The translations under genes and the position numbers were made by a program. The notes beneath the pieces are model-generated. The model ran no database searches, was not told the origin of the DNA, and saw only the letters and a list, made by a program, of their open reading frames with translations. A stretch of 64,000 bases of DNA from Mobula hypostoma. Its lineage: Eukaryota. Shown here in pieces: positions 1 through 64,000 of this stretch (positions within the stretch are counted from its first letter, which is position 1; every line of letters starts with the position of its first letter). The stretch lies in NCBI RefSeq assembly GCF_963921235.1, contig NC_086108.1, positions 25,420,001 to 25,484,000 on the forward strand, written 5' to 3'.

Positions 1-1149
1 GTTAACTCTATTATAGCTATAGGACAGCTCTTTACAAAATGCATGGCCAAGTTCCTTTTGTTGAGTAAAATTATTAGAGAGTTGATTGAAATAGTCATGT
101 TCACTTCTATAACTCCCAGCATTTAAAAGGAACAATGAGTGAAGTTGCTAGTTTTGGAAAACCAGACACTTTATTGCAAAGATGAGTATATTTGTCTGGG
201 TGTAAGAAGACAATATGAAGTTACTGTACCATATCACTCTCTGGTGCATAATATCCTGTGTACAAAACACATTATCTTTTCAGCACATGCCTTAGTCTGA
301 AAATAAACATGATATCTGAATATTAAACTGTAAAAGAAATAAAAATCTAATGGTCTGTGTATAAAATTTCATTCCACTTGAATGATGAAAATGCTGAATT
401 TGACTCAATTAAAGAGGATGTGCGAGAATCAAGACTGATTTGTGGTGACCAGAAGAACTGAGTATAAGAACATAGTTGTATTTGTTACCCCATTCTGCCG
501 CTCAATGAGCTGGGAGGCTCCAAACGATACTGTGAAACATTTAACGAGAAAAGTGAAGGGCCACTGAAAAGTGCCAGTGGATCCCCAAAGCCCTTTCATG
601 ACTGGGAAAGAAAGGATAAAATAATTTGAATTACCACAAAATAAATGAGTCAGAAAAGAAAAGTCCAGACAAGGTTTTTGTACAATTCAGCACTCATCTC
701 AACCCCAGAATGAATTAATGATGCACACATATGTTTTTCAAAGCCTGAGGCTTGGTAACACAGCTAGCAATACAGCTTGGTAACAATACAAAATTCAAAG
801 AATTACTTGAAAGCTTAGTGGACAAACTCATTTCAGGTCCAGCATTTCCAGATGCACATAAAACCTGAGGGAGAAGCTTACAACAGCATGAGCTTTTGGC
901 ACAGCCACATTACAGGAAGCACCAATACAGGAAGCCACAAGTAGACAGAAGAAGATGCAGATTAATCAAATGGCCAGGTCCTGCTAAGAAAGCAGACTTA
1001 ATACTGTTTGTTAATGGAAACAAAAAGATTAAAGTCCAGACTAAAAGAAAGATGATCTCATGAGTGCAGACATAGAAAAATGCCCTTAAAACAGATCATC
1101 AAAGTTTCTGGTGAACGCAGCAGGTTCAAACCATGAATGAAACATATGG

Positions 1150-1550
1150 AACAAATGATAATGGAACAGTAGAAGAACCAATCAGGTTGATGGTATAGTG
1201 GACTGTAAAGGAGACTCTAATCTTGTTGTAACAGACAATCAGGTTGGAAAGTGGTCAAAGGAATTGCAGATGGAATTTAACTCAAGTGCAAAGTGATATA
1301 TTTTTGTAAGTTAAATTTGGATGGGGCACACACTGTGAATGATAGGGTCCTGGGGAGTGTTATAAGACAGAGAACCTAGGAATGCATAGTTCCCTGAAAG
1401 TGCCAGACTTGTCAGACAAGGTGGTGAAGAAGGTACTTGACACACTTGTCTTCATCAGTCGTGGCAATAAGGGTATGAGAGTAGCATTGGAACAGATTAG
1501 GACAAAATCTTGATACAAAGTCGCAAAGTACTGATGGCACATGGATGATA
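1150..1550 (+). mobile_element. Heavily decayed CR1 LINE ORF2 fragment (post-RT region)
   Basis: Degenerate matches to CR1 motifs seen in the other copies: 'gcagatggaatttaa' (QMEFN), 'tccctgaaagtg' (SLKV), 'gtggtgaagaagg' (VVKK). Confidence 0.6.
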
Positions 1551-1899
1551 TAAACTTGAGGTCAGCATAAATCAAAAGGGCGCACTAATATCTACGTTTG
1601 TATCCACTGCCAGTTTATCTCCAATGAAATAATAAAGCTAAAAATATGTTTAGGTTGTTAATTGACTCTAAATGAAATGCAATGTGTTATATTTATCAAA
1701 ATTCTTTGCACAATTAGATTGATGCAATTCAGAGGATGAAGTAGGAACGGAGCCTTGTGGGGTAAAGGGTCAAGCTGCAGGAATACTTCCATAGTTCTAA
1801 TATTCCATTGTGGAAGACACTATTGAATATATTGGATATTGGACATAGTGTTGCTATAACAGAGATGTTGAGAGACATGGAAAAATACACCTTGGTGAT

Positions 1900-2270
1900 A
1901 TTGTGTGGCGGAGTGGATACTTCTTTACCAAAGGAGGTGTAAGGTGCTCCTTCCCTCTGCTAGCCTGCAGGTCACCGTTGGGTAAGGTGTAGCACCCACA
2001 TAGCCCCTGATCAGGGCCATGTGAAGCCATGGCAGCAGGTGGTGGATGGTCTTATGAGCAGCTAGTGCACATCACAAATCCCGGTTATGTGACCAATTGA
2101 TGCCAGGCAGCCAGCCTGTGAAGAGTATTGATAATTGCTGTGGTCACCTGTCTTGTAAAGACACTGCCAATAGGAAGGCAATGACAAGCTACTTCTGTAG
2201 AAAAATTTGCCAATAACATTAATGGAAACATCATGCTCACCTACGTCATATGACATGGCACATAGTGATC
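1900..2270 (+). mobile_element. Non-autonomous retroelement with an RTE-like 3' end
   Basis: 'ggaaggcaatgacaagctacttctgtagaaaaatttgcc' resembles the RTE/BovB-type 3' terminal motif (gaaggcaatggcaaaccac...); no ORF. Confidence 0.45.
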
Positions 2271-3033
2271 AAATGATATTATGTGCTGAAACTACCTGGA
2301 CAGAGTAGCTAGAGCACTGGAACTTGTACATATGGGTTTATGAAAGAAAGATTCAAGATAAACAAGATACATCAAAGATCCATATGCCCCAGGATTCAGT
2401 GTCAGTAGACTTATACTGATGAAAAAGAACGTATCATATCAGGACACTACTGACCCCTCTCGGGCACAAGATGCAGAGAGGAATTAATAACTGAAGACTC
2501 AAGAGGTTCAACACTCACTATCATTTATGGATCTTTCAGTCAGTTTCTGTCACTTGCATGATGGAAATACCATATGCCTTCACAGCAAGAATGGTGATTT
2601 TTGATTATTTCTGTTTAACAGCTGCATCAATGAGCTTTTCTTTTTGAAAAGAAGTTTGTGGGAGCAGTAGAACATCGCTGAGAAATCATTGTGGTGAGTC
2701 ATCCCAGTGGATCAGATCATTCCTGCATTGAAGTCAGTTTCCCAAGATGTCATAATGTAAAATATCATAATTCCCTGCAGTTCTTGTTATTTGCAAGTAC
2801 TATTCTCGGATTTAATAGAATGCTATTTTCTTTTTATACAGAATCTTGGCTCTGTTTACTATTTATTTAGAGGGATTAAACAAAACATTTGACTATACGA
2901 GCTAAGGCAAAGTTTAATTCTGTACAGCTCTTATGCAGGTTACAAATTTTAAACTTATTTACAGCTTGTACATTTGAATGAGCATTTGGAAGACCAGCAG
3001 GATGGATATGCTAACTATTATGGGATTGCAGGC

Positions 3034-4075
3034 ATAAGACCGTAAGATATAGGAGCAGAATGAAGCCATTCAGCTCATCAAGCCTGCTCTGCCATTTCAT
3101 CAAGGCAGATTTAATATCTCTCTCAACCCCGTTCCACTGCCCTCTCCCCATTACCTTTGAACCAAATTTTATGACATGTCGGTGGTAATAAACCTGATTC
3201 TGATTCTAATTGATACCCAGACTAATCAAGAACCTGTCAACCTTAACTTTAAATATACCTAATGACTTGGCCTCCATAGCCAGCTGTGACAATGAATTCC
3301 AAGGATTCACCACTCTTTGGCTAAAGAAGTTCCTCCTCATCTCTGTATTAAAGGGATGTCTCTCTATTCAGAGGCCGTGCCCTCTGATTCTAAACTCCTC
3401 CACTACAGGAAACATCCTCTCCTCAACCACTCTGTTCTTAGCCTTTCAATATTCAATAGGTTTCAAAGAGGTTCCCCCTCCCCATTCTTCTAAATGCTAG
3501 TGTGAAGACCCAGAGCCACCAAATGCTCCTCATACGTTAACCCTTTCACAACAACCCAAGTGCAGTCTGAACAATGCATTATAAAGCCTCAGCATTACAT
3601 TCTTTTTTATATATATATTAGTCCTCCCAAAGTGAATGCTAACACTACACTTGCCTTCCTCACCATCGACTCAACCTGCAAGTTAACCTTTAGGGAATCC
3701 TGCACGCGGACTCCAAAGTCCCTTTTCACCCCTGATGTCTGAATTTTCTCCCTATGTAGAAAATAGTCCGTGTTTTTGTTCCTTTGACCAAAGTGCATGA
3801 CCATACACTTCCCTTCACTATTCCTACTGCCACTTCTTTGCTCATTCCTCTAATCTGTGTAAGTCATTCTGTAGACTCCTTGCTTCCTCAGCACCACTTG
3901 TTTCTCCCTCTGTCTTTGTATCATCTGCAATCTTGGCCACAAGGTCATCAATTCCGTTATCCAAACCATTGACATAAAATGTGAAAAGAAGTGGTCCCAA
4001 TACGGACCCATGTGGAACACAACTAGTAACTGGCAGACAACCAGAGAAGGTCGCTTTTATTCCCACCCAGCTCCT
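3034..4075 (-). mobile_element. CR1 LINE 3' fragment (RT C-terminus + 3'UTR) carrying a ~50-bp LINE-tail insert near 3162-3208
   Basis: ORF 3842-4246 has VPHGSVLGPLLF and KIADDTK; ORF 3607-3804 has LKVNLQVE; (TCTTATGG)-type tail near 3034; insert ends in aataaacctgattctgattct. Confidence 0.85.
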
Positions 4076-4464
4076 CCTCTCCCACAACCAAGTGCTCGCG
4101 ATGATTACAGGCTGCCAAAAAGTCTCAAGAGGCCCTGAGGTCTTTTTAAACCTCACGACCCCCATGCAACAAGCAAGCACTTGCAATGATAGCAGGCTGC
4201 TATCTTCTGCAGTTTGGGAACTCCTTTCACAGAAATACCATTGCATCTTGCAAAGAAGTCAGAGTGGTTGAGCTAAATGCTCTGGTTTAACTACAAGTTG
4301 CCTTTAATTGATTTTATTCCCAGGCAGCCACATTTCCAACTTGCAAACTGTTCAGTTTGTGAAAAGTTCTCAGCAGTTGAATTTTGTCATAACCTGAGGA
4401 AAACCTGTAACCAGAAATGGATGACAGTAGGTTCTAGGGGAGCTTTGTAGAAGAAACCATTTGG

Positions 4465-4535
4465 AACATAGAACATAGAAAATGTACAGTACATTACAGG
4501 CCCTTTGGCCTATAATGTTGGACCAACCATGCCGA
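4465..4535 (-). mobile_element. Short CR1-type 3' end
   Basis: (GAACATA)n repeat followed by 'caggccctttggcc', the reverse complement of the CR1 3' stem-loop. Confidence 0.6.
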
Positions 4536-5204
4536 CCACTTGTGGTGAAGTGATGGCTGCTGTTGGTCAGAAAAGCAGTTTTTCATGGTGGACAACTGCA
4601 GAAAGAAAGCAAGGAATTTGGCAGCAAGGTCATAAGGAAGGGGAATAGCATGCTTCCATTCAGAGAAACTTTCTCTGGAATCTCATCTGGTGCAGTGAAA
4701 TATAGAGCAAGTCTACTGTCATGAAGGATAATCATAAGGGAGTTCCAGGAAAGCTGAGGTCAGAGGAAAAGGATGTAAGAAGTTGGAGTTGTGCAGGATA
4801 GATGGTTCAATATATTTCTGACAAGGAAGCAAACACTGAAATTTAAGTGGAGTGGGTCACTCTAAGGATCGTCTGAAATAATTCCACTTTATTTTGGGTC
4901 TGTGAAAGATAGATGAGTAATTGCAAGCAACCTGGGAAACTCACTGAACGGGTGAGAGGTGGCTCGTGTTGGAAGGGTGCAATGTCAAACAATGAAGGGT
5001 TAGGGATGGGGTATTGATGGAGTTGTGAGGTAATCAAACGTGGCAGGAAGAACTGAAGGTGGCAACTTCACAGAATGTTAACATCCTATACCTGGCCATT
5101 CTTGTTCTTAGCAACAAAGAGAGAGGAACAGAGAGCCATGAGACTTATCATTCATTGACTGATCATCCCAACCACCAGCACTGTCCTGAGACTACATCAA
5201 ATCA

Positions 5205-5860
5205 TTAAAGTCAAAGTCAAGTTTATTGTTAATGCACAGGTATTCAGGGCACAATGAAAATCTTACTTCAGCAGCATCATAGGCACATAGCATCATAAAG
5301 CAACATTCACAAGAAAAACATAAATTATACACAATTTTTTAAGAACACGATTAGACCAAAAGAAGTGCTCAGAGTGTTCATAGTGTAGTGATGATTTGGG
5401 TTTTGCCAGTTAGTTCAAAAACTGCACGACAAGGGAAAAAGCTCCTTTTGAACCTGGTGGTGTATTATTTCTGGCTTTTGTATATCCTTCCCAATGGTAG
5501 CTGTGAAAAAAATGGCACGGCCTGGATGAAGGGGACGCTTGCTGATGAATATTTACTTCCTGTAAATACCACTAATGGTGGGGAGGGATTTGCATGCAAT
5601 AAATTAGACAGAGTCTACCACCCTTAGCAGCATCTTATGTTCCCATGCATTCTAATTGCAAACCTGACCATGATTCCACTAATTAGGCTACTTTCAACAG
5701 TACATCTCCAGAGCTTTTTAAGAGTGTTCAGTGACAAGCCAAACGACCATGGAATGCTTTCCTTATGATTGCATCTGTGTGCTGGACCCAGGACAGACTA
5801 TCCGACATGTTAACACATAGAAATTTAAAGCTGCTGGCCCTTCACTCATACCCTGATACT
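5205..5860 (-). mobile_element. Decayed Rex1/Babar- or L2-like LINE 3' fragment
   Basis: 'aaagtcaaagtcaagtttatt' is AATAAA plus a short tandem tail on the minus strand; the upstream sequence resembles other Rex-like copies in the window. Confidence 0.55.
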
Positions 5861-5995
5861 TGGCTACGTACTAACTGTATACTGTATAACAATAACATAT
5901 TTCATATATTCTGAGGTTGCAGAAGACCTTGAATACAAATTGTATTGCTGCTGCAATTTAAAAAAATACACTATACTGTAACATAAAATGATGTA

Positions 5996-6542
5996 ATGTG
6001 CTGCGCAAAAGTCCCAGGCATATATATTTCCAATACATAGCCAGAATGCCTAAAGCTTTTGCACAGTACCGTAGTAGTTTTATGTATTACACTGTACTGC
6101 TACCGCAAAAACAAATTTCATGACATATATGAGTGATGATAAACCTGATTCTGATATGAGTCTCTATTGTGGACTGAGAGTAGGAAGAGGTCAGGGAGAG
6201 GGGAATCATGGTTGGGAAAAGGGGAAGGGAGAAGGGAGGGAGTGGGAAGCACCAGAGAAAAATTTTGTAATGATCAGTGAACCATTTCTTTGGAATCAAA
6301 TGACCTTGTCTGGTGTTTCTGGGCTGGGTGTATCTGCACCCACGCCAACCCTGCCCAACACTCCCTCTCTGCCAGCTGTCCCTCATCCCTCCCACAGTGC
6401 CCTCCCCTTGCCATTCCCAACATTCTTTGCTCTTGCCAGATTTACAAACTTGATCTCCACTTCACATTGACAATACATTACTGTGTAAAAGTCTTAGGCA
6501 CTCCAGCTATATATATGTGCCTAGGACTTTTACACTGTACTG
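5996..6542. mobile_element. Tc1/mariner-like non-autonomous element bounded by two ~70-bp palindromic units (5996-6071 and 6476-6542)
   Basis: Each unit is CAGTACTGTGCAAAAGTCTTAGGCA-like at one end and TGCCT..CTTTTGCACAGTAC-like at the other, with TA at 5994, 6072 and 6474; same TIR as element 9564-11752. Confidence 0.65.
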
Positions 6543-6654
6543 TGAATCATAGAGCATACAACAAACAGTAGCGTTTAATGAAACAGAACAGTTCAAGTTT
6601 TCTTGGGGTTGGTTCATTCATGTGCTGTCATCCTATTTTTCTTGGATGCTTAAT

Positions 6655-8940
6655 CAAGCTCAAAGTACAAAGTTCAAATTTATTATCGAAGTATGTATAT
6701 GTTGCACTGTATATGCTCCCTTGAGATACATTTTTTAAAGGCATTTACAGGAAAAAGGAAATACAGAAAAAGGGGATACATTACATAAAGAAAGACTGGC
6801 AAAACACCAATGTGCAATGTGCAAAATAAGACAAACTGCAAATAAAACAATATTGAAAACATAAAAACAGCCCTGGTTAATATTTTTAAAAAAGGAGGTG
6901 CATAATAGGCATAGGCAAATAGGAACAAATGAGGTGCTTATAGAATACAAGAAATGCAAGAGTACACATTTAAAATGAATAAGGAAGGCTAAAAGAAGGC
7001 ATGAAGTTGTTCTAGCAGACGAGGTAAAGAAGAATCCTAAAGGATTCTACAGGTATGTTAAAAGCAAAAGGATTGCAAGGGACAAAATTGGCCTTCTGGA
7101 AGACTAGAATGGACATTCATGTCTGGAGACAAAACACGTGGGAGATCTTAAATTCATTCTTTGCGTCTGTATTTACTCAGGAGATAGATACAGAGTCTAC
7201 AGAAGTGAGGCGAAGCGGCATAAATCTAATGAACCCTGTATGGATAACAGAGAAGGAGGTGTTTGCTACCCAGAGGCAAATCAGGGTGGATGAATCCACA
7301 GGGCCTGATAAGGTGTTCCCTTGGTTCCTGCAGGAGACAAGTGCATAAATTGCTGGGGCCCTATCAGGGATGTTGAAAACATCCTTAGCAATAGGAGAGG
7401 TACCAGAGGTTTGGAGGATAGCCAATGTTGTTACACTGTTTAAAAAAGGTTCTAAACAAAAACCCAGGAAATTATAGGCCAGTGAGTCTGACATCAGTTG
7501 TGGGAAAGTTATTGGAAAGTATTCTAAGGGAGCAGATAATAAGTATTTGGATACAAATGGACTGATTAAAGAGAGTGGGCATGGCTTTGTGCATGGTAGG
7601 TCATGCCTAACCAATCCTACAGAGTTTTTTGAGGATGTTACCAGGAAAGTGGATGAAGGCAAGGCAGTGGATATTGTCCATATGCATTTGACAAGGTTCC
7701 ACACGGGAGGCTAGTCAAGAAAGTTCAGTCGCTCAGCATTTAGGATGAGGTAGTAAATTGGATTAGACATTGGCTTTGTGTGAGAAACCACAGAGTGGTA
7801 GTAGAGGGTTGCCTCTCTGACTGGAGGCTTGTTACTAATGGTGTGCCGCAGGGACTGGTGCTGGGTCCGTTGTTGTTTGTCATCTATATCAATAATCTGG
7901 ATAATAAAGTGGTTAACTGGACCAGTAAATTTGTGGATGACATCAAGATTGGCAGTGTAATGGACTATGAGGAAGGCTATCATGGCTTGCAGAGGGATCA
8001 GCATCAGCTGAAAAATAGCAGATGGAATTTAATGCAAGCCAATGTGAGGTTTTGCACTTCGATAGGACCAACCAGGGTGGGTCTTCCGTATTGAACAGTT
8101 GGGCATTGAGTGTGGTAGAACAAAGGGATCTGGGAAAACAGGTCCATAATTCATTGAAGTTGGGTCTGAGTTGTAAAAGTCCTTGAATGTGGGATGTAGG
8201 TCATAGAATCAGTTCAGAGTAGTGGTGATTAAAGATAACAATGCCATTTGATGAGCCTGATGATTTGCAGGGTAATATCTGTTCCTGAAGCACTTAAAGC
8301 TTCTGTACCTCCTGCCTGGGGATAGACTGGTGGTGGAGATTTTTGATGATAGATGATGCTTTCTTGTGGCAGTACTCACTGTAAGTGCTTTGCCTTTGAT
8401 GGACTGGGCTGTATAAACTACATCCTGAGCCTTTTCTTTTGCTGAGCCTTGGTGTTTCCATACCAGGTAATGATGTCACGAGTTATGATAATCTCTACTG
8501 TGCATCTATAGGAGTTTTGATACCATGTCAAATCTTTTAAAAAATAGAGGCACTGTTGTGCTTACTTTGAGACAATCCTCTGATTAGGTAATACTAAGGA
8601 ACATAAAGCTTCTGACCCTCTCCACCTCTGTTCTCCAAATAAGGATTGGTTTAGAGACACCCAGCTTCGTCCTCCCGAAGTCAATAATCCGATCTTTGGT
8701 TTTGCTGACATTGAGTGAGAGATTGTTGCTGTGGCACAACTCCACCAGATTTTCAATCTCCCTCCTACATGCTGATTCAGCATCACTTTCATTAGGCCAA
8801 CAACAGTGGTGTCAGCAGAAGACTTAAATTCAACTTTGGAGCTGTATTAGCCACACAATTGTAAGTATAAAGTGAGTAGAGCAGGGGACAGCACATGTCA
8901 AATCTTCTGTGGTGCACTGTTACTGATGCTGAGTATGGAG
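6655..8940 (-). mobile_element. Rex1/Babar-like LINE 3' portion, split by a CR1 insertion (pieces ~6655-6870 and ~8160-8940)
   Basis: Tail 'caaagtacaaagttcaaatttatt'; KKASSIIKNLHH motif in ORF 8294-8479; RT-like remnant at 8560-8930. Confidence 0.7.
6880..8160 (+). mobile_element. CR1 ORF2 fragment (linker + RT) with stops and frameshifts
   Basis: LNSFFASVFT, STGPD, GVPQGLVLGPLLF and KFVDDIK motifs in ORFs 7055-7348 and 7780-8094. Confidence 0.88.
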
Positions 8941-9325
8941 GTCCTTAATCAGTAGTAGACCAGAGAGGTCACGAATTTATGTGTATCAAGATCATGAGAT
9001 TCATACATTCTAGCTATTTTGACAAACAGAATAGAGTTATTCTCCTGATTTCCTGATGCTGAGTGCTGGTAGGTTTACAGCTTCAGCTTAACGTCATATT
9101 ATAGCATTTCATTATCTAAATTTCATTATTTAAATACTGGATGACAAACATATCTGGTGGCTAGAAAGAGCAAAGTGTGAAGTCAATCCAAGCTTCAGGA
9201 TGGGTAGGCAGCATTCTTATAATATTCCAGAAACAAAAACAAAATTTTGGAAGCACTCTCCTAATCGTTCTCTGTTTGAAGGGTCCTATATATCCTTATT
9301 GTACTCTCATTTATATAGTTTGTGT

Positions 9326-9558
9326 TGGGTACGTGACCAAGTGGTTAAGATACTCATCTAGTGATCTGAAGGTTGCTAGTTCAAGCCTCAGCTGTGGCAG
9401 AGTGTTTGTGTCCTTGAGCAAAGCACTTAACCACACATTGCCCTAGTGTCTGTGCGAGGAGTGGCGCCCCACACAGACTTCCAATCTGTGCCTTGTAAGG
9501 CATGAAAATGCTCGACGCAGGCCTCTCATGGTCTGAGTCAACGTTCCCTCCCCCTCCC
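9326..9558 (+). mobile_element. tRNA-derived SINE with a CORE-like central domain
   Basis: A-box-like TGACCAAGTGG, B-box-like GTTCAAGCC, then 'gtgtccttgagcaaagcacttaacc' similar to the CORE-SINE motif. Confidence 0.7.
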
Positions 9559-9563
9559 CTATA

Positions 9564-11752
9564 TAGTCCTGGGCAAAAGTCTTAGACACATGTAAACATA
9601 TTCTGTAAAGTGAATATGCTTTCAAAAATTATGAAATGAGAAGTTTCTAAATATCAACAAGTTACTATAAACATAGAAACATAGAAACATAGAAACATAG
9701 AAAATAGGTGCAGGAGTAGGCCATTCGGCCCTTCGAGCCTGCACCGCCATTTATTATGATCATGGCTGATCATCCAACTCAGAACCCAGCCTTCCCTCCA
9801 TACCCCCTGACCCCTGTAGCCACAAGGGCCATATCTAACTCCCTCTTAAACATAGCCAATGAACTGGCCTCAACAGTTTGCTGTGGCAGAGAATTCCACA
9901 GATTCACCACTCTCTGTGTGAAGAAGTTTTTCCTAATCTCGGTACTAAAAGGCTTCCCCTCTATCCTCAAACTGTGACCCCTCGTTCTGGACTTCCCCAA
10001 CATCGGGAACAATCTTCCCGCATCTAGCCTGTCCAATCCCTTTAGGATCTTATACCTTTCAATCAGATCCCCCCTCAATCTTCTAAATTCCAACGAGTAC
10101 AAGCCCAGTTCATCCAGTCTTTCTTCATATGAAAGACCTGCCATCCCAGGAATCAATCTGGTGAACCTTCTTTGTACTCCCTCTATGGCAAAGATGTCTT
10201 TCCTCAGATTAGGAGACCAAAACTGCACACAATACTCCAGGTGTGGTCTCACCAAGGCCTTGTACAACTGCAGTAGTACCTCCCTGCTCCTGTACTCGAA
10301 TCCTCTCGCTATAAATGCCAGCATACCGTTCGCCTTTTTCACCGCCTGCTGTACCTGCATGCCCACTTTCAATGACTGGTGTATAATGACACCCAGGTCT
10401 CGTTACACCTCCCCTTTTCCTAATCGGCCACCATTCAGATAATAATCTGTTTTCCTATTTTTGCCACCAAAGTGGATAACTTCACATTTATCCACATTAA
10501 ATTGCATCTGCCATGAGTATGCCCACTCACCCAACCTATCCAAGTCACCCTGCATCCTCTTAGCATCCTCCTCACTGCTAACACTGCCACCCAGCTTCGT
10601 GTCATCCGCAAACTTGGAGATGCTGCATTTAATTCCCTCATCCAAGTCATTAATATATATTGTAAACAACTGGGGTCCCAGCACTGAGCCTTGCAGTACC
10701 CCACTAGTCACCGCCTGCCATTCTGAAAAGGTCCCGTTTATTCCCACTCTTTGCTTCCTGTCTGCTAACCAATTCTCCACCCACACCAATACCTTACCCC
10801 CAATACCGTGTGCTTTAAGTTTGCACACTAATCTCCTGTGTGGGACCTTGTCAAAAGCCTTTTGAAAATCCAAATATACCACATCCACTGGTTCTCCCCT
10901 ATCCACTCTACTAGTTACATCCTCAAAAAATTCTATGAGATTCGTCAGACATGATTTTCCTTTCACAAATCCATGCTGACTTTGTCCGATCATTTCACCG
11001 CTTTCCAAATGTGCTGTTATCACATCCTTGATAACTGACTCCAGCAGTTTCCCCACCACCGACGTTAGGCTAACCGGCCTATAATTCCCCGGTTTCTCTC
11101 TCCCTCCTTTTTTAAAAAGTGGGGTTACATTAGCCACCCTCCAATCCTCAGGAACTAGTCCAGAATCTAACGAGTTTTGAAAAATTATCACTAATGCATC
11201 CACTATTTCTTGGGCTACTTCCTTAAGCACTCTGGGATGCAGACCATCTGGCCCTGGGGATTTATCTGCCTTCAATCCCTTCAATTTACCTAACACCACT
11301 TCCCTACTAACATGTATTTCACTCAGTTCCTCCATCTCACTGGACCCTCTGTCCCTTACTATTTCTGGAAGATTATTTATGTCCTCCTTAGTGAAGACAG
11401 AACCAAAGTAATTATTCAATTGGTCTGCCATGTCCTTGCTCCCCATAATCAATTCACCTGTTTCTGTCTGCAGGGCAGCAAACAGCAAAAAACTAAATCA
11501 AATCAATATTTGGTGTTACTACCCTTCACATCTAAAACTGCATCAATTCTTGTAGGTACACTGTTGTGCAGTTTTATTAAAAAATCGGCTGGTAGGTTGT
11601 TCCAGGCATCTTGGAGGACTTGCCTTAGTTCTTCTGCAGACTTTGGCTGTCTCACTTGATTCTGACTCTCTAGGTAATCCTAAACAGCCCCGATGTTGAG
11701 ATAAGGGAGCTATACAATTTGGAACCATATAAAAAGCTTTTGCACAGTACTG
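9564..11752. mobile_element. Tc1-like non-autonomous DNA transposon (~385 bp) interrupted by a young CR1
   Basis: TA|TAGTCCTGGGCAAAAG at the left end and CTTTTGCACAGTACTG|TA at the right end; the pieces are 9564-9670 and 11476-11752. Confidence 0.75.
9671..11475 (-). mobile_element. Young 5'-truncated CR1 LINE (RT + 3'UTR + (TTTCTATG)n tail)
   Basis: ORFs 10403-11488 and 9779-10372 are collinear and separated by one stop (CAA>TAA at 10403-10405); near-identical to 59537-61341. Confidence 0.97.
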
Positions 11753-12049
11753 TAAATGAGCTTTCTTCAGCATTTATTAATAACAGAGCATCATATTTTC
11801 TTTAATTGTAGCATAGAAACAGTATCTGAGCCTGATTAAAGACTGCTTATTTGTAAGCACAATAGCTTCTTCTAATGCTACCAATATCATCTTCTGCTTC
11901 CTCTCCTCTCACCTCTATTCAGTGCCTCTTCAAACATTTACACAATATACTATAATAGTACGTTCTACCTATTGGCATATCATGCTCCTCCTGAATTCCT
12001 CACTAGGTCTTTATTTATGACTAGCATATGTTTATGATAGTTCAGATGA

Positions 12050-14050
12050 GTGTGTCCCCACTAAATCGTTCAAGTCTTCCCCAATCAGAAGACCTGAATG
12101 AAGCATGAGATCTGAAGTTTGCTGAAGGTCATATCAGAGGCATTCAAGTCTAGAGACCAAGAATGATACAAGAGGTGCAGGTATGATCTCCAGAAAGCCA
12201 TTTCATGGATGAAGCGGAGATTCCGGACCAAACTGGAATGAAAGAGGTATGGTTAATTTATGTGGCGGGATTTGAATGCTATAACTTCAAACAAAATTAA
12301 ATCAAGTGACATGGCGGACAGCAGGGCTTTGCTACTAGATTAGCTCAATGCCTTCTATGCTCACTTTGACTGCCAGAACATGGAGGAACCATCCTGACTC
12401 CCTCATCTCCTGATGATCCTTTGATCTCAGTATCTGAAGCTGACGTGCAGGCTGCCTTCAGGAGGGTGAATCCAAGGAAAGTATCTGGACTGGACTGGGT
12501 ACCTGGCCATGTACTAAAGACATGTGCTGGCCAACTGGCTAGTGTGTTTAACCTCTTGCTTTGGCAGTGTGTGGTACCCAAATGCTTCAAGCATGCTTCA
12601 ATTATACCCAAGTAGAGTGCCCAAGAAGAGTGTGGTGATCTGCTACAATGACTATCAGCCAGCTGCACTTATATCCACAGTGATGAAGTTTTTTAAGAGG
12701 CTATTGATGAAACATGTCAGCTCTTGCCTGAGAGGCGACTTGGATCTGCTCCAATTAGCCTACCGAAGCAACAGGTCTACAGCAGATGCCATCTTATTGG
12801 CTCTTCGAACAACCCTGGAATGTCTGGACACCAAAGATGCATACATCAGGATGCTCCTTATCGATTACTGCTCAGCATTTAATACAATCGGTCCCTCAAT
12901 AAAGTGTTGGCCTAAGTACCCCCTTGTGCAATTGAATGCTGCATTTCCTCACTTGTAGACCCCAGTCAGTTCAGATTGGCAAATACATCTCCTCCACGAA
13001 CTCCATCAGCACAGGTGCACCACAGTGCTGTGTGCTTAGCCCCCTGATCTACTTGCTTTACACCTATGACTGTATGCCTGAGCACAGCTCCAACGTTACA
13101 TTTAGGTTTGCTGATGGCACCACTGTTGTGGGGCGTATTAAAGGTGGTGTTGAATCAGCACATGGGAGGGAAATTGAAAATTTGGCTGAGTGGTGTCAGA
13201 GCAACAACCTCTTGTCAGCAAGACCAAGTAATTGATTGTAGACTTCAGCAGAAGGAATCCAGAGGCATATGAGCCAGTGCTCATTGGTGGAGAAAACTGG
13301 CAACTTTAAATTCCTAAGTGTTACTATTTCAGAGGAACTGTCCTGGACCCAGCATATAAATACAATCGTGAAGAAAGCACAGCAGCGCCTCTACTTCCTT
13401 AAGAGTCTGTGGAGATTCAGCATGACATCAAAAACTTTGACAAACTTCTACAGATGTGTAGTGGGGAGTATACTGACTGGCTGCATCATGGCTTGGTATG
13501 GGAACACGAATGTCTTTGAATGGAAAGTTCTATAAAATGTAGTGGATTCAGTCCAGTATATCACAGGTAAAGCCCTCCCAACTATTGAGCACATTTGCAT
13601 GAAATGTTATTGAGGAAAGCAGCATCAACCATGAGATTTCCTCACCACCCAGGCCATGCTCTTTTCTCAAGGCTGCCATCAGGTGGAAGGTACAAGAGTC
13701 TCAGGACATACATCACCATGTTCAAGAACAGTTACTACCCCTTAACCATCCGGCTCTTGAACAAAAAGGCAGAACTACACTCACTTGCCCATCCATTGAG
13801 ATGTTCCCGGAACCAATGATCTCACTTTATGGACTCCTTATCTTGTTATTTCATGTTCTTGTTGTTTATTGCTATTTTTTTATATTTACATTAGCATAGT
13901 TTGTTGTCTTCTGCACTTTACTTGATCTTTCATTGATCCTGTTATGGTTACTGTTCCATAGATCTGATGAGTATGCCTGCAGGAAAATGAATCTCAGGGT
14001 TGTTTGCGATGACATATATGCACTCCAATAATTTGAACTTTGAACTTTAA
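12050..14050 (+). mobile_element. Rex1/Babar-type LINE, 5'-truncated and decayed
   Basis: AYRSNRSTADAI, LIDYCSAFNTI, GAPQCCVLSPL, RFADGT and QQRLYFL...LTNFYRCVV motifs; tail (TTTGAAC)n at ~14030-14048. Confidence 0.9.
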
Positions 14051-14151
14051 GTTTAGGGCTCACCGAAGGAGAAAACGATGAGTCTCCACATCTATCCTAT
14101 AAGACAACCTTGTAATTCAAAATAAGATTCGGTCACATTCTAGAATCTTAC

Positions 14152-14304
14152 TTTTGAAAGAAACAGTCGACAGCCCATCTCTAATCCAACTGCTTCTTGC
14201 ATATTGTCCATCGAACTGCGACGCATTTCTTTGCCATCTTGACGATAATCTCTTTCAAAATAATCACTGCACGAGAGCACTGCCATATCATACTTGCACT
14301 CATT
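14152..14304 (-). other. Candidate 153-nt coding exon (unrecognised protein)
   Basis: ttacttacag| acceptor and AAA|gtaaga donor; open phase-0/0 frame NECKYDMAVLSCSDYFERDYRQDGKEMRRSSMDNMQEAVGLEMGCRLFLSK; non-repeat and relatively CpG-rich. Confidence 0.25.
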
Positions 14305-14556
14305 CTGTAAGTAATCCCAACAGGATCAGGGGTTTAAATTACCTCTGTTCACTTCAACAGATGGGCACTATAAATAATTGCTGCAATATTTCACATATAG
14401 TCAGAAACTTTTAAATGGAATATAAACAGCTTCTGTGCAATACTCTGAGGTATTTACAGGAATATTTACAAATTAATATTGTGAACTTTTTTTTCTATAC
14501 TTGATATTCCTAAACTGTCCACACTTCAGCCATAGATTTTTATCTCCCCTGTGTAG

Positions 14557-15090
14557 CGGATATGGCCCAGTCAATCACAGGTGAAGCCCTCCCAACCATA
14601 GAGTACATCTACATGAAATGCTGTCCGCAAGAAAGCAGCATCCATCATTAGCCACTCCCAACACCCAGGACACGCTCTCTTCTCACTGCTGCCACCATGA
14701 AGGTACAGGAGACTCATGACTCACTCCACCAGGTTCGAGGACAGTTACTACCCCTCAACCATCAGGCTCTTGAGCCAAAGGGTATAACTTCGTTCAACTT
14801 CTCCCGCCCCATTATTGACATGGGCCAATGGACTTACTTTCAAGGACGCTTCATCTTATGTCTTAATATTTATTGATTATTTATTACTATTAGTAATTAT
14901 TTTTATATTTGCACAATTTGTTGTCTCCAACACTGGTTGAACACCCAAGTTGGGCAGTCTTTCATTGATTCTGTTATGGTTATTATTCTATAGATTTATT
15001 GAGTATGCCCTCAAGAAAATTAATCTTATAGTTGTATCTGGTGACATACAGTATATGTACTTAGATAGTAAATCCACTTTCAACCTTCAA
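14557..15090 (+). mobile_element. Rex1/Babar-type 3' fragment
   Basis: Collinear with 13545-14048 (HPGHALFSLLP-coding segment and 3'UTR). Confidence 0.8.
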
Positions 15091-15679
15091 CAGTGGGTTT
15101 CATTTCTCAAATGAGGTGGTCTACTCTATGGCTTTGGTCATTGGAAACACAGCTTATAAAATAGCAGGACTAGGCACTTAATATTTTAAGATAAAAGTTG
15201 TTTCAGAAAGATAGAGAAGGGAAAGAAGGGGATAGGTCAGGAAGACTAATTAAAGGAACTACTGTAGTGCTGGAGAGAGAAGACATCATGAAATTTCATG
15301 TAAACAATCATTTAGTTAAGATATGAAGCAAAAGGGAAGAAATAATGCTACTGGGCATATCCAATAGGTTATGAATGAGGGAGTGGAGCAAGATGACAGG
15401 AGAATCATAGAAATACACAGGGATATGTATCGAGTTGATAGCGGATAATTTAAATTAATTCAATACTGAGTGCAACAATATGAGATAGGAGCAAAAGAGT
15501 GAAAGATTTTGCAAATTGCACTTAAGAAAACAGACTTAATAAGCATGTGTTTGACCCAATGAGGAAAGAAGCATTGTCTGACAAAATGAGGTGGACCATA
15601 GAAAAAATAGAAGAACAACTGAGTAGCACTACAGAGGATGGTGCTTATGTGCAATGTGCTGCTAGTGAAAGTTGTCAAA

Positions 15680-15846
15680 GCAGATAAAATAACAAGATTT
15701 AAAAGTCATTTGGACAAGCGCTTGGGTTGGACGGTCTCAAAGACATGGGCCAAATGTGGAAATACAGTACCTTGGTAGGCACCATAGTTGGAATGGATGA
15801 GTTAGGGTGAAGGGCCTGTTTCAATGCTGTTTTATTCTATGACTAT
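15680..15846 (+). mobile_element. CR1 3'UTR fragment
   Basis: 'gggtgaagggcctgtttc...ttctatgactata' stem-loop and tail. Confidence 0.6.
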
Positions 15847-15857
15847 AAACAAGGTAC

Positions 15858-16490
15858 ATCTCTTCTTCTTCTGAGATTTTATGGTGGTTGGCAAACAGAT
15901 TTAAGATGTGTTACCACCACCTTCTGAACTAGAGTGTAGGTCAGAATATCTTTATATTTGTATCGAATTCTCTAAAAAAGACCCGCATTCTTAAGGAACT
16001 GCACTATATATTTAAAACAATAATCCTGTGATCCTTTCTGCAAAGTATTGTTAATGTTAAATTGTATTTCATTCCGTGATAAATTTAAAATCAACCATGC
16101 CCTCTCTTGATTATACCTTGAACATCTCAGCAGTACATGCTCAACTGTTTCTTGCTGAATACAATACTCATATTTCCCATTATTGTGTTTCTACTTTAAA
16201 AACAATGTACTATTTATGTATGTGCCCAACCTCAGTCTTGATACTATCACCTCCTGCCTCCTTTTTGCTGCATTCCTTGATCATCCTACTTCTTTCTGGA
16301 TATTATAAAGATGTCTTTCTGTTCTCTCTTTGTCACAATGTTTTCTCCATATTCTTTTGATTTCTCTTTTAGTAATGTTTTTCATTTTTCCTTTACTATA
16401 ATTGATTTGAATGTCCACTTCTGCTTGTCTAGTTGCCTCCTTTGCTAGTTTATCTGTTTTCTCATTCCAAGAGGTGGCCTCAGGACCTGC
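15858..16490 (-). mobile_element. I/Nimb-clade LINE 3' fragment (RNase H end + C-terminal zinc knuckle)
   Basis: Minus-strand translation gives NEKTDKLAKEA (RNase H NExADxLAK motif), RLRLGH and EYCIQQETVEHVLLRCSRYNQER (CCHC-like); (GAA)n-like tail near 15860-15872. Confidence 0.65.
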
Positions 16491-16699
16491 TTGTGAACTT
16501 CAATTTACAGGATTCAGCAATGCAAGAAAGACCAGGAGTATTTCAAAGGCATTGGTCACAAAAATTTAATGGACCTAAGTCCGCTGATTGTTAGTTAATA
16601 GATGATTGGCTAATGAACAAATTAACAGAAATCATTAAAAAGAAGGTTGTGTCAAATAAAGCAACCACTTTCGATGTGACTATTGTAAGAGTGAACCAG

Positions 16700-19030
16700 T
16701 ATAGAAGTGGGAAGCTTTTGGTATAAAGTGGTGAGTAATTACCTCAGGTGCTTGGAATGACAATATGAAGTTGAACAAGGCAAGTCTCATTGTTTGACTA
16801 ATTAGAGAGCATTTTATCCAATGGGAGGAAAGTGAGGCTAAGTGGAACAGCATCTGTGGGATGGTGGAGTTCAGACCTTGGTAATGTTTATTTTTTTGCT
16901 GTTCATTCTTATGATTTGTTTTGCTGTGGTCAGGATTGCAGTTAGGGCAGTGGAATGCTCCTTCCATGAGATAGGGGAAGTCAGGGATCTTCAGTCTTCC
17001 TAATGACTACATCCGTGGGCAATCAGATGCAGCTCCTGACAGATTTGGTCAAGGAGGTGGACCTGGATGATCTAAAGATCATAGGAAGCCTCCGAGATAA
17101 GAGTTTTAGTGAGGTGGCTACACTCAAGCTACAGACTTCAGATCGAAGGCTGGTGATCAGGAGAAGGGGAGTAAGCAGTCAGAACAGCGTTCCCCTCTGG
17201 GAATTTGCCTTGATAACAGGTATACCCTTTAGATACTGTTGAGGTAGACATTCTTTAAGCAGCCAGAAGCTGTAGGTAGGCTTCTGGCATTGTGATAGTC
17301 ACAAGGTTCAGTGGGGAAGAGTGAAATCAAAACAGGATAATAGACTTGATAGTGAAGAGGGCAGACAAGAGATTCCGTGACTGCAGAACAGATGCCAGGA
17401 TGATATGTTTTCTCCTAAATGCCAGTGCCAAGGATGTCTGTGAATGGTGGTGGGACCTGAACAGTGAGAGGTTGTTGTACATGTTTGTACAAACTATACA
17501 ACAAATGAAATTATGTAAAATGAGTACAGGGTGTTGGCATAAAGAGTTAAGAAACAGAACCTCAAGGGAAATGATCATCAGGAGTACTCCTGATGACATG
17601 TACTAGCAAGATCATAGATAGAATGACAGGCCACATGGATTGCTGGCTGAGGAGCTGGTACACGGATTCAGGTTCCTGGCCCATTGGGATTTCTTCAATG
17701 ATAGGAGAAACGTATATAAGTGGGATGGGTTATCTGGTGAGGAGAAAACTAAATTGGGTGAGGAAATGTGGCTCAAAGCAGGAGCAAGTAATGGAATAAA
17801 AAATAACCACTGTTAGTATCTCTGGTAATCAGGATAGCCAGAGACACAGCAAAGTCAGGGAATGCAATATTTAGTTCATCTGCTTGTATTTTGAAGCTTG
17901 ACGTCCAGTAATTCAGGCAGACAAACTCAATGTGGATTGGATATAAAGACAAGGATGTTATAGCCATAACATAAGTGTTGCTGAGAGCAGGGCAGGGCTG
18001 GCTGTTCAATATTCTAGGATACAGACAACATAAATACGGGATAAGATAACTGCAGTAATTAGTGATGATATTATTGTGGGATTGTCCAGAGAGGCTATTT
18101 AGGTAGAATTTAGAAACAAGGTGAGAGAAAGCTGTATTCTTCACCATCCTCACCCCACCCCCAATAGTCAGCAGGAATTTCAGAACCAAGTGTGTACAAA
18201 ATTCACCCAGAGTGTTATAAGGGCCTGGATGGGATAGAATTTATCAGCTGTATCCAGGAAATTTTCTTGAGTCAATAACAGGGACCTGCTCAAGAGTGTG
18301 CAGTATGGAGTCTCCCATGAGGGAATGAGACAGGACTAGAAACTGAAGTGGCAGCCAGGCAGAATTTTGTTTTAGCAACCATTATTCTCAATTTTAAGGA
18401 AGTGATGGAAAAGGATAAGACAGGTCCACAGCTTAGCTTCCTAAACTGGAGTAGGGCTAATTTTGAAGGAATTCTGCCAGATCCAGCTGGTTAATTGGCT
18501 GAGTCTATTTAATGGGGGAAAGAAAACAAGTGCAAGTTGGGAGGCCTTTTAAAAGTTTGATATCAAGTGTCCTGCAAAGGTGTGTTCCTGTTAGGGTGAA
18601 AGGTAAACCTGGTAAATCCAGAGAACCTTGATTGACAAGAGATTAAGACTCTGATCAAGGAAAAGGAGTAAGCTCTCATTGAGTTTAGGAGGTCAGGGAC
18701 AAGTTAATTCTTTGACAATAAAAAGATTAACAATACTCTAAGAGGAAAGTTAGAAGGTCAAAGAAGATATGACATGGTAGGTAAGGTTAAGGAAGAGGTT
18801 CTTTATCTATATTAAGTATTTCCAGGGACCTTTCTCACTTGTAAAAGAGTTGGATGTGAATGCACAGGTCTTTTTTTTTGGATGACACAAAATTAGGAGG
18901 TGGTGTTGATAGTGAAGAAGTTCATCCTATTTTACAGGTGGTCTTGATCAGTTGGAGAAGTGGACCAAGGAGTGGCAAATAGATTTTGATAGTAAGTGAG
19001 ATGCAGTTTGGAAAATCAACCAGGGTAGAA
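16700..19030 (+). mobile_element. Ancient, heavily decayed and internally deleted CR1 (ORF1, EN and partial RT remnants)
   Basis: ORF1-like QMQLLTDLVKE and ADKRFRDCRTDARMICFL; EN-like remnants at 17860-18420; 'gatgacacaaaattaggagg' (DDTKLGG) near 18880. Confidence 0.7.
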
Positions 19031-19039
19031 CGTGCAGTG

Positions 19040-22000
19040 AAAAAGACGAAAAGACATAGGAGCAAAATTAGGCCATTTGGCCATTGAGTCTTCTCCGCTA
19101 TTCAATCATGGTTGATCCTTTTTTCTCCTCCTCAGCCTTCTCCATGTAACCTTTGATACCAAGTGCAATCAAGAGCCTATCAATCTCTGTCTTAAATACA
19201 CCTAACGACCTGACCTCCACAGCTGCCTGTGGTAACCAATTCCACAAAATCACCACCCTCTAGCTAAAGAAATTTCTCTGCATCTGTTTTAAATGGACGC
19301 CCCTCTATCCTGAGGCTGTGCCCTCTTGTCCTAGACTTCCCAACCAATGGAAACAACCTTTCCAAATCTACTTTGTCTAGTCCTTTCAACATTCAAAAGT
19401 TTCAATGAGATTGCCCCTCATCTTTCTACATTCCAGTGACTACAGACCCAAACCATCAAACATTCCTGGAATAACCTTTAATTCCTGGAATCATCCTTGT
19501 GAACCTCTTCTGAACCCTCTCCAATGCCAGCACAATTTTTCTCAGATGAAGAGCCCAAAACTGTTCACAATACCTCAAGGTGAGGCCTCACCAGTGCTTT
19601 ACAAATCCTCATCATCACATCCCTGTTCTTATCTTCTAGACCTCTTGAAATGAATGCTAATATTGCATTTGCCTTCCTCATCACCAACTCAACCTGCAAG
19701 TTAACCTTTAGGATGCCCTGCACAAGGACTCCCAAGTCCCTTTGCATCTCAGGTTTCTGGATTTTCTACCCATTTAGAAAATAGCCTGCACATTTATTTC
19801 TACTACCAAAGTGCATGACCGTGCATTTTTCAACATTGTATTTCATTTGTCAATCTCTTGCCCATTCTCTTAATCCAAATCCTTCTGCAGCCTACTTGTT
19901 TCCTCAACACCTGCCCCTCCACCAATCTTCATATCATCTACAAACTTGGCAACAAAGTCACCTATTCCATCTAAATCATTGATATACACCATAAAAAAGA
20001 GCGGTCCTAACTCCAACCTTTGCGGAGCACCACTAGTCATTGGCAGCCAATCAGAAAAGGATCCTTTTATTCTTAATCACTGCCTCCTACTAATGTGCCA
20101 ATGCTCTAACCATGCCAGTAACATTCCTGTAATACCATGGGCTCTTAACTTGGTAAGCAGTCTCATGTGTGGCATCTTGTCAAAGGCCTTCTGAATATCC
20201 AAATAGACAACATCCACTGCATCCCTTTATATACCCTATTTGTAATATCCTCAAAGAAATCCAACAGGCTCATCAGGCAATATTTTCCCTAAGGAAACCA
20301 TATTGATTTTGTCCTATCTTGTGCCGTGTTACCAAGTTCTCCATAACCTCACTCTTAACAATTGTCATCAACATCTTCCAGCCACTGAGGTCAGGCTAAC
20401 TGGTCTATAATTTCCTTTCTTCTGCCTTGCTCCTTTCTGAAAGAGTGGCGTGACATTTGCAATTTTCCATACCTCTGGCACTATTCCAGAGTACAATGAT
20501 TTTTGAAAGATCATTATTAATGCCTCCACAATCTCTACTGCTACCTCTTTCAGAATCCTAGGGTGCAGTTCATCTGGTCCGGGTGACTTATGTACCCTTA
20601 GGTCTTTCAACTTTTTGAGCACCTTCTCCCTTGTAATAGTAACTGCACTCGCTTCTCTTCCCTCACACCCTTCAACATCTGGCATACTGCTGATGTCTTC
20701 CACAGTGAAGACAGATGCAAAGTACTCATTTATTTCATCTGTCATATCCTTGTCACTGGTTATTATTTCTCTGGCCTCATTTTCTACAGGTCCTATATCC
20801 ACACTCGCATTTCTTTTATTTTTTTGCATGTAAAAGCTTTTACTATCCAACTTTGATATTGTTTGCAAGCTTGCTTTCATATTTCATCTTTTCCCTCCTA
20901 ATGATTCTTTTTGTTGTTCTCTGTAGGTATTTAAAGCTTCCCAGTCCCCTATCTTCCCATTAATTTTTGCTTTGTTGTATGCCCTCTTTTGTCTTTACAT
21001 TATCTTTGAGTTCCCTTGTCAGCTGCGGTTGTACTATTTTGTCATTTGAGTATTTCTTTTTTTTTTGAAAGACATCTATCCTGCATCTTCCTCTTCCCCG
21101 CCCCCCCCCGCCAGAAACTCATACCTTTGCTGCTCTGCTGTCAGCTCTGACAGCATTTCCTTCCAATTTGCTTTGACCAACTCCTCTCTCATACCACTGC
21201 AGTTTCCTTTACTCCACTGATATGCTGCAACATCAGACTTTACTTTCTCTCTATTAAATTTCAGCTTGAACTCTATCACATTCTGCTCACTACTCCTAAG
21301 TGTTTTTTTACCTTAAACTCCCTAATTGCCTTCAGTTCATTATGTAACTCCCGGTCCAGTATTGGTGATCCCCTAGAATGTTCAATGACAAATTGCTCTA
21401 AATGCTATCTCATCGGCACGCAACAAACTCCCTCTCTTGAGATACATTACCAACCTAATTTTCCCAACCGACCTGCATGTTAAAATCTCCCATGACTGTC
21501 ATAACATTGCCCTTTCGACACGCCCTTTCTATTTCCAATTGTAATCTGTGGTCCCAGTTACTGTTAGGAGGCCTGTGTTTAGGAGGTCATGTTTTTTGAC
21601 CTCTCCAGTGCGTTCAACACCATCCGCCCTGCTCTGCTGGGGGAGAAGCTGACAGCGATACAGGTGGATGCTTTCCTGGTGTCATGGATACTTGATTACC
21701 TGACTGGCAGACCACAGCACGTGTGCTTGCAACACTGTGTGTTCGACAGAGTGATCAGCAGCACTGGGGCTCCACAGGGGACTGTCTTCTCTCCCTTTCT
21801 CTTCACCATTTACACCTCAGACTTCAACTACCACACAGAGTCTTGTCATCTTCAGAAGTTTTCGGATTACTCTGCCATAGTTGGATGCATCAGCAGGGGA
21901 GATGAGGATGAGTACAGGGCTACAGTAGGAAACTTTGTCACATGGTGTGAGCAGAATTATCTGCAGCTTAATGTGAAAAAGACTAAGGAGCTGGTGGTAG

Positions 22001-23710
22001 ACCTGAGGAGAGCTAAGGTACCAGTGACCCCTGTTTCCATCCAGGGGATCAGTATGGACATGGTGGAGGATTACAAGTACCTGGGAATACGAATTGACAA
22101 TAAACTGGACTGATCAAAGAACACTGAGGTTGTCTACAAGAAGAGTCAGAGCCGTCTCTATTTCCTGAGGAGACTGAGGTCCTTTAACATCTGCTGGACG
22201 ATGCTGAGGATGTTCTATGAGTCTGTGGTGGCCAGTGCTATCATGTTTGCTGTTGTGTGCTGGGGCAGCAGGCTGAGGGTACCAGACACCAACAGGATCA
22301 ACAAACTCATTCGTAAGGCCAGTGATGTTGTGGGGATGAAACTGGACTCTCTCACAGTGGTGTCTGAAAAGAGGATGCTGTCTAAGTTGCATGCCATCTT
22401 GGTCAATGTCTCCCATCCACTACATAATGTACTGGTTGGGCACAGGAGTACATTCAGCCAGAGACTCATTCCACCGAGATGCAGCACAGAGTGTCATAGG
22501 AAGTCATTCCTGCCTGTGGCCATCAAACTTTACAACTCCTCCCTTGGAGGGTCAGACACCCTGAGCCGATAGGCTGGTCCTGGACTTATTTCATAATTTA
22601 CTGGCATAATTTACATATTAGTAGTTAACTATTTATTACTATTTTTCTATTACTATTTATTATTTCCATGACTATTACTATTTACTAATAGTAGTATTAC
22701 TATTGCTATTTCTATTACTATTTATTATTATGGTGCAACTGTAACGAAAACCAAATTCCCCCAGGATCAATAAAGTATGACTATGACTATGTGTTTAACT
22801 GCTGGCAGTGTTCTTTTACCTTTGCAGTTTCTTAACTTGACCAACAAATTCTAAGTTCTCTCCTCATGACCTCTTTGCTTTTCCTTTCCATGTCATTGGT
22901 ACCAATATGTACCAACACATTTGGCTGCTCTCCATCTCCCTTCAAAATGCTGTGGACACGTGCTGAGACACCCCTGACCCCAGCACCTGGGAGCAACATA
23001 CCATCCAGGTGTCCTGTTCATATAAACAGAATCTCCTGGCTGCTGAGTTCCCCATCACTAACGCTCCCCTCTTCTCCCTCTTTCCCTTCTACTCCATGGA
23101 CCCATGCTCAGTGCCAGTAACCTAGTCTCCGTGGCGTTCCCCTGGGAGGTCATCCCTCACAACAGTATCCAAAACAGTATAGAGGGGAATGGCTACAGGG
23201 GTGCTCTGCGCTAGCTGCCTATTCACATTTCCATTTCTCCTGACAGTCACCCAGCTACTCGCCTCCTGCAGCTTGGGGGTGACTACCTCCCTGTAACTCT
23301 GATTGATTATCTCCTCACTCTCCTGTAGAAGCTGAAGGTCATCCAGCTGCTGCTCCAGATTGTAATACTGTCTCCCAGGACAGCAGCATCTGGCATGAGG
23401 AACACGTTTATTACGCTTGATTCAGTAAGAGGAGAAGAAAAAGGGAAACTTAACAGAAGCTTACCCAGCGCCAATGCCTCTTTTGAGCCAAAGTATTCTT
23501 TGAGCCAAAACCTGACACTCCTACTCTCACCACTTGCCAACTCCCAACAATGGTCACCCTGCTTGTCCCTTCTGTACTTTTATTTAAGTTGCTGTGCTCT
23601 GCTTCTACCGCTAATTGGACTGCCGGCTTGAGCATGAATGCCCGTGAAGCTCTCCTTTTAAACGAGGGTCGCTGACCTGTGAGAACCCTCGTCGCTGCGC
23701 TCTGCTCCAG
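19040..23710 (-). mobile_element. Decayed near-full-length CR1 with internal deletions, split by a Rex/Babar insertion at 21582-22789
   Basis: INEYFASVFT, KSPGPD, NYRPVSLTS and MIEFKL motifs; ORF1 remnants at 22860-23400; 5'UTR-like sequence to ~23710; 3' tail near 19045. Confidence 0.85.
21582..22789 (+). mobile_element. Young 5'-truncated Rex1/Babar-type LINE with an 8-bp TSD
   Basis: RT motifs FFDLSSAFNTI, GAPQGTVFSPFLF and QKFSD; ORFs 21589-22113 and 22201-22572 share a frame with one TGA; AATAAA + (TATGAC)n tail; TGTGTTTA at 21574-21581 and 22790-22797. Confidence 0.93.
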
Positions 23711-23749
23711 CCGCTGATTGGGCCACTGGAATGGTCGGGAGTATAATGG

Positions 23750-24450
23750 AACAAATGGACCAAGGAGCACAAGTGCATCGTTTGTTGAAAGTGGTGTCAC
23801 AGGTAGACAGGATAGTGAAAAAGGGGTTTGGCCTACTGGACTTCACCATCAGTCAGGACATTGAGTACATGACTTGGAATATTATGCTGTAGTCGTGCAA
23901 GTCATTGGAGGCAGCTCTTGGAGTGTTGTGTGCAGTTTGGGCCGCCCTGTTACTGAGAAGACATGGTTAAACTGGAAAGAGTGCTGAAAAGATTTGAGGA
24001 TGCTGTCAGAACAAGAAGGCCCAAGTTATCAGGAGAGGTTGGTCAGGGATAAATATTTCAAAAATGTCACCCCTCATTCATAAAGAGGTCTTTAAAAATG
24101 AGAGGCGACATTGTAGAAATATTTAAAATTGAGAGGCAGGGATAGGGTGAATGGTAATTCTTTCTCCCAGGATAAGGAGAACAAACCGAGGAGGCATACA
24201 TTTTGGGATGAGAGGGGAAAAATTTACAAGGAACCTGAGGGGGCACATTTTGATGCTGAAGCTGGTGAGATTATGGATTGAGCAGCCAGAGGAAGTGGTT
24301 GAGGCAGATAGAGGTATCATTTAAGAATCACTTGAATAGGTATTTGGATAGGTGGGGCTTAGAGGGACATGGGCTGAACACAGGAAATTGGGACTAGCTG
24401 TGTGACCGCTTGTTGGGATGAACTTGCAGGGCTTAAGTGCTTGTGTCTGT
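23750..24450 (+). mobile_element. Decayed CR1 3' fragment
   Basis: Similar to the ORF2 C-terminus and 3'UTR (cttggagtgttgtgtgcagtt = LExCVQ; gaggcatacattt; ccagaggaagtggttgaggcag). Confidence 0.7.
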
Positions 24451-24581
24451 GTTGTGTTGCTCAGACATTTCATAACCATAATTCAATATGGAAAGGAGGC
24501 AAGTAACTATAGATTTAATTTGCAGAAAGACAAACTAGCAAGTGTTGATAAAGCATGTGGCCTGGAAAATATAGGACCAAA

Positions 24582-25316
24582 TAGCAGATTCTGGTTAATT
24601 GGGGCAGCTATTTATTTGGGACAGGTCTTAAGAAAGAAAACCAAAAAGTAAATTGAGAAAATATCTGTAATTCCCTTCTTTTATGTCGGACATTATGCTG
24701 TTTAATTGGGGGCAAGCAACCGTTGCTGAACAGTTCCTAACTAACATAATTCAAGTGCATTTGCATGGCAATGAGACACTACACCATGCTTCAAGTGAAC
24801 AATTTTTAAATAGCATCAGTTGCGTGTTTGTTTTCAAAAAGCAGTGATTTTTGTCACTGATATTTGGCAAGAAATAAGCGTCAGATAAATCGGAACTGCT
24901 TTTCTCACAGTGGTTCCAAGCACTCAGGCTTGGAGAAGTCAGAAATAGTGCAGAGTGAAAATGAAACTATTTCACTAATTCAGCAAGTTAGGAATTACAA
25001 AAAATTTGAAGTATTAACAGTATTCTGAAAATGAAGGTTTGGAGGATGTAGCCATTTAGGTGACTGAACTGATTTGTTTATTTACAGTCAATCAAAAGAA
25101 CACAACAAATAATTTCCTTCACTCCTAACTTCTAGCAGCTAATAATGCTTATGGTACTGTAGTAGTATTGAGTGTCCTAATTTGTTCTGTATTTCATTTA
25201 TATACTGTACATAAATGTGATTCAGTTACATACCTTTTAACTGTTTCCATGATTTAGCTAATTGGGGCAGCTGCTTAGTTGTGTCCTGATGTGTCCCTAT
25301 TAACTGGAATCCACTG
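24582..25316. mobile_element. Tigger/pogo-like non-autonomous DNA transposon
   Basis: Left TAGCAGATTCTGGTTAATTGGG versus right CCCTATTAACTGGAATCCACTG (imperfect TIR); subterminal TAATTGGGG(G)CA motif recurs near 24597, 24704 and 25259. Confidence 0.6.
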
Positions 25317-26718
25317 TGTGCAATAACCAATTTTAAAAATGTGTAGCAATGTACTTCCATTTCCCAGTGTAGTCCTTGTATACTGTAATAAGGGAGGAGA
25401 AGGGAACAAAAGCCAGAGCTCACTGGAGTATCAAGGGGATGAAGAAGATGGTGAGATTGGGAAAGTGTTTTGCATTTTAGGAAGGATGTAGCTGATGAGG
25501 GATATGCAAAGTGACCAGGTATTGGGCAGAAACCATGACTGATACTAATAAAGTATTGCAATAGTCTTTACCAAATGGATTTTGTGAAAATCTCTGTAGA
25601 ATTGGAGGTGGAGGAGATAATAAATGAGGTGAAATTGACAAGGGGGAGGTATTAGAAAACACTGCTTTATTTAAATTAAACAATTCAACAGGTGAGATGA
25701 GATGTTAAGGGACGCAGAGGACTGAAAAACTGGCCATATTCTGTTTCAGCAATGGGAGAAAGACAAGTACAACATCCTCTCTCAGAAAGAGAGAAGAGAT
25801 GTCAAGCAGCAGAATCTGTTTGCCCTCAGTTGCAGCAAAGTTATTGAAAGCGTAACAAAGGAAAGTATTGGAATATTTAGTTGAGAAAGCAGAACTAACA
25901 GATCACTAAAGACTAATCATATTTGACAAACTACGTTTGTAGAGTGTTTTTTATAAGAATGATAAGGTTAACGCAATGCATAAATTTGAAGTCCCAATCA
26001 AATGGCTGGTTAGCTACTGTAAAATGATGCCATAGGCCTTGGGCAGTGTGAATATCAAATGAAGAATTTGAAGAATCTGAATTTGATTTTCTGCAAGCAC
26101 TGATTATTTTTGCAAAGACTTTGATAAGTTCCTGAATGAGATCTACTTTGCTTAAAAGTTGTGATGCTGGAGAATTGTAGTGAAAGGAGTTAAATTGTGT
26201 ATATATAATTTTTTGAATTTAAACTTGTAAATATACTGCCTGGAACTGAAACTGAACTATAATATTTAAGAATAGGAATTATATTTGTTTTTCTAACTAG
26301 GGATAAGTAAAATGTAAAGTTTAAACTTTTAAATAGGGAATAACACTAGATCTAATTAGTTAGAGAGATTAGAGTAATAAAGGAATCTCACTGATCCTAA
26401 ATAAGTAATTTGTTTTAGTCTGATATCCAAGATTTGAAACCCAAACAGAATGTTGGAATTTTGAATTGTTCTTGCTAATGTAAATATTTGTACATATTGT
26501 TTTCTTTTCCCCCTTTATAAACAAACCTTATCTCCAGAAGTTATGTTTCTATTCACTGTCTCCTTCCGATACCAGAACCTTCTGATGGCCTGCTAGCACC
26601 TAATGATTTTCTCAGAGTGTGGTGACCAGTTACACGCGATAAACCGAAGCTACAGAGGTGTTACAGAAGTCTTCATCCTATAAGGAGAGAGGAAGCAGGC
26701 TGGTCCTTCGCTCTATAA

Positions 26719-26798
26719 CATGGTTTCCCAACCTAGGATTCATAGACCTCTCTGTAAATTGTAGGAGTCCATGGTATAAAGAGGCTTGGGAGCCCCTG
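26719..26798. mobile_element. 80-bp hAT (Charlie-type) MITE inside an old CR1 fragment (~26640-27120)
   Basis: CATGGTTTCCCAACC ... GCTTGGGAGCCCCTG ends; flanks CTCTATAA / CTCTAGAG form an imperfect 8-bp TSD typical of Charlie. Confidence 0.7.
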
Positions 26799-27134
26799 CT
26801 CTAGAGGTTAAGGTTAGAGGTGATTTCATTTGAAACAGAACTGTTGCAGAGCTTGACAGGATGATGCTTAACAACATGGATCATGTTTCCCCTGCCTGTT
26901 GTGTCTAGAACTAGATGTCTAATTTTTTTTGAAAATAAAAGGCAATCATTTGACCAAAGCAAGGGGCTGAGGCTCAGTTCTCAGGACATATTTTTGGTTG
27001 TTGGGAGAATCAATGGATGAGGTAAGTGGAAGAAAGTCATCTGAAATAAAACATTAGGCTCAAACTACCTGAATGGCAGAAGATGCAAGTTGCTAAATGA
27101 CCTACCTTGGCATCTAGTTCTTAATTTTTATTTG

Positions 27135-27350
27135 GAGATACAGTAAGGTACCAGGCTCACCAAGCCTTCACTGACCAATTACAGGCATGTGTCCACTTGA
27201 CCTGCGAACCCATGCACATTTGGAATTTGGGGGAACCAGAGCATCCAGAGGAAACCCACGAGGTCACAGGGAGAACAAACTCTTTGCAGACAGCAATAGA
27301 ACTGAAGCTGGGTCACTGGTGCTATAATAATGTTGCACTACCATGCTACT
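27135..27350 (-). mobile_element. V-SINE (HE1-like)
   Basis: 'ccagagcatccagaggaaacccacgaggtcacagggagaacaaactc' is the reverse complement of the V-domain. Confidence 0.75.
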
Positions 27351-27769
27351 TCCTGTTCTGGATTTGTGTGTTGTGTTTATGCAGACTGAAAAAAAGCCGC
27401 AAGTGACAATTTATCCCAGTTCCAATCAACAGTAAAGAGCATGATAAAGGCACACATGTGCACAGGTAGGCTGGATGAATAGAGGAAATTTAGTGCAGTC
27501 TTTTGAGGTAATCAGCAATAGTAAGAAGAACGAAGGACAATCTGAACTTAATGGCACAGATCGAAATGATCAACTATTCCTACTGGTATGCAAGTCCTTG
27601 AAAATAAGTGGTTAATAAAGCTTGCAGAATCATTGGATTAATACAAAAATGTGGAAGTCATATTGAATCTGTACAAAACACTGAGTCACGGTTATTTTCT
27701 GAAAATTCCATTCTGACCAGTCTCCATGTTTTGGTAAATACGTGAATAGTCCTGGAGAAGATCATGCTC

Positions 27770-28150
27770 TCAGGACATGTTGTTCTTGCTGCTGCCATCA
27801 GGAACAAGGCACAAGAGTCTTGGGACTTGTACCACCAGGTTTAGGAGCAGTTATTACCTCTCAACCATCAGGTTCTTGAACCACAGGAGATAATTTGTCC
27901 CATCATTGAAATGTTGCCACAACCAATGGAATCGCTTTCAAGGACCATCTCAGGTTCTCAATTTATTGCTAATGTATTATTATTTCTTCTTTTTGTATCT
28001 TCAATTTATCTTTTGCACACTGGTTGTACGCTGAGTTGGTGTGGTCTTTTATTGATCCTATTATACTTATTGGCTTTGTTAAGTGTGTCTGAAAGAAAAT
28101 CAATGCCATGACTGTATATGGTGACATATGTGTACCTTAATAGTTTACTT
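27770..28150 (+). mobile_element. Rex1/Babar-type 3' fragment within decayed CR1 sequence
   Basis: Collinear with 13650-14040. Confidence 0.7.
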
Positions 28151-29209
28151 GGAAGATTGAGGAAAGATTCACAAGAGTAGTTCCCGAGTTGAGGGGTTTA
28201 ATAAGAAGGTTGAGCAGTAGAAGCTTGGTAGTTTTCATGGAAAGATCAAAAGCAACTGTGATTAGTGTTGTTTGATCATGAATAGTTTAGAGGACAAATG
28301 AAAACAAAGAATACATGAAATGAGGATGTAACAAAATACTTTTATTTACCAGGTTGGATTTTGAGTTTTCCATCTGTAAGGTTTGAAACAGAATTGATCT
28401 GGTCCTTGGAAAGGGAATTGAATAAGCACTAAGTTGCAGAACAATGAGAAAATGGAGCTGAGAACAGACAGTAATGCTGTACTAGCATTAACTCGATGGA
28501 CCAAATGAACCAAACTCGATGGACAAAATGACTCCTGTATTATAACAACCCTGTGATTCTCCACTTGCAAAACACAATCATGGAAGCAACAGCAGAAAAT
28601 TCAGTCATAACACAGGGAACATATATACTAGAATGAATTGATGCATGCTATTCACACCCAGTGAATTGTTTTTTCCTGAATGTTTAACACTTAAGAGCAA
28701 TGCTGTTTTTGTCACACATAGATTTTTCTTGTAAATGGGGACAATAAGAACAAAAATAAGCCTATTACCTCAGCTAGAACTTAGACCAACTTAATGAAGG
28801 CCCCTCATGTTTGGCACCCACATCATGCACTAGAAAGCTTATCAATAGGAGTGGCTACCACAATTATTTCACCAATATGAGCTTTACCGACAGATAGCAG
28901 AGCACATAATATATGGATAAGTGTGCAAACTGGGCCTAATGTCTTATGTAGTCATTTTGCAAGTATTGATTTCCTGAATACTGGGAGTGTTCAGTGGCTG
29001 CATTGAATGCTAATTGCTTACTTGGTGCTGGTGTCCATGCCTAACTTGGTGAATGATCTGCAATTCATAAAGAGCAAGAGATGTATGAAGAGAAGATCTG
29101 AAGTTTTAAGCTGCTTGACATGGCCTATGTTTGACATGACCATCAGTGTCAAAGATATAGTTGTTGCACAATGCAATAACACATCTGATCTTTTCCAAAA
29201 TTACTATCA

Positions 29210-30081
29210 TGTCATGGTCCGGTCCATGAAGTCCGCATTCCGGTTCACGGACTGGTCCATCGACCCTTGCTCCAGGATTTCCTGTCTACCCTGTTTCTGT
29301 TCCTGTTGAGCACTAATTGAGGCAGCTGATTCTCGTTGGGGCTGGCTGCATAAATACCTCAAGAGACCAGGGCCTGGCTGATGGATTGTTCTTGTCCTTA
29401 CTCCTTGTATCCCTTCCTCTGCCTTCTGTTTCCTCGCCTGGAGCCTAGCCTTGTCTTGCCGGTAACTTTCGCCTCACCTGAAGTTCTTGTCTCGCCTTGC
29501 ATTGCCTGAAGCCTTGCCTTGTCTTGCCCGTAACTGTCGCCTCGCCTGAGGTCTTGTCTTGGAGCCACCCTGTATTTATTTCCCTTCCTGTCCCTTGCCT
29601 CCATTGGGTAAGTCAGGCTAGATTGCTGTTACCTTGCGGTTGGTTCTGTCCCTTCCCGTCCCTTGCCTCCACCAGGTGGAAATCCGCGCCCTGCCCAGGA
29701 GGAGCTTCAAGACCCCAAGCCTTTAACCGAGCCTCACCTCGCCTTGAGTCTCTAGCCAAGCCTCGCCCCAAGCCAAGCTTCAAGACCCCAAGTCTCAAGC
29801 CTCTTGCCTCAAGTCTCTGGTCCCCGGCCTCATCCTGCCTGCCAGCCAAGTCACGTCCTTGCCTAGTTCTGGGGTCCGAGCCAGAGGCAAGACCCAGGTC
29901 CTCGTCCAGTCTCTGGCTCGGAGTCCAAGCCCTGGCTCCTAGCTCTCTTGTCCTGTCCTGTTCCGGGTTCCTGGTTTTCACGTCCATGTCCTAGCCCTCA
30001 CCCTGTATCCTAGTCCTGTCCCTCGTATTTCAGTGTCTGTGTCTTGCACTTGGGTCCGTTCCCAGCTACCACCTTATGACA
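29210..30081 (+). mobile_element. Solo LTR (Gypsy- or BEL-type), 872 bp
   Basis: TGTCAT...ATGACA inverted termini; perfect 5-bp TSD TATCA (29205-29209 and 30082-30086); TATA-like CATAAATA near 29349; strand inferred from this TATA-like motif only. Confidence 0.85.
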
Positions 30082-30789
30082 TATCAATGTGGCTGAAATT
30101 TGCTCCCTGGACTCAATTCTTGAACTTATCAATTAACCTTGATAGACATTTCACACCAACATCAGCAAAGCCTTGCATTTTGTGAAACTTTCCTTGTATG
30201 TGGAACAATAAACTACCATCAGACAAAGGTACCTGCTTATCAGATTTGTCATAGGTAAACTGTTTCTCTTTGTGAAAGCTGAGCTATAGGAATTCTTGGG
30301 CCATCTTTAGTGATCTACAGATCACAAGAGATCCAGAGGGGAAATATTCTTTATTCTATGTAGAAATTGCATGACCCTCCCATGTTCCACAGGCTGGAAT
30401 ATCTAATGACGTCTGCATAAAGATAAACAGTCAAGTTTGTACGCGCTTTGCAGAGTTCTCATTGAACAACAGGGTCATTGAACAGCAATGCCTCAAGAAG
30501 TTCAGAATTCCTACAGAGTACCTGGGGAGCCCTGCTCCGTCTAAAGAGATGTCATGGTCAGGAGGTAGTGTGTTCACAATCCAAATCTATCAAGCAAATC
30601 AAAGATTTAAAGACCTTCTGATTTAAGATGACACTATCAAAGTCGTGCAACAGCTTACCAGTAGTTCAAGAGCAAAGGAATTCAATTAAAGATTACTAAT
30701 AACATTTTTTGAAGTAAATTGTGGCAAAGTATCACTGCAAAGAATGAAGACGCAAGTTAATTTGAGAGATGTGCCCTGCTGGTGCCAAA

Positions 30790-31280
30790 CCAGTGAGTTT
30801 AGATTTGGAGCCTTGCTGGTTGGAGTGATCGACTCAGAAGACGACAAGGCAGATGAGTTCCAATGCCTGTCCAACTAACCCGGGTTCGAGGGTGGATCTC
30901 TCTATGCAACAAGCCATTTGGAGAGGTTGAGAATGCCTCCTTTCGCGATGAAATCTAGGTCTGAAGTGATTCACTACGGCAGGCCCCAGGTCCTAACATG
31001 AGGTATGATGTTCTGTTTGGACAATTTAAACACTGGCCTAGATAAACTGGGGACTCCTCTCTCTGTGACACTAAGGCTCATGTGCTTCATGACTGCGAAC
31101 TTAGCAGACTGCTTCTATTGCTTTGTTTTTTTTCTCTTTTGTCTTCAGTGTGCATGGGGGGTTGGTCTTTTTATATTGTTTTCTCAGCTTTCTTTCATTG
31201 CGACTGCTGTAAGCAAACAAATTTCAAGGTTGTATAATTTATACATTCTTTGGTAATAAACGTGCTTTGAACCTTTGAAC
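30790..31280 (+). mobile_element. Non-autonomous LINE-derived repeat
   Basis: Ends in AATAAAcgtgctttgaacctttgaac, the same tail type as the Rex-like copies; 5' boundary uncertain. Confidence 0.45.
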
Positions 31281-31694
31281 TGAGGGCAAGGTTAAAATAA
31301 AATAATTAGTCTCATTGTCAATTCTCCCTTAAGAGCGATCCTGACACCTTAACGACTTTGCCAATTATGTTTCAGTATTATTGAGTAAGGCGCAATGATA
31401 ATCTGTATTCTAGACCATTTCTTCATCCATTCTCATGCTTTACTATAAATTTGGTACATATGCCATGAATCTCTCCTTTACATTTAAGACAGATGTCATT
31501 TGCAACTTAAAAGCCCACTCTACTGAAAGAGCTGGATTACCCTTGGCACTGAAGAATCCCACATTAGACTAGTCTACCATAATTAATGTCATAAAAAGGC
31601 TTGTACTTTTGCAAATGATCGACAGAGTGTGGGGCAGATAGATGACAATACAATCCATGCAGAGCAGTGCAAATTGTCAGAAGTTATTCCTTAC

Positions 31695-31745
31695 CTTTGC
31701 TTACTAAGTCAGATTCTTGATGATGTGATTTATTAGTTTCAAGCC
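31695..31745 (-). other. Candidate 51-nt symmetric exon
   Basis: gtcttccttgtag| acceptor and AAG|gtaagg donor; the only open frame is phase 1/1, (G)LETNKSHHQESDLVSK. Confidence 0.25.
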
Positions 31746-32084
31746 CTACAAGGAAGACTTCCAGAAACAGTCTTGTTTCTGAATTTAAGAGACTGACTAA
31801 TGTTTAATGTGGAAGGGAGGGGAGAATTAACACTGGTATTAGACAGTACAAACCTCAAGTAGTATATGGCAGGAATCAAAATCTTAATATCAGTCTTGTC
31901 TCTCCATCAAGTATCAGCTTCATACTTGAGAAATCATGAGCAGTCATGATTAAAGGAACAGTCATCTGCATTTCCAAAGTTTCACAATAGGGTTGCAAGT
32001 ACCTTATGAAGCTTCAGCTTTAAGGGACGTGACAGTATAATCCCTGTGACAAGCTTCTGATTTGGTGTCTCTAAGAGTTCATGA

Positions 32085-33157
32085 AGCTGGACCTCTGTAC
32101 TTCTCTCTGTGACTGGATCTTTGACTTCCTAACTGAATGACCATAATCTTTGTAGATTTGAAATAACATCATCCTGATGATAATCAACAGTGGTGCAATT
32201 CAGGGATGTATGCTGAGCTCACTACTCTGCTCTACTCTCTCCACATCAATGACCATGTACCTAGGCATAACTCAAATGCCATCTGTAAGTTTGCTGATGA
32301 TACAACCATTGCCGGTAGAATCTCAGATGGTGATGAGAGGGAGTACAGGAATGAAATATACCAGCTAGTTGAGTGGTGTCATAGCAACAGCCTTGCACTC
32401 AGTGTTAGTAAGACCAAAGAGCTGATTGTGGATTTCATAAAGGGCAGGACGAGGGAACCAATCCTCGTAGGGTGATTGGAAGTGGAGAGGGGAAGTAGTA
32501 TCAAGTTCCTGGGTGTCAAGATCTCTGAGGACCTGACCTGGTCACAACATATCGATGCAGTTATAAAGAAGGCAGGACAACTATATTTCACTTGGAATTT
32601 GAGGAGATTGGTTTTGTCACCTAAAACACTCAAACCTCTACAGATATACTGTGGAGAGCATTCTGACTGGCTTCATCACCGCCTGGTATGAGGATGGGTA
32701 CTGCACAGGATTAAAGTAAGTTGCAGAAAGTTGTAAAATCAGTTTGCTCCATCACGGATACTGGCCTCTATTATATCAAAAGTATCTACAAGGAGTGGCG
32801 TCTCAGGAAGGCGGAGTCCATCATTAAGAACCCCCACCACCCAGGACATGCCCTCTTCTCATTGTTACCTTCAGGAGGGATGTGCAGGAGCCTGACAGCT
32901 CACGCTCAGCAATTCAGGAACAGCCTCTTCCCCTCTGCCATTCGATTTCTAAATGGACATTGAAACCATGAACAATACTACCTCAATACTTTTTTTAAAA
33001 ATTCTGTTTTTGCACCATTTAAAAAAATTAATTATTTAATATGCACATAATTACTGTATTTTTTTCTCTATTTATCAAATATTGCATTGTACTGCTGCTG
33101 CTAAGTTAACAAATTTCATGACATATGCTGGTGATATTGAACCTGATTGTGATTCTG
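32085..33157 (+). mobile_element. Rex1/Babar-type LINE 3' fragment
   Basis: GAIQGCMLS, CKFADDT, SKTKELIVDF, KFLGVKISEDLTW and HHPGHALFSLLPSG; tail ctgattgtgattct. Confidence 0.88.
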
Positions 33158-33813
33158 CTGAACTCTGCAATCATGGTCCTGTAGCAATGAGTGACTGGCC
33201 TGGTGTGGCAGGAACCAGAGCCTTGTCGCTGAGAAACTGACTGCCAGAGGGGGTCATGAGCTGCTGTCAAATCAAAGAGGCACAATCCTCAGCAGTCAAT
33301 GATGTTCCACAACTACACTCAATCTCCTGGGAGTGCACATCATTCACAACCTCTAATGGTCACAGAACAGATCGTACACAGTCAAGAAAGTTCACCAATG
33401 CCTCTGCTTTCTGAGGAGGCTGAAGAGGATAGACTTTGCACGTGCATACTCACTTTGCACATTGTTCTACAGCCGCGCAATAGAGCTGCATGTCTGCTTG
33501 GTATGGAAAGTGTCCTGCGGTGGACTGGAAGGCTTTAAACGGGTAGTCAAAACTGCCCAACGCATCACTGGCACCAGCCTATCCATCACCAAGGACACCT
33601 ATACAGAAAGGTGCCGGAAAAAGGCCAGTAACATCATGAGGGACCTCACCCACCCTGCTCATGGACACTCCCACCATTACGGAGGCTGTGTAACTTCCCC
33701 AATCAGTAAGGTTGATCAGCACCTCCGCCCACTAACTCCATCACTGCTATATTATTTCCTGTGAGTTATCTTTTGCACAGCCTAACATCACTATATGGAC
33801 ACATAATCTATTT

Positions 33814-33947
33814 AAGCAACACACATCAAAGTTGCTGGTGAACGCAGCAGGCCAGGCAGCATCTGTAGGAAGAGGTGCAGTCGACGTTTCAGGCCGAGAC
33901 CCTTTGTCAGGACTAACTGAAGGAAGAGTGAGTAAGGGATTTGAAAG
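33814..33947 (-). mobile_element. 134-bp Penelope-like terminal repeat insertion with a 10-bp TSD
   Basis: TAATCTATTT at 33804-33813 and 33948-33957; similar to the termini at 42228-42370 and 48870-49000. Confidence 0.85.
33878..33915 (-). ncRNA. Minimal type-I hammerhead ribozyme motif, core mutated (CUGACAA)
   Basis: UAGUC-CUGACAA-AGGGUCUCGGCCU-GAAAC-GUC-GACUG; stem I intact. Confidence 0.6.
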
Positions 33948-34189
33948 TAATCTATTTCTATTTATATAAGTTATCTGTTGTACATATTTATATTGTGTTT
34001 TTTTATCTTCTGTGAGGATTTTTTTGCTGCAAATAACAATTACGGTATCTTGTTGACCTTTACACCTGTGTACAGGAAATGACATTGAAACAATGTTGAA
34101 TCTTGAATCTAATATCAGGAATGACATTTCTGGATTGGATGGGATTATAGTATTATTATATACATCACTATCCTTGTAGTAATACTGAA

Positions 34190-34690
34190 GGCTTCTGTTC
34201 TGGAATGAGCTGAGCCTCTAGCCAAACAGCTCCAGTGCAGCTGTAAAGTGGCGAAGCAAATAACAATGTACAAAACTACCCAGGAGCATCTGGCAGACAA
34301 AGGCCAGACAAATGCATTCTCCAAGTCATTTACAAAATGACAGAAGGTGCCATCAACAGTATCATCAGACCACACTTACTCACACAAGCTACTCACTGAT
34401 GACATTTCTGCATTCCAGCAGGTCAACACAGCTTCTAAGTAATACCTCGATACAGGCATGGACCAAACTCTGGAATTCCAGAGAAGAAGGTGAGTGACTG
34501 CCCCTGATACCAAGGCAGCATTTGACCAAGTGTGGTTTCAAGGGAGGATCGTAACTGGGGGAAATCCTCACTGGCTGGAGTTATGGCCAGCGCATGGTGT
34601 GAGTTGTGCAGGCCAATAGTCTCCATTGGAAGAAGTTACTGTAGGAGTTCCTGAAGCAGATCTCATCATTTTCAAGTGCGACATCGGTGA
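34190..34690 (+). mobile_element. Very old CR1-like RT remnant
   Basis: 'cctgataccaaggcagcatttgaccaagtgtgg' (DxKAAFDxVW) and 'ggagttcctgaag' (GVP) motifs. Confidence 0.5.
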
Positions 34691-34704
34691 TCTTCCTTTT
34701 ATTG

Positions 34705-34895
34705 GTTGCAGCATGGTCGCACAGAAATTGTGCTTTTGCCTCACAGTTCCTGTGACCTTGGTACAAATCTTAACCCCATGCTTTTCCTGTTGAGTCTGTA
34801 ATTCTCCCTATGACCTTCTGTTCCCCCCATTCTCCAGGTTTCTCCATCATCCCCAAAACAAAGTGTCAAGGTTAACCAGCTACTGTAAATTACTA
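34705..34895 (+). mobile_element. Decayed V-SINE
   Basis: tRNA-like head (gcatggtcgcacag...gcctcacag) and V-domain-like 'gagtctgtaattctccctatgacc...ctccaggtttctcc'. Confidence 0.55.
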
Positions 34896-35632
34896 TCTAG
34901 TTTGAGCAAATGGAAACAAACCAAATGACTTTTGAAACAACTTGGACAATTTATACCCTATCAGAGCGCCAGAACACTACAGACCCTCTCTTACCTTACC
35001 CTGTCTCCAATTGTTTTTTATTTGCATTAATATCTTGTTTTACATGGTCTCTCTTCACTATCTCATATAATTTAATTATAATAATTGTTGTGGATTATCT
35101 GTACCTGTGTAACTGTTCTGGAACTAGCTGATTTTCATTGTATTTGTACCGGGCCCTACTTGTGCATGGGACAAAAAACTGCACTTGACTTCATTTGAGT
35201 TGATGGGCATGCAAGAGAGAATAAGTCACAGGGCTAAAAGTAAGCTTGCTTGAAGAGTGCAAATGGAAGTTACTAACAGAAATGGGTTGCTCTGCTGCAG
35301 CTGGTATTGACCCAGAGGGCTAAATGACCTCTTTATATGCCATAATAAGTCAATAACATTAGGGAGGAAATGAGAATGTTCATTTTTGATTGCACAGTGT
35401 TCAATTCCTTGCAACGCCTGAACAAAAAGCAGTTTATGTCCACTTTGCTGTTGTATTCAGCTTCAGGTCAATGCTGCATGTAACATCCATACTGTATAAA
35501 GACTGGTTCCACTAACATGTGTCTAACCAACTTTCATTCAGGAATTCATAGCTTTATCATTATCAAATCTGAATTCTGAAGGAAGGCAGTTTTTTAAAAA
35601 ACTTCTTCGAGTGCAAGAAGGACGAGACTGCG

Positions 35633-35678
35633 CAGACGTGTGACGTCAACAGGACAGCGTGGAGAGTTTAAAAAGGAG
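35633..35678 (+). promoter_or_regulatory. Putative internal promoter of the CR1 (CRE palindrome + TATA-like)
   Basis: TGACGTCA at 35641-35648, preceded by GACGTG; TTTAAAAAGG at ~35668; a similar TTTAAAAGGAG occurs in the 5' end of the minus-strand copy near 23650. Confidence 0.4.
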
Positions 35679-35970
35679 ACCACCCTATACAGCGGGCAGC
35701 TGTTGGAGCGGGCAGTGGAGTGAGCGGTAGCAGAGTGTAGGGCTTTGGCTTCAACGGACCTCGGCAGTAAACGGGAGGAGGCAAGAGCGAAGCACCAACT
35801 CTTTTTTTTCTCCCCCCCCCACCTTTCACGAATCGGCCTGGACAGACAGGAACAGCAGGGCTCTCACAGCCAACGGTACGAGCTAACGGTTTAAAAAGTT
35901 CATCTGTTTGGCAAGGTAAGTGGGTGAGTAGACTTATTTTTCCTGTTTCATTCCTGTAGACTTAGGTAGC

Positions 35971-36905
35971 ATGCCTGCAGAGTTAATGCTTTGTTCAGGG
36001 TGCCAGATGTGGGAATCCTGGGAGACCTCCAGCCTCCCTGATGGCCACATCTGCGCCAGGTGCACTGAGATGCAGCTCCTCAGAGACCATGTTAGGGATC
36101 TGGAGCTGCAGCTTGATGACCTACTGCTTATCAGGGAAAGTGAAGAGGTGATAGACAGGAGCTACAGGGAGGTAGTCATCCCTAGGCTACAGGGGTCAGA
36201 AAACTGGGTCACTGTCAAGAGAGGGAAGGGAAATACCCGGATAGTGGAGAGCACCCCTGTGGCTGTCCCCCTCAGCAACAGATATCTTGTTCTGGATGCT
36301 GTTGAGGGGGATGACCTGACAGGGGACGCCCACGGTGACCGGGTCTCTGGCACTGAGCCTGGTGCTGTTGTGCAGGAGAGGAGGAGGGAGAAGAGGGATG
36401 CAGTAGTCATAGGGGATTCCATAGTCAGGGGAATGGACAGGAGATTCTGTGAGCCTGATAGAGATACCTGCATGGTGTGTTACCTCCCAGGTGCCAGGGT
36501 ACGGGATGTCTCGGATCGGGTCCTGAATATTCTGAAGGGGGTGGGTGAGCAGCCAGTTGTCTTGGTACATGTTGGTACCAATGACATAGATAGGACAAAG
36601 GAGGAGGTCCTGAAGAGAGATTTCCAGGAGTTAGGAAGGAAGCTGAGAAGCAGGACCTCCAGGGTAGTAATCTCGGGATTGCTACCTGTGCCACGTGCTA
36701 GCGAGGGCAGGAATAGTAGGATCAGGCAGATGAATGTGTGCTAAGAGACTGGTGCAGGGGGCAGGGCTTCAGATTCTTCGATAATTGGGATCTCTTCTGG
36801 GGGAAGTATGACCTATTCAAACAGGACAGGTTACACCTGAACCCGAAGGGGACCAACATCCTGGCGGGAGAGTTTAACAGAGCTGTGAGGGAGGGTTTAA
36901 ACTAA
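35971..36905 (+). pseudogene. CR1 ORF1p: zinc finger/leucine zipper + SGNH esterase, frameshifted near 36740
   Basis: CSGC...CARC, heptad Leu, IGDSIVR and HVGTND; DRLHLNPKG...GLN* continues in another frame to TAA at 36903-36905. Confidence 0.9.
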
Positions 36906-39305
36906 TTTGACAGGGGGATGGGAACTGGAATGACAGAGCGGAGGAAGGGGAAAACAGAAATAAATCTAAGATAGTGAGCAATAAAGATGTCAGGAAGGAC
37001 AGCAGGTGATGGGGCAAATTTGTAGCCATTGGGATGAGTTGCAGTGCAATAAAGTTGCAGTGAAATCAAAGCGAAAAGTACCAAATACTGGTCTTAAGGT
37101 GTTATACTTAAATGCACACAGCATAAGGAATAAGGTGGGTGATCTTGTTGTACAGCTACAGATTGGCAGGTATGACATTGTGGCTATCACTGAGACGTGG
37201 CTAAAGGATGCATGTCTCTGGGAGCTGAACGTCCAAGTATACACGGTGTATTAGAAGGATAGGAAGGTAGGCAGAGGGGGAGGCATGGCTTTATTGGTAA
37301 GAAATGATATTAAATCATTAGAAAGAGGTGATATAGGATTGGAAGGTGCAGAATCTTTATGGGTTGAGCTAAGAAATCGGAGGGGTAAAAGGACCCTGAT
37401 GGCAGTTATTTATAGGCCTCCAAACAGCTGCAGTGCTGTGGACTACAAATTACAACAGGAAATAGAAAAGGCTTGTCAGACGGGCAGTGTTATGATAACT
37501 GTGGGAGATTTTAACATGCGAGTGGATTGGGAAAATTAGGTCGGCACTGGATCTCAAGAGAAAGAATTTGTAGAATGTCTGCGAGATGGCTTTTTAGAAC
37601 AGCTTGTTGTTGAGCCCACTAGGGGATCGTCTGTACTGGATTGGGTATTGTGTAATCAACCGGTGGTGATTAGAGAGATAGAGGTGAAGGAACCCTTAGG
37701 AGACAGTGATCATAACATGATTGAGTTCACTGTGAAATTTGAAAAAGAGAAGCTGACATCTGATGTGTCGGTATTTCAGTGGAGTAAAGGAAACTACAGT
37801 GGCATGAGAGAGGAACTGGCCAAAGTTGACTGGAAAGGGACACTTGTGGGAAAGACAGCAGAGTAGCAATAGCTGGAGTTTATGCGAGAAGTGAGGAAGG
37901 TGCAAGATAGGTATATTCCAAAAAAGAAGAAATTTTTGAATGGAAAAAGGATGTTACCGTGGTTAACAAGAGAAGTCAAAGCCAAAGTTAAAGCAAAGGA
38001 GAGGGCATACAAGGAAGCAAAAATTAGTGGGAAGACAGAGGATTGGGAGGTTTTTAAAACCTTACAAAAGGAAACTAAGAAGGTCATTAAGAGGGAAAAG
38101 ATTAACTATGAAAGGAAGCTAGCAAATAATATCAACGAGGATACTAAAAGCTTTTTCAAGTATATAAAGAGTAAAAGACAGGTGAGAGTAGATATAGGAC
38201 CAATAGAAAATGATGCTGGAGAAATTGTAATGGGAGATAAGGAGATGGTAGAGGAACTGAATGAGTATTTTGCATCAGTCTTCACTGAGGAAGACATCAG
38301 CAGTATACTGGACACTCAAGGGTGGCAGGGAAGAGAAGTGTGTGCAGTCACAATTACAACAGAGGAAGTACTCAGGAAGCTGAATAGTCTAAAGGTAGAT
38401 AAATCTCCCGGACCAGATGGAATGCACCCGCGTGTTCTGAAGGAAGTAGCTGTGGAGATTGCGGAGACATTAGTGATGATCTTTCAAAAGTCGATAGATT
38501 CTGGCATGGTTCCGGAGGACTGGAAGATTGCAAATGTCACTCCGCTATTTAAGAAGGGGGCAAGGAAGCAAAAAGGAAATTATAGACCTGGTCGCTTGAC
38601 ATCGGTGGTTGGGAAGTTGTTGGAGTCGATTGTCAAGGATGAGGTTACAGAGTACCTGGAGGCATATGACAAGATAGGCAGAACTCAGTATGGATTCCTG
38701 AAAGGAAAATCCTGCCTGACAAACCTATTACAATTTTTTGAGGAAATTACCAGTAGGCTAGACAAGGGAGATGCAGTGGATGTTGTATATTTGGATTTAC
38801 AGAAAGCCTTTGACAAGGTGCCATACATGAGGCTACTTAACAAGATAAGAGCCCATGGAATTACGGGAAAGTTACATACGTGGATACAGCGTTGGCTGAT
38901 TGGCAGGAAACAGAGAGTGGGAATAAAGGGATCCTATTCTGGTTAGCTGCTAGTTACCAGTGGTGTTCAATAGGGGTCCGTGTTGGGGCCACTTCTTTTT
39001 ACATTGTACATCAACGATTTGGATTATGGAATAGATGGCTTCGTGGCTAAGTTTGCTGATGATACGAAGATAGGTGGAGGGGCCGGTAGTGCTGAGGAAA
39101 CGGAGAGTCTGCGGAGAGACTTGGATAGATTGAAAGAATGGACAAAGACGTGGCAAATGAAATGCAATGTTGAAAAGTGTATGGCTATGCACTTTGGCAG
39201 AAGAAATAAACGGGCAGACTATTATTTAAATGGGGAAAGAATTCAAAGTTCTGATGTGCAACAGGACTTGGGAGTGCTCGTACAGGATATCCTTAAGGTT
39301 AACCT

Positions 39306-39414
39306 TGGAGGAATCTGAAGTGGGGGTTTATATGGGAGGCAGGGTTTGAGGGTCGGCACAACATTGTGGGTCGAAGGGCCTGTACTGTGCTGTACTGTTC
39401 TATGTTCTATGTTC
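39306..39414 (+). mobile_element. 109-bp 3' end of a different CR1 subfamily inserted into the CR1, with a 6-bp TSD
   Basis: TAACCT at 39300-39305 and 39415-39420; stem-loop plus (GTTCTAT)n tail. Confidence 0.88.
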
Positions 39415-39974
39415 TAACCTCCAGGTTGAGTCAGTAGTGAAGGTGGTGAATGCAATGTTGGCATTCATTTCTACAGGAATAGAGTATAGGAGCAGGGATG
39501 TGATGTTGAGGCTCTATAAGGCGCTGGTGAGACCTCACTTGGAGTACTGTGGGCAGTTTTGGTCTTCTTATTTAAGAAAGGATATGCTGACGTTGGAGAG
39601 GGTACAGAGAAGATTCACTGGAATGATTCCGGGAATGAGAGAGTTAACATATGAGGAATGTTTGTCTGCTCTTGGACTGTATTCCTTGGAGTTTAGAAGA
39701 ATGAGGGGAGACTTCATAGAAACATTTGGAAAGGCGCCCATTCAGAACAGAAATGTGAAGAAATTTTTTTAGTCAGAGGGTGAGGAATCTATGGAATTTG
39801 TTGCCACGGGCAGCAGTGGAGGCCAAGTCATTGGGTGTATTTAAGGTTATGGTGAGAAGGCAGGGGAGTAGACTAAATGGGAGAATGGATCAGCTCATGA
39901 TAAAATGGCGAAGCAGACTCGGTGGGCCAAATGGCCGACTTCTGCTCCTTTGTCTTATGGTCTAAATCAATCAT

Positions 39975-40160
39975 CAATATCAAAGTTCAAGTTCAAAGGA
40001 AATTTGTTATCAAAGTATGTATATGTCACCATATGCTACCTTGAAATTCATTTTCTTGCAGGCATTTACAGGAAAATAAAGAAATAGAATTTATGAAAAA
40101 CTGAAAAAAACAAAGACTGACAAAGAACTAATGTGCAAAAAGACAAATTGCGCAAAATAA
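39975..40160 (-). mobile_element. Rex-like LINE 3' end
   Basis: Collinear with 6655-6860 (aaagttcaagttcaaag...aaagtatgtatatg). Confidence 0.7.
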
Positions 40161-41744
40161 AAGTAAATAAAATTAAATGTCCATTGCTGTTTCACTGTCG
40201 ACAGAAAAGTAACCAGACATGCCACATAAATGGAGTAGTTAGAGTACCATGTAAATAGGTCACTTACTGATTTCTCAGATCCTTTCCCCCAGCTACAAGG
40301 AACAAGATAGTATTAGCACATTCTTCACCTGTCTGGATGAGTACAGCTCCAACAACATTCAAGGGGCAGGTGCCTTTCCAGGATAAAGCAGGCTGCTTGA
40401 CTAGTAACAACATTTACTCTTTCCACTAGCAGCTTGCCACAGATACAGTTCAAACCTCTTAGAAGTTCTTTGCCACCATCTCCAGCTACCGTTTTCCAAC
40501 AAATGTAAAACAACTTCCATCAGAAGTTGAAGTCAAGAGGGGCTTGAGAGGTGTTGAGCCGCTGAGCTTGTTACTTCAGGAATGAAGTCCTGTGGTTCAA
40601 CAAGATGCATGCAGTTGCTGTCAATGATTGTTTTCATTGAAGATAGAAACAGGAACAGCCACAACCTTTGTGCTGTTTGTGATGCCAATCCATCTGCCTG
40701 CACCTGATCCATGGGAAATCACTTCATCCCTGACTACTTATGTGGACACAACTTCCTCTTAATGTTAATATTATATCTGTTTGCACCACTTACCCAAGTT
40801 GCACGTTCTAGGTGCATACCACTCTGTGTAAATAAAAAACTTTCCTCATGCACCTTCTTTACACTCCCCCCCCCCCACCTTAAAGTGATAGCTCTTTAGT
40901 ATCTGGCATCTTCACCATGGGAAAAACATTCTGTCTTTTATGTTAGTAGGGGCAGCACAAATGTCTGATGTGTCCTTTACTGAGCCGAATGTGAATGGAT
41001 TGATAATTGGTTTCTACACTTTTTTTCCTCTACATTGTCCATCTTGCATGTTCTATTGGTTCTGTAATACAACATTTCTTTCATTACTTTGTACAGCGAA
41101 GAGATTTACACATCACTATATTTTGTGACTTAGTGAACCCTCTGAGAGGGAGGTCTATGTGCTGTTATTCCTTCAAATGCCTTCTTTATGAAAAAGATGT
41201 CACTGCATCTTTCTTTTCAAGGTGCGACTCAAAGCAACTTTTGCAACAGAATGTTACCCCCTCTGATAATTAGCTCCTGCCTGTTCCTAATGGTGTCTAT
41301 TTTAATAATTAGCTTCTTGTTGGGGGAAGGGCATGTCTATTGGTATTGAATCAACATTTTTGGACAGACACCACCACTCAACTCTGGTACTGAGCAAAAC
41401 CAACAGTGACATACCCCCCAACAGATTTGGTCATGACGGACCATAATTACATAAAAACTAAGCAGGAACTAAGAACATTAAACTGATTTTTAGCCCATAT
41501 ATACAGTGGCTTTATTATGAGGGTGGTGTTCAAAGGAGTAAGGAACCATCCCAAGTAAAGGACCACATAATGTGACTAAGGATTGTGAGTGCTATATACA
41601 ATATAGTTTACTAAGTTACCATTCCACTTCAGGTTGTAATTAGAACTGATTCAAGGTGCCCAAATTGGGCCTGCATGCTGAAGCAACGTGTGAATTCTCG
41701 GCGATTCACTCAGCCCGATGGTCCCAGCAGTGGGTCAGTAAATG

Positions 41745-41985
41745 AAGATACAGCACAGTAAAGACCCTTCTGGCCCAACAAGTCCACACCACCCAATTAC
41801 ACCAATGTGAATAATTACTCTACTAACCCATGTGTCTTTGGAATGTAGGAGGAAACCAAAGCATTCAGAGGAAACCCACATGGTCACATAAAGAACTTAA
41901 AAACAACTTACAAACAGAGGCGGAATTGAACTTGAGTTGAGAGTGTTGTAACAGCATTGTTGTAACTGCTATGCCACCGTGCCAC
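41745..41985 (-). mobile_element. V-SINE (HE1-like) with a CR1-type tail
   Basis: V-domain reverse complement 'ggaggaaaccaaagcattcagaggaaacccacatggtcac'; tail 'cccttctggcccaac'. Confidence 0.78.
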
Positions 41986-42227
41986 CTTAAAAACAATCTC
42001 AGTTTTATTACGACATTACGCCTAATAGTACAAAATGATGAATGATGACTAAGAGTGCACATTTCCTCTGTTTTCTCTCCACAATGAACAACCGACACAC
42101 CTTGCTGTTTTACATCCTACTGCCAATTTTCAGATGTCACCACATGGTTGGTCAGGCTACCGCCTGCATTTTGCCTCCTAAAGTTACAAATGGCATTCAT
42201 TTTCTAAAATGACATCATTGCATTAAG

Positions 42228-43190
42228 AACACACACAAAATGCTGGAGGAACTCAGCAGGCCAGGCCAGGGATTGCTGCACACTGGAAAAGAGTACAGGT
42301 GACGTTTCGGGCCGAGTCCCTTCATCAGGACTGGAGAAAAAAAAGATGAGGAGTCAGAGTTAGAAGGTCGGGGGAGGGGAGGAAGAAACACAAGGTGACA
42401 GGTGAAACTGGGAATTGGGGAGGGCTGAAGTAAAGAGCTGGGAAGTTGATTGGTGAAAGAGATACAGGGCTGGCGAAGGACAGAAGGGCATGGAAGAAGT
42501 AAAAGGGGGTGAGCACCAGAGGGAGGTGATGGGCAGGTAAGGAGATAAGGTGAGAGAGGGAAAAGGGAATGGAGAATGGTGAAAGAGGGAAGGCATTACC
42601 TGAAGTTCAAGAAATTGATGTTCCTCCAACTTCAGAGTGACCTCATCATGACAGTATAGGAGGCCATGGACTGACATGTCAGAACGGGAATGGGAAGTGG
42701 AATTAAAATGAGTGGCCACTGGGAAATCCCGCTTTTTCTGATGAATAGAGTGTAGGTGCTCAGTGAAGGGGTCTCCTAATCTATGTCAGGTCTCACCAAT
42801 ATACAGGAGGCCACACTGGGAGCACCAGATACAGTAGATGAACCCAACAGACTCGTGAAGTGTTGCCTCTCCTGCAAGTATTATTGAGGCCCTGAATGGA
42901 AGTGAGGGAGGAGGTGTAGGGGCAGGTGTAGCACTTGTTCTGCTTGCAAGGATAAGTTCCAGGAGGGAGATCAGTGGGGAGGGATGAATGGACAGGGGAG
43001 TCATGGGGGGAGCGGTTGCTGCAGAAAGCTGAATGTGCAGGGAAGGGTAAGATGTGTTTGGTGGTGGGATCCTGTTGGAGATAACGGAAGTTAGGGAGAG
43101 TTATATGCTGGATGTGGAGCCCGCTGGGTTGGTAGGTGAGGAAAAGAGGAACCCTATTCTGGTGGGGCGGCAGGAGGATGGGGTGAGGGT
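42228..43190 (-). mobile_element. Penelope-like element 3' fragment (GIY-YIG endonuclease + terminal repeat)
   Basis: CKQNKCYTCPY, FIYCIWCSQCGLLYIGET and ATHFNSTSH motifs in ORFs 42793-43389, 42786-43004 and 42360-42719. Confidence 0.88.
42296..42333 (-). ncRNA. Minimal type-I hammerhead ribozyme motif with intact catalytic core
   Basis: CAGUC-CUGAUGA-AGGGACUCGGCCC-GAAAC-GUC^ACCUG; predicted cut between 42301 and 42300; two stem-I mismatches. Confidence 0.7.
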
Positions 43191-43589
43191 GGAAGTTCGA
43201 AGTACATTTATTATCTAAGTATATATGCATTATACAACCCTGAGATTCGTCTTCCTGTAGGCAACCATGAAACAAATTAATATCTCGTAGTTTTGTGAGC
43301 TGCCCACAAAATACCACCGAATATCTTGGATTATAGTGAGCTTGGATGTTGTGAAGCTGTGCCAATTTGCCCAGGTGCTGTTTGCTCACAGTTTTTGTTC
43401 ATACAGTTTGTGCAAGTAGTATCTTAAAGTCAGGAATGCTAATATGAGCTGCTTGACATAATTTCTGCAGCATTAGATTTCTGTTGCTTGGTGAGAGCTG
43501 GAGATCGTAGAGACATAAATAGACAGCTCACCAAGTATGTGCTGATCATCACACACCTATTTACACAAGCCCTAAATTAATCCAATTTA

Positions 43590-44070
43590 ACGATCTCTCC
43601 ACATTCCCATTAAATTAGAATTTCAAATGCAGTATGAGGCTGAACACCATAGATCCATAACTACTGTCTTCAATTTAAATAAGGGCAATTACAAAATAAT
43701 GGTATGAGGAATGTTTGCCTAAGGTTGATTGGACAAACTAGCTGAGCGAAAGGTCAATAGAGAAACAGTAGCAGATATTCAAACAGCTGGTGCATATTGC
43801 TCAGCAGGAATTTATACCAATCAAAAGGTTTTATGAGAAACATGTGCCATCCGTAGCTAACAAAAGAGGTAAAGGAAATTGTTAAATTGAAAACTAGAGT
43901 ATATGAATTGGCATGGACTGGTGGTAGACCAGAGAACTGGGACGTTTTCAGGATCCAGCGATAGAAGACTGAAAAGATTACAAGAATGGAGGAAATTAAT
44001 TTTGAGAGAAAACTTATACGTAGTATGAAAACAAATAACAAAAGATTCTACAGATATATAAACAGGACAA
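43590..44070 (+). mobile_element. CR1 ORF2 fragment (EN end / linker)
   Basis: SxHN-like 'gatccataac', LNLNKGNY, GRPENWDVFR and FYRYIN motifs. Confidence 0.7.
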
Positions 44071-45114
44071 GTGTTCAGGCTTTTATTTGTTAACTAATAG
44101 CTCTGCTTTCTTTTATTTTGAAATTCAGTTGGACCACAACATGAAGGCAACCATTTTTTGTTTTTAGGTTTTTCAGTCAAATATTTACACAATCCTGTGC
44201 CATCAAAATCTTGGTTATAAGTGTTATTTTAGTTCATAAAGGAGAGAACTATATGAATAATATCTTGTGCTAATATTATGTATAAGTTTATTCCTGATTA
44301 TCAGTATAGTACTTGTCCAGCCTTGGTAATTAAAGAATTCTTATATGATATTAATCTTCTCCTTTTCTTTAAAACTCTGCTTACTCATGTTATGACTAAT
44401 ATTTGGATGTTTTACATGCAAGTCTAATTTCATATATTACTCTTTCTTTTAGATGTGTGACTTAATTGTTTGCTGCATTCAGTACCTATGATTTTTTTTC
44501 TGATTTTCTCTCACAGTTTTACTCTTATTCAATTGTACAGCATGTGTGTGTGCTGCCAACAGACGCTATATCCTGACTCTCGTGCCATCTGAGTGGAGTT
44601 TGGCTCACTGCTGAATTGTGCACTTCCTACTTCACACACAAGTAGAGCAGCACTGTGAAAAGCTGGGAACGCAGCTGGCCAAACAGCATACGAACAATCA
44701 ACGGCAGTGAATGACAATCATCACTGATGAGTGGTACTCAAAACACACACCGCCACAGGAAAGACAAAGCTCACCAGACAGAGCATCTGACAACAGCTTT
44801 CGTCATAGTTCATTGTGATCGTCCAGATCATCGGTTGGTGCTGCACTAGCGTGAATCAGAGGCTGCACAAGCACGTGTTACACGTGCAGAGAGCGAAATT
44901 GCCATTTTTAAACAGATAAGGCTAATTTGGAAGCCCTACATCTTCAAAAAGAGGCTGCAGCTGCTGTCACCCAGACCAAGGTATTGAAGGCCGTAACAGA
45001 ACAAGAGGGTAAGGAGCCTCACAGTAGAAAAAAGCCACCAAGCAACAATACAGGACGCACATGAGTGTGTGAGTGATTATGTCAGGGACCAAGCCAAGTG
45101 TCTTGGCCAGCAGT

Positions 45115-45162
45115 CTCAGCCTGCCTGTAACATATCACCTCAGTCTGCCTGTAACACAACAC
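45115..45162 (+). repeat. 24-bp tandem duplication inside BEL gag
   Basis: CTCAG(C/T)CTGCCTGTAACA occurs twice, 24 bp apart. Confidence 0.7.
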
Positions 45163-47048
45163 AAGATCAACAGTCACGACATTCCATTCAATTTAAATCT
45201 CACAAGTCGCATAACCCTTCAGAAAAAGACAGCAATCCAGGCACACTATAGTCAATGGTCAACACACACCACATGTAAACTGCTTATAGCAAAGCTTAGA
45301 ACTACTTAATCCTTCACATAAATTACACAGCTCTTATTTACATATCCAGTGCCAAGTAAGGAATACCCCTATAGATAAAACAAAGGGGATAATGCTAAGA
45401 TTTGACGGTAACAACCCCCATTGACAGCCAAGGTTTAACACACTTCAGTACACAGGTAGATTACCAATCGGCCATCCAGAGTCTTCAGCCATGATGGATA
45501 TTGCTAAGTACCTAGTGTGCAAAGAACTCGTGAGCCTTTCATACTCTGATGACCGTTCAGAAAATTATAGAATATGGAGGTTGTCCTTTATTGATACAAT
45601 CAAAGATCTGAATCTTACTGTTGGTAAGGAATTGGACTTGCTGTCAAAATGGCCTGGTGAGGAATCCTCATGTTGGGCACTTCACAGCAGTTCATATAGA
45701 CGACCCTGCTGCAGCTTTAAGAATGACCTGATACAGGTTCAATGAATGTTGCAGTGCCCCGGAGGTGATAGGGAGCACACTTTTCAAGAAGTTGGACAGA
45801 TTTTAAAGATTGCAAATAAGGATAATTAATAGAACTTGAGAATCTGTTAATGGAGCTGCTTTCAGCAAAGGAAGATGGTTTTCTGCCGGGCTTAGCTTAT
45901 TAGACACTGTCCTATTGTTGAAAAGTTGCCACATTACTTTGCAAGAGAAATGGATTTCTCAAGGTTCAGAGTATAAAGAGGAGAATGGAGGTGCATATTC
46001 CACCCTCCCTTTTCCTTCTTCACCGATTTAATCTGCCATCAAGCTAAACAAGAAATGACCCAGCTTTCCTCTTCCCAGCCACAGCTCACCATGGAGTGAG
46101 AAGCCTACTCCAAAGCACACAAACGTTAGGACCCCAGTGTCAGTACATAAGGCTAATGCCTCTCACCCTACCGCTCAGAATGAACCCGTACTTAAAGGTG
46201 ATCCAGTAAAACCTTACCCCTTCCTAGTAATCCTCACCCATTGTGAAAGTGCCATGGCTTTAGATTAAAAGCTATTGAGAAATGAGAGAGTAGGGGATTT
46301 GCTTCAGCTGCTGTTCTTCATCATCACATCTTGCACGTAACTGCAAGGCCACATTGAAGTGTGATGAGTGCAATGACAAATCATGTTACAGCCCGACTTC
46401 CTGATTCTCCTCCATGCACATCCAAGGGTTTAGATCACACTGCAGAACACAGCAGGGAGGAAGAGGAAGAAACACTGCTGTCTGTGAACTCTTTATACAC
46501 AGAGGTGTGCAGCAGCGGTCTAGCCACTAAACCCTTTTCCAAGATATGCTGCGTTAAAGTGTATCCTAAAGGACAATGAGAGAATGCTCTCAAAATGTAC
46601 GCTGTGCTCGTTGACCAGAGCAACAATCCTTAGCCCGGTCAGAGTTCTTCGATCTGCTTGGTGTCCATGGCAACTCAAGATCTGTGCTGATCAGGTAGGA
46701 GAGTGACAGGTTATCAGATAGAAGCATGTAATGGTGGCATTATTCTTAGACATCCAACACTAAGTGGAAAGACATTCCTAACAATTGCAAAATACCAACT
46801 CTTGAGGTTGTTCTCTGCCACACGCACCTCAGATGTCTTGCCAAGCAGATTGCACCTCTAGATGATGAAGCCCAAGTTTACTTGGAATCATATTAATGGC
46901 CTTGTTAATGTACCCTTCACACAGAAGCCGGACCTAGGATGGGTCCTTGTTGGTTATTTATTTAGTAAACATCTACAGGCCTACTGTTCACAGTTTTAAG
47001 ACAAACATTCCGAAAAATGGGAGGCCTTCACTGTTTAGCCCTCACAAA

Positions 47049-47725
47049 AGATTAGATTATGAGGACACGCAGTCCTCTTTTATTGTCATTTAGTAATGCA
47101 TGCATTAAGAAATGATAAAATGTTCCTCCAGTGTGATATCACAGAAACACAAGACAGACCAAGACTGAAAAACTGACAAAAACCACATAATTATAACATA
47201 TAGTTACAACAGTGCAAGCAATACCGTAATTTGATAGAAGAACAGACCATGGGCATGGTAAAAAAAAGTCTCAAATTCTCTTGAAAGTCCCAACATCTCA
47301 CGCAGACGATAGAAGGAAGAAAACTCTCCCTGCCATGAGCTTCCAATGCCGCAAACTTGATGATACAGCATCCAGGAAGCACCCGACCACAGTCCAACTC
47401 TGAGTCGTCCGAAAAATTTGAGCCTCCGACCAGCCCTCCGACACTGAGCACCGAGCACCATCTCTGCCGAGCGCTTTGGCCTCAGCCCCGGCCATCAGCA
47501 ACAGGCAAAGCCAAAGATTTGGGGTGTTCTCTGGAGATTCTCGATCGTACAGTAGCAGCAACAGCGAACTGGGCATTTCAGAAGTTTCTCCAGATGTTCC
47601 TCTGTGCTTCTCACGTCTGTCTCCATCAAATCAAGATTGTGCACAGCCCCTATTTAACAAATATGATATCATTTCACCAGAGAGGCCTTGCGCGCTGCGT
47701 CACGCCGCCATCTTCTCCTCCCTCC
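47049..47725 (-). mobile_element. Young ~680-bp non-autonomous retroelement inserted in the BEL element
   Basis: CpG-rich; 5' end GGAGGGAGGAGAAGATGGCGGCG (YY1-like motif); 3' AATAAA then TCATAATCTAATCT; no protein motif and no clear TSD. Confidence 0.65.
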
Positions 47726-48844
47726 GTCAGGTGAAGAAAAGATAAATCTCCAGTTCACAGCCTCAACATGGTCTCTCACAAAACTTCAATATTAGCAGAG
47801 CAGATGAAGACCATCTTGGGTTCACACTCTTCAATAGACCTGAGGAAGATCATAAGATTGCACTCTCTTTTGAAGGTGAACTCTTTCTTAAGACTATGGA
47901 CAAACAGGTCTTCCAAACTGTGTGATACAGCTTGGTGGCTCCCCTCCCCTTTTAAGTCTCCAAGACTATTTCCACTCAACAATAGAGAACAATCCTTGAC
48001 TCGCCTCTCTTCTCAATGACACATGCTTGATTGAAAGCCTAAGATGAAAGAGGTTTGATGCTTTCATGCAGAAGGTTTTGACAAAGACCTTGCAGAGATG
48101 GCCCTTGCACTGACTGTGGGAAAAGAAAGCTGGTATCTACCAACATTTGGAATCTACCATCCCAGCAAGGTTGGGCAAATCAGGATGGTTTTCGACTCCA
48201 GTGCTCAGTATGGTGGAATCATTCTGAATAACATCAAGCTCACTGGCCCACAGTTGAATAGCAACCTTTTGGGGGTGGAGGGGAAGTGGTCCTGATCCTC
48301 TTCATGAAAATGAATCTGGCAGTTATTGCTGATATTCTTTGTTACACTGTGGGAGAAGATCATCATGATTTCTTTGGTATAGGGACAGTGACTTTGAAAA
48401 GGACATGATTGACAACAGGCTGAAGATTCCTGTATTTGGCAACAGCTTTTCACTAGCAGTAGCCGCCTACCGTCTCAGAAGGGCTGCAATGGAAAGGGAA
48501 CAACAATATGGGTTGGATACCAGACGCTTCATTGAACGTGTATTCGATGTGTGCGGTGGACTCCTTCCTCTGCCTTCTAAGGAAGAAGCAATTAGCTTGC
48601 TGAAGAGAACATAAGCTTCACTCTTTGAGTCTGAATTGATGCTTCAAAAGATCATATCAAACAACATTAATATTTTGAGGAGATTCCACACGAAGACCAT
48701 GCAAAGGCATCAAAGACCTTGACCTGGGTAAATTCACTATTTCCACTCAGTGCAGCTCTGCTTAAGTTGGCAATTTAAGCCAAAAATCTGAGTCAGTCCC
48801 TGTGCCTGCACTGTCCAGCAAAGAAAATAATCATGCACTTGAGA

Positions 48845-49305
48845 AATTCTGCAAATATTGGAAATCCAAAGCAACACATACACAATGCTAGAGGAACACA
48901 GCAGGTCACACAACATCTATGGAGAGGAATCAACAGTCGACGTTTTGGGCTGAAACCCTTCTTCAAGACTGGAAAAGAAGGAGAAAGATGGCAGAATTAA
49001 ATGGTGGGGGAGGGGAAGGAGGATAGCTAGAAGGTGATAGGTGAAACCAGGTGGGTGGGAAAGGTAAAGGACTGGGGAGGAAGGAATCTGAAAGGAGAGG
49101 AGAGTGGACTATAGAAGAATGCATAGGAGGAGGGGAGCCCAGTGTGGGTGATGGGTAAGTAAAAAGAGGTAAGAGGCCAGAGTGGGGAACAGAAGAAAAG
49201 GGGAGGGGGAGTGAATTTTTTTAACCGGAAGGAGAAATCGATATCATTGCCAACAAGGAGGCTACCCAGATGGAACATAAGGTATTGCTCCTCCACCCTG
49301 AGGGG
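48845..49305 (-). mobile_element. Penelope-like 3' fragment with a degenerate hammerhead (48934-48971)
   Basis: MEEQYLMFHLGSL (GIY-YIG C-terminus); CAGUC-UUGAAGA-AGGGUUUCAGCCC-AAAAC-GUC-GACUG. Confidence 0.8.
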
Positions 49306-50137
49306 GGTAAACCAATAAAATTGGATTAATGTAAGTGGGTCATACAGTCAAAGAGCTGTTGGAAAAAAAATACTCACAATGATTAGTGAGGCACAGAGAG
49401 ATCTGTACTTACTGACAAGAACCTTTATTGTTTAAACTAACAAGAACGTGAATTCATAGACTAATTACCTTTTGTGTACACCCACTAAGCATCCCTGACT
49501 CTCCTGAATAGTCAAAGAATAGCAAAGGTATTACCCAGCAAAAGAGTCTATCTGGCCAGGTGATCCCCGTTGTCCCGATTCATTCGCCACGTGCTTCACG
49601 CAGGGTTGCTTACACTTGTATCTGTGATGGTTATTCTTTGAAGTTACTGCTACCAGCACAAACAAAGCATCCACTTTTATATTCATTCCTTATCAATTCA
49701 AGTATTACATTCCAGTGTTACTGGCCACAGATCACGTGTCTATCGTTTAACACCTTGTTATTCGCTCTGCTCCAAGCCAGCATCCATTTATTGCCCTCTT
49801 CCCATCAGTCAGTAATTTATGGCTCTTTGTTCTCAATCAGCAATGAACTTGAATCACTTCAGGCAGGCAGCAACCCCAACATTTACAAACTTGCATGTTA
49901 TAGCCAACCAAAGAACATCTCACAAATCTCATTTGGAAATGATCTCCAGTCCAGCAGATTACCTGAAGTATCAATGTGTCTTCTTTAAAACATTGATCAA
50001 GCCCAGCAAGTCAAGCTCACAAAATGGAGAATAGAGTGTTTTCACAAAATGGCAGCCTCCATCCCCAAGCATGCGGCAAGAACAAAGACTGTTTCCACTG
50101 TCCTTGATTCATTTGAATTCACTGATTTGTAGATTGT

Positions 50138-50202
50138 CATTCCTTCTGGCCAACAGAGCACCAGAACAGGCATTCCTTCTGGCCAACAGAGCACTGAAAC
50201 AG
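50138..50202. repeat. 33-bp tandem duplication
   Basis: CATTCCTTCTGGCCAACAGAGCAC at 50138 and 50171. Confidence 0.85.
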
Positions 50203-50356
50203 CACCAAACCAAGATGCTCATTCAAGTGCACTGCATTTGCCAGTGTTTGGCCCGAAACATTAACTGGATAATGTGTGTCTGATTGTCAGCATGGACTCA
50301 GTGAACTGAGGGGCATGTTCGGTGGCTGTACGTTTCTTGGATGGAAAGATTTAGGA

Positions 50357-50436
50357 CAGGGGGTCCCAACCTTGGTCCCACAGGCCCCTTGCTTAATGGT
50401 ATTATTCCATAGCATAAAAAAGATTGGGAAAAACTA
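50357..50436. mobile_element. Second 80-bp hAT MITE, inside a CR1 3'UTR fragment (~50335-50556)
   Basis: CAGGGGGTCCCAACC ... AAAAAAGATTGGGAAAAACTA; same length as, and similar interior to, 26719-26798. Confidence 0.65.
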
Positions 50437-51467
50437 GTTCAGAGAGAAATAGGCAAAATACAGGCAGACGGGTCCAGCTCAGGAAAGCACATTGGTCAGC
50501 ATAGAAAAGTTGGGCTGAAGAGGCATTTTCTGTGCTCATGTAACTCTCTGACTCTAAAAGTTAAAGTGGGAAAACTGACTACAAAAGAATGTTTTCATAA
50601 ATGAATGATTACTCCCCACAAAGAACCACTAAAAATCGTTTCACTTTGATGTGAATTCATAAATGTTGAATTCATTCCAAACTGACACTAATGTTAGTTT
50701 TTTTTAAAGGAAATTGGGCTCTTGCAGCTAAGTAATTTATCTTAATCATCTACAACTAGCTATCTTAACTTCGAAAAAAGTACCCCAAGACATCTTACAA
50801 AAGGAAAACAAAATCAATATCTATTTTATCTTTAAAAAATACAGCTTATGATAATAATCCAGTGAGTGATGTGTGAAGGTTTGCCTGATTCTGGTACAAT
50901 TGAATTCTGTGAATTGCCATCTCTCCAAGGAATACATATGTATTGGTGATTAAACAATACTAAGCAAGAATGCTGATAGAGCCACATATTTTATCGGATA
51001 GAATTTAATTTAACGTATTAACTCTGTTGTATTATGGCAGAATACAGTGACAACTATTGGCTGAATTGATCCGTGTTTCATTATTTATACAGCAGGGAAG
51101 AGATTGAAAGGATTTAGCTGGGAAAATTTGCCATATTGCTGAACTGTAGAATGATCTGCTGGTTTAAAAGGTAGCATATCGAGCAGATTTGAATTAGCAG
51201 TGTACAATACAAATGTCCATTAATCCTAGTTTTACTTCACCAATCTACAAATCATTTTATTAAAATGCTTATTTTGACCTCATTTATATATTGAATTTTA
51301 TATGAGAGAAAGCTTGTTTGATTGTCCTTAGACCTTACAGAAAAAGGAATCTGGTCCAGTAAAGTTACATATGCAGATACATATAATTTATCCACTTTGC
51401 AGAATGTCATATTCACTTATGCCGTGATAAGGAGGACTCAGTTCATCACGATTAAAACCCTCCCAAC

Positions 51468-53825
51468 AGAAATTTGGATGGCTCAGGGACAGGAATGGTT
51501 ACTTCAAGTGCTGGGTTTTAGATGTTTCAGAACGGACAGGGAGGAAGGCAAAAGAGGTGGGGGTGTGGCACTGTTGATCAGAGATAGTGTCACAGCTGCA
51601 GGAAAGGTGGACGTCATGGAGGGATTGTCTACGGAGTCTCTGTGGGTGGAGGTTAGGAACAGGAAGGAGTCTATAACTTTACTGGGTGTTTTTTATAGGC
51701 CGCCCAATAGTAACAGGGATATTGCGGAGCAGACAAGGAAACAGATCCTGGAAAGGTGTAATAATAACAGAGATGTCGTGATGGGAGAATTTAATCTCCC
51801 AAATATCAATCGGCATCTCCCTAGAGCAAGGGGCTTTGATGGGGTAGAGTTTGTTAGGTGTGTTCATGGAGGTTTCTTGGCACAATATGTAGATAAGCCT
51901 ACAAGAGGAGAGACTGTACTTGATTTGGTATTGGGAAATGAACCTGGTCAGGTGTCAGATCTCTCAGTGGGAGAGCATTTTGGAGATAGTGATCACAATT
52001 CTATCTCCTTTACCATAGCATTGGAAAAAGATAGGAACAGACAAGCTAGAAAAGTATTTAATTAGAGTAAGCGTCTATCAGGCAGGAAATTGGAAGCTTA
52101 AATTGGGAACAGATGTTCTCAGGGAAAAGTACGGAAGAAATGTGGCAAATGTTCAGGGGATAGTTCTGTGGAGTTCTGCATAGGTACATTCCAATGAGAC
52201 AGGGAAGTTATGGTAGGCTACAGGAACCATGGTGTACAAAGGCTGTAATAAATCTAGTCAAGATGAAAAGAAAAGCTTACAAAAGGTTCAGAGAGCTAGC
52301 TAATATTAGATTAGAAGATCTAGAAGATTAGATCTAGAAGATTATAAGGCTAACAGGAAGGAGTTAAGAAGGAAATTAGGAGAGCCAGAAGGGGCCATGA
52401 GAAGTTGGGCCGGATTAAGGAAAACCCCAAGGCATTCTGCAAGTATGTGAAGACCAGTGAGTCTTACTTTAGTGGTTGGTAAGTTGATGGAGAAGATCCT
52501 GAGAGGCAGGAATTATGAACATTTGGAGAAGTATAATCTGATTAGGAATAGTCAGCTTGGCTTTGTCAAGGGCAGGTCGTGCCTTATGAGCCTGATTAAA
52601 TTTTTTGAGGATGTGACTAAACACATTGATAAAGGAAGAGTAGTAGATGTAGTGTATATGGATTTCAGCAAGGCATTTGATAAGGTACCCCATACAAGGC
52701 TAATTGAGAAAATAAGGAGGCATGGGATCCAAGGGGACATTGCTTTGTGGATCCAGAACTGGCTTGCCCACAGAAGGCAAAGAGTGGTTGTAGACGGGTC
52801 ATATTCTGCATCGAGGTCGATGACCAGTACTGTGCCTCAGGGATCTGTTCTGGGACCCTTAATCTTCGTGAGTTTTATAAATGACCTGTATGAGGAGGTG
52901 GAGGGATGGGTTGGTAAGTTTGCTGATGACACAAAGGTTGGAGGTGTTGTGGATAGTGCGGAGGGCTGTCAGAGGTTACAGCGGTACATTGATAGGATGC
53001 AAAACTGGGCTGAGAAGTGGCAGATGGAGTTCAACCCAAATAAGTGTGAAGTGGTTCATTTTGGTAGGTCAAATATGATGGCAGAATATAGTATTAATGG
53101 TAAGACTCTTGGCAGTGTGGAGGAGCAGGGGGATCTTGGAGTCCGAGTCCACATGACGCTCAAAGCATCAGTGCAGGTTGACTTTATGGTTAAGAAGGCA
53201 TACGGTATATTGGTCTTCATCAATCGTGGAATTCAATTTAGGAGCTGAGAGGTAATGTTGCAACAATATAGGACCCTGGTCAGACCCCACTTGGAGTACT
53301 GTGCTCAGTTCTGGTTGCCTCACTACAGGAAGGATGTGGAAATAATAGAAAGGGTGCAGAAGAGATTTACAAGGATGTTGCCTGGATTGGGGAGCATGCC
53401 TGATGAAAACAAGTTGAGTGAACTTGGCCTTTTCTCCTTGGAGCGACAGAGGATGAGAGGTGCCCTGATAGAGGTGTATAAGATGATGAGAGGCATTGAT
53501 CGTGTGGATAGTCAGAGGCTTTTTCCCAGGGCTGAAGTGGTGGCCACAAGAGGACACAGGTTTAAGGTGCTGGGGAGTAGGTACAGAGGAGATGTCAGGG
53601 GTAATTTTTTTACGCAGAGAGTGATGAGTGCGTGGAATGGGCTGCCAACAACAATGCTAGAGGCAGATACGATAGGATCTTTTAAGAGACTTTTGGATAG
53701 GTAGATGGAGCTTAGAAAAATAGAGGGCTATGGGTAAGCCTAGTAATTTCTAAGGTAGGGACATGTTCGGCACAACTTTGTGGGCCAAAGGGCCTGTATT
53801 GTGCTGTGGGTTTTCTATGTTTCTA
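51468..53825 (+). mobile_element. CR1 ORF2 (EN, RT, 3'UTR) with an internal deletion near 52456
   Basis: GGGVALLI, FYRPPN, SDHN, YMDFSKAFDKV, PQGSVLGP, KFADDTK and PHLEYC; stem-loop and tttctatg tail. Confidence 0.93.
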
Positions 53826-54918
53826 GCTTTCTATTGAGCACATTTGAATGAAACGTTGCCAGAGAAAAGCAGCATCCATCATCAAAGATCCTCACCACCC
53901 AGGCCATGCTCTTTTCTCACTGCTGCCATTAGGCAGAAGGTACAGGTGCCTCAGGAAGCGCTCCACTAGGTTCAGGAACAGTTACTACCCTCAACCATCA
54001 GGCTCTTTAACAAAAGGGAATAATTACACTCATTCTACTTCTGGTGTTCCCACAAAGGATGATCTCACTTTAAGGGCTCTTTACCTTGTTATTTCATGCT
54101 CGTTATTTATTTTTATTTATCTATATTTGCATTTGCACAGTTTGTTGTCTGTTGATCCTGTTTACAGTTCCTGTTCTATAGATTTACTAAGTATGCCAGT
54201 AGAAAAAGATTCTCAAGGATGTCTTATGGTGACAAGTGTGTACTCTGATAACAATAAATTTTACTTTACTTTTTACTTTAATAATGAATATGGCCCAGTC
54301 CATCATGGGTAAAGCCCTCCCTACCATTTAGTACATCTACATGAAACACCGACACAGGAGAGAAGGATCCATCAGCCATCAGCCCCCCAACCACACAAGA
54401 CATAATCTCTGCTCTTTGCTGCCATCAGGAAGAAAGTACAAGAGCCTCCGGGCTCACACCATCATCAAAAGCAGCATCCATCATCAAAGATCCTCACCAC
54501 CCAGGCCATGCTCTTTTCTCGCTGCTGCCATCAGGCAGAAGGTACAGGTGCCTCAGGGTGATCTCCACTAGGTTCAGGAACAGTTACTACCCTCAACCAT
54601 CAGGCTCTTGAACCAAAGGGGATAACTTCACTCAACTTCACTCGCTCCATCATTGAAATATTCCCTTACCTAATGGACTCACTTTCAAGGAATCTTTATG
54701 TTCTCAATATTTATTGCTCATTTAGTTTTGTATTTGCACAGTTTGTTGTCTTCTACAATCTGGTTTAACGCCCTAGTTGAGTGGTCCTTCATTAATTCTG
54801 TTCTGGTTATTATTCTATAGATTTCTTGAGTATGCCCACAAGAAAATGAATCTCAGGGTTGTATGTGGTGACTTATCTATACTTCGATGATAACATTTAC
54901 TTTGAACTTTAAACTTTA
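53826..54918 (+). mobile_element. Two adjacent Rex1/Babar-type 3' fragments (53826-54280; 54288-54918 with an internal duplication)
   Basis: The HPGHALFSLLP-coding segment occurs three times; tails (TTTAC)n and tttgaactttaaacttt. Confidence 0.85.
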
Positions 54919-55124
54919 ATCTTTCCCTATACAAATGAATCAAATAAAGCAATCTTTTGATCTGAGCTTATCAGTCTGCAAAAATTGGAATATTTTGATT
55001 GAAAGATCCTTGTTAAAGCTGTAATCTCAATTTGAATATACATACCAAAGAGAAGTGTGAAGTATTTAAAAGTATAGAGACAAAAAACTTGGTAAAGTGC
55101 ACGAAAGCTTCCTGAGTCACAACA

Positions 55125-55625
55125 CTTGTTTTAGTTTGATGTTGTGTTTGCCAAGCTTGGCAATTAGCTTGCAGACATTTCACCACATGTCAAGGTGATG
55201 TCCTCAGTTGTTGGTGTGCTCACTTTTATATAGGCCCCCGCGTTTGCTTGCCTTGGTCCTGATTGGCTTCCCCTTCAGCTGACCTTTGAATTCTATTGGC
55301 TCGCTTTTCTTTGGCTCTTGGTGGCTCGTAGATGGCATCTATTTCGATATGTTTGTTTATGAAGTTATCAGAAGAGAACTACACTCCTAAAAATTCTTTT
55401 GTCTGCTTCGTGTTTGTCTGTGCCAGAACCTCCCTGTTAAAGGGGCTGCCAATCATCACTGCGGGGGGCGGGGGGGGGCTATATAAACGTGAGCACTCCC
55501 AGAGAGAAACATCAACAACTCTGTACAGAGGCTGTTACCTCAAATGGTGATGAAACGTCTGCATGTTAATTGCCAGGCTCAGCAAACACCATAACATCAA
55601 GTGCCTGAACCAAGCTACCCATATT
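55125..55625 (-). mobile_element. Penelope-like element of a second family: GIY-YIG C-terminus between inverted terminal repeats
   Basis: Minus-strand KEFLGV*FSSDNFINKHIEIDAIYEP; arms ~55137-55240 and ~55472-55598 are inverted copies, each with a TATA-like box and a hammerhead-like motif. Confidence 0.75.
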
Positions 55626-56108
55626 CACCATCATCATAAATTTCCTTTAGTGTCCATTCCAGATGGAATTTAAGGCAATATTCAATCATTGCACTATTTA
55701 TTTTTTGCCTGTGTGATGTAAATGAAATCCCTCTCACCTTCCCTCAAACATTTATATTCCCACACTATGTGTTTCCTTATCTACCAGCAGAAAGGAAAGA
55801 TTAATCTGTCTAAACCAAGAACACTTTACTTCTTTCAGATGACTGGTGAATCCTAACTCTCTCAAGTCTACATCAACTATCAACCAGCCATTTAGACTGA
55901 CCTCAAACTAAACTCGTTTTTTATTCTTCTCAGATTCCCATCATCAAATGCAGAACCTACCACTGACATGTACACTAAAGGCAATTTATAGTGGCCAATT
56001 AACTGACCAACCTCCATCCTTTTTGTGCCCAGGATAATAAATGAAAGGGACTATTTGAAACTTGTTATTGAGCATCATAATAATATTTTGTTTGAGATCA
56101 GAAATGAC

Positions 56109-58106
56109 CATTGGTCCCCAACCACTGGGCCGCAGACCGGTACCAGGCCGCAAAGCATGTGCTACCGGGCCGCGAGGAAACAATATGATTTGGCGGTATG
56201 AAACAATGTGAGTCAGCTACACATTTCCTCATTCCCTGTCATGCCCACTGTTGAACTTGAATGCACACGAGGTCATTACTCACGCGAGGTCAACTACTCG
56301 ATGAGTAAAAAACAAACGTCGCTTGAGAGTTTCCTTGGAAGAGATGGTAGGGGTCATAAAAGGCCTAACGATTATGGTAACGCAGAGACAGCTGAGGCCG
56401 AGACTGCTAAAAAAAGAAAGCTTCCTTCAACAGAAAATACGACGAGTCATACATAAAATATGGCTTTATTGTGACTGGTGACTTGCACGCTCCAAGCCCC
56501 CTGTGTGTGATATGTGGGGACAAGCTGTCTAATGAGGCAATGAAGCCCTCAAAACTGCATTGGAACCTTGAGTCCAGCACCCTGCACTTAAAGACAAACC
56601 CGTTGAGTTTTTTGAGCGGAAAAAACGTGATCAAGCGGGACAGAAGCAAGTGCTGAGAGTCACCACCTCCACAAATGCTGCTGCTCTGAGAGCGTCGTAC
56701 TTAGTGGCTAGCCGTATTGCTAAGGCTAAGAAGCCTTTCACTGTTGGTGAAGAATTGATTCTGTCTGCTGCCAAGGACATGTGCTGTGAACTGTTGGGAG
56801 AAGCTGCAGCTAACAAGATGGCACAGGTTTCTCTTTCAGCTACCACAGTTTCAAGGAGAATCGATGACATAGTGGAAGATATCAAAGCACAGCTGTTGGA
56901 ACGGCTTAATGAGTCTGGTTTCACTACCCGACTCAAAGAGGTTGCTCCTGACTGCCAGTCTACACACTGTGTCACACACAAGGAAATGCCGACTAGCCGA
57001 AAAATGTCACCTGATCTTAACAGCATATTGAGTGACATTGTTGAAGTTATCAATCATTTCAAAGCAAAAGATCTGAACTCACGTCTGTTTGAGCAGTTTT
57101 GCGAGGAAATGGATGCAGAGCACAAATGCTGACTCTTACACATTGAGGTCAGGTGGCTATCAAGGGGGAGAGCCCTGGCCAGGGTTTTTGAGATAAGAGA
57201 GCAGCTACAGAGATTTCTTTCAGGAAAAAAGTCACCACTGGCAGCACACTTCAGTGACAAGGAGTGGATAGCAAAACTCGCTTATCTGTGTGACATCTTC
57301 AACCTTCTCAATGAACTCAATTTGTCACTTCAGGGGAGAATGAAAACTGTCTTCAAGTTGGCAGATAAAGTGTCTGCTTTCACAGGCAAACTGGAACTGT
57401 GGGGACGGCGAGTGGACAGGGGCATATTTGACACGTTCCCAACATTAGCTGGGATTTTGGGAGAGACTGAGGCTGCACCGTCCTTCTCACAGCTGGTGCG
57501 CGAACACCTATCTGCACTGTTGACAGAATTCGAGCGTTACTTCCGAACCGCAAATGACCCAAGACGTGCAAAGGAATGGGTCCATGACCCATTTGTGAAT
57601 GTCCCCGGTGAATCATCCATGTCAACGCGAGAAGAAGATCAACTCATCGAGCTTGCAAATGACGGTGGGCTGAAAAGTATGTTTGATATAACATCCCAGC
57701 TGGCATTCTGGATCAAAGTCAGGGCTGAATATCCTGAGATAGCCACGAAAGCACTGAAAACATTGCTTCCATTTCCAACATCATATCTCTGCGAAGCGGA
57801 GTTTTCTGCAATGAATGCAACGAAAACTAAATTGCAGAATAGACTGGACGTAAAGAATCCCCTTATAATTGACTTATCACTATATTCATGCGAGGAAAAT
57901 ATGCGTTGTGTGTTTAATATTAAATTCGTTAGATAAACCCTTTTAGAAATGAAATTGAGTGTATTCGCCACTGATAAGTGACTTATAGTTGACTTACCAT
58001 CTATATTCTGGTCATGATTAACACACCCCCCTCCCCATCGGCCGGTCCTCAAGAATATTGTCAATATTAAACCGGTCCACGGTGCAAAAAAGGTTAGGGA
58101 CCCCTG
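56109..58106 (+). mobile_element. hAT Charlie/Buster-type DNA transposon, internally deleted
   Basis: TIRs CATTGGTCCCCAACC / GGTTAGGGACCCCTG; BED-like CVICGDKLSNEAMKPSKL, KPFTVGEELI, HCVTHKE, EVRWLSRG and FPTSYLCEAEFS; TSD only partial (GAAATGAC / CAATAGAC). Confidence 0.92.
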
Positions 58107-58779
58107 CAATAGACCATAGCCCTGAATCTAAAACATGTACAGTTAGGCTGCTTTGAGAGTGTAGGTTTGAGCCCTACATCACTAAGGCATAACCTTTACC
58201 CCAGTCTATTTTCTAGCATAGAACTGCTACTGAAATTTTGATGCAGAGTTTTCCAACCATAACTGAATTGTCCTTTAGGAGGACTTTGAGACATTGCATC
58301 AGCAGGCAATTTTCTTAAGAATCCTTCAAACTACAATGAAGTTGCATATCAAGATTACACTAATTGCCAGTCAAAACACTACAGATGATAAAGTTCAGTC
58401 ATCTTAAGATTCCAGATATGAAGAAGTTTATTGGATGATCTGGAAGTAAAGTGCTACTGAACTATGAAGGCAACATTGTGGTGGGCTGCCTTCATATGCT
58501 ATTTCAAATCTATTTCTGTCCCAGATAAAATAAGAGGAAGAACAGAAAATCTCATTTCAGCTCTTTAAACTATAATCATGCCTCTGTACTTCGAGGTATC
58601 TCTTACTTTAAAGGTGCTTATGAAACACAAAGAACAAAGGAGGGCAAAAGAAGTCTTTAAAACTGATGATGTCAATGCTATTAATACCTCTCAACTTCAA
58701 ATCAATCTGCATAATCACCAACAATTGGGAGATAAGTAACAGTAACAGGGAATGGTGACCTTACTATAATGTTGGATGG

Positions 58780-58882
58780 TGAAGGTGATAGGTAAAGCCA
58801 GGTGAGTGAGAGATGGGGGATGAAGTAAGAAGCTGGGATGTAATAGGTGGAAAAAGTAAAGGGCTGGAGAAAAATGAATCAG
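58780..58882 (-). mobile_element. Penelope-like 3'UTR fragment
   Basis: Purine-rich segment collinear with 42390-42480 and 49030-49090. Confidence 0.55.
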
Positions 58883-59536
58883 AGTCCTCTTGAAATGAAC
58901 GCTACCATTGCATTTCCCTTTCTCACCACAGACTCAACCTGCAAATGAACCTTAAGCTCCTCCCGTGGAGGGTCAGACACCCTGAGCCAATAGACTGGTC
59001 CTGGACTTATTTTCCATCTGGCATAGTTTGCATTTTGTTGTTTGATTGTTGGGGGTTTTTGTATTGCTACATTTACGCTCTATTCTTGATTGGTGCGGCG
59101 GTAACGAAACCAGATTTCCCTCGGGATTAATAAAGTATATCTATCTATCTATCTACCTTTCTGCACTAGGACTCACAAGTCCCTTTGCACGTCAGTTGTT
59201 TTTGCATTTTCTCTCCATTTGGAAAATCATCAGCCCTTTCATTTCTTCTGCTAAAGTGCATGAACATGCCCTTCCCAGCACTGTATTCCATCTGCCATTT
59301 CTTTGCCCATTCTCCTAATCTAAGTCCTTATGTAGCCTCTCTGCTTCCTCAGAATTACCTGCCCTTCCATCTATCTTCATATTGTCTGGAAACTTTTCAA
59401 CAATGCAATCAATTCCATTATCCAAATCATTGACAAATAACGTAGAATGAATCAGTCCCAACACAGACCCCTTTTGAAACACCACTAGTCACTGGCAGCC
59501 TGTCGAAAAAGGTTCCCTTTATTCTCACTCTTTGCC
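58883..59536 (-). mobile_element. Older CR1 RT fragment, interrupted at 58954-59154
   Basis: QRVRIKGTFFDRLPVTSGV; collinear with 19650-20090. Confidence 0.8.
58954..59154 (+). mobile_element. 201-bp Rex/Babar 3' end with a 5-bp TSD
   Basis: Matches 22535-22770 (ggagggtcagacaccctgagcc..., gtaacgaaa..., aataaagtat); (TATC)n tail; ACCTT at 58949-58953 and 59155-59159. Confidence 0.85.
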
Positions 59537-59644
59537 TCATAGAAACATAGAAACATAGAAACATAGAAAATAGGTGCAGGAGTAGGCCATTCGGCCCTTC
59601 GAGCCTGCACCGCCATTTATTATGATCATGGCTGATCATCCAAC

Positions 59645-62600
59645 TCAGAACCCAGCCTTCCCTCCATACCCCGTGACCCCTGTAGCCACAAGGGCCATAT
59701 CTAACTTCCTTTTAAACATAGCTAATGAACTGGCCTCAACAGTTTGCTGTGGCAGAGAATTCCACAGATTCACCACTCTCTGTGTGAAGAAGTTTTTCCT
59801 AACCTCGGTCCTAAAAGGCTTCCCCTCTATCCTCAAACTGTGACCCCTCGTTCTAGACCTCCCCAACATCGGGAACAATCTTCCCGCATCTAGCCTGTCC
59901 AATCCCTTTAGGATCTTATACGTTTCAATCAGATCCCCCCTCAATCTTCTAAATTCCAACGAGTACAAGCCCAGTTCATCCAGTCTTTCTTCATATGAAA
60001 GACCTGCCATCCCAGGAATCAATCTGGTGAACCTTCTTTGTACTCCCTCTATGGCAAGGATGTCTTTCCTCAGATTAGGGGACCAAAACTGCACACAATA
60101 CTCCAGGTGTGGTCTCACCAAGGCCTTGTACAACTGCAGTAGTACCTCCCTGCTCCTGTACTCGAATCCTCTCGCTATAAATGCCAGCATACCGTTCGCC
60201 TTTTTCACCGCCTGCTGTACCTGCATGCCCACTTTCAATGACTGGTGTATAATGACACCCAGGTCTCGTTGCACCTCCCCTTTTCCTAATCGGCCACCAT
60301 TCAGATAATAATCTGTTTTCCTATTTTTGCCACCAAAGTGGATAACTTCACATTTATCCACATTAAATTGCATCTGCCATGAGTTTGCCCACTCACCCAA
60401 CCTATCCAAGTCACCCTGCATCCTCTTAGCATCCTCCTCACTGCTAACACTGCCACCCAGCTTCGTGTCATCCGCAAACTTGGAGATGCTGCATTTAATT
60501 CCCTCATCCAAGTCATTAATATATATTGTAAACAACTGGGGTCCCAGCACTGAGCCTTGCGGTACCCCACTAGTCACCGCCTGCCATTCTGAAAAGGTCC
60601 CGTTTATTCCCACTCTTTGCTTCCTGTCTGCTAACCAATTCTCCACCCACACCAATACCTTACCCCCAATACCATGTGCTTTAAGTTTGCACACTAATCT
60701 CCTGTGTGGGACCTTGTCAAAAGCCTTTTGAAAATCCAAATATACCACATCCACTGGTTCTCCCCTATCCACTCTACTAGTTACATCCTCAAAAAATTCT
60801 ATGAGATTCGTCAGACATGATTTTCCTTTCACAAATCCATGCTGACTTTGTCCGATCATTTCACCGCTTTCCAAATGTGCTGTTATCACATCCTTGATAA
60901 CTGACTCCAGCAGTTTCCCCACCACCGACGTTAGGCTAACCGGCCTATAATTCCCCGGTTTCTCTCTCCCTCCTTTTTTAAAAAGTGGGGTTACATTAGC
61001 CACCCTCCAATCCTCAGGAACTAGTCCAGAATCTAACGAGTTTTGAAAAATTATCACTAATGCATCCACTATTTCTTGGGCCACTTCCTTAAGCACTCTG
61101 GGATGCAGACCATCTGGCCCTGGGGATTTATCTGCCTTCAATCCCTTCAATTTACCTAACACCACTTCCCTACTAACATGTATTTCGCTCAGTTCCTCCA
61201 TCTCACTGGACCCTCTGTCCCTTACTATTTCTGGAAGATTATTTATGTCCTCCTTAGTGAAGACAGAACCAAAGTAATTATTCAATTGGTCTGCCATGTC
61301 CTTGCTCCCCATAATCAATTCACCTGTTTCTGTTTGCAGGGGACCTACATTTGTCTTTATCAGTCTTTTCCTTTTTACATATCTATAAAAGCTTTTACAG
61401 TCCGTTTTTATGTTCTCTGCCAGTTTTCTCTCATAATCTTTTTTCCCCTTCCTAATTAAGCCCTTTGTCCTCCTCTGCTGAACTCTGAATTTCTCCCAGT
61501 CCTCAGGTGAGCCACTTTCTCTGGCTAATTTGTACGCTACTTCTTTGGAATTGATACTATCCCTAATTTCTCTTGTCAGCCACGGGTGCACTACCTTCCT
61601 TGATTTATTCTTTTGCCAAACTGGGATGAACAATTGTTGTAGTTCATCCATGCAACCTTTAAATGCCTGCCATTGCATATCCACCGTCAATCCTTGAAGT
61701 GTCATTTGCCAGTCTATCTTAGCTAATTCATGTCTCATACCTTCAAAGTTACCCCTCTTTAAGTTCAGAACCTTTGTTTCTGAATTAACTACGTCACTCT
61801 CCATGTTAATGAAGAATTCCACCATATTATGGTCACTCTTACCCAAGGGGCCTCTCACGACAAGATCGCTAATTAACCCTTCCTCATTGCTCAAAACCCA
61901 GTCCAGAATAGCCTGCTCTCTAGTCGGTTCCTCGACATGTTGGTTCAAAAAACCATCCCGCATACATTCCAAGAAATCCTCTTCCTCAGCACCTTTACCA
62001 ATTTGGTTCACCCAGTCTACATGTAGATTGAAGTCACCCATTATAACTGCTGTTCCTTTATTGCACACATTTCTAATTTCCTGTTTAATACCATCTCCGA
62101 CCTCACTACTACTGTTAGGTGGCCTGTACACAACTCCCAGCAGCGTCTTCTGCCCCTTAGTGTTACGCAGCTCTACCCATATCGATTCCACATCTTCCCG
62201 GCTTATGTCCTTCCTTTCTATTGCGTTAATCTCTTTTTTAACCAGCAACGCCACCCCACCTCCCCTTCCTTCGTGTCTATCCCTCCTGAATATTGAATAT
62301 CCCTGAACGTTGAGCTCCCATCCCTGGTCACCCTGGAGCCATGTCTCTGTGATCCCAACTATATCATAATCATTAATAACAATCTGCACTTTCAATTCAT
62401 CCACCTTATTACGAATGCTCCTTGCATTGACACATAAAGCCTTCAGGCGCTCTTTTACAACTCTCTTAGCCCTTTTTAATGCTTGCCCTGGATTTGTCGG
62501 CCTGCCACTTTTACTTTTCCCCTTTGTACTTTTTGCTTCTACGCTCACTTTACACTCCTCTGTCTCTCTGCACTGGTTCCCATCCCTCTGTTGTGAACTA

Positions 62601-62665
62601 ACCTCCTCACACCTAGCCGCTTTAATTTGATTCCCACCCCCCAACCATTCTAGTTTAAAGTCACC
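59645..62665 (-). CDS. CR1 ORF2p: APE endonuclease + reverse transcriptase (open frame; no AUG before codon 202 of the track ORF)
   Basis: NARS, ITETW, YRPP, GDFN and SDHN (EN); YLDFQKAFD, GVPQGSVLGP and FADD (RT); the track ORF starts at TTG 62644 and the frame stays open up to TGA at 62666-62668. Confidence 0.95.
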   Translation of the reverse strand, partial: GDFKLEWLGGGNQIKAARCEEVSSQQRDGNQCRETEECKVSVEAKSTKGKSKSGRPTNPGQALKRAKRVVKERLKALCVNARSIRNKVDELKVQIVINDYDIVGITETWLQGDQGWELNVQGYSIFRRDRHEGRGGGVALLVKKEINAIERKDISREDVESIWVELRNTKGQKTLLGVVYRPPNSSSEVGDGIKQEIRNVCNKGTAVIMGDFNLHVDWVNQIGKGAEEEDFLECMRDGFLNQHVEEPTREQAILDWVLSNEEGLISDLVVRGPLGKSDHNMVEFFINMESDVVNSETKVLNLKRGNFEGMRHELAKIDWQMTLQGLTVDMQWQAFKGCMDELQQLFIPVWQKNKSRKVVHPWLTREIRDSINSKEVAYKLARESGSPEDWEKFRVQQRRTKGLIRKGKKDYERKLAENIKTDCKSFYRYVKRKRLIKTNVGPLQTETGELIMGSKDMADQLNNYFGSVFTKEDINNLPEIVRDRGSSEMEELSEIHVSREVVLGKLKGLKADKSPGPDGLHPRVLKEVAQEIVDALVIIFQNSLDSGLVPEDWRVANVTPLFKKGGREKPGNYRPVSLTSVVGKLLESVIKDVITAHLESGEMIGQSQHGFVKGKSCLTNLIEFFEDVTSRVDRGEPVDVVYLDFQKAFDKVPHRRLVCKLKAHGIGGKVLVWVENWLADRKQRVGINGTFSEWQAVTSGVPQGSVLGPQLFTIYINDLDEGIKCSISKFADDTKLGGSVSSEEDAKRMQGDLDRLGEWANSWQMQFNVDKCEVIHFGGKNRKTDYYLNGGRLGKGEVQRDLGVIIHQSLKVGMQVQQAVKKANGMLAFIARGFEYRSREVLLQLYKALVRPHLEYCVQFWSPNLRKDILAIEGVQRRFTRLIPGMAGLSYEERLDELGLYSLEFRRLRGDLIETYKILKGLDRLDAGRLFPMLGRSRTRGHSLRIEGKPFRTEVRKNFFTQRVVNLWNSLPQQTVEASSLAMFKRKLDMALVATGVTGYGGKAGF

Positions 62666-63412
62666 TCAGTAGCCCCCGCTAATCTCCCTGCCAGGATATT
62701 GGTCCCCCTAGGATTTAAGTGTAACCCGTCCTTTTTGTACAGGTCACACCTACGCCAAAAGAGGTCCCAATGATCCAAAAACTTGAATCCCTGCCCCCTG
62801 CTCCAATCCCTCAGCCACGCATTTATCCTCCACCTCATCGCATTCCTACTCTCACTGTCGCGTGGCACAGGCAGTAATCCCGAGATTACTACCTTTGCGG
62901 TCCTTTTTCTCAACTCCCTTCCTAGCTCCTTATATTCTTCTTTCAGGACCTCATCCCTTTTCCTACCTATGTCATTGGTACCTATATGTACCAGGACCTC
63001 TGGCTCTTCACCCTCCCACTTCAGGATATCTTGGACACGATCAGAAATATCCCGGACCCTGGCACCAGGGAGGCAAACTACCATCCGAGTCTCTGGACTG
63101 CGTCCACAGAATCGCCTATCTGACCCCCTTACTATCGAGTCCCCTATCACAACTGCCCTCCTCTTCCTTGCCCTACCCTTCTGAGCTACAGGGCCAGACT
63201 CTGTGCCGGAGGCAGGGCCACTGTCGCTTCCCCCGGGTAAGCTGTCCCCCCCAACAGTACTCAAACAGGAGTACCTGTTGTTAAGGGGCACAGCCGCCGG
63301 GGTACTCCTCATCACCTGCCTTTTCCCCTTCCCTCTCCTAACCGTGACCCACTTGTCTGCCTCCCGTGGCCCCGGCGTGACCACCTGCCTTCCACTCCTC
63401 TCTATCACCTCC
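62650..63412 (-). CDS. CR1 ORF1p C-terminal part: SGNH/GDSL esterase domain (N-terminus lost by truncation)
   Basis: IGDSIVR, PGA, HIGTND and DGLHLN blocks intact; homologous to ORF1 at 35971. Confidence 0.92.
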
Positions 63413-63519
63413 AGTGATAGTGGGAGCACTGGCTGTTTAGTGCCCCAGAGAGCATCTGACAAAATATTCTTGTGTTGAATATTATTCTTTAATATTTTTC
63501 AGAATAATAACCAGGTAAG

Positions 63520-63800
63520 ATTTGATTAAATCAGCAGTAAATTGATTTATCCTTGATTTATTAGCTTTAATCACTGCGTCAAAACACCACCTGATCTTAC
63601 ATGACTGAACATGACATACAAAAAAATAGGAAGAAATATTCCTAGCTGTATTGGAATAGAGTTTTTTCTAACAATAATGGTGAACTCCAATATGTTCTGA
63701 AGCTTTTAGTATGTTATTTTTAATGGAAGTAGCTTTATTTTAAAGCCTCCTCAGAAAATGTGTGCAAACAGCAGGAAATCGGGATGATGATTAATCTGAT
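63520..63800. promoter_or_regulatory. Candidate enhancer with clustered Pbx-Hox-like TGATTNA(T/A) motifs
   Basis: TGATTAAA 63523, TGATTTAT 63543 and 63554, reverse TGATTAAA near 63566, TGATTAAT 63788, all in non-repeat DNA. Confidence 0.25.
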
Positions 63801-64000
63801 ATGGACCTACGATCAGTTTTGTCCGAAGATTCAGCTTCAATCTAGCTCTAAAATTTGCACTATATATGATTGCACTAAAATTACGCAAACCTTTGCAAAG
63901 TGGACACAAATTCAAGGAGAATGGCACTGAAAAAAATAATGCATTTGAGTGGAAACTCCAACTCACAATGTTTTGGTAAAGAAAAATGATGAGACACAGG

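Follow-up and report, generated by a model that had tools for sequence, protein, structure and literature searches.

The window, as the whole stretch of 64,000 nucleotides is called here, contains a copy of a CR1 retrotransposon on the minus strand. Its ORF1 (62650..63411) codes for an SGNH/GDSL esterase with the motifs GDS, GTND and DGLH (PF13472, E 3e-16). The adjoining ORF2 frame (59645..62665) is stop-free for 1006 amino acids and comprises an APE endonuclease (PF03372, PF14529) and then a reverse transcriptase (PF00078). A short 3′ UTR and a tail of 8-nt tandem repeats (59538..59644, tail at 59570-59538) complete the element. LINEs of the CR1 clade end in short tandem repeats, not in poly(A), and the window copy matches this trait. 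The order of the ORF2 domains, the esterase of ORF1 and the tandem-repeat 3′ end are those of the esterase type of the CR1 clade, and the sequence around the junction is similar to CR1-labelled rows of PMC13343379. Near 63411 the copy is truncated at its 5′ end, so that approximately the first 58 codons of ORF1, including the zinc finger, are missing. The initial annotation had described a zinc finger-esterase: the esterase was recovered, whereas the Cys pairs of the zinc finger are absent from the truncated copy and present in P0001 (98% identical) and in a second CR1 family of the window. This family, on the plus strand (35971..39845), is diverged and decayed (ORF1 59.5%, ORF2 53.6% identical) and its ORF1 starts with the zinc finger.

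At the end of ORF1 the minus strand reads ACT TTA AAC TAG, as initially annotated. The last two codons contain the slippery heptamer U_UUA_AAC (62653..62659) in X_XXY_YYZ register, directly followed by the stop codon TAG (62650..62652). Two codons upstream of the heptamer, a TGA (62666..62668) closes the ORF2 frame. Since this frame is open from 62665 down to 59645, ORF2 lies in the -1 frame and overlaps ORF1 by 16 nt, which agrees with the original description. The heptamer is situated within this overlap in the 0-frame register. It is the sole in-register X_XXY_YYZ among the 244 codons of ORF1 and the 1006 codons of ORF2, and it occupies the last possible position of ORF1. The string TTTAAACTA was found four times in the window versus 0.94 expected, only two of the four being CR1 junctions. 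In the second family the heptamer (36896-36902) is followed by a TAA stop and a G5 run (36913-36917). Upstream of the heptamer, the -1 frame is open for only 1-6 codons in the junctions compared.

Conservation of the heptamer at other CR1 junctions, a check proposed together with the initial annotation, was found in the second family, in the metagenome loci L001, L003, L006 and the degenerate L024, and in consensus rows of vertebrates. L002 carries the variant G_UUA_AAC, and six loci (L004, L010, L013, L017, L022, L026) possess a different junction. In supplementary table 2 of PMC13343379, 17 of 23 matches to TTTAAACTA lie at the ORF1/ORF2 junction as judged by eye, with 11 species codes. Anchoring on an upstream ORF1 motif gave seven rows of the same table; the junction is visible in six of them, a subset of the 17, and all six contain the heptamer. 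Six synonymous spellings of Leu-Asn-TAG yielded 14 matches in this table, none of them at a junction by eye; synonymous Leu-Asn codons, which had been named beforehand as an argument against frameshifting, were not encountered at its junctions in these spellings. As the lineages are related, the junction counts are not independent events. Four-fold sites of ORF2 are saturated between the window copy and L001 (32/126), L002 (33/117) and the second family (35/120); those of ORF1 are unsaturated between the two window families (31/49). TTA accounts for 3-23% of Leu codons, and from codon usage T-TTA-AAC is expected in just 0.3-2.1% of cases per lineage. The nucleotides of the heptamer are conserved beyond the need of the protein. 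Among 40 of 85 variant rows for contigs from four runs against 62450-62850, none falls at 62620-62662, which is not counted as evidence. Five viral-contig scans and one genome-contig scan returned no loci, a second genome scan gave four loci, none with an esterase-type junction, and in the accessible portion of supplement file 2 of PMC4316615 no junction was found.

At the protein level, 128 of 150 listed cluster representatives have a scorable ORF1 tail. Leu-Asn forms the C-terminus in 50 of them, where 0.5 would be expected; the tails of these are 25-39 aa long. The other 78 end differently. The residue preceding Leu-Asn is one whose codon is unable to end in U (K/E/Q/M/W) in 1/50 cases against a background of 0.155, while control positions have 12, 15, 9 and 4 such residues of 50. 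After removal of redundancy, the value is 1/31 (P=0.022). P0020, P0043, P0147 and P0245, in which the esterase continues into Phe-Lys-Leu of the -1 frame, were considered as natural fusions and set aside, since an indel in one copy or an error of the gene model may account for them.

An open, fast-evolving linker of ~70 codons in the ORF2 frame (62446..62649, minus strand) separates the junction from the endonuclease; it lacks an ATG in the window copy. In all four intact loci the linker, 39-90 codons long, has no stop in the ORF2 frame and 2-10 stops in each other frame. The 13 linker variants listed comprise 11 that replace a residue, a silent one and one that would create a stop if not in phase with the adjacent variant (the phase is not visible); given 11 residue-changing variants, no constraint at the protein level is seen on the linker. 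The first Met of ORF2 is residue 209 from the TGA boundary, downstream of NARS (80), ITETW (105) and YRPP (180). Codon 202 had been given before; the number is corrected, but the Met still follows the endonuclease motifs and the argument is unaffected. That ordinary AUG initiation would miss part of the endonuclease applies to the window copy, but not as a general rule, since L001, L003 and L002 have in-frame ATGs upstream of the endonuclease, at codons 4, 22 and 28 from the heptamer, respectively. In close relatives of the window family, two variants (62523, 62548) create a linker ATG. At the ORF1 stop or in its vicinity the window copy has no AUG, the first one being at residue 209; only L001 has an AUG there, 2 nt past the stop.

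From rays to crocodiles the same heptamer is found at the end of ORF1 with ORF2 one base back, and the second protein is therefore likely to arise by slippage. Judged from sequence comparison, programmed -1 ribosomal frameshifting at the CR1 junction probably yields ORF2 as part of an ORF1-ORF2 fusion. This interpretation is favoured because the heptamer is kept at the nucleotide level between lineages with saturated synonymous sites, and because its location follows the ORF1 stop rather than a set point of the fold. With the linker open and in frame, comparative support for the frameshift reading first put forward is strong. Most ribosomes would end translation at the UAG, with the esterase protein as product. 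In a minority, the tRNAs for Leu and Asn would shift from UUA AAC back to UUU AAA, so that the stop is bypassed, and these ribosomes would translate the linker and then the endonuclease and reverse transcriptase, giving products in a ratio like that of Gag to Gag-Pol. The transframe junction had been drawn as Leu/Phe-Lys; canonical tandem slippage would instead yield ORF1 through Leu-Asn, followed by Leu-Glu-Trp in the new frame. The pause would most likely come from a G run 10 nt downstream, acting as a weak two-tier quadruplex or as a protein-binding site, and the adjacent stop possibly adds to it.

This candidate stimulator is a G6-U-G3 run (62633..62642, minus strand) starting 10 nt after the heptamer. 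A G-rich tract had been placed about 6 nt downstream, where the first GG is indeed located; the conserved run, however, begins at 10 nt. At least five G starting at this distance are present in 6/7 aligned junctions, and most vertebrate junctions have a G5-N1-2-G3 run there, while elsewhere G|GGG|G makes up just 2-10% of Gly codons. Stimulators of programmed -1 frameshifting typically lie about 5-9 nt 3′ of the heptamer. A conserved local 3′ hairpin or pseudoknot was not found (z=0.31), the alignment fold has no pairs 3′ of the G run, and the junctions compared share no position of a long-range pairing partner. The G-quadruplex suggested earlier as stimulator is predicted, but with just two tiers and in three of seven folds. 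According to the available part of PMC3919603, G-quadruplexes 3′ of UUUAAAC, a standard reporter slippery site, stimulate -1 frameshifting in reporters at an optimal spacing of 6-8 nt, which the conserved run at 10 nt exceeds.

Termination-reinitiation of the SART1/L1 type, with a stop at UAG and a -1 restart on a nearby AUG or non-AUG codon, would turn the heptamer and the G run into a reinitiation signal. CUA, the codon overlapping the stop, is not a known near-cognate start codon, which counts against this mechanism, even though it has the geometry of an AUGA stop-start and a UUG follows five codons on. In one lizard consensus, UGA creates a CUG in the -1 frame. The overlap is short and the stop adjacent, and AUG-independent reinitiation may be compatible with the lack of an AUG near the stop in the window copy. 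In several relatives (L001, L002, L003) an in-frame ATG precedes the endonuclease, and reinitiation therefore keeps some probability; the position of the ATG varies, though (codon 4, 22, 28 or none). Two other LINEs are known for termination-reinitiation, one of them, SART1, having a structure downstream (PMC5972666, as far as its accessible text goes). For ORF2 of mammalian LINEs, initiation independent of AUG is the option favoured in the available section of the Atkins review (PMC5009743). However, reinitiation gives no reason to expect a canonical X_XXY_YYZ exactly in register or the G_UUA_AAC variant, and the mechanism is regarded as unlikely.

Less probable still is an element outside decoding, such as an internal promoter, a CUAG splice acceptor or a packaging or protein-binding site, ORF2 being translated from an RNA of its own or from a spliced one. 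In its favour, two dogfish CR1 consensus rows contain TTTAAACTA in the 5′ UTR as well, and a stretch resembling a splice donor is present in the 5′ UTR of the second window family. On the other hand, UAA junctions (second window family, several consensus rows) lack the AG, there is no pyrimidine tract, the window copy offers no ATG at which translation of a separate ORF2 RNA would start, and in intact loci the motif is always in the codon register of ORF1 and -1 to ORF2. Constraint on the protein only, in which the esterase C-terminus needs Leu-Asn and the codons are inherited or reflect local bias, is already disfavoured and the most improbable of the explanations. Leu-Asn stands at tail position 25-26 in 32/50, yet it stays at the stop with tails of 25, 27, 32 or 39 aa and is absent from most homologues; the scarcity of TTA and the lack of synonymous spellings at junctions speak against it as well.

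Programmed frameshifting at a LINE junction has a precedent. In the excerpt available of PMC5911963, ORF2 of Dictyostelium TRE5-A and TRE3-A is said to require a -1 frameshift. By this description they resemble CR1 as two-ORF LINEs with an APE-RT ORF2 and a -1 shift, but they belong to another clade and have another ORF1, whereas CR1 has an esterase ORF1, U_UUA_AAC next to the stop and a G run 3′ of it. The frameshift signals of coronavirus 1a/1b and retroviral gag-pol share with CR1 the in-register X_XXY_YYZ and, probably, the fusion of a structural ORF to a polymerase ORF. As a reporter site, UUUAAAC comes from coronaviruses. In contrast to these viral signals, the CR1 site is hosted by a LINE, and neither a pseudoknot nor a stable hairpin was found downstream of it. 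SART1 and mammalian L1 have, as CR1 probably does, a bicistronic RNA with ORF2 translation coupled to ORF1; in contrast to their overlapping stop-start or 63-nt spacer, the CR1 copy has no AUG at the stop and has a slippery heptamer (PMC5972666, same portion). The canonical vertebrate CR1 elements with esterase ORF1 (PMC13343379, PMC3905857) have the same architecture and their consensus rows share the junction. The word 'frameshift' is absent from the main texts of both papers, in which the junction signal is undescribed. A literature search, whose coverage excluded some older CR1 papers, found no report of frameshifting in CR1.

How ORF2 of LINEs is translated is a long-standing question, to which L1 and SART1 give partial answers only, and the conserved -1 site makes it testable by one experiment. 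The CR1 group provides the dominant retrotransposons of most vertebrates, as stated in the accessible text of PMC13343379. If frameshifting applies, CR1 ORF2 annotations with a downstream ATG start are truncated, CR1 stoichiometry is retrovirus-like and a natural G-rich, hairpin-free stimulator may exist. Tentatively, and with somewhat more doubt than confidence, the junction may be an ancient, animal-wide recoding cassette. Its parts would be a heptamer, a stop and, always equally far downstream, a G5-N2-G3 run that needs no pseudoknot and acts through a bound protein or as a two-tier quadruplex, with heptamers swapped among U_UUA_AAC, G_UUA_AAC, G_GGA_AAC and A_AAA_AAC and a Gag-Pol-like fusion as product. 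Such a cassette would rank with the most widespread frameshift signals of vertebrate genomes, and the fusion would tether the reverse transcriptase to a lipid-binding esterase. Matches to GGGAAACTA/GTTAAACTA in the published table are not at junctions, no longer fused form of P0111 was found on searching, and the codon test is not significant for the Gln-Gly-Asn and x-Lys-Asn classes alone (P 0.09 and 0.04; non-redundant 0.11 and 0.07). At the protein level only, Gln precedes Gly-Asn in 9/9 ORF1s with this ending, and x-Lys-Asn is found near the ORF1 end in 14.

The ORF1/ORF2 junction of the CR1 copy on the minus strand has the arrangement described in the initial annotation. ORF1, an SGNH esterase according to Pfam, ends with ACT TTA AAC TAG (heptamer at 62659-62653, stop at 62652-62650), and ORF2 is open in the -1 frame from 62665 to 59645, preceded by TGA at 62668-62666. 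It encodes 1006 amino acids comprising an APE endonuclease and a reverse transcriptase (Pfam), and an 8-nt repeat tail forms the 3' end of the copy. Apart from this heptamer, the 244 ORF1 and 1006 ORF2 codons contain no X_XXY_YYZ sequence in register. The zinc finger that had been assigned to ORF1 together with the esterase was not found in this copy, whose 5' end is missing near 63411; it is present in P0001, a 98% identical relative annotated in the ray Mobula hypostoma, which makes a ray the probable host. A second copy of the same family, 99% identical and 5'-truncated, is located at 9672-11475 (minus strand) and shows recent activity.

From the anatomy and conservation of the junction we infer that -1 slippage at the heptamer probably generates an ORF1-ORF2 fusion. 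Most ribosomes on ORF1 would terminate at its stop, while a fraction would slip by -1 with the Leu and Asn tRNAs on the heptamer, bypass the stop and yield an esterase-linker-endonuclease-RT protein.

The junction signal is real and deeply conserved. Within the 400 nt per cell viewed of supplementary table 2 of PMC13343379, where the junction is hidden in most full-length rows, TTTAAACTA occurs 23 times. Judged by eye, 17 of these matches are at ORF1/ORF2 junctions, in rows spanning 11 species codes, and the remaining six lie elsewhere; TTTAAACTG occupies the junction in two more rows. Since a search with TTTAAACTA presupposes the motif, the search was anchored instead on an upstream ORF1 motif, which gave seven rows of the same partly visible table, six with a visible junction and all six with the heptamer. 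Synonymous Leu-Asn variation, held in the initial annotation to speak against frameshifting, did not appear: six Leu-Asn-TAG spellings gave 14 matches there, none at a junction by eye, as far as TAG spellings go. Two dogfish CR1 consensus 5' UTRs (rows 891 and 896) also contain TTTAAACTA, with GGGAAACTA close behind. The chance of T-TTA-AAC arising from codon usage is 0.003-0.021 per lineage. The 11 species codes presumably denote sharks, rays, a chimaera, bowfin, a teleost, coelacanth, a frog and crocodilians. Comparison of this copy with L001 (32/126), with L002 (33/117) and with the window's second CR1 family (35/120) shows saturation at the four-fold sites of ORF2; saturation is not reached between L001 and L003 (46/77) or between the ORF1s of the two window families (31/49).

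A metagenome scan yielded 48 loci, 16 of which, picked by ORF2 match or best ORF1 scores, were inspected in the region where the esterase match ends. U_UUA_AAC was found at the junction of four: L001, L003 and L006, each followed by TAG, and the degenerate L024. In L002 the junction is G_UUA_AAC-TAG. L007 and L008 stop short of the junction; L005, L011 and L012 are differently arranged or without ORF2. The heptamer is absent in six loci (L004, L010, L013, L017, L022, L026), where ORF2 lies beyond a stop, in five of them without a change of frame. In these five esterase-ORF1 LINEs of another type (L004:1815-1825; L010:1585-1595; L017; L022; L026) just one stop separates ORF1 from ORF2: TGA-C in L004, where about 45 open codons precede the first ATG, and TAG in the others; stop readthrough and reinitiation are candidates for them. 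L050:300-370 belongs to a LINE with a non-esterase ORF1 whose overlap with ORF2, in the -1 frame, is approximately 17 open codons long. Vertebrate-type CR1 sequence in bacterial records labelled Pseudomonas and Aeromonas (P0024, L049) is probably host contamination.

Constraint on the ORF1 protein might also preserve the heptamer. In a first search, 47 of 87 homologues had a tail that could be scored, and 39 of these end in Leu-Asn. A second survey, of the 150 best representatives after clustering at 50%, gave 50 Leu-Asn ends among 128 scorable tails, versus 0.5 expected; the query profile itself ends in Leu-Asn and thus favours such proteins among the top matches. However, the tails vary in length (25, 26, 27, 32 and 39 aa), and therefore Leu-Asn tracks the stop rather than the fold. 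K, E, Q, M or W, residues without any codon that could provide the first U, precede Leu-Asn in 1/50 tails (P=0.002; non-redundant set 1/31, P=0.022) and occupy neighbouring positions in 12, 15, 9 and 4 of 50. Protein constraint is the least plausible explanation, and a motif unrelated to decoding is scarcely more credible. Other tails may conceal other slippery sites. At the protein level, nine tails ending in Gly-Asn, each preceded by Gln (P0111, P0119, P0131, P0134, P0148, P0153, P0158, P0187, P0209), hint at G_GGA_AAC, and 14 proteins with x-Lys-Asn near the C-terminus (P0121 and relatives) at A_AAA_AAC; Phe-Phe-Arg or Phe-Leu-Gly ends might hide U-rich heptamers. Only 1/22 His-Pro-block proteins (L004-like) ends in Leu-Asn.

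A more serious alternative, though still an unlikely one, is that ORF2 is made by termination-reinitiation. The claim that ORF2 lacks an early Met holds for this copy, where the first Met lies beyond the endonuclease motifs NARS, ITETW and YRPP, at residue 209 and not at codon 202, but it fails for some relatives, which have ATG at codon 4 (L001), 22 (L003) or 28 (L002). At 62523 and 62548, variants in close relatives give rise to an ATG within the linker; 11/13 linker variants are non-silent, and 15/27 ORF1 variants are silent. On the side of slippage, the -1 frame upstream of the heptamer is open for only 1-6 codons in 7/7 junctions, and therefore Phe-Lys-Leu cannot begin an ORF2 started at an upstream ATG. 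The linker of 4/4 intact loci is open throughout in the ORF2 frame, and every other frame holds 2-10 stops; a stop-free linker would arise by chance with probabilities of 0.014, 0.011, 0.089 and 0.33.

Concerning a stimulator of slippage, no stable hairpin was detected 3' of the heptamer (z=0.31). An alignment of five junctions revealed no conserved structure on that side, and no long-range pairing partner occurred at a shared position. In 6/7 aligned junctions five or more consecutive G begin 10 nt past the heptamer (7 nt in L002), with GGG usually following after 1-2 nt. By G4Hunter score, this run ranks in the top 1.5% of windows in 6/7 loci. Quadruplexes 3' of UUUAAAC stimulate -1 frameshifting, with a best spacer of 6-8 nt (PMC3919603). 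The suspected G-quadruplex is predicted with two tiers and forms part of the predicted fold in 3/7 loci. Some viral frameshift sites are stimulated by proteins and, by analogy, a protein-bound G run may be the stimulator, on an equal footing with a quadruplex.

Among other LINEs, TRE5-A and TRE3-A are reported to require -1 frameshifting (PMC5911963), and SART1 and L1 employ termination-reinitiation (PMC5972666). Titles and abstract starts searched in the non-subscription literature revealed no CR1 frameshifting, which does not establish its absence from print, and 'CR1 + LINE + ORF2 + slippery' matched no paper there. 'Frameshift' does not occur in the visible part of PMC13343379, nor 'CR1' in the first 300,000 of 449,034 characters of PMC5009743; parts of PMC11303007, PMC3905857, PMC4120745, PMC11835228 (first 300,000 characters), PMC5006619 and PMC4316615 (supplement file 2) were also searched for terms.

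The second CR1 family (35971-39845, plus strand) is decayed, its ORF1 and ORF2 being 59.5% and 53.6% identical to this copy. Its junction reads GGT TTA AAC TAA at 36896, and its linker carries a frame break. The 5' UTR (35660-35970, plus strand) contains a splice-donor-like stretch just upstream of the ORF1 ATG, and similar stretches occur in shark rows in the visible part of supplementary table 2 of PMC13343379. Other families have left decayed CR1-like fragments at 17337-17732, 22850-23319, 19056-21604, 51466-53734 and 6871-8168, all without a readable junction. At 56572-57936 (plus strand), a decayed DNA transposase without Pfam matches is present in two in-frame pieces, which by their motifs we take to be hAT-like.
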